DNA from: Treponematales bacterium
Lineage (GTDB): Bacteria; Spirochaetota; Spirochaetia; Treponematales; JBGSOB01
DNA length: 64,000 bases
Direction: 5' to 3'
Assembly (NCBI GenBank): GCA_041739325.1
Contig: JBGSOB010000112.1
Coordinates: 5,597-69,596, forward strand
Shown here: piece by piece, positions 1 through 64,000 of the stretch
Layout: each line of letters starts with the position of its first letter
Numbering within the stretch: the stretch's first letter is position 1
Translations under genes and position numbers: made by a program
The notes under the pieces: generated by a model
What the model saw: only the letters and a program-made list of their open reading frames with translations
Database searches by the model: none
Told to the model about the DNA's origin: nothing

Positions 1-620
1 TCGGCATTCTCGGGCTTTCCCTGCCCTTCCTCTTAGTCGGCGGGGGGCTGCTCCAGAGCGGTTTGCCGGTTATCGGCTCCATTTCCGGCTACTATCACAG
101 CCCCATGCGAGACCTCTACGTGGGCCTGCTGTCCGTGATCTCCCTCTTCCTCATATCCTACCGCGGCTATCAGGTTATTGACGACGTGACGGGTAATTTA
201 AGCGGTTTCTTTGCCTTGGGGCTTATGCTCTTTCCCACCTGGCCCTACTACATGGAGAGCCGCCGCGTGGGGCTCTTTTTGCTGGACGGGCGGGTGTCGG
301 ACTACCTCCACCATGGCTTCGCGGCCCTCTTTTTCCTTTCTCTAGCCTTTACCTCTATCTTTCTCTTTACCCGCAGCGACAAGCACAAGCTGGCAATATC
401 GCGCGCCAAACGGCGCCGCAACGTAGTCTATGTCGTTTGCGGACTGCTTATGACCCTTTCCATCGTCGGTGTTATCTTCTACCTTGTTTTTTTGCAAGCC
501 AGCCCCCTCTCGCGCTACAAGCCCGTCCTCCTGCTGGAGTCCGTGGGGCTCTGCGCCTTCGGCGTTGCCTGGCTCCTCAAGGGCCACAGCTTTTTGCGGG
601 ACAGGCGAATCCGCTACTAG
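1..620 (+). CDS. Polytopic membrane protein of unknown family, 5'-truncated by the window edge
   Basis: Frame 3 is open from position 3 to the TAG at 618-620, so the track start (TTG at 63) is probably internal. The translation is a series of hydrophobic helices (LLSVISLFLISY, FFALGLMLFP, FAALFFLSLAFTSIFLF, VVYVVCGLLMTLSIVGVIFYLVFL, LLLESVGLCAFGVAWLL) with short polar/basic loops. Confidence 0.5.
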   Translation, partial: GILGLSLPFLLVGGGLLQSGLPVIGSISGYYHSPMRDLYVGLLSVISLFLISYRGYQVIDDVTGNLSGFFALGLMLFPTWPYYMESRRVGLFLLDGRVSDYLHHGFAALFFLSLAFTSIFLFTRSDKHKLAISRAKRRRNVVYVVCGLLMTLSIVGVIFYLVFLQASPLSRYKPVLLLESVGLCAFGVAWLLKGHSFLRDRRIRY

Positions 621-635
621 GCTCTTTTACCACTC

Positions 636-1022
636 TTAGTCGTCCACCATCCGCTCGTGTCCGGAGGGGCAGGTGCCGCGGGTGCAGTCGTAGAAGCCCT
701 CATCGAATTCCTCATGCAGGTGGTAGTGTTCGCGGCAGTAGATGGCGTTGCAGTCGGGGCAGTAGGAATCCAAACCCTCATGGGTATATTTCTTTTTTAA
801 CAGCTCGTGGAGTTTGGCAGTATCACCGGATTCAAGGTATTCAAAGGCCTTGGCGGCGTGTTTCTTGCTCAGGTAGCCTACGTGCGTCAGGCCGGAGTAG
901 ATCAGGCATTCCTCCCCGTTGTAGGGGTTGGGCCCCACGTGGAAGCTGGCCGTTTCCGCCCCGCAGACCGAGCAATGGATTGTCAGTACGATATCCTCAA
1001 GTCCTTCCTTCGTCCCCTTCAT
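636..1022 (-). CDS. Small Cys/His-rich putative zinc-ribbon protein (128 aa)
   Basis: The ATG at 1022-1020 is preceded by a perfect AAGGAGG (minus strand, 1029-1035). The protein has CSVCG...C...CPDCNAIYCREHYHLH...C..G.CPSGH spacing typical of zinc-binding modules. The longer 165-aa track ORF would start inside the upstream GGDEF gene. Confidence 0.5.
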   Translation of the reverse strand: MKGTKEGLEDIVLTIHCSVCGAETASFHVGPNPYNGEECLIYSGLTHVGYLSKKHAAKAFEYLESGDTAKLHELLKKKYTHEGLDSYCPDCNAIYCREHYHLHEEFDEGFYDCTRGTCPSGHERMVDD

Positions 1023-2742
1023 CCCCTTCCTCCTTGAGTTCGGCGGCGCCAAAGGCAAGCTCCACCCGGTTCTTCCCGCCGCGTTTTGCCTGGTAGAGGG
1101 CTTGGTCGGCGGCGCTGATGAGTTGTCCTCCATCTTCCAGTCCCGGTCCCATTTCCGCCACGCCTAAGCTGGCGGTTATCGTCACAACCTTGCCCTGTAT
1201 AAGGTGGCTGCTTCTTTCTTGCTGGGTTTGGATGCGGTGGGCTACGATTGCCGCCCCGCGTTTTGTCGTCTCCGGCAGGATAATCACGAATTCCTCCCCG
1301 CCAAAGCGACCGGCTAGGTCGCAGCTCCGCAGGAGGGAGCGTAAGAGACGCCCGAAATCCTTGAGAACGATGTCCCCAGCCGGGTGGCCAAAACGGTCGT
1401 TTACCCGCTTAAAGTCGTCAAGGTCCGCCATAATGATGGTAAGGGGGCGGTGGTAGCGAATGGCCTTATTGATCTCCATGCTCAAAACGTTTTCCAAATG
1501 GGCCCTGGTTGCCGTGCCGGTCAGGCGGTCTCGGGTAGCCATGATAAAGAGCTGTTCCATTTCCCCCAAGAGGCGGATCTGCCTGTTTAAGAGGATGAGG
1601 GCAAAGCCCAGAATAAAGACCAAGAGGCCGTAGGGGCTTAGGTAGGGGAACTCTAGCAAGGGACCGGCCGTCACGTTTGAGCGTAGCACGTCGAATATGA
1701 GGATGGCCCCGAAGACAGATATGAGGCTCAGCATGATCTTTGCTTCCTTGCTAGCCTGGGCCTGCTTGATGACGATGGCAAGGATGACGACAAAGGGATA
1801 GATCCAACTTGGCTGGATAAAGAATGAATTAACCGTGGCCAGAAGATTGAGGTTGGGAAGGAACCAAGCCAGGGGTTGGGCAAGGAAGGAGAGCCCAAGG
1901 TAGACGATGTGGGCTACCATGAAGCGGCGGCGGAAAAAGATGAGGGTGTAAACGAAAAAGAGGGGCAGGGCCGTCCAGAGGGCCGCGTAGCGCAGGCGCA
2001 TTGCCATTCCGTAGTCGGGGACCAAGAGACTGCGGGCTTGGAGCATGCTGAGGAAGAAGACGCTCAGGCTTAAACAGAAGAGCCCAAAAAAAAGATTTGC
2101 CGGATTGGAATGAAGGCGAAGGGCAAGGAAGAGAAAGTAGATACCGGTAATCACGTAAAAGGCAATAAGCGCCAAAGACGAAAGCTCTGCGATATCCACC
2201 GTTTTGGGGTAGGCCTGAGCCACGGAGATTGATAAATCCCCGCTCATAATGCCGCCGGCACGGTGGCCTTTATTATCTACCCGGATGGCCAGGCTGTTCA
2301 GCTGTCCAGGTTTAAGCAGGGCAAGGGGAATTTCGTAGACCCGGGGTATGTCGTAGAGCTCATCTTCGAGGCGACCCCGATAGTTGGCGTTTTCTCCCAC
2401 AAGCTGGCCGTTAAAGTAACAGCGGTCAAAGTCAGCAATCTTGCCCAGTTTAAGGAGGAGGGGGCGGGGGGGGAGGCCCTCCGGCAGGCGCAGGGTGGCT
2501 CGGTACCAGACAATGGGCCCCCATGTTGGCTGCCTCGCCTTGAAGTCTCCCTTGAGGGGGGCCGTCTCCCAACCTTCCGCTACAAAGGATTCCGCTTGCC
2601 AGCCCCCTTCGTCGCCGGAGCGGGTAAGGACGAGGGCCTTTTCCAGGGATAAGCCCTCCTGCCAGCTCTCCCAGCTCAGTTCGGCCGGTAGCGCTGCAAG
2701 GCAGAGGAGGAAAAGCATAAGGGCGCAGAGGGAAGACTTCAT
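997..2742 (-). CDS. Diguanylate cyclase with signal peptide, periplasmic 7TMR-DISMED2-like domain, 7-TM region and GGDEF domain
   Basis: There is an N-terminal signal sequence (MKSSLCALMLFLLCLAALPA), then a periplasmic domain of about 170 aa, then roughly seven hydrophobic helices. The C-terminal part has DDFKRVNDRFGHPAGD and an intact GGEEF active site (RFGGEEF), with an RxxD I-site (RSCD) five residues upstream. Confidence 0.85.
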   Translation of the reverse strand: MKSSLCALMLFLLCLAALPAELSWESWQEGLSLEKALVLTRSGDEGGWQAESFVAEGWETAPLKGDFKARQPTWGPIVWYRATLRLPEGLPPRPLLLKLGKIADFDRCYFNGQLVGENANYRGRLEDELYDIPRVYEIPLALLKPGQLNSLAIRVDNKGHRAGGIMSGDLSISVAQAYPKTVDIAELSSLALIAFYVITGIYFLFLALRLHSNPANLFFGLFCLSLSVFFLSMLQARSLLVPDYGMAMRLRYAALWTALPLFFVYTLIFFRRRFMVAHIVYLGLSFLAQPLAWFLPNLNLLATVNSFFIQPSWIYPFVVILAIVIKQAQASKEAKIMLSLISVFGAILIFDVLRSNVTAGPLLEFPYLSPYGLLVFILGFALILLNRQIRLLGEMEQLFIMATRDRLTGTATRAHLENVLSMEINKAIRYHRPLTIIMADLDDFKRVNDRFGHPAGDIVLKDFGRLLRSLLRSCDLAGRFGGEEFVIILPETTKRGAAIVAHRIQTQQERSSHLIQGKVVTITASLGVAEMGPGLEDGGQLISAADQALYQAKRGGKNRVELAFGAAELKEEGDEGDEGRT

Positions 2743-2875
2743 CCCCCTATAGTTAAATGCAGAGGGAGCCCGGCGTCAACCCTAATCGCTCGGCCCCTTT
2801 CTTTCTCTTTCACTCCCTTGCGGCCCTGGGGCATCGGTGATACTGTGGGTGCATTACCTTAAGTCGGAGGCAGTC

Positions 2876-4432
2876 ATGCCCATAACCGCCATGCGGTTTT
2901 TCAACAATTCAGGCCCGGTCAACCAGGCCGACCACTACTGCGTTCCCCCCATCAAGCGCCTTGACCCCAACAAGGTTTGGCAGCTCATTCAGCAAAAGAA
3001 ATACTTCCTTATCTGCGGCCCCAAACAGTGCGGTAAGACATCCTACCTTCTTGCCCTAGCAAAGATGATCAACCGCAACGGCCATGCCAAGTGTCTCTAT
3101 TTCAACGTAGAGTCCCTGCGCGGCACGGACGGGAACCTGGAAGAATCGATGCGCTCCATCCTCTTTGAGATATCCTCCCGGGCCAGGGACATCTTCGGCG
3201 ACGACTACTTGGACGACCTAGTTGCCGGCATCCTGGAAAAGCGCGGGCCCTACCAAGCCCTCAACGAGCTCCTTACCCAGTGGTCAAAGCGCTCTGATAA
3301 GCCCATCGTCCTCCTCATGGACGAGATAGACACCCTGCATGAATCCGTCTTGAGCCCGGTTTTAAGCCAAATCCGCGCCGGCTATGACAAGCGCCCCGAG
3401 CTCTTCCCTCAGAGCATCGTCTTTTGCGCCACCCACGACGTTATCCAAAAGCAGTTCAATATCAAGGACGCCACCCTCCGCCTCTCCTTTCTCCACCGTG
3501 AGAGCCTGGGGGATATGTTCGGCGACTACGCCGTCAAGGCCGGCATAGAGATAGACAAGGAAGCCATAGACCTCATCTGGCGCTATTCCTCCGGCCAGCC
3601 CTGGATCGTCTCCGCCCTTGCAGGGGAGCTCTTCCAAGAGATCGTCCCGGCAAAGGGTATACGCCATATCAGCGCCAACCAAGTACTTGAGGCTATCGCC
3701 AACGTCATAGCTAAACGCGGCAATCACTTGGAGTATATCGCCTCCCAACTGCGGCTGGATCAGGTTCGCCGCGTCCTGGTGCCCCTCCTTACCGGCGGTA
3801 TCGGCGCGCAGGCCATCACGGATGAAGACATCACCTACAACCTTGAACTGGGCCTTATAACCGCGGATGGTGAAGTTGACATATCAAACGCCCTCTACGC
3901 GGATATGATCCCGCGCGCCCTCTTTGCCCCGGTTTCGCGAATGATCAACCTCAATTCGGAGGATTACCTCAAGCCTGACGGCCTCATAGACGGCTCGCGC
4001 TTGGCGGCTACCTTCCAGGCCTTTTTCCGCAACCATATCCAACGCCTCTCCCGCCTGGTCGACTATGGGGAAGCCGGGCATATCTTGGTATTCCACGCCC
4101 TCCTTCTCAAGCTGGCAGACTCAGCCACCAGCGTGAGCCGGGACTTTTCCTTAAGCAAGAATCGCGTTGTTTTCCGCCTTCGGCGCAATTCCCCCGCCCA
4201 GGATATTTGTTTCTATGTCCGCCAAGAGTCCATTTCTTTAGTGGACCAATACAAGGCCGTGGCCTCCGGTTGCCTGGAAGAGGCAGAGGCCTATTCCCGT
4301 ACCGCCGCCGGTTTTACCGGCGAAACCCACGCCGTCCTTGTAAATTCAAACCCGGAGTTTGACTGGGAATTCCGCGTGCGGAGCCTCAAGCGCGGCGCCG
4401 CTGACCATCCCATCTATCTTTGGGGATTTTAA
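2876..4432 (+). CDS. P-loop AAA-type ATPase (AAA_35/ORC-like family by N-terminal motif), C-terminal domain unassigned
   Basis: GGAGG at 2866-2870 precedes the ATG at 2876, and the track start (GTG at 2837) is less likely. The N-terminal FFNNSGPVNQADHYCVPP motif and the Walker A (GPKQCGKTS) and Walker B (VLLMDEID) motifs are recognisable. Confidence 0.6.
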   Translation: MPITAMRFFNNSGPVNQADHYCVPPIKRLDPNKVWQLIQQKKYFLICGPKQCGKTSYLLALAKMINRNGHAKCLYFNVESLRGTDGNLEESMRSILFEISSRARDIFGDDYLDDLVAGILEKRGPYQALNELLTQWSKRSDKPIVLLMDEIDTLHESVLSPVLSQIRAGYDKRPELFPQSIVFCATHDVIQKQFNIKDATLRLSFLHRESLGDMFGDYAVKAGIEIDKEAIDLIWRYSSGQPWIVSALAGELFQEIVPAKGIRHISANQVLEAIANVIAKRGNHLEYIASQLRLDQVRRVLVPLLTGGIGAQAITDEDITYNLELGLITADGEVDISNALYADMIPRALFAPVSRMINLNSEDYLKPDGLIDGSRLAATFQAFFRNHIQRLSRLVDYGEAGHILVFHALLLKLADSATSVSRDFSLSKNRVVFRLRRNSPAQDICFYVRQESISLVDQYKAVASGCLEEAEAYSRTAAGFTGETHAVLVNSNPEFDWEFRVRSLKRGAADHPIYLWGF

Positions 4433-4505
4433 AATAAATTAGACGATACCGAAAATAATCTATAAATAAGTAGACAAATACAAAAATATCTATTATTTTC
4501 ATAGA

Positions 4506-5270
4506 ATGAAAACTGACAATAGTGCTCCTGATTTTTCAGATGCTTCTCTTGAAGAGCTCCAGCGTGGCTATCTCTCCACGTCCTTGGCCTTCCGCTGTCT
4601 TGGCTGCGGCATGGAATTCGAACTGGGAAGGGTCTACCCCCTCTCTGATGCCTTCTACGATGCCCAAAGCGCCGTTTCCCGGCATATCCAGGCTGCTCAC
4701 GGTTCGGCCTTTGAAATACTCCTGGGCTTGGATAAGGAGCAAACGGGCCTCACCGAGAGGCAGGCCGAGCTCTTGAGCCTTTTTAAGAGCGGGCTGGCAG
4801 ATTCCCAGATCGCTTCAAAACTAGGTGGAATATCCCCCTCAACGGTGCGCAACCACCGGGCCGCCCTCCGAGAAAAGGCCCGTCAGGCAAAGCTTTTTTT
4901 ATCACTCTTCGAGCTCTCGGAAAAAAGCTCATCCCCGGATGCAAGCATGGTAAAACCCCACGCGGGGGCGCCCTTTGTGGATCAGCGTTTTGACATAACC
5001 CAGGAGGAAAGCGAGGCGGTACTGAGCAAGTATTTCCCCGGAAAGTGCCTTCTGAAATTCCCGGCAAAGGAAAAGCATAAGCTACCCATATTGCGCAAGA
5101 TGGCCTGTCTCTTTGAGGCCGGGCGAAGCTATACGGAGCTTGAAGTGAACAGCATCATCCGACCCGTTTACGCTGATTGCGCCACTATCCGCCGCTACTT
5201 GATCGAGTACGGCTTTATGGAGAGAAACCCGGATTGCAGCGATTACCGCCTTAAGGAATCAGGCTCCTAG
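4506..5270 (+). CDS. DUF2087-type transcriptional regulator (N-terminal Cys pair, LuxR/sigma-r4-like HTH, C-terminal DUF2087-like domain)
   Basis: It has an HTH-like segment (LTERQAELLSLFKSGLADSQIASKLGISPSTVRNHR-type). The C-terminal KFPAKEKHKLPILRKMACLFEAGRSYTELEVNSIIRPVYADCATIRRYLIEYGFMER matches my memory of DUF2087. There is no SD before the ATG. Confidence 0.55.
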   Translation: MKTDNSAPDFSDASLEELQRGYLSTSLAFRCLGCGMEFELGRVYPLSDAFYDAQSAVSRHIQAAHGSAFEILLGLDKEQTGLTERQAELLSLFKSGLADSQIASKLGGISPSTVRNHRAALREKARQAKLFLSLFELSEKSSSPDASMVKPHAGAPFVDQRFDITQEESEAVLSKYFPGKCLLKFPAKEKHKLPILRKMACLFEAGRSYTELEVNSIIRPVYADCATIRRYLIEYGFMERNPDCSDYRLKESGS

Positions 5271-6907
5271 TCTGCGGCGGCCCTAAAGCGCAGGGCTTGG
5301 CGCTCCGGGTCTTGGGGTTTGCGGCGCACGGTTATTTCCTCAAAGTCGGGCATGGATGCCAAGGCCTCGCGGGTTTGCTCAGGCAGGGCGTCAAAGAAGT
5401 CCCTGCCCAAGACTATCTGGCCCCCAGCGGCGCAGTCGCAAAAGCGCGATGCCTGATTGACGGCGTTGCCAATAATGGTAAAGTCCACTCTCAGCTCCTC
5501 GCCGATATCGCCCATAATGACTTCACCTAGGTCTACCCCCACGCCGGAGGGCAGGAGGCCGGCCATCTTGATTTCACGCTGGATCTTAAGGCAGGCAAAA
5601 AGGCATTCCGGTAAGCGGCTTTCCGTAAAGTAGGCGAGGATGCCGTCGCCCATGGACTTGTTGACCCTCCCGCCTGAGGCGTTGATGGCGCGGATGATGC
5701 TGCCCTCTTCCTTATTAAGCATGCCTATCACCTCATCCGGGGAGCGGTCCGAGCTCCACTTGGTAAATCCCCGAATGTCTACAAAGAGGATTGCCAAACG
5801 CGCCTTGAGGGCGTTGAAACGGCGCTGGATGAGCATGTCGGCGTTTGATTCCGTGCCGTGAAGAATGCTGTACTGGGCGGAGAGGAGTCGCTTGCGGTAG
5901 TTGTCTACCAGGGGGTTTGCCGCGGCCCCCTCCGGCCTCTCCCATTCGTGTATCTGGCCGAGGGTGAGGGGATTGGCTACCCCGATGCGCGCCGCTTCCC
6001 GCGTCAAGAGGTCAAAGAGAAGGGATACGGTCGCCGGGCCGCGTTCCAAAACAAAGGCCTTGAGCTTTGTAAGATCGCTAAACTCAATGCGGCTACCCAT
6101 CCATTCCCTTGTCCACGCTGAGGCGCTCTCTAAAAGGAGTCGCAGCTGCCCTTCATTCGGTTTATTCTCCAGCTCCCGTATCAAGACGCCGGGCTCGGCT
6201 TCGCGAAGAACTTCCAAAAAGCGCTCTATATCCTTCTCTATCACACCGCCGTGCTGGGGCAGTATCTTGCGGATATCGAGGCTCTTGAATTTTTTATAGG
6301 CATAGATGAGGGCATCCTTACTGCAGACATAGTGCTCCAGGAATTCCCGCGCTAAACGGGGGTAGTCTTTGGTGGCATAGAGGCTCCATTCACGGTCAAA
6401 GACCCCAAAGATATCGGATGAAAAGAGGATGCCGCGTTCCGGCAGGAAGCTCACCATGGAGCCTGCGAAGTGGACATAGGGGGTATGGTGGAATTCCAGG
6501 ATACGGCCGGACTTAAGCCGCAGACTGTCTCCGTCTCCTACCGGGAGTATTGGTTTGCGCATCCCGTAGTAGGGGAGGAAGAGGCCGGTGCGCGGATGGG
6601 CGATGATGCAAACCTCGGGGTGCAGAAAGTCTTCCAGATAGGGGATGAGGCCGCAGAGATCAGGGTCCTGATGGTGGACGACAATGTAGCGGATTATGCT
6701 TGGCGCCGCGATTTCCTGGATCTTTTGGATGATCATGTCGCGGAAGACAGGGTGACCGGGGCCGGGATCAAAGAGGATGGCTTGATCATCGTCTAAGAGA
6801 AGATAGGGGTTGTTAGAAAAGCCCGCTTCGTAGTCGGCAAATCCGAGCCAAAAGAGACCCGGCTCAAGTTCTACCGCGTGGCTGTCGTCCAGTTTTCCCT
6901 TGCTCAT
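5267..6907 (-). CDS. Sensor nucleotide cyclase: flavodiiron-core-like MBL-fold domain fused to a class III adenylate/guanylate cyclase domain
   Basis: The N-terminal half has VVHHQDPD, FHHTPYVH, LFSSDIFG and ILPQHGG, the spacing of metal ligands in flavodiiron-type MBL domains. The C-terminal half has AILFVDIRGFTKWS, KSMGDGILAYF and FTIIGNAVNQASRF. I prefer the ATG at 6907 (AGGGG upstream) over the GTG at 6931. Confidence 0.75.
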   Translation of the reverse strand: MSKGKLDDSHAVELEPGLFWLGFADYEAGFSNNPYLLLDDDQAILFDPGPGHPVFRDMIIQKIQEIAAPSIIRYIVVHHQDPDLCGLIPYLEDFLHPEVCIIAHPRTGLFLPYYGMRKPILPVGDGDSLRLKSGRILEFHHTPYVHFAGSMVSFLPERGILFSSDIFGVFDREWSLYATKDYPRLAREFLEHYVCSKDALIYAYKKFKSLDIRKILPQHGGVIEKDIERFLEVLREAEPGVLIRELENKPNEGQLRLLLESASAWTREWMGSRIEFSDLTKLKAFVLERGPATVSLLFDLLTREAARIGVANPLTLGQIHEWERPEGAAANPLVDNYRKRLLSAQYSILHGTESNADMLIQRRFNALKARLAILFVDIRGFTKWSSDRSPDEVIGMLNKEEGSIIRAINASGGRVNKSMGDGILAYFTESRLPECLFACLKIQREIKMAGLLPSGVGVDLGEVIMGDIGEELRVDFTIIGNAVNQASRFCDCAAGGQIVLGRDFFDALPEQTREALASMPDFEEITVRRKPQDPERQALRFRAAAD

Positions 6908-7050
6908 CGCCACCCCTTTGAGTTCCGCCACACTCTATTCTTGGTTATAGCCAGTCACTCGTCAATATCCGCTTTTATGTCAGAGCCAAAAAAGATTCGG
7001 CCCCCAGCTATTGGACGGCCTAGGGCTTTTCGCTTAATATAAATGCCAGA

Positions 7051-9270
7051 ATGAGCATAGCACAGCGCAAAACCATAGGCTTTTTGATCAATTCCATGTC
7101 GGTGGTCACCGAATACGAGTCCGAACTCGTCCGCGGGGTTCACGCGGCGGCTTTAGCCCATGACGCCAATCTCTTAGTCATTGCCGGGGAACAGCTTTCT
7201 GTTTCTTCCGCAGGCGCATCCTGGGCCCTTCCTCAGAATTCCATCTACGCCCTCGCGGGGCCACAGTCGCTTGACGCCCTCGTCATTGGCTATTCGGCAA
7301 TCGGATCCCGCCTTGAGCAAGGGAAGATGGACGCCTTTGTTAGAGCCTTTTCTCCCCTCCCCCTAAGCATCATCGGTCCTGCCCGACCTGGACTGCGCTG
7401 CGGCACGGGTGACAACATTCAAGGTATTCGGGATATCGTGCGCCACCTTGTCCAGGAGCACGGCCGGACAAAGTTCGCCTTCGTGCGTGGTATACGCGGC
7501 ACGGATGGGGACATTCGCTTCGAAGCCTTCCGCCAAGCCCTCAAAGAGCTTGGCCTTGCCTGTGACGAAAAATTGGTCTATGTGGGCGACTGGAGCCGGG
7601 ACTCCGGCAAGGCCGCGGTGAGCGCCTTTCTTTCCACCGCCCTTCCCTTTGACGCGCTTATGGCCGCCAACGACCACATGGCCCTGGGCGCGGCCTCCGA
7701 GCTTATGGCCCGCGGCCGTTGGGTCCCGCGTGACGTCGCGGTTACGGGTTTTGACGACGTGGAGGAGGCAATGGCCTTCAACCCGCCCCTGACGACAGTT
7801 CGCCAACCCGTGGCGGACTTGGGGCGCAATGCCGCGGAACTCCTCTTTGAGCAACTTGAGGGGAAGAATCCCCCCATGGAGCGTCGCAGTCCCACGCAGA
7901 CTATCGTGCGCCGCTCCTGCGGTTGCGAGCTGGACAGCCTCCGTAAGGGTGGCATGGCAGCGGAAGAAGGGGGAAGGGGAGGCATCGGCGAGAAGATAGC
8001 CGAAGGCTTTGCCAAGGCCCTCCTTGACCTGCAATCCGGCGGCAAGGGCTCGGATTACCTGGGTTTTCTTGAGATGGAGATTGCCGCCGCCCAAGAGCGC
8101 TCTGAAAGCTTAGATCCATGGCGCAGGGGTTTGCAAGCCCTCCGCTCGGGCTTAAGCCGCCTTCCCCCCGAGCTCAACGCCCCCGCTGAGGAACTCCTCT
8201 CCACCGGCGACCTCATTGTTCGCGAGATAGAAAATCGGGCCCTGCACTTTAAGCGGGTAGACCTTGAAAAGAGCGAACGAGTCCTGCGCCGCCTCATTCA
8301 GGCTATGGGGGCAGCCTTTGAACTTAAGCAGTTGGACGCAGTGCTTGCCCAGGATCTCCCGGTGGTAGGCATTCCCGGCTACTTTGTAGCCCGTTGGGAT
8401 CGGGGCTCCCAGCAAGCAGGCAATCCTGAGCTGGGTTGCTTGAGCCCCCTCATGTATCGCCTTTCCCATGGGCCGCGCATGACGGTAGGGGAGCTGGGTG
8501 CTGAATTCCCGGCGGCCGAGATCTACCCCAAGGCCCTGCGGCCCAAGGAGCGCTGGACGGCAGTGGCGAGCCCACTCTGCTTCGGCCAAAAGATTCTAGG
8601 CTTGGCCGTTCTTGAGCGCCGCGCGGAAAGCGGAACCCCCTATGAGGCGGTTTTCAGGCAATTGGAAAGCTCTTTGGAGGGCGCTGACTTGCTGGAGTCA
8701 TCGCGGCGCGCCGAAGCCTCGGAGGAAGAGCGGAACCGCAGCGTGCAGGCCCTGGTTCGGCCGATGATGGAAAATATAGACGCCATGGCGCTGGTTCTTA
8801 AGGAGCGCTTGGAGGGCAGCAAGCTCATAGCCTCCCAAACCGCAGAGAGCTCGCGGCGCCTCGAGCGCACCGACAAGCTCTTAGGCGATATCGGCAAGAG
8901 CATCGGCAAGATGGCGGATATCATCCGCATCATCGACGACATATCCGTGAATGTCCACCTTATTTCTTTTAATGCCTCGGTAGAGGCTGCCCATGCCGGG
9001 CAGTACGGGAAGGGTTTTGCCGTCCTTGCCAAAGAGATAAAGAAGATGGCCGCCTCCACCCAAGAGCGCTCGGAGGAGGTGGGGCGTCAGCTTGAGTCCC
9101 TCATCGCCCTCATCCGCAGCGCCCAGGACTCCGGGCGGGGGAGTCTTGAATCCTTCCACTCCCAGGAGCTCTCCGTCCAGGCTTTGGCGCGCTCGTTGGA
9201 CGAGGTTTCTGCCGGAATGCTCGAGCTGAACGATAAGTCCAAGGACATCTTAGGGCTCATGGGCTCCTAG
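7051..9270 (+). CDS. Soluble chemoreceptor: LacI-family/PBP1 sugar-binding-type domain (no HTH) fused to an MCP signalling domain
   Basis: The N-terminus KTIGFLINSMS...ALMAANDHMALGAASELMARGRWVPRDVAVTGFDDVEEAMAFNPPLTTVRQP is a classic LacI-type ligand domain. The C-terminus ISFNASVEAAHAGQYGKGFAVLAKEIKKMA is the MCP hairpin-tip motif. No TM helices are evident. Confidence 0.75.
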   Translation: MSIAQRKTIGFLINSMSVVTEYESELVRGVHAAALAHDANLLVIAGEQLSVSSAGASWALPQNSIYALAGPQSLDALVIGYSAIGSRLEQGKMDAFVRAFSPLPLSIIGPARPGLRCGTGDNIQGIRDIVRHLVQEHGRTKFAFVRGIRGTDGDIRFEAFRQALKELGLACDEKLVYVGDWSRDSGKAAVSAFLSTALPFDALMAANDHMALGAASELMARGRWVPRDVAVTGFDDVEEAMAFNPPLTTVRQPVADLGRNAAELLFEQLEGKNPPMERRSPTQTIVRRSCGCELDSLRKGGMAAEEGGRGGIGEKIAEGFAKALLDLQSGGKGSDYLGFLEMEIAAAQERSESLDPWRRGLQALRSGLSRLPPELNAPAEELLSTGDLIVREIENRALHFKRVDLEKSERVLRRLIQAMGAAFELKQLDAVLAQDLPVVGIPGYFVARWDRGSQQAGNPELGCLSPLMYRLSHGPRMTVGELGAEFPAAEIYPKALRPKERWTAVASPLCFGQKILGLAVLERRAESGTPYEAVFRQLESSLEGADLLESSRRAEASEEERNRSVQALVRPMMENIDAMALVLKERLEGSKLIASQTAESSRRLERTDKLLGDIGKSIGKMADIIRIIDDISVNVHLISFNASVEAAHAGQYGKGFAVLAKEIKKMAASTQERSEEVGRQLESLIALIRSAQDSGRGSLESFHSQELSVQALARSLDEVSAGMLELNDKSKDILGLMGS

Positions 9271-9375
9271 CTAAGTGGTGAAAAAAGGCTATTTTTTGGG
9301 CTTGACGAGCATTTTTACCGAAAATGTCTTATCTTATGGTACTATGAGATATCCAATTTTTCTGAGGAGTTCCTC

Positions 9376-10287
9376 ATGAGACGAATGGTTCTTGCCATTG
9401 TCTGCCTAATTTTGTTGCTTGGCTGCACCGGCACCCCAAAGCCAAAGAATCCCACGCCCAGCCCCGAGGCGACAGCCATCCCGGAGAAAAGCCCGGAACC
9501 AACGCCGAGCCCAAGCCCGACCCCGCACTCCGGGCCAAAGGTAAAGACGATTCGGATTCCCATCCTTGTCAAGGAATCCCGCTTTGTTGACAAAGACCGG
9601 CTGGATCAGTACAGCACCTATAGCTACGATAACGCCAGCGGTCGGCTACTGGGTAAGCAGGTTTTCGACGGCCAGCGCGTCGCCCCCCTTTCCCGCTTTG
9701 TCTATGAATACGACGCGGCAGGGCTTGTGACCTTGGAGACCCAATTCGGGTCTGAACGGGCCGCTAGGTCCAAGATCGCCTACAAGTACGACACAGCCGG
9801 CCGGAAGACCGAGGAAAACCGCATAGACGAGTCGGGCCTGGTCCTTATGTCCTCCCGCTATTCTTATGACGGGGCTGGGAAAAAGACACACTGGAAGATA
9901 TTCTTGGGCGGAGAATCCTTGGCCGCGGAGACCATCTACGAATACACCAACGACCAGGTTTCCCGCATCGTCCTTAAGGGTGGGCGCGGTGAGTACTTAA
10001 GCGGCATCAACATAACCCGCGACAAAAAAGGGCGCGAGGTTAAGCGGGTGAACATAACCGTCCGCGGCATCATCGAGTCCTTTGAGGATTACGAGTACGA
10101 CGGCGATCACTTGTCCAAGGAAATTAAAACCGGTCCTTCCGGCAAGGTTTTGCTTAGCGTGCAGTATGAGTATCAGGGTTCAAGCGCCGTCTTGTCCAAG
10201 AAGACAATACGCAACGCCGCCGGAAAGGTGAAGGAATTCACTACCTATGAGTATGCTTATAAAGAAGTTGAGGTTCCCCTTGAATAA
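9376..10287 (+). CDS. Lipoprotein with YD-type repeats
   Basis: GAGGAG lies before the ATG. There is a signal peptide with lipobox LLLGC, then a Pro/Ser/Thr-rich linker. Repeats follow: YEYDAAGLV, YKYDTAGRK, YSYDGAGKK, YEYTNDQVS, YEYDGDHLS, YEYQGSS. Confidence 0.6.
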   Translation: MRRMVLAIVCLILLLGCTGTPKPKNPTPSPEATAIPEKSPEPTPSPSPTPHSGPKVKTIRIPILVKESRFVDKDRLDQYSTYSYDNASGRLLGKQVFDGQRVAPLSRFVYEYDAAGLVTLETQFGSERAARSKIAYKYDTAGRKTEENRIDESGLVLMSSRYSYDGAGKKTHWKIFLGGESLAAETIYEYTNDQVSRIVLKGGRGEYLSGINITRDKKGREVKRVNITVRGIIESFEDYEYDGDHLSKEIKTGPSGKVLLSVQYEYQGSSAVLSKKTIRNAAGKVKEFTTYEYAYKEVEVPLE

Positions 10288-10309
10288 GCTAGGCAAAGGA
10301 CGGACCAAT

Positions 10310-11485
10310 ATGAGATTTATTGCCCGCGCCCTCGCGGCGCTTATAATCTCCTGTGTAGTAGCTCCTGTCTTCGCTGACGAGGTGACGGATGTTTACAAGC
10401 TTCTCTACACCCAGGCTGAAACCCAGCGGCAGAAGTATATCGCTCTTAAGGTAATGGTAGACTTAAACGACCCTGTTATGGCTACGGTGATGGAAGGCGC
10501 TCTCAAGGACCTTCTTGTCACTGACGCCAGCAGGTTCTCCACCCTTGAGAAGGACTACTACGAAAAAATGCTCATTCTCACCTGTCAGGGTTTGGGTAAT
10601 TTCCTTCATGAGGAATCGCAGGACGACCTCATGTTCGTTGCCAGGACGAATAAGTCGCCGGTCATCCGGTCCGAGGCTTTGATATCCTTGGGCAAGATGC
10701 GCGCTTTTGCCTACACCGACGAGATCGTGCGCATGTTGCGCGACCTGAACAACAACACATCAAGTAGCCGAGAAGAGGCTGAAACCCTTGCCAATGGCTG
10801 TATCATCGCCTTGGGGAAGATGGGCGATATCAAGGGCTGGACCGAAGTCTTCTTTTCTTCCCAGGGTTGGTACTCAAACCGCATCCGTTTTACCGCGGAG
10901 GAGGTTCTGCCCAACATGGTGGATGATCCCACCCCCGCCATTTCTGAGATTATCCGCAAGGAAAGCGTCAAGCTCAAGATCCTTGCCTTGCGCTACGAAA
11001 CACGTTCCAAGGCAAGCCGGGAGAACCGTATCGCGGTGGGCGTGATAGCCTTGCGTGAAGGGATTGCCGCCAAGGCCGGCAACGCCTCGGATAGGGCCCT
11101 GGCAAAGTCTCTGCGCACCTCGGCCATAGAAAGCCTTATCTCGCAAAACGACTCAAGCCAAGAGTCAATGGCTATGTACGACCAGTTCTGGCCCCTCGCC
11201 GACGTAGACGAACGCCTCCTTATCCTCTCCGCCTGCGGCGTGAATAAGGGAGCGACGGCGGCGGCCTTCCTGGCGCGGATCATTGCTGACTTTAACCAAG
11301 ACAAGGCCAATGACGCCTTTGGAGATGACCTTGACCGCCTTACCAAGGCAGCCCTCATCAATGCCGCCAAGACGCGGCACGCCTCACTGGTTCCCGCGCT
11401 AAAAATGATCGCCATGAACTCCAAATGGTCATCCGGGATGGTCAGCGCCGCCAACGAAGCGCTCAAGGAGATCAGCGCCCAGTGA
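10310..11485 (+). CDS. Secreted alpha-helical (HEAT/armadillo-like) repeat protein
   Basis: The ATG at 10310 (AAGGA upstream) gives the signal peptide MRFIARALAALIISCVVAPVFA. The remainder is helical-repeat-like (repeated ...R.EAL.SLGKM... segments). The family is not firmly recognised. Confidence 0.45.
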   Translation: MRFIARALAALIISCVVAPVFADEVTDVYKLLYTQAETQRQKYIALKVMVDLNDPVMATVMEGALKDLLVTDASRFSTLEKDYYEKMLILTCQGLGNFLHEESQDDLMFVARTNKSPVIRSEALISLGKMRAFAYTDEIVRMLRDLNNNTSSSREEAETLANGCIIALGKMGDIKGWTEVFFSSQGWYSNRIRFTAEEVLPNMVDDPTPAISEIIRKESVKLKILALRYETRSKASRENRIAVGVIALREGIAAKAGNASDRALAKSLRTSAIESLISQNDSSQESMAMYDQFWPLADVDERLLILSACGVNKGATAAAFLARIIADFNQDKANDAFGDDLDRLTKAALINAAKTRHASLVPALKMIAMNSKWSSGMVSAANEALKEISAQ

Positions 11486-11535
11486 CGGCTTGACAGCTGA
11501 CGCGCTTACGTGGTTTTTTGTTACTAGGGATAGGA

Positions 11536-11569
11536 ACACCGGGGTAGCTGGCTATCCCGGTGTTTTATT
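11536..11569 (+). terminator. Intrinsic terminator after the HEAT-like gene
   Basis: An 8-bp stem ACACCGGG/CCCGGTGT (11536-11543 and 11556-11563) is followed by TTTTATT. Confidence 0.5.
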
Positions 11570-11608
11570 ATCCGGCCTGAGCCGGCACTAAGAGAGGAAT
11601 GACGGCAC

Positions 11609-12652
11609 ATGACTGAAATCCACGTAGCAACCGAGCGGCCCTATTCCATCCATATCGGTCGCGGAATCCTCGCCAATCTCGGGGGCCTAGCCCGCCTTGA
11701 GGGCCGGAAGGCCTTGATAGTCAGCGACTCCAACGTTGCCCCTCTCTATTTGAAAAGGCTTGAGGCCGTTCTTGATTCCATCCAGGGAATGGCCGGCCAC
11801 GCCTCGGTCGTGTTACGCGCCGGGGAGGCGGGGAAAAACCTTAAAGCTGTGGAGCGCGTCTACCGCGCCCTAGATAAGGCCGACATCGGCCGCAGCGACA
11901 TCCTGATAGCCCTCGGCGGAGGGGTTGTGGGCGATATCGGCGGTTTTGCCGCTTCCAGTTGGAATCGCGGTATCGGCTGCCTTCAAATTCCCACATCACT
12001 GCTTGCCATGTCGGATTCTTCCGCCGGCGGTAAAACGGGCGTTGACTATCGCTTGCGTAAAAACGCAGTCGGTGCCTTTCATCAACCGGAGGCCGTGGTT
12101 ATAGACCTGGACTTCCTAGACAGCCTTCCGCCCCGCCAGCTTTCCAACGGCATGGCGGAGGTAATTAAGTACGGCATGATCGGGGACCCTGAATTATTGA
12201 AAATCCTAAGCGGGGCAGATCCAGATATGGAAGAGGTGGTTGCCCGTTCCTTGCGCGTCAAGGTTGATATCGTGCAACGCGACCCAACCGAGAAGGGCGA
12301 ACGGGCCTTGCTCAACTTCGGGCATACCTACGGCCACGCGCTAGAGGCCCATTACCGCTACCGCCATTGGCTCCATGGCGAAGCTGTGGCCATCGGCATG
12401 GTCTTTGCCAGCCCGGGGCCTGAGCTTGAGGCTCTGCTCAAGCGTTGGGCTCTTCCCCTCCATGACCCGCGAATAGACCCACGGCGCCTCGTTCAGCTCA
12501 TGTTTCAGGATAAAAAGCGGCATGGCAAAATTCTGCGCTTTATCTTGGTGGATCAGCCGGGCAAGGCCTATATCCGTGAGATGAGCCGCTCTGATTTAGA
12601 GGCAAAGGCTCAGGCGGCCCTGGTTGCCAAGGCCGGGGCAGTTAAGGCATGA
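11609..12652 (+). CDS. aroB: 3-dehydroquinate synthase
   Basis: Motifs are GGGVVGDIGGFAAS, KTGVD, NFGHTYGHALE and HGEAVAIGM. Its stop overlaps the aroA start. Confidence 0.9.
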   Translation: MTEIHVATERPYSIHIGRGILANLGGLARLEGRKALIVSDSNVAPLYLKRLEAVLDSIQGMAGHASVVLRAGEAGKNLKAVERVYRALDKADIGRSDILIALGGGVVGDIGGFAASSWNRGIGCLQIPTSLLAMSDSSAGGKTGVDYRLRKNAVGAFHQPEAVVIDLDFLDSLPPRQLSNGMAEVIKYGMIGDPELLKILSGADPDMEEVVARSLRVKVDIVQRDPTEKGERALLNFGHTYGHALEAHYRYRHWLHGEAVAIGMVFASPGPELEALLKRWALPLHDPRIDPRRLVQLMFQDKKRHGKILRFILVDQPGKAYIREMSRSDLEAKAQAALVAKAGAVKA

Positions 12653-13881
12653 AGGCCTTCCTTTCCCCAGCATCCCGCTTAGCAGGCGCACTTGAGGTCA
12701 TACCCTCAAAATCTAGCCTGCATCGCGCCCTCTTTTGCGCCGCACTTGCAAAAGGCAAGAGCAGCGTAGGCCCTCTCGTGCAGTCGAGAGACGTCTTGGC
12801 TACCTTAGATGCCCTCCGTTTTTTAGGCGCCCAAACCCAGCCGGAGAGCGGCTCACGGCTAGAAATCCACTCAGAAGGCCTTTGCCCGCGCGGCGGCGAC
12901 ATAGACGTCCATGAATCCGGTTCCACCCTGCGCTTTGTCATTCCCCTTCTTCTCTGTTCAGATCTGCCCTGCCGCGTCATCGGCCGCGAGGGTTTGGCGC
13001 GCCGGCCCCTCGGGCCCTACCGCGAGCTTTTTTCCCGGCCCGGCTTGGAATATAGGGAGGGCTCAACCGGTTGTCTTCCCCTCGATCTACGGGGTCCTCT
13101 TAAAAGTGGGGACTTCATTCTGCGTGGTGACGTTTCATCCCAATTCATAACCGGGCTTTTGCTCGCCCTGCCCCTTCTGAAAGGAAGCTCGCGCATTCTG
13201 CTTTCCACCGAGCTTGAGTCCGCGGATTACGTGGCAATGACGCTGGAAACCCTAGCCCAAGCTGGTATCGTCGTGAAGCCTATTCAAGCCGGAGAGGTTA
13301 CCGGCTATGGAGGCTATCTTGTGCCCGGCTCTCAAAGTTACCGAGCGGGACGCTATGACGCCGAGGGAGATTGGTCCGCCGCCGCCTTTTGGGTTGTCGC
13401 CAATACCTTGGGTTCCCGCGTCAGCCTGAGCGGCTTGCGCTCTGATTCCCTTCAGCCCGATTCGCAAGTGACGCGGATATGCGCGGAAAGTCCGCAGGAG
13501 ATTGATCTCTCCGCTTGCCCGGATCTTCTTCCCATCCTTTCAGTCTGGGCGGGGCTTTGCGGCCACCCGGTGCGACTGCGTGGCTGCGCCCGAGTGCGGA
13601 TAAAGGAGTGCGACCGGGTAATGGCTATGGCTCGTGAGCTGAACGCAATCGGGGGCCGGATACGAGAACTCCCCGACGGCTTGGATATCGAGCCGGTGAG
13701 CGCCTATGAGGGAGGCCTTGTGAATGGGTGGAACGACCACCGCGTCGTCATGGCCTTGGCAATCGCCTCCCTTGCTTCTCGCTCGGAAATCGTCATCGAG
13801 GGCGCACAGGCCGTTGATAAATCCTACCCTGGCTTTTTCGATGACTTCAAAAAATTAGGGGGGAGCTGTCATGTCGAGTAG
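12649..13881 (+). CDS. aroA: 3-phosphoshikimate 1-carboxyvinyltransferase (EPSP synthase)
   Basis: Motifs are IPSKSSLHRALFCAAL, ESGSTLRF and DHRVVMALAIA. The length (410 aa) and operon context also fit. Confidence 0.9.
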   Translation: MKAFLSPASRLAGALEVIPSKSSLHRALFCAALAKGKSSVGPLVQSRDVLATLDALRFLGAQTQPESGSRLEIHSEGLCPRGGDIDVHESGSTLRFVIPLLLCSDLPCRVIGREGLARRPLGPYRELFSRPGLEYREGSTGCLPLDLRGPLKSGDFILRGDVSSQFITGLLLALPLLKGSSRILLSTELESADYVAMTLETLAQAGIVVKPIQAGEVTGYGGYLVPGSQSYRAGRYDAEGDWSAAAFWVVANTLGSRVSLSGLRSDSLQPDSQVTRICAESPQEIDLSACPDLLPILSVWAGLCGHPVRLRGCARVRIKECDRVMAMARELNAIGGRIRELPDGLDIEPVSAYEGGLVNGWNDHRVVMALAIASLASRSEIVIEGAQAVDKSYPGFFDDFKKLGGSCHVE

Positions 13882-14962
13882 CATTGGGCGCGAACTGCGC
13901 TTTAGCATTTTTGGCGAATCCCACGGGCCGGGCATCGGCGCAGTCCTCGACGGTCTGCCGGCGGGTATCCCCATCGACCTCGATTCACTGGCTTTTCAAA
14001 TGGGCCGCCGCAAGCCCGGTTCCAGCCGTTTGTCCACAAAACGCAAAGAGGACGATCAGGTAGAGTTTTTCTCCGGCTTCAATGAAGGTCGAACGACGGG
14101 TGGTCCCCTTTGTCTTCTCGTGCGGAATTCAGATCAGCATAGCTCGGACTACGATGCGGATATCCCGCGCCCCTCCCACGCCGACCTAGCCGTCTGGCTC
14201 AAGGAGGGTGGGGCAGCTGATATGCGCGGCGGCGGCCGTTTTTCCGGCCGCCTTACCGCTGCCACGGTTGCCGCCGGTTCGGTGGCGCGCCAGGTCCTCG
14301 CTAGGCGTGGCATCCATATAGGCGCCCACCTTCTTCGCATCGGTGAGCATGTTGACGCCGCCTTCGATGATTCCGCCGGTCCCGAGCTCTTTGAGCGCTT
14401 GGCCGCGGACTACCTACCCACCATTGATCCGCTGGCTGCGACGCGGATGGCCAGTTTGATAGACAAGGCGCGAATGGACATGGATTCGGTGGGCGGTGCC
14501 GTTGAGCTTCTCTGCCTGGGCCTTCCTCCCGGTTTGGGAGAACCCCCCTTTGAGGGGGTGGAAGGCTCCCTTTCTCAATGGATCTTCGGGGTGCCGGGGG
14601 TAAAGGCTCTTGAATTCGGAGCTGGCATTTCTCTCTCTTCCATGCGCGGTTCCCATGCTAATGACGCCATCGGCATGGTTGGCGGAAGGCCGCGGCCCCT
14701 CACAAATCGCTCGGGTGGCGTCAACGGCGGCATCTGCAACGGCAATCCACTGCGTCTGGCGGCCTATATGCGTCCCACCGCCTCCATTTCCGTCGCGCAA
14801 CGCAGTGTCAGCCTCTCGCGCAGTGAAGACACCGAACTAGTCATCCACGGCCGTCACGATCCCTGCATCGTCCCGCGGGCGGTGCCGGTGCTTGAATCCG
14901 CTTGCGCCCTTTGTTTGCTTGACTTGCTTATACAGTTCGAGGGTCGCGCATGGATGCGCTAA
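13871..14962 (+). CDS. aroC: Chorismate synthase
   Basis: Motifs are FGESHGPGIGAVLDGLPAG, GGGRFSGR and RHDPCIVPRAVPV. Confidence 0.9.
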   Translation: MSSSIGRELRFSIFGESHGPGIGAVLDGLPAGIPIDLDSLAFQMGRRKPGSSRLSTKRKEDDQVEFFSGFNEGRTTGGPLCLLVRNSDQHSSDYDADIPRPSHADLAVWLKEGGAADMRGGGRFSGRLTAATVAAGSVARQVLARRGIHIGAHLLRIGEHVDAAFDDSAGPELFERLAADYLPTIDPLAATRMASLIDKARMDMDSVGGAVELLCLGLPPGLGEPPFEGVEGSLSQWIFGVPGVKALEFGAGISLSSMRGSHANDAIGMVGGRPRPLTNRSGGVNGGICNGNPLRLAAYMRPTASISVAQRSVSLSRSEDTELVIHGRHDPCIVPRAVPVLESACALCLLDLLIQFEGRAWMR

Positions 14963-14993
14963 TGGCGCCTATGGATAAGCGAAGGGCTAGGCC

Positions 14994-16298
14994 ATGAAAC
15001 GCTACGCTCTCTTGGGAAGGAAGATATCCTATAGTCGTTCTCCCCTCATCCACGCTTACCTGGCCCGGGAAACGGGTATCGATATCGAGTACGGACTCTA
15101 CCAAACCGAGGACCCTTCATCAATTTTTGAGCAGGGACTTGATGGCTTCAATATCACCATCCCCTACAAGCAGGCCCTGCTGGATTCCCTTTCAAGCCTG
15201 GATCCCATCGCTTTGCGGGTAGGGGCGGTGAACACGGTTTCTCGCGTCGATGGCGGATGGAAGGGCTTTAACACGGATTACTCAGGCTTTTTATCCCTGC
15301 TTGAGCGCGCCGGGATAGAGGTGGCCGGCAACTGCTTTTCCATTCTCGGCTCCGGCGGCGCCGCTCGCGGCGCGGCACTTGCCTTGATGGATTCCGGGGC
15401 CGCGAGAGTGCGGGTTTTTTCTCGCTCGGCAGAGCCTGCCTCTATGGAATTGACCGATGCTTCCGGCCTGGCGCGGCATGTGGAAATCCTCCCCTATTCG
15501 CGCTTACAGGAATTACCGCCTTCAGTCATCGTCAACGCCACTCCCCTTGGAACCGAGCCAAACCAGGAAAATCCACTACCCTCTGAAGGCTATGAAAAAT
15601 GCCTTGCCGCGGTCGACCTCGTCTACAATCCCTTTCTCAGCCCCTTTTTGCGTGAGGCGGTTTCCAGGGGCATCCCCAGCGCGGACGGTTTGGATATGCT
15701 TGCCGTTCAAGCAATGCGCGCCTTTGAGATTTGGCAGGGCATACGCCTTGGCCGGGAGCTGGAGGACAGAACCCTGCGCATGCTCAGGCTGCGTTCAGCC
15801 GCCGGTATCGCCTTAGTGGGAATGCCGCTTTCTGGTAAATCTACCCTGCTGGCATCACTTGCGCTGTCAGACAGACAAGGCCTTCGCGTCGCCGATCTTG
15901 ACGATGAAATTGTCAAAGACGCAGGGAAAGATATTCCTGCGATATTCGCCACTGAAGGGGAGGGCGGCTTCCGCTCGCGTGAGCATGAAATTTTAGGGCG
16001 CCTGACCGGGGCACCGCATATCATTGCCTGCGGCGGTGGCGCCCTGACCCGCAAGGAAAATTTGGGCTTGCTTCGCCACTCCCTTATTGTTTACCTTGAC
16101 TTAGATCTGGATGAGCTCAAGCAGCGTTTCCTGCGTTCAAAGCCGGGTAGCCGGCCCTTACTGAAGTCTGAGGCGGACCTTGAGCCCTTGTTCAAAAAAC
16201 GCTTGCCGGTTTACCTATCGGCTTCCCGGGAGCGCCTGAAGCCCGAAGCGGCGCTTGACCTCATCAAGCAGTGGTTGGAGGTTCGCGATGCGCGTTGA
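14994..16298 (+). CDS. aroE: Bifunctional shikimate dehydrogenase / shikimate kinase fusion
   Basis: The N-terminal 270 aa have SDH motifs (ISYSRSPLIHAY, NITIPYK, GFNTDYSGF, GSGGAARG). The C-terminal 160 aa have the shikimate kinase P-loop GMPLSGKST plus GGG(A) (CGGGAL). Confidence 0.85.
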   Translation: MKRYALLGRKISYSRSPLIHAYLARETGIDIEYGLYQTEDPSSIFEQGLDGFNITIPYKQALLDSLSSLDPIALRVGAVNTVSRVDGGWKGFNTDYSGFLSLLERAGIEVAGNCFSILGSGGAARGAALALMDSGAARVRVFSRSAEPASMELTDASGLARHVEILPYSRLQELPPSVIVNATPLGTEPNQENPLPSEGYEKCLAAVDLVYNPFLSPFLREAVSRGIPSADGLDMLAVQAMRAFEIWQGIRLGRELEDRTLRMLRLRSAAGIALVGMPLSGKSTLLASLALSDRQGLRVADLDDEIVKDAGKDIPAIFATEGEGGFRSREHEILGRLTGAPHIIACGGGALTRKENLGLLRHSLIVYLDLDLDELKQRFLRSKPGSRPLLKSEADLEPLFKKRLPVYLSASRERLKPEAALDLIKQWLEVRDAR

Positions 16299-17148
16299 CC
16301 GCATGAATATAACCATCGTCGGCCTGGGGCTTATCGGCGGCTCGATGGCCTATGCCCTGCGCCGCTGCGGCGCGCAAGCCCTTTGGGGGGTGGACCTCAA
16401 CTCCGATACCCTTCTTTTTGCGGAGGCGGCCCGCGCTATAGACAAAGGCTTTGATGAGGCGGCCGAGCCCCTCTCCCAGTCAGATCTTGTAATTCTCTGC
16501 CTTCATCCCCGGGATCTTGCCCCCTCTATTTCGGCCAACGCAAAAAGTTTTAAGCAAGGCTGTCTTATCACCGACACTGCCGGGGTCAGACGCGGCATCA
16601 ATCAGTCCGTGCGCTCCGTCCTTCCCCCCGGTTTGCGCTTTGTGGGCGGCCATCCTATGGCCGGAAAGGAAGACCAAGGTTTTAAAAACGCCGACGCCGA
16701 CATCTTTCGCGGCGCAAGCTATCTGATTACCCCGGACGAGGCGGCACAAAGGGCAGACATTGACGAGGTAGCCGATTTAGCAAGGCTCTTGGGTTGTGAG
16801 CGCGTTAAAGAAACGGATGAGCTCACCCATGATCGCTTAATCGCTTATACCAGCCACCTTCCCCACCTTATGGCGGCCGCCTTGGTGCGCAATCCCATGA
16901 TAGAGCAGTCGCGCGGCTTTGCCGGCGGCAGTTTTAGGGACGCCACCCGAGTGGCGCGCATCAATGCCGAACTTTGGTCTGATCTCTTCATCGGCAACGC
17001 GGATCTGCTTCTGCCCGCCTTGCGCACCTTCGAGGAAGAGCTTTCAAAATTGCGCCAAGCCATTGAAGCCAAGGACGAGAGCGGTTTACGCGAACTTCTG
17101 CGACAAGCGCGCGTTCTCAATGAGAGTAAACTCATCCCCAAACCCTGA
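16288..17148 (+). CDS. tyrA: Prephenate dehydrogenase
   Basis: GGTTGGAGG precedes the ATG at 16288. Motifs are the Rossmann ITIVGLGLIGGS, GGHPMAG, and HDRLIAYTSHLPH. Confidence 0.8.
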   Translation: MRVDRMNITIVGLGLIGGSMAYALRRCGAQALWGVDLNSDTLLFAEAARAIDKGFDEAAEPLSQSDLVILCLHPRDLAPSISANAKSFKQGCLITDTAGVRRGINQSVRSVLPPGLRFVGGHPMAGKEDQGFKNADADIFRGASYLITPDEAAQRADIDEVADLARLLGCERVKETDELTHDRLIAYTSHLPHLMAAALVRNPMIEQSRGFAGGSFRDATRVARINAELWSDLFIGNADLLLPALRTFEEELSKLRQAIEAKDESGLRELLRQARVLNESKLIPKP

Positions 17149-17163
17149 TACGAGGAGACGATC

Positions 17164-17895
17164 ATGAAAGACTGGAAAGCGGCGATCATTTATAGTTTGG
17201 GAATCGTGCTGGCGGCCGGAATCGTCTGCCTCACTTTTTTCAACCGCGGCAAGGCGGACGACGTGATCAACGTCACCGGCTTGGGCCGGATGGATTTCAG
17301 CTCCGACCAGATTGTCTGGGAGGCGGAGTTTTCTGAAGAGGACCTGGATCTGGGTAGGGCCTACGATAAGCTTAACGTGTCCAAGGCAAAGGTTTTGGTT
17401 TATCTTAAGGATAATGGGGTGAGTCAACCCGAGCTCAAGATGGAGCCCATAAGCATAAGCAAACTCTACCGGCAACAGAGAAATTCCGATGGCGACATAG
17501 TGGCCGAGATATTTGCCGGACATCGCCTAACTCAGGAGTTTAGCTTGGATTCAACGGATGTTGATAAGGTTGAAAAGATATCGCGGGAGATAAGCAGTCT
17601 GATCAAACAGGGCGTTGCCATTGAGTCTTCAAGCCCGGATTATTTTTATACCGCCCTCTCAGATCTCAAGCTGCAACTGATCGCCTTGGCCACCCAAGAC
17701 GCAAAGGTCCGCGCCAAGGCGATAGCGCTTAACTCCGGGGCCGGTTTGGGCAAGTTGCGCTATGCCAATATGGGCGTCTTTCAGATCATCGGTTTGAACG
17801 AATCCCCGGAGGCAAGTTGGGAGGGGAGTTTTGACACCAAGAGCAAGCTAAAGACGGCAAGCATAACAGTGCGGGCGCAGTTCGAATCCAAATAA
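17164..17895 (+). CDS. SIMPL/DUF541-like membrane-anchored periplasmic protein
   Basis: GAGGAG precedes the ATG. There is an N-terminal anchor (IIYSLGIVLAAGIVCLTFF). Size and the C-terminal ASITVRAQFE are consistent with SIMPL-family proteins as I remember them. Confidence 0.5.
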   Translation: MKDWKAAIIYSLGIVLAAGIVCLTFFNRGKADDVINVTGLGRMDFSSDQIVWEAEFSEEDLDLGRAYDKLNVSKAKVLVYLKDNGVSQPELKMEPISISKLYRQQRNSDGDIVAEIFAGHRLTQEFSLDSTDVDKVEKISREISSLIKQGVAIESSSPDYFYTALSDLKLQLIALATQDAKVRAKAIALNSGAGLGKLRYANMGVFQIIGLNESPEASWEGSFDTKSKLKTASITVRAQFESK

Positions 17896-17908
17896 GGCGG
17901 GATAAAAG

Positions 17909-19390
17909 ATGGCAGACATATTCGACGATATTTTTTTTGTGGACGATTCCGGCAAGCGTCGCTACCGGAGCCTCATAAACGGCTGCTGGACCTGCTTGGT
18001 AAGCGAGAGCTTTTTTCCGGTAAGCGACCCCGCTAATGGCGAAATTTTCGCCTATGTTCCCGATTGCTCTTTGGAAGATGTCAAAGGCGCCATCCGCGCG
18101 GCCAAGGGCTTTCACGAGATGCGGCACATTCCGCCCCTAGAGCGCCTTGAGATTCTGGAGCGGGCAGGAAAGCTTGTCTTGGAACATGGGGAAACCCTGG
18201 CCGCCATCATCACGCGAGAATCCGGCAAGCCTATCTCGATAGCCCGCGGCGAGGTAAAGGCGACAGCCGAGCGGCTCAAACTCGTCATGGAAGAGGTTCG
18301 CGTCCTCTACGGCGAATACCTTCCCGGCGAGTGGTGCGAGGACACGAAAAATAAATTTGCCATCGTTTTACGCAAGCCCCTGGGCCTGGTGGCCGCGATA
18401 TCCCCCTTTAACTATCCCCTCTTCATAGCAGCGGCAAAGATCATTCCCGCCATTTTAGCCGGCAATACCGTGATCGCCAAACCGGCAAGCGACACGCCAC
18501 TCTCCCTTCTCTACTTTGTGAGGATATTGGAAGTCGCCGGAGTTCCGGCCGGAGCCATCAACCTCATCACCGGCCGCGGCTCCTCCGTCGGCGACGCCAT
18601 CGTCTCTGACCCGGATGTGGACGCGGTAAGTTTTACCGGTTCTACCGGGGTCGGCGAGCATATAGCCGCCATCGCCGGCATAAAAAAGCTCCACCTGGAA
18701 CTTGGCGGCAAGGCATCCGCCATCGTCTTGGAGGACGCGGACCTTGATTTAGCCGCCGCCCAGGTATGTCGCGGCGCCTTTAGGAATTCTGGCCAGCGCT
18801 GCGACGCGGTAAGCCGGGTATTGGTGGTTGAATCCGTTCGAGAGATCTTTACCGCCAAGGTGGTGGCGGAGGCTCGCAAGTACACAGTCGGCGCGCCTTC
18901 AGACCCCGCCACTCAATTAGGCACTGTCATCAACGAAAAGGCGCGGCAACGCATTCAAGCCCTGCTTGACGACGCGCTTGCCCAGGGAGCCACGCTTTTA
19001 GTAGGCGGCGGCTGTAAGGGTCTCTTTTTCGAGGCAACCGTGCTTGGGAATGTAAGCCCCCAGATGCGCATAGCCGTTGAGGAAATATTCGGCCCCATCC
19101 TGCCCATCATTTCCGTCAAAGACGCGCGCGCGGCGGTGGAGCTTTCCAACTCTTCGGAGTATGGATTGGATTCCTGCCTCTTTACCCGCGATATAGACCA
19201 AGCCTTGGGCATAGCCCGAGAATTGGAGGACGGAGCCGTTACCGTCAACGCGGCCCCGGCTCATGGCGTGGGGCATTTCCCCTTTGGCGGTAATAAGAAG
19301 TCTGGATTGGGCCGCGAAGGCATTAAGTACTCCATAGACGAGCTTACCAAGCTCCACACCATTATAATAACGGAAAGGGAGCGTCCCTAG
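17909..19390 (+). CDS. NAD(P)-dependent aldehyde dehydrogenase (GapN-like non-phosphorylating type)
   Basis: ALDH-superfamily motifs are present: FNYPL, KPASDTP, LELGGKA (catalytic Glu) and FRNSGQRCDA (catalytic Cys). The length is 493 aa. Confidence 0.75.
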   Translation: MADIFDDIFFVDDSGKRRYRSLINGCWTCLVSESFFPVSDPANGEIFAYVPDCSLEDVKGAIRAAKGFHEMRHIPPLERLEILERAGKLVLEHGETLAAIITRESGKPISIARGEVKATAERLKLVMEEVRVLYGEYLPGEWCEDTKNKFAIVLRKPLGLVAAISPFNYPLFIAAAKIIPAILAGNTVIAKPASDTPLSLLYFVRILEVAGVPAGAINLITGRGSSVGDAIVSDPDVDAVSFTGSTGVGEHIAAIAGIKKLHLELGGKASAIVLEDADLDLAAAQVCRGAFRNSGQRCDAVSRVLVVESVREIFTAKVVAEARKYTVGAPSDPATQLGTVINEKARQRIQALLDDALAQGATLLVGGGCKGLFFEATVLGNVSPQMRIAVEEIFGPILPIISVKDARAAVELSNSSEYGLDSCLFTRDIDQALGIARELEDGAVTVNAAPAHGVGHFPFGGNKKSGLGREGIKYSIDELTKLHTIIITERERP

Positions 19391-19440
19391 GCCTGGAAAA
19401 TCGCTGATGCGGGGTTTAGACTTAGGGCTAAGAGGTGTAC

Positions 19441-20814
19441 ATGAAATTAACCCTTCGCCTTTACGTCGCCCTGGCTCTTTGCCTGACGGCGACCGCCTTA
19501 GCCCAGGGCGGTCGCAAAACGGTAACAGTATCCAGCGTGGATCAATTGCTTCGGGCAATAGGCCCGAATGTGGAGATTGTCCTCAAGCCCGGCATCTTCA
19601 ATCTTGCCAAGAGCCAGATCAAAGCCAGCAAATATATCGCTTGGCGTAACACGTATTCAGGCAAAGAGCTGACAATCAAAGGACTAAGCAATCTCCTCTT
19701 ACGCGGCCAGGACACTGAAGCCGCGTCCCTCCTTCAGAATGAGGATGCGGATGCCTTTGTGATAGTTTTCCAAGATTGTAAGTCGGTGGAGCTTCGTAAC
19801 CTCAACATGGACCATGGCGAGATTGGCGCCTGCGCCTCCGGCGTGGCCATGCTCAAGGATTGCCAAGATTTTAACATAGTCGACTGCTATCTTGCCGGCT
19901 CCGGCTCAGTGGGCTTAAGCGCTATCGGTGGGCAGGGAATAGGCATGCGCGGCACAACCATTGCCGATTGCTCAAGCGGGGCCGTCAGTCTTGATTCCTG
20001 CCTAGATTTTTCCACCCAAGACTGTTTGCTTACGCGCAACGCGAGTTTTCCACTTATTGAGCTTTCAGGCGCCAGTGGGGTAGAATTCAATTCAACCCAG
20101 TTGTCAGCCAATTACGGAGACGTCGTGGTGGCTTCCACTACAGGCGACGCGTCTGCGCTCAGCTTTAGGGACTGTCTTTTTTCCGAGAATGAGATTGAGG
20201 ATTGGTGCCGGGATGAAGGCAAGCCGGTCATTATCGATTCTGTCTTTGAGGAAAATGCCTTTAACCCGGAAGAAGACGGCGACGATTCTTGGGATAATCC
20301 AGAAGCGGATTGGGATGAAGGGCTCTCAGGCTCTATGCCCGCTTATTATATTCACGAAGATTCCGGACTGGCCTTCCTTTACCCGAATTCTTGGAACCTT
20401 GATGATGATGAGGGAAGACTGATGGCCCTTTCGGACGCGGAGGAAGCCGGATTCTTTTTCTTTGGTTTGGGCTCCTCTGCTAAGGGGATGGTGTTTGAAA
20501 AGACGCCGGATAAGGTTTTTGACCAAGGCATGAGAGCTTTTATCTTAGGTCTGATAAAGGAACTAGATTTCGAAGCGGAAATCGTGGCTGTAGGGACGAC
20601 TGCTGGACTGGATTACATACCCTATCGGGATTATGCCGGGCATATAGAATCCCTCGAAGGGGATGTCGTCTACGCGGTGCGGCTCAGGATTTTCTACGCT
20701 GAGAAAAAACTCTGGGCTCTCTGTCTTTTTGCAGAGCACCCTGCGCAGATAGAGCCCGGTACGGAAGCTGACATCATCATGCAGACGGTTGATTTCGCGC
20801 CGCGGGCTGACTAG
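19441..20814 (+). CDS. Secreted parallel beta-helix repeat protein with acidic linker and C-terminal alpha/beta domain
   Basis: AAGAGG precedes the ATG at 19441, which gives signal peptide MKLTLRLYVALALCLTATALA. Repeated short turns (DC.S.ELRN, DCQDFNIVDC, IADCSSGAVSLDSC, TQDCLLTRN) are typical of right-handed beta-helices. An acidic stretch (EEDGDDSWDNPEADWDE) follows. Confidence 0.55.
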   Translation: MKLTLRLYVALALCLTATALAQGGRKTVTVSSVDQLLRAIGPNVEIVLKPGIFNLAKSQIKASKYIAWRNTYSGKELTIKGLSNLLLRGQDTEAASLLQNEDADAFVIVFQDCKSVELRNLNMDHGEIGACASGVAMLKDCQDFNIVDCYLAGSGSVGLSAIGGQGIGMRGTTIADCSSGAVSLDSCLDFSTQDCLLTRNASFPLIELSGASGVEFNSTQLSANYGDVVVASTTGDASALSFRDCLFSENEIEDWCRDEGKPVIIDSVFEENAFNPEEDGDDSWDNPEADWDEGLSGSMPAYYIHEDSGLAFLYPNSWNLDDDEGRLMALSDAEEAGFFFFGLGSSAKGMVFEKTPDKVFDQGMRAFILGLIKELDFEAEIVAVGTTAGLDYIPYRDYAGHIESLEGDVVYAVRLRIFYAEKKLWALCLFAEHPAQIEPGTEADIIMQTVDFAPRAD

Positions 20815-20819
20815 CCTAA

Positions 20820-22415
20820 CTACCTAAAACGCCATCCGAAACGGATCCCGCTTCGGATGGCGTGATAGCTGAGGTTGGAATAAAAAAGATTGAGGTACTC
20901 GCCAAAGGCCTCAATCACCGGACCTTGCTTGAGTTCGAGAGAGAGCGAGGCCCCCGCGTTTAAAGAAAAATCCTGTGAGTGTTCGACAACGGGCTCGGTG
21001 AGAAATAGACTGCTCTTTCGTATCCAATTGAAGGTTGTTCCCAAGCCTGTGTAGGCGGCTATCTGCAAGGGGGTGCGGAATCTCGAACGCATGATGATCT
21101 TGCCGTTTAAGTCGATCAAGCTCAGTTGGGCTTGGATGGGTGCGGGTCTCCCCGTAAAGTCGCTGAAACTTGCGCCCAATTCTAAGGCAATCAAGTTGAA
21201 TACCGGCATCGTATGTAAAAAGCCGTTTCCAATGTCGGCCTGGAAGGCTATCTGTGTGCCGACAACCGAAGCTGCAAAGGCATTATCAAAGTCGGCGAGG
21301 GTGATGACGAAGGGATAGCCAATAAAAAGGCTGATGCCGCCTGATCCGCCCACTGGCACGCGCAAACGCTTTTCCACTATTTTCTCAACAGGAACTTCAA
21401 CGATCGTCTCTACGGGAACCTCAACGATTTTCTCAACGATCTTTTCTACGGGAACCTCAACCTGCTTTTCTGTGACCCTGTCCACCGGGACTTCGACAAT
21501 TCTTTCCACGATCCTGTCTACGGGCACTTCCACTATTTTTTCTACTATCCTATCTACGGGAACTTCGACGATTCGTTCAACGATTTTTTCAACAACCGTT
21601 TCCGAACCGGCTCGTTCGACGGGAACCTCGACGATACGATCTACCGGTACTTCGACTATGCGGTCAACGGGAACTTCAACGATACGATCGACCGGTACTT
21701 CAACGATACGGTCTACCGGTACCTCGACTATTCGTTCCACTATTTTTTCAACGGGAACCTCCACGATTCGCTCGACTATCCTTTCCCCGCTGGAGGCGCT
21801 TGCTTCCCCGCTAGCTATTTTGGCGAGGGCCTCGCTTTCTTTCCAGACACGAACGCTCCCTGGGGCAAAGGCTTCTTTACCCGGGGGGTTGCTCACCTTG
21901 AGCCGGTATTCTCCCGGGGCTAGGGAAGAAAGGTCAAAGACCGCGCTTATTTTATTTCCACTTTGGCTGAGGATGGATCCGGAGGCCTTACCGTTTTCAC
22001 TTTCCAGACTGAGGAGGGTGTAAGGCATAAAACCCGAACCGGACACGCTTAATACCTGGTCCTTCTTTCCGGCTATCAGGGTCTCTGCAGAGATGGATTG
22101 CGGTACCGGGAGGATTGAACGCATGATGGAAAGCTTTGACCAGGGTGATACGCTTGCAGGCTTTAAGAACTTATTGAGGGTGGTAATGCGCACTTCGTAC
22201 TCCCCTGGAGGGAGGCTGATGTCAAAACTCGTGGTTTCCAGGGTCTTGTTGAGAATGGAGTCCCCTAAACCGTTGCGTACCTCAAGAATGTAGGCCTTTG
22301 CGCCAGGAACGCTCTTCCATTGGAGTTTGCGTTGTGTCAAAGCCTCGTCTTGGGCGTTGGCTAGGGCTCCTAGGCTGAGGAAAAAAAGTGCGGCGAGAGC
22401 TAATATTCTCTTCAT
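20820..22415 (-). CDS. Exported repeat protein with C-terminal outer-membrane beta-barrel-like domain
   Basis: The ATG at 22415 gives signal peptide MKRILALAALFFLSLGALANA. Two Ig/FN3-like modules follow (W..VPGAKAYILEV; GEYRLKVSNPPG), then a VEVPV repeat tract. The C-terminal 190 aa have alternating hydrophobic strands and end in ...GIRFGWRFR. Confidence 0.6.
   Translation of the reverse strand: MKRILALAALFFLSLGALANAQDEALTQRKLQWKSVPGAKAYILEVRNGLGDSILNKTLETTSFDISLPPGEYEVRITTLNKFLKPASVSPWSKLSIMRSILPVPQSISAETLIAGKKDQVLSVSGSGFMPYTLLSLESENGKASGSILSQSGNKISAVFDLSSLAPGEYRLKVSNPPGKEAFAPGSVRVWKESEALAKIASGEASASSGERIVERIVEVPVEKIVERIVEVPVDRIVEVPVDRIVEVPVDRIVEVPVDRIVEVPVERAGSETVVEKIVERIVEVPVDRIVEKIVEVPVDRIVERIVEVPVDRVTEKQVEVPVEKIVEKIVEVPVETIVEVPVEKIVEKRLRVPVGGSGGISLFIGYPFVITLADFDNAFAASVVGTQIAFQADIGNGFLHTMPVFNLIALELGASFSDFTGRPAPIQAQLSLIDLNGKIIMRSRFRTPLQIAAYTGLGTTFNWIRKSSLFLTEPVVEHSQDFSLNAGASLSLELKQGPVIEAFGEYLNLFYSNLSYHAIRSGIRFGWRFR
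21351..21785 (-). repeat. In-frame tandem repeat tract encoding about 12 copies of (I)VE(R/K)IVEVPV(D/E)(R/K)
   Basis: Read directly from the sequence: ERIVEVPVEK IVERIVEVPVDR IVEVPVDR (x3) IVEVPVER ... IVERIVEVPVDR IVEKIVEVPVDR IVERIVEVPVDR ... IVEKIVEVPVET IVEVPVEK. The units are 8 or 12 codons. Codons differ between copies (for example atc gtt gaa gta ccg gtc gat cgt versus ata gtc gaa gta ccg gta gat cgt). Confidence 0.9.
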
Positions 22416-22459
22416 CGTAGTTAAGTATACAACCATTTCAGCCATTTTTCCGCCCCTGT

Positions 22460-25234
22460 TTAGGGTAAATAAATCGTATCCGGGGAGAGGAATTCAGAGG
22501 CGCTCCCGTCCTGGCTGAGGCGGATGGAGAAATCCACCGTGGTCGTGGCCGATCGCCTTTCTACCGCCCCAGCGGAATCTACGCTTACCGCCTGAAGGCT
22601 GAAGGCAAACCCGCCTATATCTAGTTTGGGTAGATCCGAGAATTCCCAGCGTGTCCCACGGAAGCTTTCGAGTGCCGCAACAACCGCACCGCTTTTTCTC
22701 GATACCAGTTTAATGGAATAGTAGCTGGCCTCGGGAACGGCCTTCCATCCAAAGACGATTGAGTCGCGGATGGACATGTCAATGCTCTCCCCTGAGCGGG
22801 GTTGGTTTACTTGTGGCGTAGCTAGGGGCGGGGCGCGCTTCACCTCAAACTGCCGTACCGTGGAAGAATAGCTTTTCCCATCTTCCGCCGTTCCCGACAC
22901 TACCCAATAGTATGATCCCGGCTCCAGCCTGCGCAATTTCGTTTGATTGCCCTCGACCGTGGTTTCACTCATTATCTGCCGGAAGCCCGGGTCTTTCGCC
23001 AAGATAAGCCTGACTTGGTTAAGCGGCGTTTCAGCTTTCCAGCTGAGGTTGAGCCCGGAACGTTTTATTTCAAGCTCATCGATTTGAGCGTCATTCGGCG
23101 GTTCCAGCAATTCAGGCGGTTTTGTCCTTACCATACGGGCAAGTGAGAATTCACCTATGGCCTTGGGAGAACTGCGGCTGCCTGAGCGTCCGGAGGCCTG
23201 GGAAGAGAGCTCTAATCGATAGGCGCCGACACCAAGCCTGCTTAGGTCTTCCATTTTATAGCCTGGGCTTGAGAGGCCTGATTTTTCCAGGATGAGGTTC
23301 CCCTGCGCATCCAGTAGCCTGAGGGAATAGCTTTGGGCGCCTTCGCTGGCAATCCACGCGAATTCCAAGGCGGGCGCATTGACGAGTTCGATGGCGCTGC
23401 CGGGTTTGGGTTGGCTGAGCGCCGGCGGACTCAGCGGTTTTAGGATTTCCAGTTTTCTGCTTGCGCTCGAGCTAAGCGCCATGCCCTTGGCGTCAAGGGC
23501 GGAGACGCGCCAATAGTAGATGCCAGGCGTATCCATGCGGTAATCGCTTGTATAGGATGCGGTTTCCTTGAACGATGGGGATGAGAAGCTTTGATTGCTG
23601 GAAATTTCCAACCTGAAGGGCTGGGCGCTGTCGCATTCCCAGGCAAAGCGTAGGGCGCTCGCGGCATCTTGTTCAGCCCCATCCTCGGGGCTTGAAAGGC
23701 TAATCTGCGGAAGCTTGTCGCTAATAATAAAGGATCTCATGGCTGAAGGCGGACCACTACTGCCATCGGCGGCGAGCGAATGAATCTGCCAGAGGTAGTC
23801 GCCTGCTTTGAGGCCCGTGCTGACGACGATGGATGTAGATGGACTGTCAAGGCGTAGCGCGGGGCTATCTTGGTTCCCCTTGCTGAATATCACCAAGGTT
23901 GAGCTAGCCGTCTCCGGCCCGAATTTCCAGGCGAAACGGATGCCGCTTTCCTTGAATGCCTTTTCGTAGATAAGCTCACCATCAAGGGGAAGAACCGCTT
24001 CGGCCGCTTGCAGTTCTGCTACTCTGACCATGCTAAAACCCATGACCGTTGAAGCTATGGAATTGCTCGATCCACCAACGGTGAATACGGGCTTAACCCG
24101 CCACCAATAGCTTCCCTCCGCTAAACCTTCTATATTGAGGCTTTCATAGCTAGAGACTTGGCTTTGAACGACGCGTTCGAATTCCTTGCTGTCTGAAATC
24201 TCCAGAATATAGGAGGATGCCAGCTCGACCGGGCGCCACGAAAAACGGATGGAAGGCGTTTGCGTGCGGTAACTGAACTGACGGCCATCGGTCGGCGTGA
24301 GGCCGCGTGGCGCTTGCTGAAGGATAAGATGAAAGCGTATAGGCTCCGAAATGGCGCCTGACGCGCCAGACTCGCCCCCTGGGCCGACTCTGGCAAACCA
24401 GGTTCCCGCCTTTAAATTGAGGCGGGCGCTTTTATCCCTTACCAGTGTTGAGGCGGCGATTGCTGCGAAATTGGCGCTCGATGAAACTTCGAGGAGGAAA
24501 TCTTGCGTCGGTTCTTCGGAGCGCCAGGCAAAATCAACTGGGCCTTCATCGGTAAAGAGGATCCTGCGCTCCTCACGCGCGGGAGATGTTAATTGAATGG
24601 GAATTGCGGCCACGCTGGCGGTTTTAGCCCCAGGAAGAACCTCGGCTTTTTGGTTTTCCCGAATCTCCTGTTTTTTGCCCTCAACCGCCAATTCCACGCT
24701 ACCTTGGGTAACCGTAAGGTCAAGCTTTCCCTTTTCCGATACCCCGAGGCTCGCTTGCCCCTTGCCTAAGGAAATCTTGGAGCCAAGGGCGCTGATAGTC
24801 ATCGGCTCCGCTTTAGTCATGCTCGCGTCGCTACCCAGCGCCTGCGCGGTTTCGGTTCCGCTTGTGTGTATATTTCCGTAGAGGAATTCGATATTGCGCT
24901 TTTGGCTGTCGTAATCCAAAAGAATCAGTGTGTTTTCGTCCAAAAGGATCTCGGCGCCATTGTTGAGCTTGAGGATGGCGCTGGAGCCGGAAGCGGTGCG
25001 GATCGAATCGCGAGAATAGAGGGATGCGTTTACGCCAACGCTTTCCCAAACCGCCCTATCTGAGTACTTGCGTTGCGCGACCTTGTTTTTGTAGGTTATG
25101 GAGCCGATGATTTCCGCCCCTGACGGTTTTACCGAATCGGTAACACCCTTCCAGAAAAGCCAACCTGAGCCTGAGAAAAGGCTGGCGCAGATGAGGACGG
25201 CTAAAATATCCAAAGGGCCATTGCTCCTTCTCAT
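22460..25234 (-). CDS. Membrane-anchored FecR-domain protein with about seven FN3/Ig-like repeat modules
   Basis: There is an N-terminal anchor (LDILAVLICASLFSGSGWLFW). A FecR-like segment follows (GSITYKNKVAQRKYSDRAVWESV...SIRTASGSSAILKLNNGAEILLDENTLILL). Then come repeated modules marked by (F/L).W.......Y.LE.S....F and YYWRV/YWWRV. Confidence 0.65.
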   Translation of the reverse strand: MRRSNGPLDILAVLICASLFSGSGWLFWKGVTDSVKPSGAEIIGSITYKNKVAQRKYSDRAVWESVGVNASLYSRDSIRTASGSSAILKLNNGAEILLDENTLILLDYDSQKRNIEFLYGNIHTSGTETAQALGSDASMTKAEPMTISALGSKISLGKGQASLGVSEKGKLDLTVTQGSVELAVEGKKQEIRENQKAEVLPGAKTASVAAIPIQLTSPAREERRILFTDEGPVDFAWRSEEPTQDFLLEVSSSANFAAIAASTLVRDKSARLNLKAGTWFARVGPGGESGASGAISEPIRFHLILQQAPRGLTPTDGRQFSYRTQTPSIRFSWRPVELASSYILEISDSKEFERVVQSQVSSYESLNIEGLAEGSYWWRVKPVFTVGGSSNSIASTVMGFSMVRVAELQAAEAVLPLDGELIYEKAFKESGIRFAWKFGPETASSTLVIFSKGNQDSPALRLDSPSTSIVVSTGLKAGDYLWQIHSLAADGSSGPPSAMRSFIISDKLPQISLSSPEDGAEQDAASALRFAWECDSAQPFRLEISSNQSFSSPSFKETASYTSDYRMDTPGIYYWRVSALDAKGMALSSSASRKLEILKPLSPPALSQPKPGSAIELVNAPALEFAWIASEGAQSYSLRLLDAQGNLILEKSGLSSPGYKMEDLSRLGVGAYRLELSSQASGRSGSRSSPKAIGEFSLARMVRTKPPELLEPPNDAQIDELEIKRSGLNLSWKAETPLNQVRLILAKDPGFRQIMSETTVEGNQTKLRRLEPGSYYWVVSGTAEDGKSYSSTVRQFEVKRAPPLATPQVNQPRSGESIDMSIRDSIVFGWKAVPEASYYSIKLVSRKSGAVVAALESFRGTRWEFSDLPKLDIGGFAFSLQAVSVDSAGAVERRSATTTVDFSIRLSQDGSASEFLSPDTIYLP

Positions 25235-25246
25235 GGCATTGGCGCT

Positions 25247-28200
25247 TTAGTGCGCGGCCCCCTCATCGGCAATCTTGTATTTCACCTCTTCCTCGTCAAC
25301 GTTGACTTTAGAGAGGTCCTTGTGCTCCAGGCCGAGTAAGGATTGTATTTCCGCCAAATTTCTGGGGCAATAGGGGTCGTCGATCCTTCCCAGCACGGCG
25401 TAAATGCTTTGTGGCTCGCTCTTGCCCTTAACGACGATAGGCTTCATTTTTTCCATGCGGAAAACGCTTTTTACCAGGGTGTAGGTGTCTTGCGACACCA
25501 GAATATCCGTTCCAAAGGGCTTGTTGAGGGCTTCTATACGGGAGGCTAAATTGACGCTGTCTCCGATGACGGTGTATTCCATCCTTTCGTTGGAACCGAT
25601 CTGCCCCGCAATAACCGGGCCGGAATTGAGGCCGCAGCCGATGCGGATGATGGGGCTGCGCGGACCGCCGCGGTCCAGGTTGAACTCAATAAGTTCCTTG
25701 CGCATCATCAAGGCCGCGTTGACCGCGCTCTCAGCGTCGCTTACGCCTTCAATGGGCGGCACGCCCCAGACGGCCATGATGGCATCGCCTATGTATTTAT
25801 CCACCACGCCGCCGGTGGCATTGACGCATTTGACCATGCGCGTCATGTATTTATTGAGGAAGTCAACAACTTCTTCCGGCTCCAGCCGCTCGGAGATGGA
25901 AGTGAAGCCGCGAATGTCGGAGAAGAAAATGGTGGCGTGTTTGCGCTCCCCGCCGAGTTTCAAGGTGCCACGTTGGGCTTGCTCAGCAATTTCTTTATTG
26001 ACGAACTTGCCGAATGTGTCTTTGAGCCTTTCGCGCTCCGCTAAGCCGTGGCCCATGTTCACGAAGGTTTCGGTAAGCAGGCCTAATTCATCGTGGGCCC
26101 GGGCGCGTAAACTCAGCTCGAATTGCCCGGCTTCAATGCGCCTGGCGGCTCCGACGAGGGCGCGTATGGGGACGACCAAGGACTTGGAATAAAAATAAAC
26201 CAACAGGATGGCAGCGGCAATAACCATGATGGCAAGCAGAATATTATTCCTCTGCACATTCGCGACAGCCTCAAAGGCGCGTTTTTCCTCTACGGCGGAA
26301 AGTACCCATGCCCCAATCCCCTGGAGTTTGGAATAGGTGGCGCTATAGTAGAGGCCGGATTCGTCGCGATAGCGGAACTGCCCGATATTGGCTTGGCTCT
26401 TCTGCAGATCCTTGAAGAAATCCAGGTTGGAGACGTCTTGGGCTTGGATAACGACGTTTGAATCCGGATGGGCTATGATCTCTCCCTCAAGGGAGATGAG
26501 TTGCTGTTGCCGAATGGATTTTTTCTGGGCCTCAACCGATTCTTGGAGTCTTTCCCGTGAGTTGAAGATGACAACCAAGGCTCCCGCTTGGCCCTCAACT
26601 TGGTAACTCCACGCGGCTAAGACGCAGGGCTCCCTAAACAATACGGATATGTTCATGCATAAAGCATCGCCGCGAACGGCGGCTTCGATCTCTTTCCTTC
26701 TTCCTGCTATCGCAGTCATGATGGTTTTTTCATCCATGCGGAAATCCGCTAACGCATTTATATTCGCGAGTTCGGCTATGGCTTCACCTCCACCCTCCGG
26801 ATAGGCCGCCGCGAAGAGGACTTCGTTTTCTCCCTGGTATAGCTCGGCCTTGAGGGCCGTCAGGGCATTTTGATCTAAGCCTCGGGATCGAGAGATGTAT
26901 CCTTGAATAAGCCGGTATGCCTTGTCTGAAACCGCGATAAAGTCATATTCGAACTTTTGCCTGATTACTTGGGAAATTTGTAAGCTTGCCTCGGCGACTT
27001 GATTCCTGATCTCTTGGCGGAAGAAATATGATGCCAGGGCAATCATCGTCCCTAGCGCCACCAAGATCAACAAGGAGATAATGCTCATCATCTTGACGGA
27101 AATGGGAAGCCGTATCCGCATATCGTGGGTTATTTCTATCCGCGCTTCCTTAACGGATCCCCTTGTTTTGCTTTCTCGGTGATCCGCCTCATGGCTATAA
27201 TCAACTCCCGGGGCGGAAAAAGAAGACGCCTGACTGTAATCATCATGCGCCGAATGCGCTTCCGAGCCTTCTTGTGTCCGGTAATCATGATCCTCGGCTG
27301 TGGATCCGAGAAGGGCCGCCATCTCATCTGACCCGTTTTCTCTTTCCGCCTCGATTTTGGCGCCCGATCCTCCAGCCTTAGCCTCGCCTTGGATATCCTC
27401 AATGCGGAAATCATCAATATGGAATCCTTCGTCCTCCGTCTCATGCATCTCCGGGAAAACGATTCCGGCGGGGAGCTCACTGTCGAGGGCGTTCGGATCC
27501 GGCCGCGCGGCTTGCGGCATCGCTTTCTGTTTGGCTTCGGCGACTGTTGGGGGATTGTGCGTCCTTACTTCTTGTTGAGGCGGTGAAACCAGTTCGCTTG
27601 GCGTCGCCTGCTTAGGCGCCTGTATCTTCTGTGTCGGCTCGGGAACCGCTGATGGCGCTTCCTCATTTATGGCAAGGTAATCCTCATCTTCCTCTGTGGC
27701 GTAGAGGCTGAAGGCTTTGGCCTCGGGCCCGCCGGCTCCAGGTTCCGGAAGAAAGGCTTTGTCCGGCGAGGATATAATCTTGAGCAGCCTTGAAGCGGGT
27801 AAGCGGCTTGCGAGGGCGATGCTCGGATCTTCCCGCGTGAGGACGATCCCATAGCAGGGCAGGATGGCATTGAGCCCATTGAGGGCTGCGTAACTCATTG
27901 AGATGCCGCCATATCTGAGGAGTTCCCCGCGGGCTATGAGGCTTACCAGGGCGTTAGCTGTCTCCGCAAGGCCAAGGGGGCCGTTCTCCCCCATGGATCC
28001 GGCGTCAAAATAAACCAGTGAAAGCCATTTACCCTCGGCGCGTGAGTCGTCCGCCCGTTTTTTTTGAACGCTGAGCCTGAAGATCCCTTCTTTATTTTCG
28101 CCTAAAAAGCGGCCATCGAAGGGCACGAGCCGTACGCGGCTTTCTCCCGCTAGCCGGGAGCAGATGTCTTGAACGGATACCTCACGACTAATCGGCGGGC

Positions 28201-28594
28201 GAAGCACCCTTCCGGAGGGCCTAAGCATTTCCCCATATCCGGGGAGGAGTTCTAATGCCTGGGCGCTTTGACGGATAAGGCTAGAGGCCTCCCGTATATC
28301 TTCCTCAAGTCCATCTACTTCCCCATTGGCCGCTTCGAGGAAGGCTGCGCGCAAGCTGGCGGCCAAGCAACGAAGCCGTGTATGGGCTATCAAACCAGAG
28401 ATTATTGCCAAGCGGTTAGAGAGCCTCACGCCCGCGCGTAGGACCTCGTGACTCAGCCTTGTGCTTATAATCCCGCTTCCTGAAGCCCTAGGCGGCAGAG
28501 ATATCCCAACCAGGGCTTCAATTTCTGAAGCGCAGGAAGCGAGAAGCGACTTGGCCTCGGCTATGAGCGAGGAATAGGTGACAGTCATGGGCAT
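25247..28594 (-). CDS. Large sensor adenylate/guanylate cyclase (cytoplasmic N-region, 2 TM flanking an extracytoplasmic sensor, HAMP, class III cyclase)
   Basis: Motifs are TM1 (MMSIISLLILVALGTMIALASYFF), TM2 (ILLAIMVIAAAILLVYFY) and HAMP (PIRALVGAARRIEAGQFEL...DELGLLTETFVNM). The cyclase core has ATIFFSDIRGFTSISE, KYIGDAIMAVWG, IGCGLNSGPVIAGQIGS and YTVIGDSVNLASRIE. Confidence 0.8.
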   Translation of the reverse strand: MPMTVTYSSLIAEAKSLLASCASEIEALVGISLPPRASGSGIISTRLSHEVLRAGVRLSNRLAIISGLIAHTRLRCLAASLRAAFLEAANGEVDGLEEDIREASSLIRQSAQALELLPGYGEMLRPSGRVLRPPISREVSVQDICSRLAGESRVRLVPFDGRFLGENKEGIFRLSVQKKRADDSRAEGKWLSLVYFDAGSMGENGPLGLAETANALVSLIARGELLRYGGISMSYAALNGLNAILPCYGIVLTREDPSIALASRLPASRLLKIISSPDKAFLPEPGAGGPEAKAFSLYATEEDEDYLAINEEAPSAVPEPTQKIQAPKQATPSELVSPPQQEVRTHNPPTVAEAKQKAMPQAARPDPNALDSELPAGIVFPEMHETEDEGFHIDDFRIEDIQGEAKAGGSGAKIEAERENGSDEMAALLGSTAEDHDYRTQEGSEAHSAHDDYSQASSFSAPGVDYSHEADHRESKTRGSVKEARIEITHDMRIRLPISVKMMSIISLLILVALGTMIALASYFFRQEIRNQVAEASLQISQVIRQKFEYDFIAVSDKAYRLIQGYISRSRGLDQNALTALKAELYQGENEVLFAAAYPEGGGEAIAELANINALADFRMDEKTIMTAIAGRRKEIEAAVRGDALCMNISVLFREPCVLAAWSYQVEGQAGALVVIFNSRERLQESVEAQKKSIRQQQLISLEGEIIAHPDSNVVIQAQDVSNLDFFKDLQKSQANIGQFRYRDESGLYYSATYSKLQGIGAWVLSAVEEKRAFEAVANVQRNNILLAIMVIAAAILLVYFYSKSLVVPIRALVGAARRIEAGQFELSLRARAHDELGLLTETFVNMGHGLAERERLKDTFGKFVNKEIAEQAQRGTLKLGGERKHATIFFSDIRGFTSISERLEPEEVVDFLNKYMTRMVKCVNATGGVVDKYIGDAIMAVWGVPPIEGVSDAESAVNAALMMRKELIEFNLDRGGPRSPIIRIGCGLNSGPVIAGQIGSNERMEYTVIGDSVNLASRIEALNKPFGTDILVSQDTYTLVKSVFRMEKMKPIVVKGKSEPQSIYAVLGRIDDPYCPRNLAEIQSLLGLEHKDLSKVNVDEEEVKYKIADEGAAH

Positions 28595-28598
28595 ATCC

Positions 28599-28629
28599 CC
28601 TCAGAATTCGTTATCGGCTTATCTGAGGA
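28599..28629 (-). promoter_or_regulatory. Hairpin overlapping the Shine-Dalgarno of the cyclase gene
   Basis: On the minus strand, CCTCAGA (28629-28623) and TCTGAGG (28605-28599) form a 7-bp stem around a 17-nt loop. The 3' arm overlaps the GAGGGGA SD that precedes the ATG at 28594. Confidence 0.3.
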
Positions 28630-28676
28630 TCATTTCAAGAAAAAAAGAAGGAATGAGGGCTTCAATCCCCTTAAAT

Positions 28677-28708
28677 AAAAAAAAGGGCTGCCTTACGGCA
28701 GCCTTTTT
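28677..28708 (-). terminator. Intrinsic terminator (bidirectional hairpin, stronger on minus strand)
   Basis: The stem GGGCTGCC/GGCAGCC with loop TTAC is flanked by A8 (28677-28684) and T5 (28704-28708). On the minus strand the hairpin is followed by T8. Confidence 0.6.
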
Positions 28709-28897
28709 GGGCGCTGAGGGGTGGTCAAAACCCTCAGCTATCGCTTCGGGTTTTGCCCTTGCCCTCCGGGTTTCGGCATCCTGCCTCAACCCTACGGGCC
28801 GGCTCGTGCCTTGCGCCGCCGTCCTGGCGGCTTACCCCTGCGGCGCTCATCGATTCGCGCCTTCGGGGCCGGCACATCGCTTCAAACCCCTTGAAAG
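28709..28897 (-). ncRNA. Candidate structured RNA (tRNA-linked element or cis-leader), family unknown
   Basis: This roughly 190-nt GC-rich non-coding stretch is bracketed by two minus-strand terminators. Several hairpins can be drawn on the minus strand: GGCGC-N10-GCGCC; GCCGCC-AGGAC-GGCGGC; GTGCC...GGCAC enclosing both; GGGTT-GA-GGCA-GGA-TGCC-GA-AACCC; and GCTGAGGG-N10-CCCTCAGC. The 3' end repeats the tRNA-Val 3' end. Confidence 0.35.
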
Positions 28898-28927
28898 ATA
28901 AAAAAAGGCCGCCTTGAAGGCGGCCTT
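28898..28927 (-). terminator. Intrinsic terminator of tRNA-Val
   Basis: On the minus strand a 9-bp stem AAGGCCGCC/GGCGGCCTT with a 5-nt loop lies 3 nt after the tRNA 3' end and is followed by a T-run (A7 on the plus strand, 28900-28906). Confidence 0.7.
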
Positions 28928-28930
28928 AAA

Positions 28931-29003
28931 TGGGCGCTGAGGGGTTTGAACCCCCGACATTCTGGGTGTAAACCAGACGCTCTCCCAGCTGAGCTAAGCG
29001 CCC
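28931..29003 (-). tRNA. tRNA-Val (anticodon UAC)
   Basis: The minus strand GGGCGCT-TA-GCTC-AGCTGGGA-GAGC-G-TCTGG-TTTACAC-CCAGA-ATGTC-GGGGG-TTCAAAC-CCCTC-AGCGCCC-A folds as a cloverleaf with a 7-bp acceptor stem. The anticodon loop TT-TAC-AC gives the anticodon. CCA is not encoded. Confidence 0.95.
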
Positions 29004-29049
29004 TGGGGGGGCTGGGCAGGCCGTGGGAGGCCGCTTAACCCGAGGCGAA

Positions 29050-29078
29050 ACCCTAGCATGGGATGGAGGGGCTGTCAA
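29050..29078 (-). promoter_or_regulatory. Sigma70-type promoter for tRNA-Val
   Basis: The minus strand reads TTGACA (29078-29073), a 17-nt spacer, then TAGGGT (29055-29050). It lies about 46 nt upstream of the mature tRNA 5' end. Confidence 0.5.
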
Positions 29079-29112
29079 GAACCCGGAAGCGGGTAATGAA
29101 TGGAAAAAAAAC

Positions 29113-29141
29113 TTGCCAAACAATGAATTCTACCGTTAAAT
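29113..29141 (+). promoter_or_regulatory. Sigma70-type promoter for oadG-oadA
   Basis: It reads TTGCCA (29113-29118), a 17-nt spacer, then TTAAAT (29136-29141). GAGAGGAGG and the ATG at 29166 follow. Confidence 0.5.
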
Positions 29142-29165
29142 GGATGAAGCTTGAGAGGAGGTTTT

Positions 29166-29408
29166 ATGATTAACCTAGTAGCCCTTGAACAAAGCGGCAT
29201 TATCATGCTCATCGGCATGGCCGTTGTGTTCTTATTTCTTACCCTGCTCATCTTCGTAATCAACGCGACATCCTTTCTAGGGCGCAAGCTTGGTTGGGGA
29301 GACGCTGAGGATGACGGAGGGGATGCTCAACCCGCCCTCGTAGTTAAAAATGATGACGAGGCAGTCGCGGCCATGGCCGCAGCCACCGCCCATCACGCCA
29401 AATCCTAA
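29166..29408 (+). CDS. oadG: Sodium-pump decarboxylase gamma subunit (OadG family)
   Basis: This 80-aa protein has a single N-terminal TM helix (IIMLIGMAVVFLFLTLLIFVI), sits directly upstream of the alpha subunit, and has a strong SD. Confidence 0.65.
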   Translation: MINLVALEQSGIIMLIGMAVVFLFLTLLIFVINATSFLGRKLGWGDAEDDGGDAQPALVVKNDDEAVAAMAAATAHHAKS

Positions 29409-29420
29409 GGAGAGACCCGC

Positions 29421-31190
29421 ATGCCCAAGATCAAGCTCTGCGACCTCGTGCTCCGCGACGCCCACCAGTCCCTGTTGGCGACGCGCATGGTGACCAAGGA
29501 CATGTTGCCCATCTGCCCGAGCCTGGACAAGGTCGGCTATTTCGCCCTGGAAGCCTGGGGCGGGGCTACCTTCGACTCCTGCATCCGCTTTTTAAATGAA
29601 GATCCCTGGGAACGCCTGCGCCAACTCAAGAAGGCCCTGCCCAAGACCCCCATCATGATGCTCCTGCGCGGGCAGAACCTTTTGGGCTACCGCCATTACG
29701 CCGATGACGTAGTGGAGAAGTTCGTGGAGGCGGCCGCTAAGAACGGCGTGGACGTTTTCCGTATCTTTGACGCCATGAACGACCCGCGCAACTTTAAAAA
29801 GGCCACCGAGGCCGCTAAAAAGACCGGTAAGCACGTTCAGGCCACTATCTCCTTCGCCACTACCCCCTTTCATACCATTCCTGCCTACGTGGAGCTGGGC
29901 AAGGCCCTCGCCGGCGAGGGCGCGGATTCACTGGCTATCAAGGACATGGCCGGGCTCTTAAAGCCTTTTGAGGCCTATGAATTGGTGCGGGCCCTTAAAA
30001 AAGAAGTCGGTATCCCGGTTGAAATCCATTCCCACGCCACTACCGGCATGTCGGTTGCCACCCTGGTCAAGGCAGCCGAAGCGGGGGCCGATATCCTGGA
30101 CACATGCATCTCCTCCATGGCCATGGGTACGAGCCACTCGCCCACCGAGACCCTCGTGGAGATCTTTAAGGGCACGGAATTTGATACCGGCCTTGACGTC
30201 AATCTCCTGGTGGATATTGCCGCCTACTTCCGCGATGTCCGCAAAAAGTACCGCGCCTTCGAGTCTTCCTTCTTAGGCGCCGATACCCGCATCCTCATAG
30301 CTCAGGTTCCCGGTGGAATGCTTTCCAATATGGAGAGCCAACTCAAGGAGCAGGGAGCGGGAGATAAAATCGACGCCGTGCTCAAAGAGATACCCATCGT
30401 CCAAAAGGATGCGGGCTTCATTCCCCTGGTCACGCCAACCTCGCAAATCGTGGGGACCCAGGCCGTCTTTAACGTCCTCTTCGGTCGCTATGAAAAGCTC
30501 TCTGCCGAATTCCGCGACCTTTTAGTGGGAAAATACGGCAAGAGCCCGGCGCCCTGCAACGTGGATCTGGTTAAAAAGGCGCTCTCTGAGTCCAAGATGG
30601 ACGCGGCTATCACCCACAGGCCGGCCGACGACATCCCCAATGAGTTTGCCAAGCTTGAGGAAGAGACGAAAAAGATACTAGGAAGCTCAACGGTCGCGGT
30701 CGAGGATGTCCTTACCTATGCCATGTTCCCCAAGGTTGCCCCCGAGTTCTTTGCCAACCGCGCCAAGGGGCCGGTAAACTTCGACACGCCCAAAGAAGAA
30801 GCCTCCGCGCCCTCTTCCGCCCCCGTCGCTGCCGCCAACCAAGCCGCCGCTTCCTACATCGTAACCGTCAACGGCACGGATTATGACGTAATGGTGAGGC
30901 CGGAAGGCACGGCCGTTCTCGCTTCTGCCCCGGCTAAGGTGGCCAAAGCAGCTGTCGCAGCTGTTGCGGCTCCCCAGGGCGGTAGCCCGGTCAAGTCTCC
31001 CGTAGCCGGTTCCCTGGTGCGCAATAGCTGCGCTGAGGGGGAGGCTGTAGCTTTAGGTCAAACAATCCTCATCGTAGAGTCTATGAAGATGGAGCTTGAG
31101 ATAAAGAGCCCTGCCGCTGGCAAGGTGCACTACATCCTATCCAAGGGAGCAAAGATCAGCTCTCAACAGCTCCTGGCGGAAATTCTCTAG
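29421..31190 (+). CDS. oadA: Oxaloacetate decarboxylase alpha subunit / biotin-dependent carboxyltransferase (5S) with C-terminal biotinyl domain
   Basis: The N-terminal LRDAHQSL...EAWGGATFD, then HSHATTGM, an Ala/Pro-rich linker, and the biotin attachment motif VESMKMELEI are all present. Confidence 0.85.
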   Translation: MPKIKLCDLVLRDAHQSLLATRMVTKDMLPICPSLDKVGYFALEAWGGATFDSCIRFLNEDPWERLRQLKKALPKTPIMMLLRGQNLLGYRHYADDVVEKFVEAAAKNGVDVFRIFDAMNDPRNFKKATEAAKKTGKHVQATISFATTPFHTIPAYVELGKALAGEGADSLAIKDMAGLLKPFEAYELVRALKKEVGIPVEIHSHATTGMSVATLVKAAEAGADILDTCISSMAMGTSHSPTETLVEIFKGTEFDTGLDVNLLVDIAAYFRDVRKKYRAFESSFLGADTRILIAQVPGGMLSNMESQLKEQGAGDKIDAVLKEIPIVQKDAGFIPLVTPTSQIVGTQAVFNVLFGRYEKLSAEFRDLLVGKYGKSPAPCNVDLVKKALSESKMDAAITHRPADDIPNEFAKLEEETKKILGSSTVAVEDVLTYAMFPKVAPEFFANRAKGPVNFDTPKEEASAPSSAPVAAANQAAASYIVTVNGTDYDVMVRPEGTAVLASAPAKVAKAAVAAVAAPQGGSPVKSPVAGSLVRNSCAEGEAVALGQTILIVESMKMELEIKSPAAGKVHYILSKGAKISSQQLLAEIL

Positions 31191-31221
31191 ATTTTCCTTC
31201 CCACTCCGGGAAGGCCAGCTT

Positions 31222-31251
31222 AAAACGCCCCTGCCCGGGGCGTTTTTTTTT
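31222..31251 (+). terminator. Intrinsic terminator after oadA
   Basis: The stem CGCCCC/GGGGCG (31226-31231 and 31237-31242) is followed by T9 (31243-31251). AAAA upstream gives weak reverse-strand potential for the convergent HDOD gene. Confidence 0.75.
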
Positions 31252-31338
31252 GCGGTCTCGGCGCAGGCTGTTTTGCATAATCAGACGTCGCTTTTGCAGC
31301 GGCTCGGAACTTCCTTCCTCTTGGTAGAGCTGGGCGCT

Positions 31339-32832
31339 CTACTTGCCGGAGGACTCCATGCGGAAGCCGGAGTCGAACTGATTGATGATCTTTTGAAGTT
31401 GGGTGGCGTTGGTTATGGAGAAATCCAAGAGGGCCTGGGCGTCTATCTGTTCAAAGCTCATCTCCCCAACCTCGAACTCCGTCATGGCGTTGGCAAGGTA
31501 GACGGCGTTGACAACCTCCTTGTGCTCTTGAGAAAGAGCCGGTTCGTGGTGGAAGCGTATGGCCGCAATGAGTGACTCGGGGAAGTTCCACTTTTCCGCT
31601 ATGCGCGCCCCGATCTCGGCGTGGTTCATGCCGGCGGAAAGCTCCTCGAAGAGCTGGTCGGGAATGCCCTTGTGCACGCAGAAGTCGCGGATGTGCTTGA
31701 GCAGGTCCGGGTGCACGGAGGAGAACACGATCTTTCCCATATCGTGGAGCATTCCTCCCACGTAGACGTCGTCAAGCAGCTCGCGATTCTGGGGCTTGAA
31801 GTTGCGGGTAAGGTTGTAGGCGTAAAAGGCGGTGCGGTAGGAGTGCTGCCAGAGCTCTCGCTTTTCCGGGCTGTCCTCCCCGCCTAAGATCTTTTGCGTC
31901 CCATAGGAATATAAAAGGTTGCGGATGCCGCGTAGCCCAACTAGCTTTACCGCTTCAGGGATGTTGTCCACCTTTTTTGCCAACATGAACTGGGCGGAAT
32001 TGACCATGCGCAAAAGGTCCGCCGTCATGGCGGGGTCCATGGCAATCTGCCTGGCAATGTCCACCATCTGGCTCTTGGGGTCGGTAATCAGGCGCTGGAT
32101 GCTGGAGACGTTTTCCGGGAACTGCGGCAGGCGGTTTATCTGCCGCACGATCTCGTCTGCCAAGAGGGAGAGGTTCTCTATCTTGGCGGCGTTCACCGGA
32201 ATGGTTATGCGGGCAATGGTTTCCCCGCCCTCGGCCCAGATGTCAAAGCATTCTTCGTCCAAGCCTATCTTTTTGAGCATGAGGATAAGGATGACTAGCC
32301 CCAAGCCCGCGCCCTCGGTGGGGTCTACCACCTGGCCCATCACTTCTTCCAAGGAAGAGTAGGTGCGCGCGCGGGCAAGCTTGTCGTGGATGCGGATATA
32401 TTCTTTCTGATTGATCTCAACGTTGTTGCGGACCTCAAGCAGGATGACCGAGCCCTTAGCCTGAAAAAGCAGTTTGATGTAGAAGCCGGCTTCTTTCTGC
32501 AGGGTCAGATAATGGTTTATGTTATCCAGGGTTTCCTGCTTGAAATACTTCATCCCCTCTTCGTATTCCTCGGAGTCGTCTATGTTGAGGTTACGTTCTT
32601 GGAAATAGACCCGCTTGGTGTTGGCTTTTTTGGCGTTTACCGCCAGCTCGCGCAGGCAGTAGATCAGATAGTCCTTGAGCTTCTTCTGGCCAATCTCCGA
32701 AAGGAAGACTTCCAGCACTTGCTCCATGTACATTTCTATCTCGTGGGGCAGGGTATAGGTAGTGATGGTGAGCGGGATGGCGTTATGGGCCGCCTTTTTT
32801 ATCTTGAGCGCGTCTACCACGAGTTCCGGCAT
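31339..32832 (-). CDS. GHKL ATPase-like domain fused to an HDOD domain
   Basis: The N-terminal half has an N-box-like ELAVNAKKAN and a G-box-like DPTEGAGLGLVIL. The C-terminal half has HDOD motifs (LPQFPENVSSIQRLITDP...DIARQIAMDPAMTADLLRMVNSAQF, GGMLHDMGKIV, HAEIGARIAEKWNFP). Confidence 0.75.
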   Translation of the reverse strand: MPELVVDALKIKKAAHNAIPLTITTYTLPHEIEMYMEQVLEVFLSEIGQKKLKDYLIYCLRELAVNAKKANTKRVYFQERNLNIDDSEEYEEGMKYFKQETLDNINHYLTLQKEAGFYIKLLFQAKGSVILLEVRNNVEINQKEYIRIHDKLARARTYSSLEEVMGQVVDPTEGAGLGLVILILMLKKIGLDEECFDIWAEGGETIARITIPVNAAKIENLSLLADEIVRQINRLPQFPENVSSIQRLITDPKSQMVDIARQIAMDPAMTADLLRMVNSAQFMLAKKVDNIPEAVKLVGLRGIRNLLYSYGTQKILGGEDSPEKRELWQHSYRTAFYAYNLTRNFKPQNRELLDDVYVGGMLHDMGKIVFSSVHPDLLKHIRDFCVHKGIPDQLFEELSAGMNHAEIGARIAEKWNFPESLIAAIRFHHEPALSQEHKEVVNAVYLANAMTEFEVGEMSFEQIDAQALLDFSITNATQLQKIINQFDSGFRMESSGK

Positions 32833-32901
32833 GATCTTCCCCTTATCCGATGTTTTTCAAGTATAGTACCATAAAGCCCGACGGCGCAACCTTAGCCGCC
32901 C

Positions 32902-35325
32902 CTAAGCGCGCGAATAGCCCCGCATCAGCTCCGCCATAGCCCGTAACCTCTCCCTCACCTTGCCGTTAAAGCTATCCGCGGGGAAATCCCCCCCGGCGGC
33001 GCTTTTACCGGGGTTTTCGCCGGTGAGGACAAAGATGCCCTCGTCAATGCTGGAAACCGCCCAGATATGGAAACGCCCGGCGGCCACCGCGTCTTGGATT
33101 TCCCGCGAGAGTGTGAGATTGACAACGTTTTGCCGGGGAATCATAACCCCCTGGCTGCTGGTGAAGCCCACTTTTTTGCAAATCTGGTAAAACCCCTCTA
33201 TTTTTTCAGAAACCCCGCCCACTGGCTGTATCTACCCCATCTGGTTGACGGAACCGGTAACGGCCACGTCTTGACGCAGAGGCACCCCGGCAATGGCGGA
33301 AAGCAGGGCGTAAACCGCTGTGGAAGAGGCGGAATCTCCCTCAACCGCGGTATAGGATTGCTCAAAGCAGATGCTGGCGGTGATGGAGAGGGGGAAGGCC
33401 GAGGAATATCGACTGCGCAAAAAGCCTTCCACAATGAGAACGGCCTTATCGTAGATTTCGCCTGAAAGGCCGGATTCGCCCTCAATGTTGATAACCCCGG
33501 AGGCTCCCGGTGATACCTGGGCCGAAATGACCGCCGGCATGCCGAAAGCGTAGAATCCGCGGTCGTGGACGGCAAGGCCGTTCACCCTTCCTAGGGCGGT
33601 TCCGGAGACGGCAAGCACGATCTCCCCGGAGAGAATCATCTGACCCATCTTTTCTTCGGGCAGGGAGAAGAGATAGGCGCGGTTTTCCACCGCCTGCCGC
33701 ACTTCCAGCTCGCTAATGCTTGCCGCGCCGGAGCGGCGGGCGGCGTAGTCGGACTCCCTTAACAGGTCGGCTATCCGCGAAAGACGGGTTGAGAGGCGGT
33801 CACGGTATTCGGAGAGCCGCACCCCCTGCTCTATAACGGCGGCCATGCCGGAGTGGGTCAGTTGCTTGAGCCCTTCCTCCTGAACGATTTTTTTCATAAA
33901 AGAGAGGTAGTTTTTTGTGGATCCTGGGCTACGCGCCATGGAGGAGTCGAACTCGGCGCAGACCTTGAAGAGCTTTTGGAAGTCTTGGTCGGCCTGGTAG
34001 AGGAAGTCGTAGGAGGATTCGTTGCCTATCATGATGATCTTGACGTCGATATCGATGGCCTCCGGCTTGATGATGGCCGGGGCCGGGCCGAAGGGGCCGG
34101 ACTGTGGTTGGATCTCAACCTTGCCCGCCTGGAGGATGCGCTTCAAATAAGCCCAGGCCTCCTCTTCCTGCACGACATCCTCAGCCTTGAGGATGAGGTA
34201 GCCGCCGCAGGCGCGCAGGAGTGAACCGGAGCGGATGCGCAGGTAGGCGGGGTAGGGGTCTTCGCTCTCCTCGGCTTGATACTCGATGGATCCAAAGAGG
34301 TTGACTTGGTTGGGAACGTCCTCGAAGACTACCGGGGTGCGGTCCTGGTCCGAGTTGTCCACGATAATGTTTATTCCATAGCGGGAGAAGAAGGGGCGGC
34401 CCTTGGGCCCGGCTTCAAGCTCATCCTGGCTCTCGGAAAAGGTCCGCGAATGGGAGAGGATATCGCGCTCCAAGTCCCGCACCCAGCCCTTGAGTGCTTC
34501 TAAGGAATGGCGGGAGTAGAGGTAGTCGACCTCGGACTGGACCCTGGGGCGGATAAGCTCGATGCGCGCCTTTTCCACCTTGTCTTCCAAGGAGAGCCGG
34601 GCTTGGCGCAGCTCGTCGAAAATCCCTTTGAGCCTGTCCATGTGGGCGTAGTATGCCGAGCGCTTGGTTTCCCATTCGGCTTGGGTCATGGCGCCGGATT
34701 CGACTAGGGTCTTAAGATCGTCAAAGGAGGATTCCTCCCCGTCTTTAAGGGGCAGGATATCGGTGCTGCGCCCCTCCTCCGGCCCCACTTGAACGATGCG
34801 GAAGCCCTCACGTTCTAGCTCTAGCTCGAACTCGCTCACCAAGCGGTTTTCCTTGTCTTCCACCTCCTTGAGGTAGGAGCTCTCCCTGCGGCGGAAGTCC
34901 GGGCTCTCCGCCAGGCGCCTGGCTATGCCCTTGATGTTCTCAACCAGGCGGTGCAGGTCTTTCTTAAAGCGTCGCGCTTGGCCGCGCGGGAAGCGTAGCA
35001 GTTTGGGGTTTTGCGGATGGCGGAAGTCGCAGAGATAGGCGAGGTCGGAGAGCGAATCCGCGCTCGCGCTCTTTTGGCGCAGGATGTTGAGCACTGCCGT
35101 GCGCCTGCCGGTTCCCGGGGCGCCGGAAACGAAGATATGGTAGCCGCGCGCTTTTATGTCGGTGCCCATCTGCAGGGCGGCGAAGGCCCGCGGTTGAACG
35201 ATGACGATCTCCGGTTCGCAGTCGCGGTCAAGCTCCGCTATCTCCGCCTCGGTAAGCGAATACTCGATGTCGGCGGCCTTGAGCTCAAAATCGGCATTGT
35301 CCATAGCGGCCCCTTTCTTGTTCAT
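32902..35325 (-). pseudogene. Lon-like ATP-dependent protease (COG1067/LonB-YcbZ type) interrupted by one in-frame TAG at 33232-33234
   Basis: Motifs are Walker A (GAPGTGRRT) and the catalytic Ser (EGDSASS). The minus-strand reading is gtc aac cag atg ggg TAG ata cag cca gtg ggc ggg gtt tct gaa aaa, which translates as VNQMG*IQPVGGVSEK. The two track ORFs (33232..35325 and 32902..33222) are in the same frame, and the second carries the catalytic-Lys motif GGVSEKIEGF. Confidence 0.7.
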
Positions 35326-35327
35326 GT

Positions 35328-37670
35328 TTATTTTGAGTGCTCCATCAGGGTTGATACCGGCACGATCTCGTAGCCCTCGCTGATAAGGGCGTTGATGAGG
35401 ATGTCAAGTCGATTGTAGAGATAGTCTCCCCGGCCCCCGGCTGGGATTCCCATGCGCAGGGCAATAATAGAGCCGGGTTGTTTGCGCTCCATCACCCGCT
35501 CCACGATTCCGGCCGCGTCCAGGTACATGCCTGGGAAGCGGTACTGCTCCTGGGACGCTACCCAGTCCAGCGGGTCTACGTCGCGGCCCACATAGGCGTA
35601 GCCCAGGCTCTTGGCCGCCTGCAGCATCATTGAGTTGATGGAGTAGTGCGGTGCATGCCAGATGGCGGAAAGCTCGCGGCCGCAGACGGCAAAGAAATCG
35701 TCCTCGTTGCGGGCAAGGCCGCGGCGGATAAACTCGGCGTCTACGGTAAAGTTGCCGTCCGTGAGGTTCCAGTTGGCAAAGAACATCGAGCCCAGCTCCA
35801 TGCCGGACTCCGCAAGATCCTTGACGGCCCCCGGGTAGCGGCGTATGAACTCGCCGTTGAGGAAGAATGTCCCCTTTATGCCGTAGTCCTTGAGGACGTT
35901 GAGCGATGTCATGAGCCCCTCGTCCCCATCGTAGAGGTCGAATACTAGGGCCACCTCCCGCCGCCGGATGCGTGAGCCGTGGTCGAACACGTCGGGCACC
36001 CGCTCTTCGTCCTTGAGGGGGAAGGGTGCGTAGCGTTTGGAGGGGGGCAGGACAAGGGAGCTCGTTTTGAGGGTTTTAATGGCCCGCACCATGACGGCAT
36101 TCTTATAGGAGCCGGCTTGAACCTCGTCGGTGAAGACGCGGTAGTTGGCGGAGAAGCTGGATGCCGGTAGGGGCGCGTAGACCATCGCGTCATCCCAGAG
36201 CCCCGCCTGGTTGAGTGCGTAGGCCTTGCCGCCCGTTTTGACTATAGCCGAGCCCGATGCCGGCGACCAGCCGGCGGATTCAGCTTGAGAAAGGGCAAGC
36301 AGTTCCCGTTTGCCGGTGGAAAGGTCTATAAGCTCGGTGCTTTGCTCCCCGGCTAGGATGATCTGGCTCGAATTGCGCCATAAAAGCCGAATCGGCGAGC
36401 TGGCGTCCAGGCTTTGCTTGAGGGAAAAATCGTCGTAGGAGAGGATGCGCAGGGCATCCGCGGATGCCACCGCGAAGAGTTTTCCGTCCGGGGAAAGGGC
36501 TATGTCGCGCACCCCGTCTAAGTCCTGCACCTTCGCTTCCTGCCGCAGGGCCGGCAAATTCTTGGGGCCGGAAGCGTCAGCTGGGGGCTTGGTCTCGGCA
36601 ATGAGGGGGCGGGCGAATTCCGGGTCGGCCACGCGGAAGGCGCGCATCCGTCGCTCCCCATTTTGCAATAGGGTGGCCAGAATGGTGATCGGTCCCCCGA
36701 CCGGCCAAATGACGCGGTTGACCAGGGTATTCGAGGGCAGGTAGAGGTAGGGCATCATCTCTGGGTCAAGGCTGCTGCGGTCGTCGTTCTTAACCTCGTA
36801 GATAAAGATGGAACGCGTGTTTTTGACTAAGAGGATGGAGCGCCCGCTGGGCGATATCTCAAAGCTGTCAAAGTTTGGGTCAAAGGCAAAGGGCACTTCT
36901 CCCACGATGCTTCCCGTTGATAGCAGTGACGAGTAGAGGGTGCGGGTAAAGAATTCCCTGGGGTCGGAGCGGAAGAGCTGTCTGCCCTGTATGGTAAAGA
37001 GGCTGCCGTTGGGGCTCCAGCGGGCGTTTGCCGCCTGCCCCGGGCCGAGGTCTCGGAAGCGCTCGTCCGGGATGCGTTTACCGCGCAGTTGCTCTACGGA
37101 GAAGTAGTAGAGGCGCCCCCCACTGGCATAGACGAAGAAATTGGAGTCCGGGGACCAGAGGGCGGGGAAGGAGCCTAAGAGGTAGCCTAAGCGCTGGGAT
37201 ACGATGGTTTCCACCCCGCTTTGGGCGTCATGGAGTACAAGGCGGCCATAGGCGGACTTGAGGGGTTGGATGGAGAGGATGTAGCGGCCGTCAGGGGAGG
37301 CCTGGATGGGAATGAGCTTTCCCGCCTGGACCTGGCTGCCTGAAACGAAGGAGGGAAAGCCCTTCACCGGCTTGAATCCGTGCAAATCCGTTCCGCTGGA
37401 GCGGAAGAGCCCGTAGCGGTTCTGGATTTGGAGGGAGCGGCCTTCGTCTAGGCACTGGATCTCCTCCGGGAAGAAGGTGAGCTGCTCTATGGGGCCGTCG
37501 GGCACCTTTGCCTGAAAGAGGCTGGCGTAGAGACTTCCGCCCGGCAAGGCCGTTTTTGCCTGGAAGAGGAGCTTATCGTCCTGGGCAAGATCCAGGCCGA
37601 AGAAGCTGACCTCGGCGGCCAGGGGGAAGAGGAGCAAGGATGCCAAGAGGGCTGCACAGCGTGTTTTCAT
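35328..37670 (-). CDS. Exported beta-propeller (TolB/WD40-like) protein with C-terminal NodB-type polysaccharide deacetylase domain
   Basis: The ATG at 37670 gives signal peptide MKTRCAALLASLLLFPLAAE. Repeated SPDG/SPNG/SPSG turns are typical of TolB-like blades. The C-terminus ALVFDLYDGDEGLMTSLNVLKDYGIKGTFFLNGEFIRRYP...GSMFF is NodB-like. Confidence 0.7.
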   Translation of the reverse strand: MKTRCAALLASLLLFPLAAEVSFFGLDLAQDDKLLFQAKTALPGGSLYASLFQAKVPDGPIEQLTFFPEEIQCLDEGRSLQIQNRYGLFRSSGTDLHGFKPVKGFPSFVSGSQVQAGKLIPIQASPDGRYILSIQPLKSAYGRLVLHDAQSGVETIVSQRLGYLLGSFPALWSPDSNFFVYASGGRLYYFSVEQLRGKRIPDERFRDLGPGQAANARWSPNGSLFTIQGRQLFRSDPREFFTRTLYSSLLSTGSIVGEVPFAFDPNFDSFEISPSGRSILLVKNTRSIFIYEVKNDDRSSLDPEMMPYLYLPSNTLVNRVIWPVGGPITILATLLQNGERRMRAFRVADPEFARPLIAETKPPADASGPKNLPALRQEAKVQDLDGVRDIALSPDGKLFAVASADALRILSYDDFSLKQSLDASSPIRLLWRNSSQIILAGEQSTELIDLSTGKRELLALSQAESAGWSPASGSAIVKTGGKAYALNQAGLWDDAMVYAPLPASSFSANYRVFTDEVQAGSYKNAVMVRAIKTLKTSSLVLPPSKRYAPFPLKDEERVPDVFDHGSRIRRREVALVFDLYDGDEGLMTSLNVLKDYGIKGTFFLNGEFIRRYPGAVKDLAESGMELGSMFFANWNLTDGNFTVDAEFIRRGLARNEDDFFAVCGRELSAIWHAPHYSINSMMLQAAKSLGYAYVGRDVDPLDWVASQEQYRFPGMYLDAAGIVERVMERKQPGSIIALRMGIPAGGRGDYLYNRLDILINALISEGYEIVPVSTLMEHSK

Positions 37671-37763
37671 AGGCCACCGTCCGGATAAGGGGTACATCTT
37701 ATTAATTTTCGGCATAAAGCCCCTGACTCTGGAGGAGAAGCCTCAGGCAAGCCCACGGCCTTT

Positions 37764-38831
37764 TTAGAGAAAACGACGCGACGCGCATATCTCCACCCCC
37801 TCGAATTCCCCTGCCGCGCTGAAGTGATCCGTGAGTCGGGGCGGTATCGCCGCCATCGCCCGGGCCGAAACGCTTATGCGCTCCGCCTGTGCCTTTTTGG
37901 TTCCAAGGTGGAAAATAAAGTTTACGTCCTCTGATACGACCGTCCCCGTGCGGCCCGGGGCCTGATAGGGGGTCTTGCCGTAGTGGAGGGCGAATACCAG
38001 GGAGAGGGGGCTTTCCAAGCCCAGCTGTTCATAGCCCAAGAGGGGGGTGGAGAGGAGGGCGTGGAGGCAGGCCTCAATCACAAGCCGCGCCCTTCCCTCC
38101 GGCGGGGGGATGAGGAAGAGAACGGCGGAATCAGCTTGCATCCATGCCTGGCCGTCGGTATCGGCGAATTCCTTGCGCAGGTGTGTCATCAAGGCTTCGC
38201 GAAGAGAGGCAAAGCGCTTTTCGCCTATCTTGGCCTTAAGGGCTGATGAGTTGGCGATGGCGGCGTAGAGGAAGAAGAACTCGCGGGTTTCTCCCGCCTT
38301 GATGCCCTCCCAGCCGGGAAAGGGCTCTCGTTGAATGCTTGGGCAATCCGCTACGGCATCGGCGCTTCCTCTTCCCCTTGTTTCTGCCGTATTTTTAGGC
38401 AGGGACTTTGAATCCGAGCTCATTCTCGAATTCATAGCCTCAGGCGCCTGAGCCCCTCTCGTCAGGAATTCCGCGTAGGAGAGCAACTGCTTAAGGCGGC
38501 TGTGGGGAATGCCGTTTTTAAGCAGGGCTGGGCCTATATAGTCGCAGGCCCCCTCATAAAAGAGCTGGGCGGGGTCGGGATTACTGCCCTTGGGGTCTAT
38601 GCAGCCCCAGGGGGTCCCCGGGTGGATTTTTTTTATCCGGGTAAGGGCCTTTTTTATCTCTCCCTGGTCTAGGTCTCGGCAATCCAGGTAGACGATATCG
38701 GCTTCCGGGGCAGCGCGCTTGGAAAGTTCCGCCCGCGGGAGGATGGATTCTTGCGCCGCCTTGGCCGAGGCGGCCTCGGCCGCCAGGGTCAGTCTGAAGC
38801 GTGCTTTGTCGCTATAGACGAGTATCCTCAT
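37764..38831 (-). CDS. Receiver-like N-domain plus degenerate class III cyclase-homology domain (C2-like)
   Basis: MRILVYSD...IVYLDCRD... suggests a receiver-like fold. The C-terminal FFFLYAAIANSS / AWMQADSAVLF / LVFALHYGKT / VVSEDVNFIFHLG follows the cyclase-fold motif order, but the first metal Asp is Ala and the Arg is His. Confidence 0.5.
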   Translation of the reverse strand: MRILVYSDKARFRLTLAAEAASAKAAQESILPRAELSKRAAPEADIVYLDCRDLDQGEIKKALTRIKKIHPGTPWGCIDPKGSNPDPAQLFYEGACDYIGPALLKNGIPHSRLKQLLSYAEFLTRGAQAPEAMNSRMSSDSKSLPKNTAETRGRGSADAVADCPSIQREPFPGWEGIKAGETREFFFLYAAIANSSALKAKIGEKRFASLREALMTHLRKEFADTDGQAWMQADSAVLFLIPPPEGRARLVIEACLHALLSTPLLGYEQLGLESPLSLVFALHYGKTPYQAPGRTGTVVSEDVNFIFHLGTKKAQAERISVSARAMAAIPPRLTDHFSAAGEFEGVEICASRRFL

Positions 38832-39754
38832 CTGCCCTCCACGCGGATGGCGTAGGATCTGAGCTTAATGGAGCCCCCGCTTTTTTCCGGCCCAAAGCGG
38901 TCCTGTATCACCTTGTCCACCCCAAGGAAGAGGTTGGGTGATACGGAAAAGCTGTCTACGTCCGTGTATTTTGACTCTAGGTCGCCCAGCTCCCGCACTA
39001 CCTCCGCCTTTTTAATGGCTAGGCTGTCTTCTGAGTAGCGCAGGGGGCCGCAGTGACCGGCTAGGCGAATGCGGATGGGGGTGGAGAGGGGGTTGGCCAC
39101 GAGGTTGTAGAAATAAAGCTCCTGAAGGATTTCCATCCCGGCAAGGAGTGCCGACCTTTCCTTTTGATTAAAGAGGAATGCGCAGAGACAGCCGTCTCCC
39201 TCCCAGGCCCACACCCGGCCGCTACGCTTGAGCACCGCTTTGGAAACGATGTCCCTCAATTGGGCGTAGGCGGAGTTGATTTTTGCTGCGGGGTTTGACT
39301 TCACAAGGCTTGAGTTTTTGGCTATATCAAGGCGTAGGAAGGCAAAGTTATTTTCCTCACCCTCCTCCAACCGGCCCCAGTTTGGGCTTACCCTTTCCGC
39401 GGAATTCTCCATGAAGAGGCCGGTGCCGCGGTCAAAGCAGTAGCCTTCGGCCATGATGGCCTTTACAAGGTCTATGAGGTGGAGAATGCGATACTCGCGG
39501 CCCATGTAGCCCTTGGCGTCCACCCCAATCAAGGTTTCGACGAAGGCAAGGAAGCGCGAGCGCGCGATGATGTCCCGCACTACTTGTTCCGCCACTACTT
39601 GAGCCGTGATGGGAATATTCTCGGGTATGCCTGTCGCTTGATGGATGTTATAGCCGGGCAGGATCATCCTTGCCAGGCGGACCATCATGTCGGTGCCTAG
39701 AGACTCATAGAGGCAGCGGCAGGTTAGGGTGATGATTGCGTTGCGTATTTTCAT
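38828..39754 (-). CDS. Degenerate class III cyclase-homology domain protein (C1-like) with unassigned N-domain
   Basis: I chose the ATG at 39754 because the longer track ORF would run through the divergent transporter promoter and start. The C-terminal FAFLRLDIAKNSS / VWAWEGDGCLCAF / IRIRLAGHCGPL / AEVVRELGDLES follows the cyclase motif order, with both Asp retained and Asn/Arg replaced. Confidence 0.5.
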   Translation of the reverse strand: MKIRNAIITLTCRCLYESLGTDMMVRLARMILPGYNIHQATGIPENIPITAQVVAEQVVRDIIARSRFLAFVETLIGVDAKGYMGREYRILHLIDLVKAIMAEGYCFDRGTGLFMENSAERVSPNWGRLEEGEENNFAFLRLDIAKNSSLVKSNPAAKINSAYAQLRDIVSKAVLKRSGRVWAWEGDGCLCAFLFNQKERSALLAGMEILQELYFYNLVANPLSTPIRIRLAGHCGPLRYSEDSLAIKKAEVVRELGDLESKYTDVDSFSVSPNLFLGVDKVIQDRFGPEKSGGSIKLRSYAIRVEGR

Positions 39755-39834
39755 CCTAGACCCCCATTTTACATGAAAAGGGGAAAATTCGCCAGTGCGG
39801 ACTCTGGCTTTGGCCCCATCTTCAGGCCCTGCCA

Positions 39835-39863
39835 TTGACGGAACGGCCTCGGGACAGCATAAT
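39835..39863 (+). promoter_or_regulatory. Sigma70-type promoter for the amino-acid ABC transporter operon
   Basis: It reads TTGACG (39835-39840), a 17-nt spacer, then CATAAT (39858-39863), about 34 nt upstream of the ATG at 39897. Confidence 0.45.
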
Positions 39864-39896
39864 TTGGCTTCAATATTGACCCTTGAAGGAGTACTT

Positions 39897-40643
39897 ATGT
39901 CTCGGAAGTTCGCATTCGCGCTTTCCGCTCTTGTCGTGGCCCTCGCTCTCCTCTCCGGCTGCGCCCCCTCCAAAAAGATCGTCGTGGCTACGGACGCCAC
40001 CTGGCCTCCCATGGAGTTCGTGAACGATCAGAAGGAGACCGTCGGTTTTGACATCGACCTCATCAAAGAGATCGCCAAGGAAGCCGGTTTTCAGGTTCAG
40101 ATCAAGAACGTCAACTGGGACGGTATCTTCGGTGGCCTTACCGGTGGCCAGTACGACGCCGTCATTTCCTCGGTAACCATAACCGAGGAGCGCAAAGCGG
40201 AGATGGATTTCTCCGACCCCTATATCAATGCCGGCCAGGTCCTCATCGTCCGCGCAGACGCCGCCGATTCCGTTCAGACTATAGCCGATTTAGCCGGCAA
40301 GAGCCTGGGAGCCCAGATAGGCACTACCGGGGCTATGGAAATCGAGAAGGTTGCCGCCGTCACCCTCAAGACCTACGACGAGCTCGGCTTTGCCATTGAA
40401 GACCTTGCCAAGGGCCGCATCGAGGGCGTTGTCGCCGACACCCCCATCGCCGCCCAGTTCGTCCTGCAAAACGACACCTACAAGGACAGCCTCAAGATCG
40501 TCGGTCAGAGCTTTACCGACGAGTACTACGGTATTGCCGTCAAAAAGGGCAACGCCGCCGTTCTTGAGCTTATCAACACCGGCCTGCGCAAGGTCCTCGC
40601 CAGCAAGAAGAATGTTGAGCTTGAGGAAAAGTGGCTGAGGTAG
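39897..40643 (+). CDS. Polar amino-acid ABC transporter substrate-binding lipoprotein (family 3 SBP)
   Basis: GAAGGA precedes the ATG at 39897. The signal peptide has lipobox LLSGC. Motifs are VVATDATWPPMEF, GFDIDL and WDGIFGGLTGGQYDAVISSVTIT.ER. Confidence 0.85.
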   Translation: MSRKFAFALSALVVALALLSGCAPSKKIVVATDATWPPMEFVNDQKETVGFDIDLIKEIAKEAGFQVQIKNVNWDGIFGGLTGGQYDAVISSVTITEERKAEMDFSDPYINAGQVLIVRADAADSVQTIADLAGKSLGAQIGTTGAMEIEKVAAVTLKTYDELGFAIEDLAKGRIEGVVADTPIAAQFVLQNDTYKDSLKIVGQSFTDEYYGIAVKKGNAAVLELINTGLRKVLASKKNVELEEKWLR

Positions 40644-41443
40644 ACCGCGCCCGGTTGGCCGAGGGCAAGCATACAAAGATCCTCGTCACCGACGGAGCCC
40701 TTATCCCCGATTCCGGGGATAAGGTGCTTTTTTCGGCCTGGAACATCGCCTTCTTCGGCGCCGTGGCCCTCTTCATCCTCCTGCCCATCCTCAAACCCAA
40801 TCCCTACTTGAGGATTCTCAGGTTCGTGCCGGATGGTTTGCTGAACACCTTTATCATCACCATCTCCTCCATCGTATGTGCCCTCTTTATCGGTCTTATG
40901 ACCGGCATCGGGCGGATAAGCCGCTTCGCGCTCATTAACCGCCTGGCTACCATCTATGTGGAGATAGTACGGGGCATACCCCTCTTGGTTCAGCTTTTTT
41001 ACCTCTACTTCGCGCTAGCATCCTTCCTCCGCCTCCCTTCCATGGTTGCGGCCATCCTTTCTATGTCGGTGTGCTATGGGGCCTACATGGGGGAAGTCTT
41101 CCGTGCCGGCATCCTCTCCGTGCCCCGTGGGCAAATGGAAGCCGCCCTTGCCCTCGGCCTCTCCCGCGGTCAGGCTATCTTCAAGGTAATCCTGCCGCAA
41201 ACAATCAAGATCATCCTGCCCCCGGTAGGCAACGAATTCATCGCACTGCTCAAGGATTCCTCCTTGGTGTCCATCCTGGCCATTCCCGACCTTCTGCGCC
41301 GCGGCAGGGAATACGCGTCTACCAGCTTCAAGTACTTTGAAACCTACACCATGATCGCCCTCATCTACCTCATCCTGACCCTCTTCTTCTCGCGGATGGT
41401 AGCCCTGATGGAAAAAAGGCTGGATCGCAATGGACGGAAATAG
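40631..41443 (+). CDS. Polar amino-acid ABC transporter permease
   Basis: The His/Glu/Gln/Arg-type permease signature region is present ([35 protein letters not shown]). The GTG start has GAGGA upstream, and there is no in-frame ATG before the first TM. Confidence 0.8.
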
Positions 41444-42164
41444 AATCACTATCCGCAAGGCAACTAAGCGTTACGGTAAAACCAGGGCCCTTGCTGGGGT
41501 CAACCTGGACGTGAAGCCGGCCGAGGTTATCCTCGTCATCGGGCCCTCAGGCTCAGGCAAATCAACGCTTCTGCGTTCCATCAACCGCTTAGAGCACCTG
41601 GATTCGGGCGAGATTTGGATAGACGAGGACAAGGTAACCGACCACCAGTCCGACATCAGGAAGATACGCGAGGAAGTGGGCATGGTCTTTCAGTCCTTCA
41701 ACCTCTTCCCCCACCTGAGCGTGCTCGACAATATCATGATGGCCCCGCGCACGGTAAAGAATACTCCTCTTACTCAGGCAGCTGCCGAGGCGCGCGCCCT
41801 CCTTGCCAAGGTAGGGCTTTCAGAAAAAGAACGCTCATACCCGGAGCAGCTCTCCGGCGGTCAACAGCAGCGAGTGGCCATAGCCCGCGCCTTGGCTATG
41901 AAGCCCAAGGTCATGCTCTTTGACGAGCCGACATCGGCCCTAGACCCGGAGATGATCAAGGAAGTTTTGGATGTCATGCTCGGCTTGGCAAAAGAGGGTA
42001 TGACGATGCTCGTCGTGTCCCATGAAATGGGTTTTGCCCGCGCCGCCGCGGACCGCGTCATCTTCATGGATCAGGGCGAGATTATAGAAGAGGGCAGCCC
42101 CCAGCAGCTCTTTGAGATGCCCAAGGAAGAGCGTACCCGCAAGTTCCTCAAGCACATCCTCTAG
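41430..42164 (+). CDS. Polar amino-acid ABC transporter ATP-binding protein (GlnQ-like)
   Basis: Motifs are Walker A (GPSGSGKST), the signature [15 protein letters not shown], Walker B ([11 protein letters not shown]) and the H-loop (VSHEM). Confidence 0.9.
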
Positions 42165-42176
42165 GCCGGGAGAGCT

Positions 42177-42206
42177 GCGGGGCGAAACCCCCCGAGGTTT
42201 CTCCCC
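42177..42206. terminator. GC-rich hairpin between convergent genes (possible terminator, no U-tract)
   Basis: CGGGGCGAAACC and GGTTTCTCCCCG pair at 11 of 12 positions around a 6-nt loop. The hairpin is not followed by a T-run on either strand. Confidence 0.3.
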
Positions 42207-42228
42207 GCCCCCCTCTTCCGGGTGCCGC

Positions 42229-44445
42229 TTAACCGAAGAGGCTCAAACGCACACGCTTTACGTTGGATATCCTCTCTACCGGAATCTTCATGAACTCCCC
42301 CTCCTCATCCGGCCCATCAACCGTTTGGCAGTCCAAGAGGAGGCCGCTTGCCGTTTTGTGCAGGGAAAGGGGGCGGACCGAGCGCCTGTCCGGGTTGCCC
42401 TGGGCATCGCGGTAGAGGATCACTAAGAGCCAGTCGCTGCGGTGCAGGGAGTGCTCTATGAGCTTCACCTTGCCCAGGTAATCAAGCCCGCCGGCTTCGC
42501 TCTTTTCATAGCGCACTGAATCCGGCATGAGACCGGCCTCACCAATGATGAGCTTGAGGCGTATCCTGTCCGCCAGGGATTCTTTTATTTCCTTGGGATA
42601 GGAGGAGGCGGCGAGGCTGTCCTCAAGTTCCTTCCTGATTTTGAGCGGGTCGAGGGTAGGCTCTTGCCGCCGTCTTTCCCAGTCTGTCTCGGCAATGCTC
42701 AGCTCGCGGGTATCGAACTGCGGGGCTAGGTTCAGGGCCTGGCCGGGGCTTGCTATCGCGTCGGATCCGGGAAGGCCTTCCGAGGAACCGCTTGCGTCCA
42801 TAATGCGCGGGGGCGTTTCCATGCCCGCGCGCTGTAGGGCTTCTTCCGCTTCCTCGGCCCCGGCAAAGCGGGTGAGGTAGGCGCCGGGGGCAATCTTTTC
42901 AACCAGGTACTCGCGCATTACCGGGGAGTGTTCCATGAATTTCGCAAGTCTATCGTCGCCGCAGAGGACAATGCCGGTGACGATATTGACCGAGTGGTGC
43001 TCTCGCTCCCAGGCTTCCAGGGAGTAGGAGAGGTTTTGCGGTAGGGGCTTCCCGGACATCCGCGTGAGGTGGGCTTCCAAGGCCTCCCGGCTTAAGCCTA
43101 GGCGGTAGGCCCGCGCGGCGCTCTTGCGGCTGAGGCTAAATTCAAGGGCTGAGCCCAGGCGTTCGATGTCAAGGCACAGGGCTAGGATGAGGCCGTCGCT
43201 ACTGGGCAAACCTGGTCCAGTGAAGACGTGAAAATCAGCCCCCACCCGTATCCGCCCCGATTCCGCCGTTGTCGCTTCAACTGCTGGCCTGAGGCAGCCG
43301 CCTTTGCCGTCCGTTTTAAGGCAACCTGCCTTGAGCATGCCGGAAAGCAGGCGTGATGCGTCCGCTCCGCGGGCGCGCCTACTCATGTGTATTTGGGCAG
43401 ACATGATAAAACGGGCAAGGGCTTTCGGACCGAAGGCCCTTCCGGCGGGGATGATGCGCTCGGCTAAGCGGATTAGGTCGGCGGCATCGTTTTGGGCGCT
43501 TGCCGCAAGGTAGGGGGCGGGGTGGATGGGCTCGACGGCTCCGGCCGCGCCTGAGGCGCCCGGAACGGCGCTCGGAGCGGGAAGCCCCGTATCCATGGCC
43601 TTGAGGGTTGGGGACCCGGCGAGTATGGCCGCCGCCTTCGCGCGGGAGTAGGCCTCGAAGCGGAAAAAGCTTTCGGCTTCAGCCTTTTGCACGCAAAACT
43701 TCCCCCCGACAAAGCGGAAGAGCCGGGCGGACTCAAGGAAAGCGGCCGCCTGGTGGCAGTCCCAGTGTGCGGGAAAGCGGGATTGGAATTCTCGAACCGC
43801 TTTAATGGGAAGCTTGAGCTCCCCATCTGCCTTGCGGCGCGGCGCGTGGTCGTCCTTCAGAAAAAAGGAGATGAGGGCGGCAATGGCCTCCGGGTCTAAG
43901 CGGTCAAGGCTGGGGAAAGCGCTGGAAGACTCTTCTTCCTCCACTTCGGATTTTTTTCCTAAAGTCGCGGCTGGCGGGAAAACGAGCTCCGGGTCGTAGA
44001 CCCTTAGGCGAAAGGCTTCGGCAAGGAGGGGGTTGAGGCGTATATAGCGTCTTCCTACGCCGGAGCGCTCAAAGGCGGCCCGCTCCTTGGCGTTCCGTCC
44101 CTGGCTGCCCGGCGCAGGGCCGGCGGATTCGTAGATGAGGAGCCTTTCCTCCAGGTTTACGATGCGCAAGAGGGTCTGCATCCTCTCCCCGCCAAGGAAT
44201 TCCGCTACATCGTCGCGAGTGGCTTGGGGCAGGATGATGAGGGCGCTTAAGACCTCGGCGTCAGAATCGTCAATGAGGGAGAGGATGCGCTCTATGGTTT
44301 CCGGCTTTTTTAAGAGGGATTCCAGCTTGTCTACCAGCTCGTGTTTGCGGTAAGGCGTGCGCACCTGGCCAAGGTAGACGCGCATGAGGTCAAGGAATGT
44401 TTCCGAAGGCAGTGAGTTTAGGGCTGCGCGCCAATCTTGTAGCAT
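42229..44445 (-). CDS. XPB-associated large protein (helicase-associated; C-terminal small beta-barrel-like segment), function unknown
   Basis: It starts 3 nt after the XPB stop on the same strand. At 738 aa it has no catalytic motif I can recognise. The family call rests on conserved adjacency to bacterial XPB homologues as I remember it. Confidence 0.45.
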   Translation of the reverse strand: MLQDWRAALNSLPSETFLDLMRVYLGQVRTPYRKHELVDKLESLLKKPETIERILSLIDDSDAEVLSALIILPQATRDDVAEFLGGERMQTLLRIVNLEERLLIYESAGPAPGSQGRNAKERAAFERSGVGRRYIRLNPLLAEAFRLRVYDPELVFPPAATLGKKSEVEEEESSSAFPSLDRLDPEAIAALISFFLKDDHAPRRKADGELKLPIKAVREFQSRFPAHWDCHQAAAFLESARLFRFVGGKFCVQKAEAESFFRFEAYSRAKAAAILAGSPTLKAMDTGLPAPSAVPGASGAAGAVEPIHPAPYLAASAQNDAADLIRLAERIIPAGRAFGPKALARFIMSAQIHMSRRARGADASRLLSGMLKAGCLKTDGKGGCLRPAVEATTAESGRIRVGADFHVFTGPGLPSSDGLILALCLDIERLGSALEFSLSRKSAARAYRLGLSREALEAHLTRMSGKPLPQNLSYSLEAWEREHHSVNIVTGIVLCGDDRLAKFMEHSPVMREYLVEKIAPGAYLTRFAGAEEAEEALQRAGMETPPRIMDASGSSEGLPGSDAIASPGQALNLAPQFDTRELSIAETDWERRRQEPTLDPLKIRKELEDSLAASSYPKEIKESLADRIRLKLIIGEAGLMPDSVRYEKSEAGGLDYLGKVKLIEHSLHRSDWLLVILYRDAQGNPDRRSVRPLSLHKTASGLLLDCQTVDGPDEEGEFMKIPVERISNVKRVRLSLFG

Positions 44446-44448
44446 GGT

Positions 44449-46200
44449 CTAGTACCCTCCTGAGGCGGCGGGGGCGGGGAGGCTGTCCTCGGGAGAACGG
44501 CGCTCTATTTCGTAGCGATAGCCTTGCTCGGCAAGGAATTTTTGACGGTTGACGGAAAACTCCTCTTCAACCGTCATCTCAGACACCAGGGTATAAAAAT
44601 ATGAGTTTATCTTTTTGGGCCGCAGGATACGCCCCAGGCGCTGGGCTTCTTCCTGCCGCGAGCCGAAGGAGCCAGATACCTGGATGGCTACCGAAGCGTC
44701 CGGCAGGTCTATGGCAAAATTGGCCACGCGGGATACTACCAAGAGCCGCAGCTCCCCGGAGCGGAAGGAGTCGTAGAGGGTCATGCGGTCGGTGCTTGCC
44801 ATCTTGCCGGTAATGAGGGGGGCCTTTAAGTGCTTGGCGATATCGGCCAATTGGCTTAAGTATTCGCCTATGACGAGTATGCCTTCGCCGCTATGGTGTT
44901 TTGCCAGCTCCTCCACTACGGCTATCTTGAGGGGGTTCTCCCCGGCAAGCCTTACCTTAGCCCGCTTTTCCGCGGCCGCGTATTCGTAGCCGCGCTGGTC
45001 CGAAAGGGGTATGCGGATCTCGCGGCAGAAGGCCTGGGCTATCCAGCCCTTTGCCTCCAGTTCCTTCCAAGGCACGTCGTAGCGCTTGGGTCCCACCAGG
45101 GCAAAGACCTCGGACTCCCGCCCGTCTTCGCGCACCAAGGTTGCCGTGAGCCCCAGGCGGCGAACGGCTTGGAGCTCCGCGGTAACGCGGAAAACAGGGG
45201 CCGGTAAAAGGTGGACCTCGTCATAGACGATCAAGCCCCAGGGTCGGGCCCTAAAGAGGGAGAAGTGGGGGTATTCGGCGTCGCGGTCCGGCCGCCAGAT
45301 GATGACCTGATAGGTGGCCACCGTTATGGGGCGTATTTCCTTGCGTTCGCCGGAGTACTCGCCCACCAAGGCCGGGTCTATGTCCGTCTTGTCCAAGAGC
45401 TCGGCTATCCACTGCCGTACCGCCTGGGAATTGGCGGTAAGGATGAGTACGTTGACCGAGAGCTCGGCCATGACCGCCATGCCGATAACCGTCTTGCCCG
45501 AGCCGCAGGGTAGAACGACAGTGCCGTAGCCTGTGCCCGGGGCCTTGTTGCCCACAAAGGAGCGCACGGCTTCCAGCTGGTAGGCGCGCAGGGAAAAATC
45601 GGCGCCGGAGCGGCAGCTATGGCGTAGGGCCAGGGGAAGGCTCTCACCCTCCAGGAGGGGGGCTTCGTCGCGGCAGGGGTAGAGGGCCTTCATAAGCTCC
45701 AGCTTTACCGTTCCCCGGTCAAGGAGGAGGAGGGAAAAACCTGAGTCTTCCTCAACGAGGTACTTCATCAGGCGCTTATTTCCGGCTAGCTCCAAGCGCA
45801 CCCGCCTATCGGCTACCTCTAGGCGCAACCTGGCTTGGGAGAGTTCAACTATAGCCGGCGCTTGGCCCTCAGCTTCATTCCCGCCAAGGGGCGTGTAGGC
45901 CTTCATGACAACCTTGCCAAAGCGGCCCATGGCGTCGCGCACCCAGCGGTACACGTTGGCCGGAACCTCATAGCGGGAATAGCGGCCCAAGATGGCGCAC
46001 ACGTCTTCAGGCCCCATGCCCGCCTGGGCGGCGTTCCACAGGCTTAGGGGAGAAAGGCTCCAGCTATGCATGTGTTCCGGCGACTTTTCCAGGGAGGCAA
46101 AGGGCAGGAGGGCATCCCGCGCCTGTTCAAAGAGGGGGGCGTGGGTGTCTAAGAGGAGTGTCGTATCGCTCTGAATGATGATCGGGCCGTCCGTTGGCAT
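44449..46200 (-). CDS. XPB/ERCC3-type SF2 DNA helicase
   Basis: Motifs are LRAYQLEAV, Walker A (LPCGSGKT), DEVH (VYDEVHLLPA), LGLTATLVRED and helicase C motifs (VGEYLSQL...; QVSGSFGSRQEEAQRLGRILR). Confidence 0.85.
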   Translation of the reverse strand: MPTDGPIIIQSDTTLLLDTHAPLFEQARDALLPFASLEKSPEHMHSWSLSPLSLWNAAQAGMGPEDVCAILGRYSRYEVPANVYRWVRDAMGRFGKVVMKAYTPLGGNEAEGQAPAIVELSQARLRLEVADRRVRLELAGNKRLMKYLVEEDSGFSLLLLDRGTVKLELMKALYPCRDEAPLLEGESLPLALRHSCRSGADFSLRAYQLEAVRSFVGNKAPGTGYGTVVLPCGSGKTVIGMAVMAELSVNVLILTANSQAVRQWIAELLDKTDIDPALVGEYSGERKEIRPITVATYQVIIWRPDRDAEYPHFSLFRARPWGLIVYDEVHLLPAPVFRVTAELQAVRRLGLTATLVREDGRESEVFALVGPKRYDVPWKELEAKGWIAQAFCREIRIPLSDQRGYEYAAAEKRAKVRLAGENPLKIAVVEELAKHHSGEGILVIGEYLSQLADIAKHLKAPLITGKMASTDRMTLYDSFRSGELRLLVVSRVANFAIDLPDASVAIQVSGSFGSRQEEAQRLGRILRPKKINSYFYTLVSEMTVEEEFSVNRQKFLAEQGYRYEIERRSPEDSLPAPAASGGY

Positions 46201-46353
46201 ATCCGCCTATTGTACGCCTAAGCGCGCGTGCTCGGCAAGGCCGTCGATTGCGCTCAGGCTCTTAGTGCCTGGTATGATAGGGCCATAGCCTTTGCCTGGT
46301 ACGATCTTGGTACGCGGTTTGCCCAAAGCCGGGCTTTAGGCTATCATTGTTTT

Positions 46354-47136
46354 ATGGGCAAGATCCTCATTGGCACATCCGGTTACTCCTACGACGATTG
46401 GGAGGGGCCCTTCTACCCCGAGGGCCTTGCCCGGGATGAGAGGCTTTCCCACTACGCCCTCTTTTTTCCATTCGTAGAGCTTAATTTTTCCTACTACAAG
46501 ATGCCGCAGGCCCATGCCCTGCGCGCCATGGCGGATCGCGCGGCGCATTCCTTTCTCTTTTCCATCAAGGCCCACCAGAGCCTGACCCACGAGGTGGGCC
46601 CGGCTTGGCGCGACGACGCTGAGCTCTTCGTCAAGGCGGTGGACGCCCTGGCACAGCGAGATCGCCTAGCCTCGGTTATCGTGCAGTTGCCCTACCGCTT
46701 CCACTACACCGTGGAAAACCGCGTCTATCTCTCAGAGCTCCTTAAGGAGCTTGGGTCCTTCCCCACGGCGGTGGAATTCCGCAACGCCCAATGGCTCAAC
46801 GAGCGGGTCTATGAAGAACTTGCGTCGCGCAACGTTGCCTTCTTGGCGGTGGACGAGCCTGAGCTGCCCAATCTGCCGCGCCCCGAGCCAAGGGCCACCG
46901 CCGGCTTCGGCTATGTGCGCTTCCACGGCCGCAACAAGGAGGCCTGGTGGTCAGGCGACAACGTATCCCGCTACGATTACGACTACCCGGAAGCGGAGCT
47001 GCGCGAGTGGTTGCCGCGCATCGCCCTTATGCGGGAGAAGACGGATGTCCTCTACGTGGCTTTCAACAATCATGCCAGGGGCCGGGCCGTGGCCAACGCC
47101 CGCAAGCTCAAGGAGCTCGTGGAGCTTTTTGGCTAG
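46354..47136 (+). CDS. DUF72 (UPF0759, YecE-like) protein
   Basis: The ATG at 46354 gives MGKILIGTSGYSYDDWEGPFYP, the characteristic DUF72 N-terminus. Later motifs are FRNAQW, YVRFHGRN and YVAFNNH. Confidence 0.7.
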   Translation: MGKILIGTSGYSYDDWEGPFYPEGLARDERLSHYALFFPFVELNFSYYKMPQAHALRAMADRAAHSFLFSIKAHQSLTHEVGPAWRDDAELFVKAVDALAQRDRLASVIVQLPYRFHYTVENRVYLSELLKELGSFPTAVEFRNAQWLNERVYEELASRNVAFLAVDEPELPNLPRPEPRATAGFGYVRFHGRNKEAWWSGDNVSRYDYDYPEAELREWLPRIALMREKTDVLYVAFNNHARGRAVANARKLKELVELFG

Positions 47137-47212
47137 GAAATCCACGGCCTAGTCTCTAGCCTATGGTTCATCCGCGCATCTGGCTTACCCGACCACTGGG
47201 TCGGAAATACCC

Positions 47213-47241
47213 TTGACCGCAGGGAAAAAGTAGTGTACCTT
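47213..47241 (+). promoter_or_regulatory. Candidate promoter for the ilvB leader
   Basis: It reads TTGACC (47213-47218), a 17-nt spacer, then TACCTT (47236-47241). This is the same TTGAC-N17-TAnnnT layout as the two tRNA promoters. Confidence 0.35.
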
Positions 47242-47261
47242 TCAAACTAAGGATATTTGGA

Positions 47262-47360
47262 ATGAACCCGTATCGCGCCGCAGGCGTACACCCAGTCAAT
47301 GGCCTCCTTACCGTAGTAATCGTAGTAGGGCTGTTCTCAGGGCGCCGCGCGCAGCGTTGA
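47262..47360 (+). promoter_or_regulatory. Candidate ilvB leader peptide (32 codons, branched-chain-rich core)
   Basis: AAGGA (47249-47253) lies 8 nt before the ATG. The translation read from the sequence is MNPYRAAGVHPVNGLLTVVIVVGLFSGRRAQR, stop at 47358-47360. It was not in the ORF track because it is too short. Confidence 0.45.
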
Positions 47361-47385
47361 CGGGATCCTAGACAAGGATCTTGCA

Positions 47386-47418
47386 CCCCCGCTGGCCGGC
47401 GCCAGCGGGGGTTTTTTT
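47386..47418 (+). terminator. Strong intrinsic terminator / attenuator upstream of ilvB
   Basis: An 11-bp perfect stem CCCCCGCTGGC/GCCAGCGGGGG with loop CGGC is followed by T7 (47412-47418). It lies 26 nt after the leader stop and 69 nt before the ilvB ATG. Confidence 0.75.
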
Positions 47419-47486
47419 ATCCCCGCCGCCGCGGGCCGGGGCCGCCCTAGGGGGCAGCCGGAGGGAAGCTTAGGAGAGGAGGAAGT

Positions 47487-49193
47487 ATGAAGGCGAATGG
47501 GGCAGAGATTATCGTTAAATTGCTGGAACGGGAGGGGATCGATATCGTCGCGGGAATCCCCGGCGGGGCCAATCTTCCCCTCTACGACGCCCTCTATCAT
47601 AGCGAGGCTTCAGGCGGCATCCGTCATATCCTGGCCCGCCACGAGCAGGGCGGTGGCTTCATAGCCCAGGGTATGGCGCGCTCAAGCGGAAAGACAGCTT
47701 GTTGCCTAGCTACCTCCGGCCCTGGGGCGACAAATTTGATTACCGCCTTGGCCGACGCTAAGATGGATTCGGTGCCCCTGGTTGCCATTACCGGCCAGGT
47801 CGCTTCAGGCCTCCTGGGCACGGACGCCTTTCAGGAGATCGATACCTACGGCATGACCCAGTCCATCACCAAGCATAATATGCTTATTCGCTCCGCTAAG
47901 GAGCTCCTGTCCGCCATACCAGAGGCATTCCGTATTGCCGCCTCGGACCGCCCCGGCCCGGTTTTAATAGACGTGCCCAAGGATGTCCAGCTCGAAAGTC
48001 TTGAGTTTGACGCCTGGCCCGAGCCCTCGCGGCTAGACCCGGCACTGGAGCCCGATGCCACGGCCATTGAGAGCCTCTTACGGATGATAGACGCCGCCGA
48101 GCGCCCGCTCTTTTACGTGGGGGGAGGCTTAAGCGCCTCCGGGGCCTGCGATTCCTTCCGCCGTTTAGTGGAGGCTACGCAGATACCCGCCGTTCTGACC
48201 CTGATGGCCTTAGGTTGCCTTGAGCCGGAGCACAGCCTCAACCTGGGGATGCTGGGCATGCACGGCGGCCTGGGCGTAAACCGCGCCGTGGAAGAGGCGG
48301 ACTTAGTCATTGCCATAGGCGCCCGCTTTGACGATAGGGTGACCGGCCGCCTGGACGGCTTTGCTCGCAAGGCCGCCGTTGCCCATATAGACCGCGACTA
48401 CGCGGAGATCAATAAAATACGCCGCGTCAACCTCTCCATTCCCGCCGACGCCGGCCTGGCAATCGAAGCCCTCCTTGCTCTCTTAGGCCCTTCCCCCCGG
48501 CGCAGGCCCGCTCAGGCGCCCTGGTTATCCAGGGTTACCGAACTCAAGGCCCGTGAGGGACTTTCTATCCCTGAGGAGGGAAGCCATCCCCTTGCCCTTA
48601 TACGCAGAATATCCCGGCTTGCCGGCGCCCAGGCAATCGTCACCACGGATGTGGGCCAACACCAGATGTGGGCGGCCCAGGCCTGGCTGGCCCATAGCCC
48701 ACGTTCATTTTTAACATCAGGCGGCCTAGGCACTATGGGCTTCGGCCTGCCTGCCGCCATCGGCGCCGCCCTGGCAAACCCCGGACGAAAGGTCGTCTGC
48801 CTTTCCGGCGACGGCTCCATTCAGATGAACATCCAAGAACTGGCCACCCTCTCCGAGTTGGGCCTGAACCTGAGCCTCTTTATCCTCGACAACGGCCACC
48901 TGGGCCTGGTGCGCCAGCAACAGGAGCTGTTTTATGGGAATAGGACAATGGCCTCACGCTTTGCTAGCCGCCCGGACTTTGCCCTCATAGCCCGCGGCTA
49001 TGGAATAGAATCCAGCAAGGTTTCCCTGGGCCAAGACCCCCAGGATGCCATCACTCGTGCCCTTTCAAACTCAGGTCCCAGCCTGACTGTCTTGGAAGTT
49101 GCCCCCGAAGAGCTTGTCCTCCCCATGGTTCCGCCGGGGAAGTCGAATCTCGAGGCCCTTCTTGCCCCGCCCAAGGTGGTTTCAGGCTTGTAG
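47487..49193 (+). CDS. ilvB: Acetolactate synthase large (catalytic) subunit
   Basis: GGAGAGGAGGAAG precedes the ATG. ThDP-enzyme motifs are HEQGGGFIAQGMARSSGK, SGPGATNL, and GGLGTMGFGLPAAIGA...SGDGSIQMN. Confidence 0.9.
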   Translation: MKANGAEIIVKLLEREGIDIVAGIPGGANLPLYDALYHSEASGGIRHILARHEQGGGFIAQGMARSSGKTACCLATSGPGATNLITALADAKMDSVPLVAITGQVASGLLGTDAFQEIDTYGMTQSITKHNMLIRSAKELLSAIPEAFRIAASDRPGPVLIDVPKDVQLESLEFDAWPEPSRLDPALEPDATAIESLLRMIDAAERPLFYVGGGLSASGACDSFRRLVEATQIPAVLTLMALGCLEPEHSLNLGMLGMHGGLGVNRAVEEADLVIAIGARFDDRVTGRLDGFARKAAVAHIDRDYAEINKIRRVNLSIPADAGLAIEALLALLGPSPRRRPAQAPWLSRVTELKAREGLSIPEEGSHPLALIRRISRLAGAQAIVTTDVGQHQMWAAQAWLAHSPRSFLTSGGLGTMGFGLPAAIGAALANPGRKVVCLSGDGSIQMNIQELATLSELGLNLSLFILDNGHLGLVRQQQELFYGNRTMASRFASRPDFALIARGYGIESSKVSLGQDPQDAITRALSNSGPSLTVLEVAPEELVLPMVPPGKSNLEALLAPPKVVSGL

Positions 49194-49205
49194 CCGAATT
49201 CCCTT

Positions 49206-49264
49206 CGGCTACCTTTTTAAGCTTTTTCCTTTTACCATAAAGACTAAGCTAAAAAAGGTAGCCG
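49206..49264. repeat. Long inverted repeat (19-nt arms, one mismatch, 21-nt loop) downstream of ilvB
   Basis: CGGCTACCTTTTTAAGCTT (49206-49224) pairs with AAGCTAAAAAAGGTAGCCG (49246-49264) at 18 of 19 positions. No T-run follows. The repeat sits at the edge of a very AT-rich 130-bp stretch. Confidence 0.8.
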
Positions 49265-49393
49265 TTGTGCCTTCAGTTAAAAATATGATAAATACATATA
49301 TTATAATAGTATAAAAAGCCTAGCCATTGATTTCCCCCCTCTTCGGTTCTATACTCTCACTGTGGTTTTTAACGCTAAGAACCTGGAGGCTCT

Positions 49394-50992
49394 ATGAAAT
49401 TCAAAGTACTGGCTTGCGCCCTCAGCCTTGGCGCCTGCCTCTCTGCCCAGACAATGTCCAACCTGCCCATTATCGTCGTTCAGCCCTTTGAGGATCTGCG
49501 CACGAATCCCAATGGAGAGAACTACGCCCCAGCTATAAGCTCGATGATGAAGACGGCTATCGGCTCCAGCCTTATCTTCCAAACCGAGGGGGGGCGGCGG
49601 ATAAGCGCCTTTGATTACCAAAGCTTGCGCACCCAGTTTTCTTCCGCCAAGGGCTCCCAGCTCTTTCTGATGACAGGGACGGTCTTGGCGGCAAACAACG
49701 CCATACAGGTTGATATCCGCGTCTACGACGTGGCCCAGGAAAGCTTGGTTTACTCATCCTTCGTTCCCATTCTCTCCATCAACGCCGCCCGCTCAGCCCT
49801 GGAAGCCTATCTGGAGGATTTTCGCCGCATGGTCTTCGGCAACATCCTTGGCAGGGTAGAGCTATCGGTGAGCGTGCCCGGCGCGGACGTCTACCTGGAT
49901 AAGCGCTTTATCGGAACGGTGCCGAAGTCGGCCAAGCTCGATTTCCCCTATCTCTACCCAGGTGAATATTCCCTGCGCATCCTGGCCACCGGCTACATGG
50001 ATTACCAAGAAAAGATATCGGTGCGCGAACGCCGCTTGAGCGCTGTCAACGTCCAGCTAGCCCAAGAGCCGGGCAGCTTGACCCTGGATTCGGAGCCCAG
50101 CGGGGCTGAGGTATTCATTGACGGAAAGCCGGCCGGCAGCACCCCCTTAAGGCTTGCCCAGATTCAGCCGGGCTCCTACCGGGTTACCATAAAAAAGGAA
50201 CTCTACTTGAACTACTCCTCCACGGTGGAGCTGCGCTCGCGTGAGGAGAGGAGCCTGAAGGCGCCCCTGACTATCATGCCGGGCGCCCTGCGCCTCGTAT
50301 CTCTTCCCGCCGGTGCCACCCTCTACGAGGGTGACAAACCTATCGGGGAAACACCCTTGACCTTGGCCGACCTCGCCCCGCGCAAGTACGTCTTCCAGCT
50401 CCAGCTTGACGACTACTTAAGCCATCCCCTCGACATCACCATAGAGCCTGCCAAGACCCAGGTGATGGAGATTGCCTTGAGTAAGGCCCAGGCCCCGGTG
50501 GACATCTACTCAAACCCGCCCGATGCCGAGCTCTTCCGTGAGGGTCCTGAGGGAAGGCAATCTCTGGGCCGGACCCCTCTTCAAAAATTGCCCTTTGACT
50601 TTGGCAGTCATCGCCTGGTGCTGGAAAAAGAGGGCTACTTCCCCAAGAGTTTTTGGCTACGCGTAGATGAAAACCGCAGTTTCAACATAGATCAAAAGCT
50701 TGCGCAAAAACCGGCCGCAATCCGCATCAGCACGGATCCCGACAATGCTCGGATCATCGTCGACGGTTCCTATCGCGGCAACTCGCCTCTCCTGCTTAAG
50801 GATTACAGCCCAGGCAAGCATCGGGTGGAGGCTCGTACATCCTATGGCTCCGCCTCCGCGGAGCTTGAGCTGGCTCCCGATGAGGAAAAGCCGGTTATGC
50901 TTTCTATCCGAAAGCCCGCCCTCAGTTTCATCTCGGCCGCCTTAGTGGCCGGCTTGAGCGCCCTGCTTTTCTTCAGCGTTTCGGGAAACTAG
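49394..50992 (+). CDS. Exported PEGA-repeat protein with CsgG/LpoB-like N-domain and C-terminal TM anchor
   Basis: There is a signal peptide. The N-domain starts LPIIVVQPFEDLR. At least five PEGA-type modules are present (GADVYLDKRFIGTVP, GAEVFIDGKPAGSTPL, GATLYEGDKPIGETPL, DAELFREG...GRTPL, NARIIVDGSYRGNSPL). A C-terminal hydrophobic helix follows. Confidence 0.7.
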   Translation: MKFKVLACALSLGACLSAQTMSNLPIIVVQPFEDLRTNPNGENYAPAISSMMKTAIGSSLIFQTEGGRRISAFDYQSLRTQFSSAKGSQLFLMTGTVLAANNAIQVDIRVYDVAQESLVYSSFVPILSINAARSALEAYLEDFRRMVFGNILGRVELSVSVPGADVYLDKRFIGTVPKSAKLDFPYLYPGEYSLRILATGYMDYQEKISVRERRLSAVNVQLAQEPGSLTLDSEPSGAEVFIDGKPAGSTPLRLAQIQPGSYRVTIKKELYLNYSSTVELRSREERSLKAPLTIMPGALRLVSLPAGATLYEGDKPIGETPLTLADLAPRKYVFQLQLDDYLSHPLDITIEPAKTQVMEIALSKAQAPVDIYSNPPDAELFREGPEGRQSLGRTPLQKLPFDFGSHRLVLEKEGYFPKSFWLRVDENRSFNIDQKLAQKPAAIRISTDPDNARIIVDGSYRGNSPLLLKDYSPGKHRVEARTSYGSASAELELAPDEEKPVMLSIRKPALSFISAALVAGLSALLFFSVSGN

Positions 50993-51000
50993 GAGTAGCC

Positions 51001-51735
51001 ATGAAAAAGTTTACCATAGCCCTTTGTATCTTCTTTCTTTCCCTGCTTGCCTTGGCGGCCACCCCGACCTTCTACGGCTTAAGCGGCTTGACCTTCCTTC
51101 CCGGCGCCCGCATAGCAGAGCCGGGTTCCTTCTCCCTTGCCATGCGCTCCGTGCCGGCCCAGGCCCAGGACCTGACCATACACCCCCTTTCCTTTGCCAT
51201 GCAGCTCTCCGTCCTACCCTTTCTAGAACTGGGTTTGACGAACACCTATCAGTATTACCTTCAGCACGACATGGCCATCTTCGGCAACCCTGTAGAGGGC
51301 TCTGGTTTTCGGGCGAATAGCTCCAATATTTTCATCCCCGTTATTCCCTCATTGAAGTTCTCCTTCCTTGACGAGTCGGTGCCTAACGGAGCCATCGCTA
51401 TCGGCTTTCTCTACCCGCTGGGGGCCTTCTTTTGCTTCGATTACTCCATTCCCCTGCCGGCGGACTACGGGCTCTACTTCCTTTTCGGCTTTGGCACCAC
51501 GGTGGAAACCCTGACCCCCTTCATCGGCGGTCGGGCAGAGCTGCCCTTCGGTTTGGATATCATCCTTGAGGGCTCCTACTCCGGCATGACGGACCAGCTC
51601 ACCTCGGCCCAGGAAATTTATTTTTCCACTACCATCGCCTATGAACTTGTAAAGAACAGCTCGCTGGACTTCACCTTCCGCATCGACCAAGATCTGGTGC
51701 GACGCGCGATGATCAGCTATGAAATCAGCCTTTAG
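51001..51735 (+). CDS. Exported protein, possible YjbH/GfcD-like outer-membrane protein
   Basis: It has a signal peptide (MKKFTIALCIFFLSLLALAA). The mature N-terminus TPTFYGLSGLTFLPGARIAEPGSFSL...LSVLPFLELGLT resembles, from memory, the YjbH/GfcD N-terminal signature (G..GL...P.AR...EG.FS). It is rich in aromatic and alternating residues. Confidence 0.4.
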   Translation: MKKFTIALCIFFLSLLALAATPTFYGLSGLTFLPGARIAEPGSFSLAMRSVPAQAQDLTIHPLSFAMQLSVLPFLELGLTNTYQYYLQHDMAIFGNPVEGSGFRANSSNIFIPVIPSLKFSFLDESVPNGAIAIGFLYPLGAFFCFDYSIPLPADYGLYFLFGFGTTVETLTPFIGGRAELPFGLDIILEGSYSGMTDQLTSAQEIYFSTTIAYELVKNSSLDFTFRIDQDLVRRAMISYEISL

Positions 51736-51744
51736 GGGAATGCC

Positions 51745-52725
51745 ATGAAAACTCGGCTTTTTTACAGAATACTCTTTAGCTTTTTAGCCCTCAGCGCCTG
51801 GTCGCAAACCGCCTCCGACTACACCATAACCGGCGACGCCCGCCTTGGCCTGCCGGGGCCGGATATCGTGGAGTCTTCCTATACCCGCAACCCGGCTTCC
51901 TGCGCCATGAATATCCATTCAAGCCTCATGATGGGCGCCCTTGCCTATCCGGCCCACATAAACGGGGCAAGCTCGCCAGTGGGTCTTTTTACCGCCTTGA
52001 GCCTCCCCAACTTCAGCTTGATGAACACTACCGCCAACTTCGGCCTCTGGGAGAATGAGGTCTTGGTGGCGGTTACAAAAAATCTCCTGGGTCTGCAATT
52101 TGCCCTCTCTACCCTCGACCTGGGGATACACTCGCCGCTTAAGGTATCTCTTGGTTTGGGCGCCTATGCGGACGGTGAGAAGCGGGGAGAGCAAACAAGC
52201 GCGTCTTTCGTGGCCGATCTCGGTTGCATCGCTACCATCGACGACCTGAGCATTGAGATCTTGGCCCAGAATCTCTATCGCTACTCCCTCAGCGGCGAGT
52301 CGAGCTTTGCCGGCCCCAGCTCGGAGTTCAAGGCGCGCCTGCGCAGTAAGCTCATCCTGGACATTTTCTTCTCCTTGGGCATTGCAACCGCCAATAATAT
52401 CCCCACGGCCGACATGGTGATGGAGCTGCAAATGTATAGGCACTTCTTTTCACAGAGCCTGCGTACGGGGATAGACCTCAATGTCCAATGCGATTTCTCC
52501 CCAACGGAGTTCCTCATACCCGGCCAGTCCTACGGCTTTACCATTGCCTACTTTTTACCGGAACTTTCCAAGCCCAGCGGCGATAAAAAGGATTTTTTAA
52601 GCCGTATCTCCGAAGGGATGAAGGGCTTTGCCCTCTACGGCCGCGGCGCGGTGACTATCATCAATGGGGATGAGAACCCGAGCGCATCGCCGGTCATTTC
52701 CCTTGGGCTGTCCCGTTTCTTCTAG
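51745..52725 (+). CDS. Exported protein, possible FadL/UPF0164-like outer-membrane beta-barrel
   Basis: It has a signal peptide (ILFSFLALSAWSQ). GDARLGLPGPDIVESSYTRNPAS resembles the G.A..G.GGA.....D......NPA motif of FadL-like barrels. The C-terminus ends in ...LSRFF. Confidence 0.35.
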   Translation: MKTRLFYRILFSFLALSAWSQTASDYTITGDARLGLPGPDIVESSYTRNPASCAMNIHSSLMMGALAYPAHINGASSPVGLFTALSLPNFSLMNTTANFGLWENEVLVAVTKNLLGLQFALSTLDLGIHSPLKVSLGLGAYADGEKRGEQTSASFVADLGCIATIDDLSIEILAQNLYRYSLSGESSFAGPSSEFKARLRSKLILDIFFSLGIATANNIPTADMVMELQMYRHFFSQSLRTGIDLNVQCDFSPTEFLIPGQSYGFTIAYFLPELSKPSGDKKDFLSRISEGMKGFALYGRGAVTIINGDENPSASPVISLGLSRFF

Positions 52726-52734
52726 GGCCTTGCT

Positions 52735-54429
52735 ATGAAGCTTTTTTGCCAGCCCCGCGCGGCGCTTGCCCTTATCTTTTGTTTTGCTTTGACGGCCCTT
52801 GAAGCGCAGGCCATCCTCGTCATGCCGCTGCGCTCAGAAAGTATCAGCCCCGAACTCTCTGGGGAGCTTGCTTCTCATCTGGAATCGGCCCTGGTGGATT
52901 CAGGCCTCTATGAAGTGACGAGCCCGGCGGATACCGCCCTCCTCCTAGAAGCCCAGTCTCTTGCCTACTCAGGCGTCTATCGGGAAGAGGATCTTCCAAA
53001 GCTTGGGGCCTTTCTTCCTGCAAAGCTTGCTCTGCTGGGGCGTATTGAAGGCCGAGCAAAGGATGCCCGCCTGGTTCTTAAGATTTTAGAGCTTGAGCGC
53101 GGCAACATTCTCAAGTCCGGCTCCTATGGCTTGCCGGGGACCCTGCCAAGCCTCCAAGCAGGGGCCAAGGGTCTGGATGCCTGGATTCATCGCTCTGTTT
53201 TCAGCCTTCTGGGCCTCGTTGAGGCAGGGGGCCAGGCAGCCGGCTACGAGCTTTTGGTTTCAGCCGATATAGCGGATTGCCTTGTCTACGTTGACCGACG
53301 CCTCCGCGGACGCAGCCCCTGCGCGGTAAGCGGCTTGGCTGGGGGCGAACATGTAGTGGAGCTGAAGAAGGGCTCCTACTACGCGTCACGGCTCCTGCGG
53401 CTGGAATCGAACCAAAGTATTGATTTCATCATGGGGCAACGCTACGGGAGCATCATCATCCGCTCAGAGCCTGAAAACCCCGACGTGACGGTGGGGCGGG
53501 ACTTTTACGGGCAAAAAGGCCTTATTGAAAAGGTTCCTGCCGAGAAGCAGCTTCTTACCCTGCGCAAACCAGGGCTTTTTTGGCAGGGCTATGTCCCTTT
53601 GAGCCCTAATAGCACCACGACAGTCCAGGTAAGGCTTTTAGCCACGGCCTCTCTTTCTGTCGAGGCTGAGGCCGGCTCAAGCCTAAGGCTTTCTCGCTTA
53701 GGGCTTGAAGGCTCCGGGCTTTCAAGCCCCGGGCTTTCAAGCCCCCTGCTCCCTGCCGAGGGCTATCTGCGGGACATCCCCTTGCCGGGTCGGTTAGAAG
53801 ATCTCCTGCCGGGTAGCTATAAGCTCCATGTGCAAAGAGCCAATCGTGAGAGTCTTGAGATGGAGATTAACTTGGAGGCGGGGGAGAGCCGCGTCATTGA
53901 GCTTCGCTTGGATCTGCCTAGGCTTCGTGCTCAGGAAAGGGATGATATCCTCAAGGGCTTGGAATCCATTCGAGCCGCCCAAGCGGCCTTAGCTTTGGAT
54001 GAAGCCAGCCTTCGTCTTCCCCAAGCGGATTTAGGCTTGCAAGCAAGCGGAGATCTTTTTCTTTCTTTTATTCCCGTAGTGAACAGCCTTCTTCTTCTAA
54101 GGCCTTCAGATCAACCCGCTGGCTTGCCGCCGGCTCTTCAGCGGCAGATCCGCTCTCGGCGCCTTGGCCAATTTGCCCTTGGCAACCTCTGCGCCCTGGG
54201 TATCCTCGCCGCCGTTCTTGCGCCCTCAAGCCCCCATCCGCGGGAGATAGGCGGGGCGGGCATTGTCGTGGCTGCCGCCGCGGGCGCTGCTGACATAGGC
54301 ATAAGCATGGAGGCTACTCTGCGCCTGGGGCGTTATAGCCGGCAAGAGAAGCTTAAGCGTGATGGATGGTTAGAATTAGAAACGGAGATACTCAGTTTAC
54401 GGGCGCGGCTGAAAGAGCTCGAGAATTAG
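52735..54429 (+). CDS. Exported PEGA-domain protein with CsgG/LpoB-like N-domain, C-terminal TM segments and coiled coil
   Basis: It has a signal peptide. The N-domain starts ILVMPLRSES. PEGA-like modules are present (DCLVYVDRRLRGRSP; NPDVTVGRDFYG). C-terminal hydrophobic helices follow, then LELETEILSLRARLKELEN. Confidence 0.55.
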   Translation: MKLFCQPRAALALIFCFALTALEAQAILVMPLRSESISPELSGELASHLESALVDSGLYEVTSPADTALLLEAQSLAYSGVYREEDLPKLGAFLPAKLALLGRIEGRAKDARLVLKILELERGNILKSGSYGLPGTLPSLQAGAKGLDAWIHRSVFSLLGLVEAGGQAAGYELLVSADIADCLVYVDRRLRGRSPCAVSGLAGGEHVVELKKGSYYASRLLRLESNQSIDFIMGQRYGSIIIRSEPENPDVTVGRDFYGQKGLIEKVPAEKQLLTLRKPGLFWQGYVPLSPNSTTTVQVRLLATASLSVEAEAGSSLRLSRLGLEGSGLSSPGLSSPLLPAEGYLRDIPLPGRLEDLLPGSYKLHVQRANRESLEMEINLEAGESRVIELRLDLPRLRAQERDDILKGLESIRAAQAALALDEASLRLPQADLGLQASGDLFLSFIPVVNSLLLLRPSDQPAGLPPALQRQIRSRRLGQFALGNLCALGILAAVLAPSSPHPREIGGAGIVVAAAAGAADIGISMEATLRLGRYSRQEKLKRDGWLELETEILSLRARLKELEN

Positions 54430-54453
54430 GCGAGGGTTTTGTAGCGGCGAGCT

Positions 54454-56139
54454 CTAGTAGCCATCGCTCATGGAGCGGTTGATGTCTTTTTGGTAGAGCT
54501 CTTGGTAAACGTAGGAGCGGGTTTTAAGCTTGTCCTTGACCTCTTGGGTAAAGGGAAGGTAGCGCCAAAAGATGGAGCGTATCTCCTTGTCCAGTTTCTG
54601 CACGCCCTCCGCTTCCTTGGTAATCCAAAGGATGTAGTCGGCAATGAAGTATTCCTTTACGTCTCCCTTGAGTTTTTTAGCCACGAAGCTTTGGTAGTAG
54701 TTGCCGGTTAGGCCCTCTTCCATCCAATAATAAGAAGCCTTTTCCTTTGCCGTCTGCCAACGCAGGTCGGCAACGGCGTTTATCACGGCCATAACGAGAT
54801 TTTTTGGGAAGATGGGTATGGCAATGCGGCCGCGACTAGTGGCGCGGTTGAAACGGTCAAAGGGTTCCCAGCAAATTCCATAGTCTCCGTAGCTGGGCAC
54901 CAGAATGGTATAGGGAACGATGCGGTTGAGCTGGGTTTTGTAGGAGCGGCAAAAGGCCTCGGAGTCTATGGCTTCTATCTGCGCCATGGCCTGAATCACG
55001 TTTTCCCGCGTGCCTATCTCGCGGATGCTGCCGTGGAAATAGTCTTTGAAAAGGATGGGAAAGTGGTTGCCCTGGCGGCCAATGCACATCTTGGCCATCT
55101 GTCGTAGGGTTTCGAATTCCTGGGCCACGGCCTGAAGGTCTGCCTTCGTGTTTTCCGCAACGCCGGATGCCTTATCGCTGATGGATTTCATCTCGGCCTC
55201 GGCTTCCTCAAAACCGCCGATAGCTTTCTGCAGGTCCCTGTCGGTGTTAGCCATTTGACGGAAGAGCTCGGCCATTTCAGAAAAGGCCTTGCGCTGGCTT
55301 TCCGTGTAGGGCATGGGAATATGGAGCATCCCCGGCTGGGAGTCGTGGGCGCAGATGAACTCCAGTTTCTCCATGGCCTTGACTTCCATGGCCTTGCGTT
55401 CTTCGGCCTTAAGCCGCAGGGTCCCTTCGCTAGCGTCTTTTTTACCGCGTGATTTTTCCATCAATACTTGGAACTTGGCTTTATCGTCCATGCGAGAAAC
55501 CCGCACTTCGTCCGTGGTGGAGGCCTTGAGTTGACCGGTGGCGACCATCTTCATCCACTCGTCGATATAGTAGACCGGCTCACCGAGGGTGTTTTTATAG
55601 ACCACGCGCTCGAGGATTCCCTTCTGCTCGACTGAGAGCAGGTTGGGCAAAAGGGCGCCAAAACGAAGGGCTATCTGTTTCTGAATGGGGAAGTCGCGCG
55701 TAGTGCAACCGAGGGCAAGGCGCTTGGCAAAGTTCCAGTAGGCGGGAATGAGCTTCTGCCTGATGATGCTCCGGTCTTTGGGGTCGGTGGTTTGCATGAA
55801 GCGGGTAAAGACCTGGTGGAAGGTTGTCGCTTCTTCCGAGCCGCCGGCCATGGCCTTTTTGTAGTATTCCGGGTCATTGAAGTACTGGTTTGGCGGGCTT
55901 TCTTCAAAAGAGTTGATGGAGGGGAATCTTTTTTTAGTGAGGTCTACGGAGCCGGGTCCTTCCGATTTGACGTTCCCGGTAAGATCCATGCCGCCGAAGA
56001 GGTCGTCGAAGTCGGGCGCCGGCCCAGACGGCTTGGCGGCGCTAGGACGGCCGCGGCTGTCTACTTCTTGGACGTTGCCGCCAAGCAAGGCGGCGATATC
56101 GGGATCCATATCTCCGGAAAAAATCGGTCCCTTCGCCAT
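54454..56139 (-). CDS. Conserved hypothetical protein (561 aa), disordered acidic N-terminus
   Basis: I chose the ATG at 56139 (AAAGGA upstream) because the track start at 56199 lies inside tRNA-Ala. No motif is recognised. Confidence 0.55.
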   Translation of the reverse strand: MAKGPIFSGDMDPDIAALLGGNVQEVDSRGRPSAAKPSGPAPDFDDLFGGMDLTGNVKSEGPGSVDLTKKRFPSINSFEESPPNQYFNDPEYYKKAMAGGSEEATTFHQVFTRFMQTTDPKDRSIIRQKLIPAYWNFAKRLALGCTTRDFPIQKQIALRFGALLPNLLSVEQKGILERVVYKNTLGEPVYYIDEWMKMVATGQLKASTTDEVRVSRMDDKAKFQVLMEKSRGKKDASEGTLRLKAEERKAMEVKAMEKLEFICAHDSQPGMLHIPMPYTESQRKAFSEMAELFRQMANTDRDLQKAIGGFEEAEAEMKSISDKASGVAENTKADLQAVAQEFETLRQMAKMCIGRQGNHFPILFKDYFHGSIREIGTRENVIQAMAQIEAIDSEAFCRSYKTQLNRIVPYTILVPSYGDYGICWEPFDRFNRATSRGRIAIPIFPKNLVMAVINAVADLRWQTAKEKASYYWMEEGLTGNYYQSFVAKKLKGDVKEYFIADYILWITKEAEGVQKLDKEIRSIFWRYLPFTQEVKDKLKTRSYVYQELYQKDINRSMSDGY

Positions 56140-56157
56140 TTCCTTTGATCCTGCTAG

Positions 56158-56231
56158 TGGAGGTGAGGGGAATTGAACCCCTGACCTTTTGAATGCCATT
56201 CAAACGCTCTAGCCAACTGAGCTACACCCCC
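56158..56231 (-). tRNA. tRNA-Ala (anticodon GGC)
   Basis: The minus strand folds as GGGGGTG-TA-GCTC-AGTTGGCTA-GAGC-G-TTTGA-ATGGCAT-TCAAA-AGGTC-AGGGG-TTCAATT-CCCCT-CACCTCC-A. The G3:U70 pair in the acceptor stem is the Ala identity element. CCA is not encoded. Confidence 0.95.
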
Positions 56232-56248
56232 AGCGATAGGCGAGTCGT

Positions 56249-56277
56249 ATCCTAGCGGTTTGGCCTCTATCTGTCAA
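56249..56277 (-). promoter_or_regulatory. Sigma70-type promoter for tRNA-Ala (and probably the downstream CDS)
   Basis: The minus strand reads TTGACA (56277-56272), a 17-nt spacer, then TAGGAT (56254-56249). The -10 ends 17 nt upstream of the mature tRNA 5' end. Confidence 0.55.
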
Positions 56278-56367
56278 TAGCGCCGGCCTGGATTGTATGT
56301 GCTTTTGGTTAGTGATATTGCTCTCCGGCCGGCTTGCGGCTATCATAGAGGGGATCGGGAGGTCCGG

Positions 56368-57339
56368 ATGAGAGAAAAAACTTTCTATATCGGCGTTGAC
56401 TTAGGCGCGACAAAAACCCTAGCCGTTCTTTATGACGAGGATATGGGGCTCATTGCCCAAGCCCGGGCTAAGACCCCCTCGGACAAGGGCGGAGACGCCA
56501 TCTTGGCCAGTATCGTCGAGCTTGCCAGTGAAGCATGCGCCCAAGCCGGGCTTGATGTCTCAAAGGTAAAGGCTGTCGGGGTTGCCGTGCCCGCTCCCAT
56601 AGACCGCGAGTCGGGAACCATCATCCAGGCCCCGAACATGGGCATCAAAGACTACCCGATGGGTAAAAAGCTGGCCAAGGCTTTGGGCGCCTCTAGCTTC
56701 CTTGAAAACGATGTGCGCGCCGGGGTCTGGGGCGAGTTCCGTAAGGGGGCCCTGCGCGGCTATAAAAACGCTGTCGGTATCTTTGTGGGCACCGGAATCG
56801 GCGGGGGCATACTCTTGGACGGCAAGCTTTGGGGCGGCTCTCACGGCCATGCCGGGGAGATCGGCCACATGATACTCCAAGAGGGAGGCGCGGTTTGCGG
56901 TTGCGGCCAATATGGCTGTCTTGAGGCCCTCGCTTCCCGCTCGGCCATGGCCAAGGACGCGGTGGCCGCCATCGCTTCCGGCAAGTCTCCCCTCCTTATG
57001 GAGCGCTATGGCACGGACTTCCGCAAAATGAAGAGCTCGGTATTCGAATACGCCCTCTCCGAGAAGGACGAGGCTATCCAAAAAATAATCGCGCGCTCCG
57101 CCTTCTGGGTAGGTATCGGCATGGCCAACCTCGTGAACGTGCTTGACCCGGAGGCCATCGTCTTAGGTGGCGGCGTCATTGCCCGCTTCGGGGATTTTTA
57201 TAAAAAACGTGCCGAGGAATCCATGAAGGAGCATATGCTCAGCGGTTTTGCCAAGGGGGTTAAGGTGCTGGTTTCCGAGCTTGGAGACCTTGCCGTGCCC
57301 ACCGGAGCCGCCCTCAGCGCCAAAGAGGCGATGGGGTGA
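56368..57339 (+). CDS. ROK-family sugar kinase (glucokinase-like)
   Basis: GGGAGG precedes the ATG at 56368. Motifs are IGVDLGATKT, NDVRAG, GTGIGGG, and the zinc motif HMILQEGGAVCGCGQYGCLE. Confidence 0.85.
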   Translation: MREKTFYIGVDLGATKTLAVLYDEDMGLIAQARAKTPSDKGGDAILASIVELASEACAQAGLDVSKVKAVGVAVPAPIDRESGTIIQAPNMGIKDYPMGKKLAKALGASSFLENDVRAGVWGEFRKGALRGYKNAVGIFVGTGIGGGILLDGKLWGGSHGHAGEIGHMILQEGGAVCGCGQYGCLEALASRSAMAKDAVAAIASGKSPLLMERYGTDFRKMKSSVFEYALSEKDEAIQKIIARSAFWVGIGMANLVNVLDPEAIVLGGGVIARFGDFYKKRAEESMKEHMLSGFAKGVKVLVSELGDLAVPTGAALSAKEAMG

Positions 57340-57346
57340 GGGCGTC

Positions 57347-58888
57347 ATGAGTCATTCCCGCGCCGTCAAGCGGCTTGTCGCCGTCGTGGAGCTTGGCTCC
57401 ACCGGCATTCGCCTCCTGGTCGCCGAATTGGACGGCCATGGGGGCTGGCGTATCTTTGACCGCGCCGGCAAGCCGGTATCCCTAGGCCGCGACGTCTTTA
57501 CCTCCGGCCAGGTCTCCTTAGACACTGCTTCACAATGCCTAGGCATCTTGCGCGGCTTCCGCGATGTTTTAACCGGCTGGGGCTTGGACGTTTCCGCCGC
57601 GGAGTGCATAGCCACCAGCGCCCTGCGCGAGGCGCGCAACCGCGAAACATTCATAGACCGCGTTTTCCTCCAAACCGGTTTTCGCGTTAAGACCGTAGAA
57701 GGCATTGAGGAGATCCGCCTCATGCACCTAGCCCTCAACTTCGCGGTGCGCGAGCGGCGCGGGGAGCTGGCGCGCAGCAATTCCATGGTCATTGAGGTAG
57801 GCGGCGGCTCCACCGAAATCATGCTCTTACGCCGCAACCGCATAGCAGCGGCGCACTCGCTCGGTGTAGGCACGGTGCGCGTCCAACAACAGGTTGAATC
57901 CAACATGGGTTCCGGCCGCTATCTACTGCGCTTTCTTGAGGAAAACATCAATACCACCTGTGAGCGCCTTTCTTCCGAGCTCAAGCTGGATACGGTAAAG
58001 TCCTTTATCTGCATCGGTTCGGACGCGCGCATAGCCGCCGACAAGGCGGGTAGCCGCGTGTGCGACACCTATTCGGTAATTACCCGTAAGGCTTTTGTCG
58101 ATTTTATTGAGCGCATCAGCAGTTATCAAGCCGACGAGTTGGTGCAACGCCTCCACATTGCCTATTCGGACGCCGAAGGCATGATCCCCGGCCTCCTGGT
58201 GGCGCGGCTCTTTCTGGAAAAAACTACCGCTGAAGAGATCATCGTTCCGGACGTTTCAATCCGCGAGGGCGTGCTCATAAATCTTGCCTCCGGCGCCGAC
58301 GAGGTGGAGGAGTTCCATGCCCAGGTCATAGCCAGCGCTCTGGCTCTTGGGCGCCGCTACCTCTTTGATGAGGAACACGGGGCTCACGTGACCCGCTTGG
58401 CCCTCAAGCTTTTTGATGAGCTCACCGTTGAGCACGGGCTGGATAAACACGCCCGGCTTCTCTTGGAGGTTGCCGGCATCCTGCATGATATCGGCACCTT
58501 CATTAAAACCTCCGGCCACCATAAACATTCTGAATATATCCTAGCCAATTCCGAGATCTTCGGTTTGGCTCAAGACGATAGGGCGGTAGTGGCCAACGTG
58601 GTGCGCTATCATCGTAAGCAGTCACCGCAACAGACCCACGTTAGTTATATGGGGCTTGAGCCCGGGTTGAGGATGATAGTAAATAAACTCTCGGCCATTT
58701 TACGGGTGGCGGACGCGCTTGACCGTGGCCACACCCAGCATGTAGACATTCATGAGATAGAGAAATCCGAGACCGGCCTCACGCTACGCTCGGGCAATCC
58801 TATGGACCTTTCTTTAGAGCGATTCAGCCTGGCCGAGAAGGCCGGGATGTTCGAGGACGTATTCGGCCTCAAGGTGTTACTGATATGA
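57347..58888 (+). CDS. ppx: Exopolyphosphatase / guanosine pentaphosphate phosphohydrolase (Ppx/GppA family) with HD domain
   Basis: The ATG at 57347 starts the ORF. Motifs are VVELGSTGIRLLVA, VIEVGGGSTE, and the C-terminal HD-type region LHDIGTFI...HHKHS. It sits immediately upstream of ppk1. Confidence 0.85.
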   Translation: MSHSRAVKRLVAVVELGSTGIRLLVAELDGHGGWRIFDRAGKPVSLGRDVFTSGQVSLDTASQCLGILRGFRDVLTGWGLDVSAAECIATSALREARNRETFIDRVFLQTGFRVKTVEGIEEIRLMHLALNFAVRERRGELARSNSMVIEVGGGSTEIMLLRRNRIAAAHSLGVGTVRVQQQVESNMGSGRYLLRFLEENINTTCERLSSELKLDTVKSFICIGSDARIAADKAGSRVCDTYSVITRKAFVDFIERISSYQADELVQRLHIAYSDAEGMIPGLLVARLFLEKTTAEEIIVPDVSIREGVLINLASGADEVEEFHAQVIASALALGRRYLFDEEHGAHVTRLALKLFDELTVEHGLDKHARLLLEVAGILHDIGTFIKTSGHHKHSEYILANSEIFGLAQDDRAVVANVVRYHRKQSPQQTHVSYMGLEPGLRMIVNKLSAILRVADALDRGHTQHVDIHEIEKSETGLTLRSGNPMDLSLERFSLAEKAGMFEDVFGLKVLLI

Positions 58889-60999
58889 TTAACCAAACCC
58901 CCAGCCTTTTTTTCAACCGCGAGCTTTCATGGGTAGCCTTCAATGAGCGGGTGTTGCGTGAAGCCCTCAACCCCGCCTTGCCTCTCTTGGAGCGCCTGAA
59001 ATTCCTTTCCATTGTCTCCTCGAACTTTGACGAATTCTTCATGGTCAGGGTTGCCAGCCTCAAGCGCCAGATTCGGGATGGACGCTTGGACGCAGACCCC
59101 TCCGGTATGACGCCCGACCAGGTGCTCGCCTTAGTGGTAAAAAAGGTTCGCGAATTGAATGAACGCCAATACCGCTCCCTGAATGACGAGATATTGCCGG
59201 GATTGGCGGCGGCCGGGCTTTCATTGGTCCGCCCGGACGGCTATAGCCAGGGCCAGTCCTATTATCTGGAAGCCTTTTACAAGCGAGAGGTTTTTCCCGT
59301 TCTGGTTCCCATCGGCACGGATGACAGGGAGGCTTTTTCATCGGTAGGAAATCTACGCATTCACCTTGCTTTTTTGTTGGAGGGCCCTGAGGGGGAAAAA
59401 ACCGCCATTATCCAAATACCCCCGAATATTCCTCGCTTCCAATCCATTCCCTCGGAAGGCGATTGCCGCTGTTTTGCCCTTTTGGAAGAGGTGGTGCAAT
59501 GCTTCGGCGACGGCCTCTTTCCCGGTTACCGCATTTTGGAAAGCGCAGTATTCAAACTTACCAGGGACGCGGACTTCGCGGTAGATGAAGAGCGGGATGA
59601 TGATTTCGTCAAGGCGATGGAAGAAGTCTTGATCAATCGCCAGTGTTCAATTCCGGTTCGCCTGTCCATGACCACCAGTTCCGGAGCCCGCCTCAAAGCC
59701 AGCCTGCAAAAAGCCTTCGAGCTTGACGGAACGGATGTCTATGAGTTTCCAGGCCCGATAGACCTGCGCTCATTCATGGATTTCGCGGCCGTGCCCGGCT
59801 TCAACGAGCTGCGCGATCAGAGCTGGAAGCCGGTAGACAGCCCAGAGCTTCCGGCGGAAACGGAAATTTGGTCGGAGCTCAAGCGCCGCGACATCATGCT
59901 TTTTACCCCCTATGAATCCTACGACCCGGTTCTGCGTTTCTTGGACGATGCCGCCGACGATCCTGAGGTCCTAGCCATCAAGATGACCCTCTACCGCACC
60001 TCGGGCAATTCCCCCATCGTCAAGGCGCTAGAGCGGGCGGCAAGCAACGGAAAGCAGGTAATGGTGCTCGTGGAACTCAAGGCCCGCTTTGACGAGGGGC
60101 GCAATATTTCTTGGGCCACGCGCTTGGAAAGGGCGGGGGTTATCGTCGTTTATGGGATAGCTCGCCTCAAGGTCCACGCCAAGGCGGCCTTGGTTGTCAG
60201 GCGGGAAAAAGACGGCATCCATCGCTACCTCCACCTCTCCACCGGCAATTACAACGACCGCACCGCCAAGCTCTACGTGGACATTTCCCTGTTTACCTCC
60301 AACGACGAGATGTGCCATGACGCCTCCCTCTTCTTTAACGCCATAACCGGCTACTCAGAGGTACAGCCGGGGAGGCGCCTTGTCATGGCCCCCTTCCACC
60401 TCAAGGACAAGGTTCTTTCCCTTATCGAGCGCGAGGCGACCCGCAAGACCCAAGAGTACCCGGGATTGATAATGGCCAAGATGAATTCCCTTACCGACCC
60501 GGATGTCATCCGCGCCCTCTACGCGGCCTCCCAAGCCGGGGTATCCATCTGGCTCAACGTGCGCGGCATCTGTATGCTCGTTCCCGGCATCAAGGGTCTG
60601 TCTGACAATATCCGCGTGGTGAGCGTGGTAGACCGTTATTTGGAACACGCGCGCATCTTTTACTTTGCCAACGGTGGCGCGGCGGATATCTACCTTGCCT
60701 CCGCCGACTGGATGGAGCGCAATCTTGAAAAAAGGGTTGAGCTTCTCTTCCCCATCCTTAAGGAAGAATGCCGTACGCGGGTTTCGGAAATATTGCGCGC
60801 CTATTTCAAAGACAGCTGCAAGGCCTGCCAGCTTCTGCCGGATGGAAGTTGGGAAGCGGTGAAGCCGCAAGAGGGAGAGCCGGGGTTCCGCGTTCAAGAG
60901 TTCTTCTATCAACAAGCTAGGGACAAGGCGGAGGCCTGGGCCCGCGAGCCAAAGCTCCAACTTGAGGTTCGCCGCGGCCAGGGCAAGGACCTCGAATGA
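58885..60999 (+). CDS. ppk: Polyphosphate kinase 1
   Basis: Motifs are FFNRELSWVAFNERVL, FLSIVSSNFDEFFMVR, VELKARFDE, and KVHAKAALVVRRE...HLSTGNYN. An ATGA overlap joins it to ppx. Confidence 0.95.
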   Translation: MINQTPSLFFNRELSWVAFNERVLREALNPALPLLERLKFLSIVSSNFDEFFMVRVASLKRQIRDGRLDADPSGMTPDQVLALVVKKVRELNERQYRSLNDEILPGLAAAGLSLVRPDGYSQGQSYYLEAFYKREVFPVLVPIGTDDREAFSSVGNLRIHLAFLLEGPEGEKTAIIQIPPNIPRFQSIPSEGDCRCFALLEEVVQCFGDGLFPGYRILESAVFKLTRDADFAVDEERDDDFVKAMEEVLINRQCSIPVRLSMTTSSGARLKASLQKAFELDGTDVYEFPGPIDLRSFMDFAAVPGFNELRDQSWKPVDSPELPAETEIWSELKRRDIMLFTPYESYDPVLRFLDDAADDPEVLAIKMTLYRTSGNSPIVKALERAASNGKQVMVLVELKARFDEGRNISWATRLERAGVIVVYGIARLKVHAKAALVVRREKDGIHRYLHLSTGNYNDRTAKLYVDISLFTSNDEMCHDASLFFNAITGYSEVQPGRRLVMAPFHLKDKVLSLIEREATRKTQEYPGLIMAKMNSLTDPDVIRALYAASQAGVSIWLNVRGICMLVPGIKGLSDNIRVVSVVDRYLEHARIFYFANGGAADIYLASADWMERNLEKRVELLFPILKEECRTRVSEILRAYFKDSCKACQLLPDGSWEAVKPQEGEPGFRVQEFFYQQARDKAEAWAREPKLQLEVRRGQGKDLE

Positions 61000-62213
61000 G
61001 CGTGGCGCGGGTTATCCTTAAGCCCCACGAGGATGAGCGGATACGCTCCGGGCATCCTTGGATTTTCGACAACGAGATCGCCTCGGTTGAAGGGACGGCA
61101 GAAGCCGGTTCCATCGTGGACGTGGAAAGCGCAAACAAGCACTATGTAGGTCGCGGTTTCTTCAACCCGCATTCAAAAATACGGGTGCGCGTTATTACCC
61201 ACTCAAAGGACGGCATCGACGCAGGCTTTTGGAAGCGCCGCATGCGCGAAGCCCTGGAGTACCGCGCGGCATTCCTCGACATAGAGCGAGATTCCTACCG
61301 CCTGCTTTTTGCGGAGGCGGATCGCTGTCCCGGCATCATCATCGATGTCTATAACGATTATCAAAGCCCGGAGGCGACATCCGCGCCGCGCCGCATTGCG
61401 GTCGTCCAACTCCTCTGCTATGGGGCAGACCAGAGGCGCGATCAGATTTTTCAGGCCCTTCGCGAAAGTATTGCTCCGGACTATATCGTGGAGCGTTCCG
61501 ACGCCCCGGTGCGCGCCCTGGAAGGGCTTGAGCAGCCGGTTGTCTGGGGGCAGGATGGCAGCCCGGACGCCATCCTCCTTAAGGAAAACGGGCTGTGGAT
61601 TCAAGCAAAGCTCCTCTCCGGGCAGAAAACGGGTTCCTACCTTGACCAGAGGGAAAACCGGGCGGCGGCCGCGGGCTTTGCCAAGGGCCGCCTTGCCCTC
61701 GACGCATTCTGCAACTCAGGAGGCTTTGGCCTAGCGGCCTTGAGAGGGGGCGCGGCCAGGGTTGATTTCGTGGATTCCTCCGCCGAGGCCCTCGCCTCCG
61801 CCGCGGAAAACGCCAGGCTCAACGGTTTTGAGGAGCGTTTTTCCTGCCAGCAATCCGATGTCTTTGATTTTTTAAAAAACGCCGAGCGCGAAAAGGCGCG
61901 CTATGGCCTGGTCGTAATCGATCCACCCGCCTTCGCCAAAACCCGCGACGCCTTGGAGGGCGCCTATCGCGGCTACAAGGACATCAATTATCGCGCCCTG
62001 CGGATACTCGAGCGCGGCGGTTACCTTGTCAGCTGTTCCTGCTCCCACCACTTCGGGCTAGAGCGATTCATGGCCATGCTCAAGGATGCCGCCTCAGACG
62101 CGGAGCGGAGCCTGCGCATAGCCGAGATTCGCTTCCAGGCAAAGGATCACCCCATGCTTTCAGGCTACCCCGAATCACAATATCTTAAGTGCGTCATAGC
62201 CCAGGTGCTTTGA
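60996..62213 (+). CDS. rlmI: PUA-domain class I SAM-dependent rRNA methyltransferase (RlmI-like)
   Basis: The N-terminus is HPWIFDNEI. It also has QKTGSYLDQREN and the SAM-binding LDAFCNSGGFG and VVIDPPAF. An ATGA overlap joins it to ppk. Confidence 0.7.
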   Translation: MSVARVILKPHEDERIRSGHPWIFDNEIASVEGTAEAGSIVDVESANKHYVGRGFFNPHSKIRVRVITHSKDGIDAGFWKRRMREALEYRAAFLDIERDSYRLLFAEADRCPGIIIDVYNDYQSPEATSAPRRIAVVQLLCYGADQRRDQIFQALRESIAPDYIVERSDAPVRALEGLEQPVVWGQDGSPDAILLKENGLWIQAKLLSGQKTGSYLDQRENRAAAAGFAKGRLALDAFCNSGGFGLAALRGGAARVDFVDSSAEALASAAENARLNGFEERFSCQQSDVFDFLKNAEREKARYGLVVIDPPAFAKTRDALEGAYRGYKDINYRALRILERGGYLVSCSCSHHFGLERFMAMLKDAASDAERSLRIAEIRFQAKDHPMLSGYPESQYLKCVIAQVL

Positions 62214-62220
62214 GGCGGAT

Positions 62221-62793
62221 ATGAGCCTTCCTCCCCTGCGTATCCACATTCTCGGCGCCTCCGGCTCGGGCACAACTACCTTGGGCGCCGCCTTGGCGCG
62301 GGAGTTTTCGCTCTGCCACTTGGATTCCGATTATTTTTTTTGGGCTCCCGCGGAAACCCCCTTTTCGCGCAAACGCAATCCGGAAGAAAGACTCCGCCTC
62401 GTGCGCGCAGAGGCAGATCCCGCCGGGCGCTGGGTCCTTTCCGGGTCTATGCTCGGTTGGGGCGACTTCCTCATGCCCAGCCTTGACCTGGCCATCTATA
62501 TATGGAAACCGGCTCAGCTCCGGCGAGAGCGGCTTGCCCTGCGTGAAAGCGAGCGTTTTGGGGAGAGGGTAGGGCCGGATGGCCCCCTGCGCCGCCATTA
62601 TGAGACATTCTTGGATTGGGCTTCTTCCTATGACAGTGGCGGCATGGGCATGCGCAGCCGAATGAGTGAGGAGGAATGGATGGCTAGGCTTTCCTGCCCC
62701 ATCCTCACTCTAGAGGGTGATATGAGCTTGGCAGAAGAAGTATCCCTCTGCTCTGCCCGCCTAACCGAGCTTGGCCATTCCCCCTGGAAATAA
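62221..62793 (+). CDS. Small P-loop NTPase (adenylate-kinase/topology-modulation-like)
   Basis: It has Walker [14 protein letters not shown] and a size (190 aa) and layout typical of AAA_18/FlaR-like kinases. Confidence 0.5.
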
Positions 62794-62821
62794 ATCCGGC
62801 TTTCCTATAGGCTCATCAGCG

Positions 62822-63649
62822 ATGAAGAACGTCAAACTTGCGCTCTTAGGGCCCGAGCGGAAAAGAACCGTCATAGATGTCAAGGGTCTACGCATCGGCG
62901 AAGGCTTTACCGTCATGGCCGGGCCCTGCTCCATAGAAAGCGAATCCCAGATGATAAGCACCGCTTTAGCCGTCAAGGCCGCCGGCGCTACCGTCTTGCG
63001 CGGAGGGGCTTACAAGCCACGCACATCACCCTACGCCTTTCAAGGCCTGGGGCTTGAGGGGCTCAAGATACTGGAAAAGGCAGGTAGGGAATCCGGCCTG
63101 CCCACCGTCACCGAGGTAATCGACCCGCGCGACGTAGTCTGGGTGGCTGAATACGCTGACATTCTCCAGATAGGCGCCCGCAACATGCAAAACTTTTCCC
63201 TGCTGCGGGAAGTCGGCAAGGCCGGCAAGCCGGTCTTGCTCAAGCGCGGCATGTACTCAACCTTCGAGGAATGGATCAACTGCGCCGAGTACGTCTTGGC
63301 TGAGGGCAACCCCAACGTCATCCTCTGCGAGCGTGGTATCCGCACCTTTGAAACCTATACCCGCAACACCCTCGACCTTTCCATGATACCCGCGGCAAGG
63401 GAAACCACCCACCTGCCCATCATCGTAGACCCCTCGCATGGGACGGGTAAACTCTCCCTGGTGGAGGCAATGAGCCTGGCATCGGTAGCCGCCGGGGCCG
63501 ACGGGCTGGAGATCGAGGTCCACTGCGACCCGGACCAAGCCCTGAGCGACAAGGACCAGCAACTCAAGCCGGAGGCCTTCGCCTCCCTTATGAAGAAAAT
63601 CAACGCATTGGCCGCCTTCATGGACGGCTTGAATGGGGGGAAGCTTTGA
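62822..63649 (+). CDS. 3-deoxy-7-phosphoheptulonate (DAHP) synthase, class I-beta
   Basis: The ATG at 62822 starts the ORF. Motifs are [41 protein letters not shown] and VDPSH. Confidence 0.85.
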
Positions 63650-64000
63650 ACTTAAAGGACATACGCAACCAGATAGACAGCCTTGATTCAAAGATCATCC
63701 AGCTCCTCAACGAGCGGATGGAAAAGGCCATCCTCACAAAGAAGATCAAGAAAGAAGTCCTGGACGAAAGCCGCGAGAAGGAGGTCTTAGATCGAATTTC
63801 GCGCCACGTGAGCGGCCTGGCCGATTCAGACTTTTATGTCAGGCTCTACCAAGAGATCATGACAGAGTCGCGGCGCCTGCAGTCTGTGGAGCACCGCACC
63901 GTCGGCTTTTTGGGCGAGCACGGCTCCAATTCAGAGCTGGCTGTCCGCGCCTGGGACGGAAGCACCGTCCCCATCCCCTGCGCCGAGTTTGCCGACATCC
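63646..64000 (+). CDS. pheA: Chorismate mutase / prephenate dehydratase (P-protein), 3'-truncated by the window edge
   Basis: This ORF is not in the track because the frame stays open to the window end. The TTG at 63646 overlaps the DAHP synthase stop (TTGA). The translation [26 protein letters not shown]... is a chorismate mutase helix. [20 protein letters not shown] begins a prephenate dehydratase domain. Confidence 0.75.

What the first reader, a model, noticed from the sequence alone, without database searches (positions are those of the whole stretch)
28677..28945. Structured 190-nt element downstream of tRNA-Val ends in a copy of the tRNA 3' end and has its own terminator
On the minus strand the order is tRNA-Val, an intrinsic terminator (28927-28898), about 190 nt of GC-rich non-coding sequence, then a second stronger terminator (hairpin plus T8, 28708-28677). 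The 15-mer TGGGCGCTGAGGGGT occurs at 28931-28945, where it is the tRNA acceptor 3' strand plus part of the T-arm. It occurs again at 28708-28722, directly abutting the second terminator. After the second copy the similarity continues in degenerate form as a T-arm-like hairpin, GCTGAGGG-N10-CCCTCAGC. Upstream of that, the element can form a three-way junction: GTGCC...[GGCGC-N10-GCGCC]...[GCCGCC-AGGAC-GGCGGC]...GGCAC. It can also form a nested hairpin, GGGTT-GA-GGCA-GGA-TGCC-GA-AACCC. The layout recalls the tRNA-linked repeats and the rtT RNA downstream of E. coli tyrT, where a unit ending in the tRNA 3' terminus is co-transcribed and processed out. A tRNA-like 3' end would allow processing by tRNA-maturation enzymes.
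Basis: partly seen in the sequence, partly recalled or inferred. Interest (0 to 1): 0.6.

Follow-up and report, generated by a model that had tools for sequence, protein, structure and literature searches.

The report
tRNA-linked structured RNA repeat family
The sequence behind tRNA-Val is one copy of a previously uncatalogued, strongly structured non-coding element that sits behind many different tRNA and tmRNA genes in spirochaetes. Each copy ends in a copy of its own tRNA's 3' end, like the unexplained "tRNA-linked repeats" of E. coli, and its conserved loops look like binding sites for the regulator CsrA.

Summary
In detail: tRNA-Val(TAC), terminator 1, a GC-rich structured stretch, an exact 15-nt copy of the tRNA 3' end, and terminator 2.

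The stretch is not a local oddity. A covariance model built without it scores it at 70.8 bits (E about 5e-20). That model finds 54 copies in about 40 genomes and metagenome contigs, mostly Spirochaetota.

Nearly all copies lie 100-350 nt behind a tRNA (14 amino-acid specificities) or tmRNA gene, on the same strand. Each unit reads X'-core-X:
- X is an exact 14-24 nt copy of that tRNA's 3' end, taken from the gene rather than the mature RNA (no CCA).
- X' is the reverse complement of X.
- The core has five further helices with strong covariation (92% of cells paired, 31 of 36 pairs with double changes).
- Two hairpin loops are invariant: CA(N)GGAUG, which matches the CsrA site consensus.

E. 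coli RtT has the same architecture, but Rfam RtT does not match, and no Rfam family does.

The window holds one full unit plus decayed remnants of an array.

Transcription, processing, CsrA binding and the way ends come to match each tRNA are all untested.

Verdict: a new family of a known but unexplained kind.

The parts
29050..29078 (-). Promoter-like site for tRNA-Val: TTGACA (29078-29073), 17 nt, TAGGGT (29055-29050)
   Evidence: Read directly. The same TTGACA-N17-TAGCGT lies upstream of the orthologous tRNA-Val in L002. The consensus scan did not call it because only 3 of 6 bases match in the -10 hexamer. No promoter-like site was found between terminator 1 and the element.
28931..29003 (-). 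tRNA-Val(TAC) gene with no encoded CCA. Its last 15 nt (28931-28945) are the source copy of X.
   Evidence: ARAGORN; Rfam tRNA 68.1 bits.
28898..28927 (-). Terminator 1: a 10-bp GC-rich hairpin plus T7, between the tRNA and the element
   Evidence: It is 75% identical to terminator 2, with compensatory stem changes (D2).
28881..28892 (-). X'a: AAGGGGTTTGAA, the reverse complement of tRNA T-loop/T-stem 3' (TTCAAACCCCT). This is the 5' strand of the closing helix P1.
   Evidence: I6: 11 nt, 100% complementary. Every family member has an equivalent X' of 9-21 nt.
28762..28880 (-). Conserved core of one full unit. P2 is 28875-28871 with 28810-28806. P3 (long form) is 28869-28834, with inner hairpin GGCGC-GAAUCGAUGA-GCGCC. 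P4 is GCCGCC[AGGAC]GGCGGC at 28831-28815. The 3' domain is CCC 28798-28796 with GGG 28764-28762. P5a is GGGTT 28792-28788 with AACCC 28772-28768. P5b is GGCA[GGA]TGCC at 28785-28775.
   Evidence: The CM R1 hit covers 28736-28899(-) at 70.8 bits, E=5e-20, and the window was not in the seed. Helix coordinates come, the MFE fold, and covariation.
28743..28761 (-). Degenerate X of unit 1 (CAAGGGCAAAACCCGAAGC), in the position where canonical copies carry the tRNA 3'-end copy directly after GGAGGG
   Evidence: the 3' end of the model aligns here. It pairs with 28723-28738 (I3: 16 nt, 81%).
28723..28738 (-). X'c: GCTGAGGGTTTTGACC, a reverse-complement copy of the tRNA 3' segment. It is read as the 5' end of a second unit that has lost its core.
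   Evidence: I2: 20 nt, 85% complementary to the tRNA at 28936-28955; also I3. The interpretation comes from comparison with tandem arrays in L009, L031, L037, L047 and L042.
28708..28722 (-). X: an exact 15-nt copy of the tRNA-Val 3' end (ACCCCTCAGCGCCCA: end of T-loop, T-stem 3' strand, acceptor 3' strand, discriminator)
   Evidence: (D4).
28677..28707 (-). Terminator 2: hairpin 28703-28686 plus T8
28658..28672 (-). Orphan X' (AAGGGGATTGAAGCC) after terminator 2. It is read as the vestigial start of a further unit and is followed by the 5' region of the cyclase gene.
   Evidence: D3: 26 nt, 81% identical to 28879-28904. Other loci have the same pattern of X-terminator-X' at array ends (L009, L052, L055, L036).

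Best explanation
The element is one complete unit, plus decayed remnants of further units, of a conserved family of tRNA/tmRNA-linked structured RNA elements. The family is a spirochaete counterpart of the E. coli tRNA-linked repeats.

Shown:
- A unit reads X'-core-X. X is a copy of the last 14-24 nt of the gene immediately upstream. X' is its reverse complement, so the two ends pair.
- The roughly 105-150 nt core folds into a junction (P2, P3, P4) followed by an irregular hairpin (P5).
- P4 and P5 carry invariant CA(N)GGAUG loops.

Inferred:
- The unit has no promoter of its own. It would be transcribed from the tRNA-Val promoter by read-through of terminator 1. This is the arrangement reported for the E. 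coli TLRs that lie between the dual terminators of rrn operons.
- Its 3' end would be set by terminator 2 and by the same 3'-end determinants as the tRNA.
- The released RNA would present two CsrA-type GGA hairpins per unit. It could therefore titrate CsrA (or another protein that binds GGA loops) in proportion to tRNA/tmRNA transcription.
- The family spreads between tRNA loci and then decays. That would explain the collapsed second unit and the orphan X' in the window.

My confidence by layer: about 0.9 for family identity, architecture and structure; about 0.5 for read-through transcription and tRNA-like end formation; about 0.3 for CsrA binding. The single confidence value given (0.6) is a compromise over these layers.
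For: Family and location:
- The metagenome pattern scan found copies behind tRNA-Arg, tRNA-Pro and tmRNA.
- The genome scan gave 41 loci from 36 assemblies, about 30 of them Spirochaetota. One locus (L027) is a chance hit.
- In most copies, and in every copy whose locus holds a same-strand upstream gene, the core lies behind a tRNA or tmRNA gene on the same strand, 100-350 nt away in all but one (575 nt in L051). Fourteen amino-acid specificities plus tmRNA are represented.

Ends:
- X starts directly after GGAGGG and matches the local tRNA for at least 14 nt in 34 of 41 copies. It often continues into the genomic trailer and never into CCA.
- X' is 9-21 nt long. It is the complement of X, not the tRNA's own 5' strands; L009, for example, has AGTGG where the tRNA has GGTGG.

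Structure:
- RNAalifold predicts 36 pairs, 23 of them with compensatory changes.
- In the 54-copy alignment, 92.2% of cells are paired, 31 of 36 pairs show double changes, and the covariation score is 0.554 against at most 0.096 for the slid controls.
- The orthologous locus L002 shows GGGTT/AACCC changed to GGCCC/GGGCC, and GCCGCC/GGCGGC changed to GCCCGC/GCGGGC.
- The window copy scores 70.8 bits with a model built without it.

Loops:
- The P4 loop is A(N)GGA(Y) in 50 of 54 copies, although the search pattern did not require it.
- The P5 loop is GGA or GGGA in 8 of the 9 copies that were found independently of the pattern.
- The CsrA consensus is RUACARGGAUGU with GGA in a hairpin loop, and spirochaetes have CsrA but no known csrB/csrC (PMC8668096).
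- csrA genes are present in two host loci.

Co-transcription:
- There is no promoter-like site upstream of the unit.
- About half of the first units have no terminator before them.
- The L037 array lies between two tRNA genes.
- E. coli TLRs are transcribed by terminator read-through and bind CsrA and Hfq in vitro (PMC8144298).

Spread:
- Cores are 82-88% identical between copies at different tRNAs.
- In 5-6 of 7 arrays, neighbouring units are not each other's closest relatives.
Against: - There is no expression data of any kind.
- Terminator 1 in the window is strong (10 bp plus T7), so read-through may be low.
- Paired cells hold as many A-C (29) as G-U (27), so covariation does not identify the transcribed strand or exclude a single-stranded DNA structure. 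The plus strand also folds well.
- Overall GGA density is only slightly above the dinucleotide-shuffle level (4.6 versus 3.8 per 100 nt).
- The P5 loop motif was part of the search pattern for most copies.
- No csrA gene lies in the 64-kb window.
- The 19 E. coli TLRs located in tRNA operons (as opposed to the three rRNA-operon TLRs, RrA/B/F) were predicted not to bind CsrA.
- In most copies X' covers only the T-loop/T-stem part, so a full acceptor-like helix, and with it RNase P processing, is not general.
- Many array units are truncated or degenerate, as expected for selfish repeats.
- The window copy is itself atypical: an 11-nt X', a 39-nt insert before X, and an AGGAC P4 loop.
Confidence: 0.6

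Rival explanations
1. It is primarily a DNA-level mobile element: a miniature, non-autonomous element that homes to the 3' end of tRNA/tmRNA genes. The inverted X'/X ends and the folded core would act in single-stranded or cruciform DNA. One model is the folded attP of CTX-phi-type elements, in which two inverted half-sites rebuild the target duplex. A recombinase encoded elsewhere would act on it, and any RNA made would be incidental.
For: - The same core sits behind 14 kinds of tRNA plus tmRNA, with ends matched to each.
- Cores are 82-88% identical across different tRNAs and genomes.
- Arrays are heterogeneous, so neighbouring units are not closest relatives, which suggests repeated independent insertions.
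- A second unit is present in L043 but absent in L038.
- Truncated and decayed units are common.
- X includes genomic trailer rather than CCA, so it was copied at the DNA level.
- G-U pairs are not favoured over A-C pairs.
- tRNA and tmRNA 3' ends are the classic targets of integrases (established knowledge).
Against: - No integrase, transposase or any other protein family recurs near the copies.
- There are no copies in viral contigs, phage records or plasmid records.
- There is no target-site duplication other than X itself.
- The orientation relative to tRNA transcription is always the same, and the unit is followed by a terminator.
- Unpaired loops are invariant while stems covary, and mismatches are purine-purine on the sense strand (91 versus 20 pyrimidine-pyrimidine). 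Both points fit a sense-strand RNA that binds a partner.
- No known recombinase would read so many different target sequences.
- This rival is compatible with the RNA also having a function.
Confidence: 0.25
2. It is a non-functional scar. The 15-mer repeat would be the attL/attR pair left by an integrative element that has been almost entirely deleted, or by a local tandem duplication of the tRNA 3' end and terminator. The sequence between would be junk that happens to be GC-rich.
For: - Direct repeats of a tRNA 3' end are what integrase-mediated insertion leaves (established knowledge).
- The repeat in the window extends through a homologous terminator and flank.
- Decayed units and an orphan X' are present in the window.
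- In L043 an island has in fact displaced the tRNA-Met 3' half that carries the element.
Against: - The intervening sequence is conserved in 54 copies with compensatory changes in all helices.
- It is conserved at the orthologous locus of a relative whose OAD alpha protein is only 79% identical.
- There is no integrase nearby.
Confidence: 0.03
3. It is a member of the enterobacterial RtT family (Rfam RF00391), that is, a true homologue of the E. coli tyrT repeats.
For: It has the same position and the same X'-core-X closing stem. It shows the same hallmark of 3'-end identity. A CGACC-N3-GGG-purine-rich segment followed by a GC hairpin is loosely similar in both, but that comparison was made by eye only.
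Against: - RtT does not appear among Rfam matches for the window region at E<=10, or for five canonical members at E<=1.
- As a positive control, RtT scores 133-137 bits on the E. coli locus.
- The model built here gives no hit on the E. coli tyrT locus at E<=1.
Confidence: 0.05

Closest known systems
E. coli tRNA-linked repeats (TLRs; Egan & Landy 1978; Rudd 1999), including rtT/RttR behind tyrT-tyrV (Rfam RtT, RF00391)
   Same: - They lie directly downstream of a tRNA gene on the same strand.
- The 3' end is an exact copy of the 3' end of the upstream gene (18-19 bp in E. coli; 15 nt here; 14-24 nt across the family).
- A 5' segment complementary to that copy closes the unit (one search compared).
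- They are often tandemly repeated.
- Their function is unknown.
   Different: - The core is unrelated by sequence and structure; neither model detects the other family.
- The phylum is different (Spirochaetota and a few others rather than Enterobacterales).
- The copy lacks CCA, because these tRNA genes do not encode it.
- This family also follows tmRNA genes.
- It has two invariant GGA hairpin loops.
RrA/RrB/RrF: TLRs between the dual terminators of E. coli rrnA/B/D (Stenum et al. 2021, PMC8144298)
   Same: The unit sits between two terminators behind a stable-RNA gene, exactly as in the window. [quoted passage not shown]
   Different: They follow 5S rRNA, not tRNA. They are about 100 nt long with a different sequence. 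Binding to CsrA was shown for them and has not been tested here.
CsrB/CsrC/RsmX/Y/Z sRNAs that sequester CsrA
   Same: Both have repeated hairpins that display CAGGAUG or A(N)GGA in the loop. Here the P5 loop is CAGGAUG and the P4 loop is CA(N)GGAUG.
   Different: - There is no Rfam match to any of them.
- There are only two conserved GGA hairpins per unit.
- The unit is not a stand-alone gene with its own GacA/UvrY-type promoter; it is linked to tRNA genes.
- Such sponges are not known in spirochaetes, where FliW is the known CsrA antagonist.
attL/attR repeats of integrase-borne islands in tRNA/tmRNA genes, and folded single-stranded attP sites (CTX-phi, integron attC)
   Same: Both show a direct repeat of the tRNA/tmRNA 3' end starting in the T-loop. 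Both form tandem and heterogeneous arrays at one tRNA. Inverted half-sites separated by about 100 nt are also a shared feature.
   Different: There is no recombinase gene. The inserted DNA is about 200 nt with a conserved, covarying core. The element is absent from phage, viral and plasmid collections.

Membership tests
tRNA-linked repeats (TLR) as a class | Located immediately downstream of a tRNA or rRNA gene, in the same orientation or operon | tested here: met
   The window element starts 40 nt after tRNA-Val on the same strand. Most copies found by the pattern scans follow a tRNA or tmRNA gene on the same strand; the few without one lie at a locus edge or behind a displaced tRNA 3' half.
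tRNA-linked repeats (TLR) as a class | The 3' end of the unit is identical to the 3' end of the upstream gene (18-19 bp in E. coli; PMC8144298) | tested here: met
   There are 15 exact nt in the window, where 0.01 matches are expected by chance. The match is 14-24 nt in 34 of 41 copies, each matching its own tRNA.
tRNA-linked repeats (TLR) as a class | One to five units per locus (tandem repetition) | tested here: met
   Arrays occur in L009, L031, L033, L037, L043, L056 and L057. The window has one full unit plus remnants.
tRNA-linked repeats (TLR) as a class | Transcribed as part of the tRNA/rRNA primary transcript and processed out | not testable with these tools
   No expression data are available. 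Indirect evidence: there is no promoter-like site before the unit, and arrays occur between tRNA genes without terminators.
Rfam RtT (RF00391) | Covariance-model score at or above the gathering threshold (45 bits) | tested here: not met
   RtT is not listed for the window region at E<=10, nor for five canonical members at E<=1. As a positive control it scores 133-137 bits on the E. coli tyrT locus.
Rfam RtT (RF00391) | Closing stem between a 5' segment and the tRNA 3'-end copy | tested here: met
   The RtT consensus pairs GgGaaGGAU with AUCCuuCcC. Here the equivalent helix P1 (X':X) has 94% of cells paired and double changes in 4 of 5 pairs.
CsrA-sequestering sRNAs (CsrB/RsmZ type) | Several A(N)GGA motifs exposed in hairpin loops | tested here: met
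   There are two conserved hairpins per unit. The P4 loop is A(N)GGA(Y) in 50 of 54 copies, and the P5 loop is GGA. In the window these are CCAGGACGG and GCAGGAUGC.
CsrA-sequestering sRNAs (CsrB/RsmZ type) | Homology to a described family (Rfam CsrB, CsrC, RsmX/Y/Z and others) | tested here: not met
   No such match was found.
CsrA-sequestering sRNAs (CsrB/RsmZ type) | Binds CsrA and relieves its targets | not testable with these tools
   Only the precondition could be checked. csrA genes were found in two carrier loci (L037, L067), and CsrA is known in spirochaetes. No csrA lies in the 64-kb window.
Integrase-borne integrative element (attL/attR) | A tyrosine or serine recombinase gene within or next to the inserted DNA | tested here: not met
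   The neighbours are OAD gamma/alpha, an adenylate cyclase and a FecR-like protein. No protein family recurs near the copies.
tRNA or tmRNA gene or pseudogene | Recognised by ARAGORN or the Rfam tRNA/tmRNA models | tested here: not met
   Only the bona fide tRNA-Val is detected in 28500-29150.

The most novel reading that the evidence does not exclude
These units, together with the E. coli TLRs, could be a widespread and unrecognised class of mobile non-coding RNA genes that home to the 3' ends of tRNA/tmRNA genes. In this reading their two ends (X' and X, complementary to the two strands of the target) are templated on, or act as guides for, the target, with no recombinase encoded alongside. 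In spirochaetes the RNA they encode would be the missing CsrA-titrating sponge, and it would couple stable-RNA transcription to CsrA activity.
Probability: 0.2. Interest if true: 0.85.

Novelty: new variant of a known kind. Interest (0 to 1): 0.7.

Why it matters
tRNA-linked repeats have been known in E. coli since 1978, and neither their function nor their origin has been explained. This finding matters for four reasons.

1. The same architecture (complement of the tRNA 3' end, then a core, then a copy of the 3' end) exists with an unrelated core in another phylum. It occurs behind at least 14 tRNA specificities and behind tmRNA. The architecture therefore reflects a general mechanism, not an enterobacterial accident.

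2. The family offers about 54 diverse copies with clear covariation. That is enough for an Rfam-grade model and for choosing experimental systems, including the cultivable carriers Treponema primitia ZAS-10 and Treponema sp. TIM-1.

3. The two invariant CA(N)GGAUG loops give a concrete hypothesis that can be tested with EMSA. It concerns an RNA antagonist of CsrA in spirochaetes, where only the protein antagonist FliW is known.

4. The combination of cores shared across loci with ends specific to each tRNA poses a clear mechanistic question: how does a non-coding element acquire target-matched inverted ends?

Tried and rejected
- Rfam at gathering and at permissive thresholds on the window, and on five canonical loci: only tRNA was found.
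- Other copies in the 64-kb window (blastn-short, nhmmer, CM): none. tRNA-Ala at 56157-56231 has no such element.
- Source contig through exact-protein look-up: not on record.
- Orthologous loci through the cyclase. P0002's contig ends 30 nt upstream of the gene, and P0003's and P0049's contigs have no DNA held.
- Linked protein genes: all-against-all clustering of ORFs within 5 kb of 45 copies found only spurious antisense 'ORFs' over the element itself and locus-specific synteny.
- Phage, plasmid and viral carriage: no matches.
- Insertion of the core into the tRNA's own T-loop, with X' being the tRNA's own T-stem 5' strand plus loop. Rejected, because with non-palindromic T-loops (TTCAAAT, TTCAAAC, TTCGATT) X' is the reverse complement, not the tRNA's own sequence.
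- Copy made from mature tRNA (a retroviral-PBS-like origin). Rejected, because X continues into the genomic trailer, X' is not preceded by TGG, and there is no CCA.
- Strand assignment from G-U versus A-C counts: uninformative (27 versus 29).
- GGA over-representation as a bulk statistic: weak. Only the positional conservation in loops is informative.
- 'Empty' X'-X hairpins behind other tRNAs in the fetched loci: none beyond diverged family members.
- Literature: nothing on such elements outside E. coli and enterics in the held library.
Full report
**1. Observation**

On the minus strand the window reads, in order: a promoter-like TTGACA-N17-TAGGGT, tRNA-Val(TAC) at 29003-28931, a 10-bp hairpin plus T7, a GC-rich stretch, the 15-mer ACCCCTCAGCGCCCA at 28722-28708, and a second hairpin plus T8.

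The 15-mer is identical to the last 15 nt of the tRNA gene. It occurs only twice in 64 kb, where 0.01 matches are expected.

The stretch is 66% G+C against 57% for the window. The opposite strand folds nearly as well (z = -5.5).

The repeat finder added two facts:
- The repeat continues for about 65 nt through a homologous terminator, with compensatory stem changes, into AAGGGGnTTGAAGC.
- That last motif is the reverse complement of the tRNA T-loop/T-stem segment TTCAAACCCCT.

Neighbouring genes are ordinary chromosomal ones. OAD gamma/alpha are divergent upstream, and a HAMP-adenylate cyclase and a FecR-like protein lie downstream. No Rfam family other than tRNA matches, even at E<=10.

**2. 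The orthologous locus**

The closest retrievable relative is the pair of metagenome contigs L002/L003. Its OAD alpha is 79% identical, and it keeps the cyclase, tRNA-Val and OAD synteny.

Behind its tRNA-Val lies a homologous element. Every helix is kept through compensatory changes:
- GGGTT/AACCC becomes GGCCC/GGGCC.
- GCCGCC/GGCGGC becomes GCCCGC/GCGGGC.
- GGCGC/GCGCC is retained around a different loop.

The L002 element ends in CGATCCCCTCAGCGCCCACAA, which is that species' own tRNA 3' end (T-loop TTCGATC rather than TTCAAAC). It begins with TGAGGGGATCGAA, the reverse complement of the same segment. So the ends track the local tRNA while the core is conserved.

**3. A family**

A pattern taken from the conserved 3' domain found 22 metagenome stretches. 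Four of them (three distinct copies; L012 and L018 are the same sequence) are non-coding copies behind tRNA-Arg, tRNA-Pro and a tmRNA gene, each with ends matching that gene.

A refined pattern found 41 loci in the species-representative genomes. They come from about 36 assemblies:
- about 30 Spirochaetota (Treponema including T. primitia ZAS-10 and Treponema sp. TIM-1, Treponemataceae, Rectinemataceae, Spirochaetia);
- one Hydrogenedentota MAG;
- three MAGs labelled Deltaproteobacteria;
- two unclassified.

One hit (L027, Prevotella) lies in coding DNA and is a chance match. Viral contigs gave nothing.

In most copies, and in every copy whose locus holds a same-strand upstream gene, the core lies downstream of a tRNA or tmRNA gene on the same strand. 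The distance is 100-350 nt in all but one copy (575 nt in L051). The partners are Val, Arg, Pro, Asn, Cys, Thr, Ser, Lys, Ala, His, Met, Leu, Trp and tmRNA.

Directly after the conserved GGAGGG begins X, an exact copy of the local tRNA 3' end running from T-loop position 56/57 to the discriminator:
- It is at least 14 nt long in 34 of 41 copies.
- It often continues 1-4 nt or more into the genomic trailer.
- It never continues into CCA.

X is therefore copied from the gene or precursor, not from mature tRNA.

X' is 9-21 nt long and always ends in ...TCGAA or ...TTGAA. It lies about 76 nt before the 3' domain. It is the Watson-Crick complement of X rather than the tRNA's own 5' strands; L009, for example, has AGTGG where the tRNA has GGTGG.

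**4. Structure**

Twenty-six short-form copies align almost without gaps. RNAalifold predicts 36 pairs, 23 with compensatory changes.

A covariance model built from them (R1) finds 54 copies at E<=1e-10 in the fetched DNA. The window copy was not in the seed and scores 70.8 bits (E about 5e-20) at 28736-28899.

On the 54-copy alignment:
- 92.2% of cells form standard pairs;
- 31 of 36 pairs show changes on both sides;
- the covariation score is 0.554, against 0.03-0.10 when partners are slid by 1-3 columns;
- no shuffle out of 500 reaches the observed values.

That alignment is fitted to the model, which inflates these numbers somewhat. The independent MAFFT/RNAalifold result and the two-species comparison point the same way.

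The architecture is:
- P1, the X':X closing helix;
- a junction of P2, P3 (variable, with short and long forms) and P4;
- a 3' hairpin reading CCC-GGA-P5a(5 bp)-GA-P5b(4 bp)-loop-GA-P5a'-GGA-GGG.

Stems vary but two loops do not. The P4 loop is A(N)GGA(Y) in 50 of 54 copies, giving CAUGGAUG in 17 and CAGGGAUG in 13, and the search patterns did not impose this. The P5 loop is GGA. Of the nine copies found independently of the pattern, seven have GGA and one (L002) has GGGA.

**5. Anatomy of the window copy**

Read against the family, the window holds the following.

| Feature | Coordinates |
|---|---|
| tRNA-Val, carrying the source copy of X | 28931-29003 |
| Terminator 1 | 28898-28927 |
| X'a, 11-12 nt | 28881-28892 |
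| Complete core with long-form P3 (GAAUCGAUGA loop, shared with L036, L053, L055, L056 and L060), P4 loop AGGAC and P5 | 28762-28880 |
| Degenerate X | 28743-28761 |
| X'-like segment | 28723-28738 |
| Exact X | 28708-28722 |
| Terminator 2 | 28677-28707 |
| Orphan X' | 28658-28672 |

The orphan X' is the stump of a further unit.

Other loci also end in truncated or degenerate units (L030, L042, L047, L037).

**6. Comparison with known systems**

E. coli TLRs are defined by 18-19 bp at their 3' end identical to the 3' end of the upstream tRNA or 5S gene. There are 22 copies at ten loci, and they have no known function. [quoted passage not shown]

I fetched the tyrT-tyrV locus (L068). Rfam RtT hits it four times at 133-137 bits. 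The RtT consensus structure is closed by GgGaaGGAU pairing with AUCCuuCcC of the tRNA-Tyr 3' copy, which is the same X'-core-X logic.

RtT does not match the window region or canonical members. Model R1 does not match the E. coli locus.

The element is therefore a TLR by the defining features of the class, but it belongs to a different sequence/structure family that is absent from Rfam 15. I found no description of it in the held literature.

**7. How it may work**

Shown: the position, the ends, the structure, the conserved loops, and the lack of any linked protein gene.

Inferred, transcription:
- There is no room or signal for a promoter between terminator 1 and X'.
- About half of first units follow the tRNA with no terminator at all.
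- The L037 array lies between two tRNA genes.
- Transcription from the tRNA promoter, by read-through where a terminator intervenes, is therefore the simplest model. It matches the E. coli rrn TLRs.

Inferred, 3' end: X is followed by a trailer and terminator like the tRNA's own, so 3'-end formation probably uses the same determinants.

Inferred, 5' end: only about ten copies have an X' long enough to rebuild a full acceptor/T-stem helix. RNase P processing therefore cannot be general.

Inferred, function: the invariant CA(N)GGAUG loops match the CsrA site consensus, RUACARGGAUGU with GGA in a hairpin loop. Spirochaetes have CsrA with FliW as antagonist and no csrB/csrC (PMC8668096). Two carrier loci encode csrA. 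I therefore propose, at about 0.3, that the RNA titrates CsrA in step with stable-RNA transcription.

Evidence that weakens the functional inference:
- Bulk GGA density is barely above shuffles.
- The P5 motif was part of the search pattern for most copies.
- E. coli TLRs located in tRNA operons were predicted not to bind CsrA.
- The G-U versus A-C count (27 versus 29) gives no strand signal. The excess of purine-purine mismatches on the sense strand (91 versus 20) and the fixed orientation do favour a sense RNA.

**8. Spread**

- Core similarity ignores tRNA identity. Copies behind Asn, Trp, Thr, Met, His, Arg and tmRNA in different genomes are 82-88% identical.
- In 5-6 of 7 arrays, adjacent units are closer to units at other tRNAs in other genomes than to each other.
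- In one Hydrogenedentota MAG, two different tRNA-Ser genes share an identical 3' end plus about 330 nt of downstream array.
- L043 has a second unit that L038 lacks. In L043 an island inserted at the anticodon loop of tRNA-Met has displaced the 3' half that carries the array.
- No copy occurs in phage, viral or plasmid collections, and no recombinase is linked.

The family evidently moves between tRNA loci and decays. How a unit acquires an X and a perfectly complementary X' for each new tRNA remains unexplained.

I excluded a mature-tRNA origin, because X carries genomic trailer and no CCA. I also excluded simple insertion into the tRNA's own T-loop, because X' is the reverse complement even where the T-loop is not palindromic. 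A folded single-strand attP-like mechanism, or target-templated synthesis, remains open.

**9. Verdict**

The element is a member of a new, well-supported RNA-structure family of a known but unexplained kind.

- Novelty: new variant of a known kind.
- Interest: 0.7.

The interest rests on the size and clarity of the family, on its extension of the TLR phenomenon to another phylum and to tmRNA, and on two testable questions: CsrA binding, and the origin of the target-matched ends.

Noticed in passing
L043:4380-4480 (minus strand), compared with L038:4042-4115: Only the 3' half of tRNA-Met, from the anticodon loop onward, precedes the element in L043, and the upstream sequence is unrelated. This looks like the displaced half of a tRNA-Met gene split by an element integrated at the anticodon loop. 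L048 and L050 carry Met-type X copies without a tRNA nearby and may be similar cases.
   Followed up: partly
L037:5615-5821 and L067:5073-5276: csrA homologues (43-52% identical to E. coli and B. subtilis CsrA) lie about 5 kb from the repeat arrays in two Treponema-type loci. The two loci share synteny, so this counts as one event and may be coincidence.
   Followed up: partly
L019:3049-3078 and L024:4500-4529: Two GC-rich metagenome contigs share a related but different motif, GCCGGCCCG-nAAGGC-GAGGCAUGGAUGCCG-nnCGGGCC. In L024 it lies about 100 nt upstream of tRNA-Leu(TAA). Model R1 scores it only 16.7 bits, and no Rfam family matches.
   Followed up: partly
L051:1602-1812: The Treponema primitia ZAS-10 copy carries an insertion of about 70 nt inside the P4 loop, after AUGGAU. 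It still scores 125 bits.
   Followed up: no
L055:4949-5131 and L060:6343-6529: The two tRNA-Thr copies share an extra GC-rich hairpin of about 25 nt inserted in the P4 loop (ACGGAAGCGCGCGAG...). This defines a subfamily conserved between an unclassified MAG and a Rectinemataceae MAG.
   Followed up: no
L001:1-30: The metagenome contig that carries the closest cyclase orthologue (63% identity) ends 30 nt upstream of the gene, which is where the repeat would lie. This may be an assembly break caused by the repeat.
   Followed up: no
L003:8728-9237 compared with L002:8538-9298: Two otherwise identical contigs differ about 5 kb from tRNA-Val. L003 has a Y1 (IS200/IS605-type) transposase gene where L002 has other small ORFs.
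   Followed up: no
L047 (minus strand), about 330-450 nt downstream of tRNA-Ser(CGA): After the array comes a TTGACA-type promoter-like sequence and then a segment containing GGUCCGGAAGGAAGCAAC. This looks like SRP (4.5S) RNA and is followed by a dnaX-like ORF. It was read by eye only.
   Followed up: no
window:28578-28901 (+), and the antisense ORFs over the element in L031, L038, L043, L062, L064 and L066: Mechanical ORFs of 90-130 aa (366 aa in L064) run antisense across the element and cluster together by BLASTP. This happens only because the DNA is conserved. They are not genes, but they could be mis-annotated as hypothetical proteins.
   Followed up: yes
window:22460-28594 (-): The pair of a HAMP-adenylate cyclase (1115 aa) and a FecR/Ig-like protein (924 aa) downstream of the element is conserved as a pair in the two metagenome orthologues.
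   Followed up: no

Follow-up and report, generated by a model that had tools for sequence, protein, structure and literature searches.

LonC enzymes are the closest described relatives of the protein considered here. MtaLonC of Meiothermus taiwanensis and TTC1975 of Thermus thermophilus (PDB 4fw9/4fwd) carry non-canonical Walker motifs, lack ATPase activity and degrade unfolded substrates without ATP (PMC3391209; PMC13069640). In MtaLonC the Walker A-like motif reads GPPSLGKHE and the Walker B-like motif GYLILDA, and K625 has been named as the catalytic lysine (PMC3391209). For in-frame stops in bacterial genes, the nearest described systems are the nonsense pseudogenes and 'pseudo-pseudogenes' of Salmonella Typhi and Paratyphi A (Feng et al. 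2022, PMC9122581) and the conserved in-frame stops of prokaryotic genes, reported in bacteria under purifying selection (Belinky et al. 2021, PMC7918605). Bacterial nonsense pseudogenes usually originate by C>T/G>A changes (PMC9122581), and tRNA-Gln(CUG) is known from E. coli and Salmonella to misread UAG at a background level; in enterobacteria the residue so inserted is mainly Gln (PMC5289835; PMC9122581).

The locus studied here lies in a window of 64 kb, by which we mean the whole stretch of DNA that was analysed, and combines both subjects, a LonC-type gene and an in-frame TAG. On the minus strand, 35325..32902 translates in one frame into 807 sense positions and a terminal TAG, with a single internal stop at codon 698 (TAG, 33234..33232), no frameshift and no second internal stop. 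Around the stop, minus strand 33246..33199 reads GTC AAC CAG ATG GGG TAG ATA CAG CCA GTG GGC GGG GTT TCT GAA AAA, which translates as VNQMG*IQPVGGVSEK. The features of the locus are as follows.

31339..32832, minus strand: HDOD/HD-domain gene, the downstream context, 69 nt past the LonC terminator
32902..35325, minus strand: LonC-type (Lon-like, MEROPS S16) protease gene by frame, domains and structural matches, 807 sense codons with one interruption
32904..32902, minus strand: the LonC gene's own terminator TAG, from the translation
32905..33231, minus strand: the 109 sense codons past the stop, covering the last third of the S16 domain and the C-terminal tail, undecayed
33202..33204, minus strand: codon AAA of the catalytic Lys708, in GGVSEKIEGF, 10 codons past the stop
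33232..33234, minus strand: in-frame TAG at codon 698, by comparison with relatives an ancestral CAG (Gln); the changed base is 33234
33331..33333, minus strand: codon TCC of the catalytic Ser665, in VEGDSASS, upstream of the stop
34177..34203, minus strand: degenerate Walker B-like motif GYLILKAED, residues 375-383
35098..35124, minus strand: degenerate Walker A-like motif GAPGTGRRT, residues 68-76, with Arg for the P-loop Lys
35328..37715, minus strand: polysaccharide-deacetylase-domain gene, the upstream context, its TAA 2 nt before the LonC ATG

The internal TAG falls between the two catalytic residues, and the ORF listing consequently cuts the gene into a 697-aa ORF (33232..35325) and a 106-aa ORF that begins at a GTG at 33222, three codons past the TAG; both pieces are recorded as separate called proteins on the same NCBI contig of 73,283 bp, neither of them named. 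A sequence-only reading of this DNA had described the in-frame TAG at 33232-33234 and had placed the dyad Ser upstream of it and the dyad Lys 10 codons beyond, which the direct read, the one-frame translation and the positions of S665 and K708 bear out. The truncated product of 697 aa that it gave also stands, while its full-length product of about 806 aa has to be corrected to a conceptual 807 aa, and its downstream segment of 106 codons really comprises 109, since 106 is the count from the first GTG.

The assignment to LonC draws on several lines of evidence. Pfam returned LonC_helical, AAA_32 (LonB-like AAA), LonB_AAA-LID and Lon_C, and the match to PF20437 LonC_helical (E 6.4e-9, above its cut-off) marks the LonC-specific helical insertion in the AAA-like module; about 250 residues separate the Walker A-like from the Walker B-like motif. 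The NCBIfam matches to LonB and to Lon were both sub-threshold, and no transmembrane segment, a LonB trait, was found by a crude test in which the top 19-residue Kyte-Doolittle mean was 1.42 against a usual threshold of 1.6. The best solved relatives are MtaLonC and TTC1975 (4fwd, 4fw9 and others; E 1e-84), aligned without a break over residues 315-771, and the Lon_C match (residues 659-761) likewise crosses the stop, confirming the earlier proposal that both flanks belong to one gene in one frame. In this alignment Ser665 corresponds to MtaLonC S582, Lys708 to K625 and the stop to K615, and the dyad residues are 43 residues apart in both proteins. Ser665 and Lys708 are invariant in all 119 full-length relatives, which are about 800 aa long; in the present copy the S16 Ser-Lys dyad is complete only in conceptual read-through, as the stop parts the two residues.

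Compared with MtaLonC and TTC1975, the spirochaete protein thus has the same domain order (Walker A-like N-terminus, LonC helical insertion, AAA-like module with LID, S16), the same dyad spacing, degenerate Walker motifs and no membrane segment. It differs from MtaLonC in that identity is moderate and strong alignment is restricted to residues 315-771 of the spirochaete protein, and in that the spirochaete clade as a whole has Arg for the P-loop Lys; the stop between the dyad residues is unique to the present copy among the LonC relatives examined. Judged by these domains and motifs, the gene is of the LonC type and encodes a putatively ATP-independent Lon-like protease, for which proteolysis without ATP hydrolysis would be expected from its own motifs and from MtaLonC and TTC1975. 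The 'ATPase-only product' that the sequence-only reading had foreseen for the truncated protein is unsupported, because the protein is LonC-type and its Walker motifs are degenerate (GAPGTGRRT, and LILKAED in place of hhhhDE, so that the Walker B DE is replaced), and characterised LonC enzymes are without ATPase (PMC3391209). As a property of the clade in its own right, GxPGTGRR[TS], with Arg at the P-loop Lys position, is present in 119/119 full-length relatives and is accompanied by [R/K/Q]-A-E-D at the Walker B hhhhDE site, which together give the nucleotide site a non-canonical signature that is conserved in the clade and distinct from that of MtaLonC.

The genomic context of the gene is also conserved. 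The order polysaccharide deacetylase, LonC, HDOD/HD (31339-37715, minus strand) is kept in relatives that are 55-81% identical, namely L001 (7651-13599), L002, L003 and L005, and the locus is chromosomal, syntenic with relatives and not phage. The 2-nt gap suggests that deacetylase and LonC genes form an operon; we know of no functional link among the deacetylase, LonC and HDOD/HD genes. As many spirochaete lineages have kept LonC along with its neighbourhood, it is not obvious that losing the gene would be neutral.

Investigating the stop column in an alignment of 119 full-length homologues, we observed Gln in 108 and Asp in six, and otherwise single cases among the sequences tabulated. The flanking columns are nearly invariant, with N, Q and G before the stop and Q, P, V, G and G after it. 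In the three closest relatives, which come from metagenome contigs and share 78-81% amino-acid identity, the codon at the stop site is CAG (L001), CAA (L002) and CAG (L003). Because Gln occupies this column so widely and the closest relatives encode it by CAG/CAA/CAG, the parent codon is, on this comparison, CAG, lost by a single transition (C>T on the coding strand, G>A on the plus strand at 33234). This comparison with the codon of orthologues had been called for by the sequence-only reading, which had proposed that the stop replaces one sense codon by a one-base change, with CAG among the codons it listed.

The stop itself is confined to the present assembly. Among 240 family proteins collected, only the assembly's own ends at the codon-698 site; none of the other 239 ends there and none begins just after it. 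A search with the full-length protein for same-species sequence returned only the own truncated protein at 100%, followed by relatives at no more than 81%, and the C-terminal 186 aa, used as a query for same-species fragments, found 79% as the best match. A peptide-pattern scan of GTDB species representatives likewise gave no same-species sequence, and an exact DNA pattern that spanned the stop and left the mutated base as N had no match in GTDB representative genome contigs or JGI metagenome contigs. Looking up the 697-aa product by exact identity likewise returned no recorded contig.

Broken LonC genes of another kind do occur. On three long public contigs (165-586 kb), LonC homologues are called in two to four pieces (L004 2359-4591, L005 2179-4678, L006 2364-4879). 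These splits are frameshifts at positions unconnected with the codon-698 stop, the neighbouring HDOD gene of L004 is short as well, and the fragmentation most likely reflects long-read indel errors. The short LonC C-terminal fragments from these contigs were considered as recurrent splits and rejected, being multi-frameshift breaks elsewhere in the gene.

With respect to the age of the lesion, the 109 codons downstream of the stop differ from L001-L003 by a dN of 0.16-0.18, and dN/dS is approximately 0.08-0.11 against L002 and L003 (dS against L001 is saturated and gives no estimate), compared with a dN of 0.13-0.155 and a dN/dS of 0.10-0.15 for the same segment among intact relatives; as dS to the nearest comparator exceeds 1, this constraint test can exclude only an old pseudogene. 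Of the columns conserved at 95% or more in the family, 33/34 are kept downstream and 190/194 upstream, within the spread of intact homologues. This retention rules out a chance juxtaposition of two ORFs. Neither relaxed constraint nor further lesions were found downstream of the stop. Because the 109 downstream codons are undecayed, the stop, on this comparison, either arose very recently or is not real; the constraint downstream would look identical with a sequencing error or a functional gene.

Three candidates had been put forward by the sequence-only reading, namely a very recent nonsense mutation, an assembly or sequencing error and low-level readthrough, and this framing holds. What we see is either a recent knockout of the ordinary sort or an error in base calling, rather than a special decoding mechanism, and either way the event is of an already known kind. 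We lean towards a real, very recent nonsense mutation from CAG to TAG in a LonC-type gene, with the mutated base presumably a true feature of the organism's DNA. Bacterial genomes commonly contain nonsense pseudogenes; here the frame is intact on either side, the stop is single and one transition suffices, and the consensus is otherwise clean, whereas LonC genes damaged by assembly errors look different, being broken by frameshifts into two to four fragments beside damaged neighbours. The case resembles the Salmonella nonsense pseudogenes, where a single C>T/G>A change makes an in-frame UAG in a gene that is otherwise intact (PMC9122581).

For such a mutation, the transition at 33234 (G>A, plus strand) would have struck the conserved Gln698 codon, and release factor 1 would terminate at codon 698 as it does at the genome's many ordinary TAG ends. 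The resulting 697-aa product would keep the degenerate AAA-like module and Ser665 and would be without the part past the stop, which holds Lys708 and about 65 of the approximately 190 residues of the S16 domain. Because Lys708 and the last third of S16 are lost, this product would be proteolytically dead, and it is probably unstable or unable to assemble properly, which would make the gene a null allele or a young pseudogene. If the near-cognate tRNA-Gln(CUG) misreads UAG at some basal level, the residue put in would be precisely that of the wild type, but as an untuned background leak only.

It is possible, though we think it less likely, that the organism carries an intact gene with CAG, the coding-strand T being a sequencing or polishing error or a minority strain variant in a metagenome-assembled consensus. 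The gene is perfect but for one base and is conserved together with its neighbourhood, the constraint downstream cannot be told apart from that seen in intact relatives, the sequence apparently comes from an assembly of an uncultured organism with no same-species relative found, and LonC genes broken by assembly errors are present in public contigs, all of which would fit such an artefact. However, intact coding sequence fills about 95% of the 64 kb, and neither a second gene split by a stop nor an obvious frameshift was seen there, so that the LonC stop is the only lesion found in the window and the consensus looks accurate. Moreover, only about 3.5% of random substitutions in the LonC gene would create a stop, and real nonsense alleles per genome generally outnumber stop-creating consensus substitution errors in short-read assemblies.

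The inspection of the window also yielded observations on other genes. Other pairs of same-frame ORFs across one stop (44449, 25247, 17146, 51733, 52723) were rejected as split genes, being distinct adjacent genes with different domains; the pair at 44449 also has a Shine-Dalgarno sequence of its own. At 42229-46200 (minus strand), an XPB/ERCC3-like helicase of 583 aa is followed, after TAG and one codon, by a same-frame 738-aa Helicase_C_3 protein; an AGGAGG 9 nt before the ATG of the latter indicates a translationally coupled gene pair rather than readthrough, and the Helicase_C_3 partner gene is also present in the syntenic contig L001. At 22460-28594 (minus strand), a 1115-aa HAMP and adenylate/guanylate-cyclase protein and a same-frame 924-aa FecR-domain protein with an Ig-like region are separated by TAA and four codons, and were taken as separate genes on domain content alone. 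No Pfam match at E<=1e-5 was obtained for ORFs of 355, 394, 244 and 326 aa within 37764-40012 and 51001-52725; those of 355 and 394 aa are syntenic with two unannotated genes of L001 (315 and 328 aa). A solute-binding-protein gene that seemed to be missing in comparison with L001 is intact at 39795..40643.

Translational readthrough has to be weighed against the stop codon usage of the genome. Among bacterial stop codons TAG is as a rule the rarest. Of the 43 long ORFs in this window, 22 terminate in TAG, the LonC gene itself among them, 11 in TGA and ten in TAA; TAG is thus the commonest terminator (about 51%) in a genome of approximately 57% GC, an unusual usage (e.g., 32902-32904, 31339-31341 and 31188-31190). 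The internal stop has G at -1 and A at +4, and the tetranucleotide TAG-A is found at six of the 22 ordinary TAG terminators. The only tRNAs within the 64 kb are tRNA-Val(TAC) and tRNA-Ala(GGC), and neither a tRNA with a CUA anticodon, that is, a suppressor tRNA, nor any other Rfam element was found in the window. A stretch of 117 nt that takes in the stop and its 3' side is no more strongly folded than shuffled sequence (z = 0.29), and a promoter and terminator scan gave nothing notable.

A functional low-level readthrough, in which tRNA-Gln(CUG) misreads a real TAG and yields a little wild-type LonC beside the truncated product, lowering protease dosage, would be consistent with the intact downstream segment, with the conserved in-frame stops reported in bacteria (PMC7918605) and with Gln being both the ancestral residue here and the likeliest insertion when a stop is misread, as in the Salmonella pseudo-pseudogenes (PMC9122581). 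We nevertheless consider it very unlikely. That the residue matches Gln is trivial, since one transition separates CAG from TAG, and does not speak for design; the low dN/dS predates the mutation, and, unlike the cases of Belinky et al. 2021 (PMC7918605), which share with ours an in-frame stop and a downstream dN/dS far below 1 but rest on a stop conserved across genomes, the stop here is known from one assembly and is common to none of the 239 other family proteins. Because the genome ends half its genes with TAG, termination at TAG by RF1 is expected to be efficient, whereas UAG is a rare terminator in Salmonella (9%), where in addition C is enriched at both -1 and +4 of the UAG stops that are translated (PMC9122581); the G and A of the present stop match ordinary terminators of this genome. 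Together with the lack of a stimulatory 3' structure and of a suppressor tRNA in the window, these results leave the 'programmed' readthrough of the sequence-only reading without support. We give equally little credence to a dosage switch, which would be a 'pseudo-pseudogene' in a spirochaete, in which mostly Lys-less 697-aa fragment, possibly with the chaperone-like or substrate-binding activity described for MtaLonC, would be accompanied by a trace of wild-type protease from readthrough by near-cognate tRNA-Gln. If the stop were read through, the product beyond residue 697 would yield the tryptic peptide QDVAVTGSVNQMGQIQPVGGVSEK.

The use of TAG as a sense codon, genome-wide or element-specific (TAG=Gln as in genetic code 15, or pyrrolysine), would explain a TAG at a conserved Gln column but is effectively refuted by the terminator usage, in agreement with the earlier judgement that reassignment is unlikely since TAG ends many genes of the window; in addition, this is the only in-gene TAG found in the 64 kb, the window has no CUA-anticodon tRNA, the context is chromosomal and syntenic rather than phage, and relatives have Gln, not Lys or Pyl, at the position. 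A deliberately split protease, whose active site would be rebuilt from the 697-aa product and a separately started 106-aa fragment, is very improbable: although a GTG stands three codons past the stop and gene callers emit the 106-aa ORF, no Shine-Dalgarno lies at a usable distance from GTG 33222 (only GGGG 12 nt upstream), no relative is split at the codon-698 site, and the break interrupts a domain that is continuous, separating a strand from the Lys-bearing helix.

In conclusion, the significance of this finding is small and at most concerns annotation, as the locus should be described as a single LonC gene with an interruption, marked as pseudogene or suspected error, and not as the proteins of 697 aa and 106 aa that gene callers emit. 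Only if a full-length protein were detected would it provide an example of a UAG-to-Gln leak outside enterobacteria. If the allele is real, this lineage would just have lost a protease that is otherwise conserved, together with its neighbourhood, across many spirochaete lineages.
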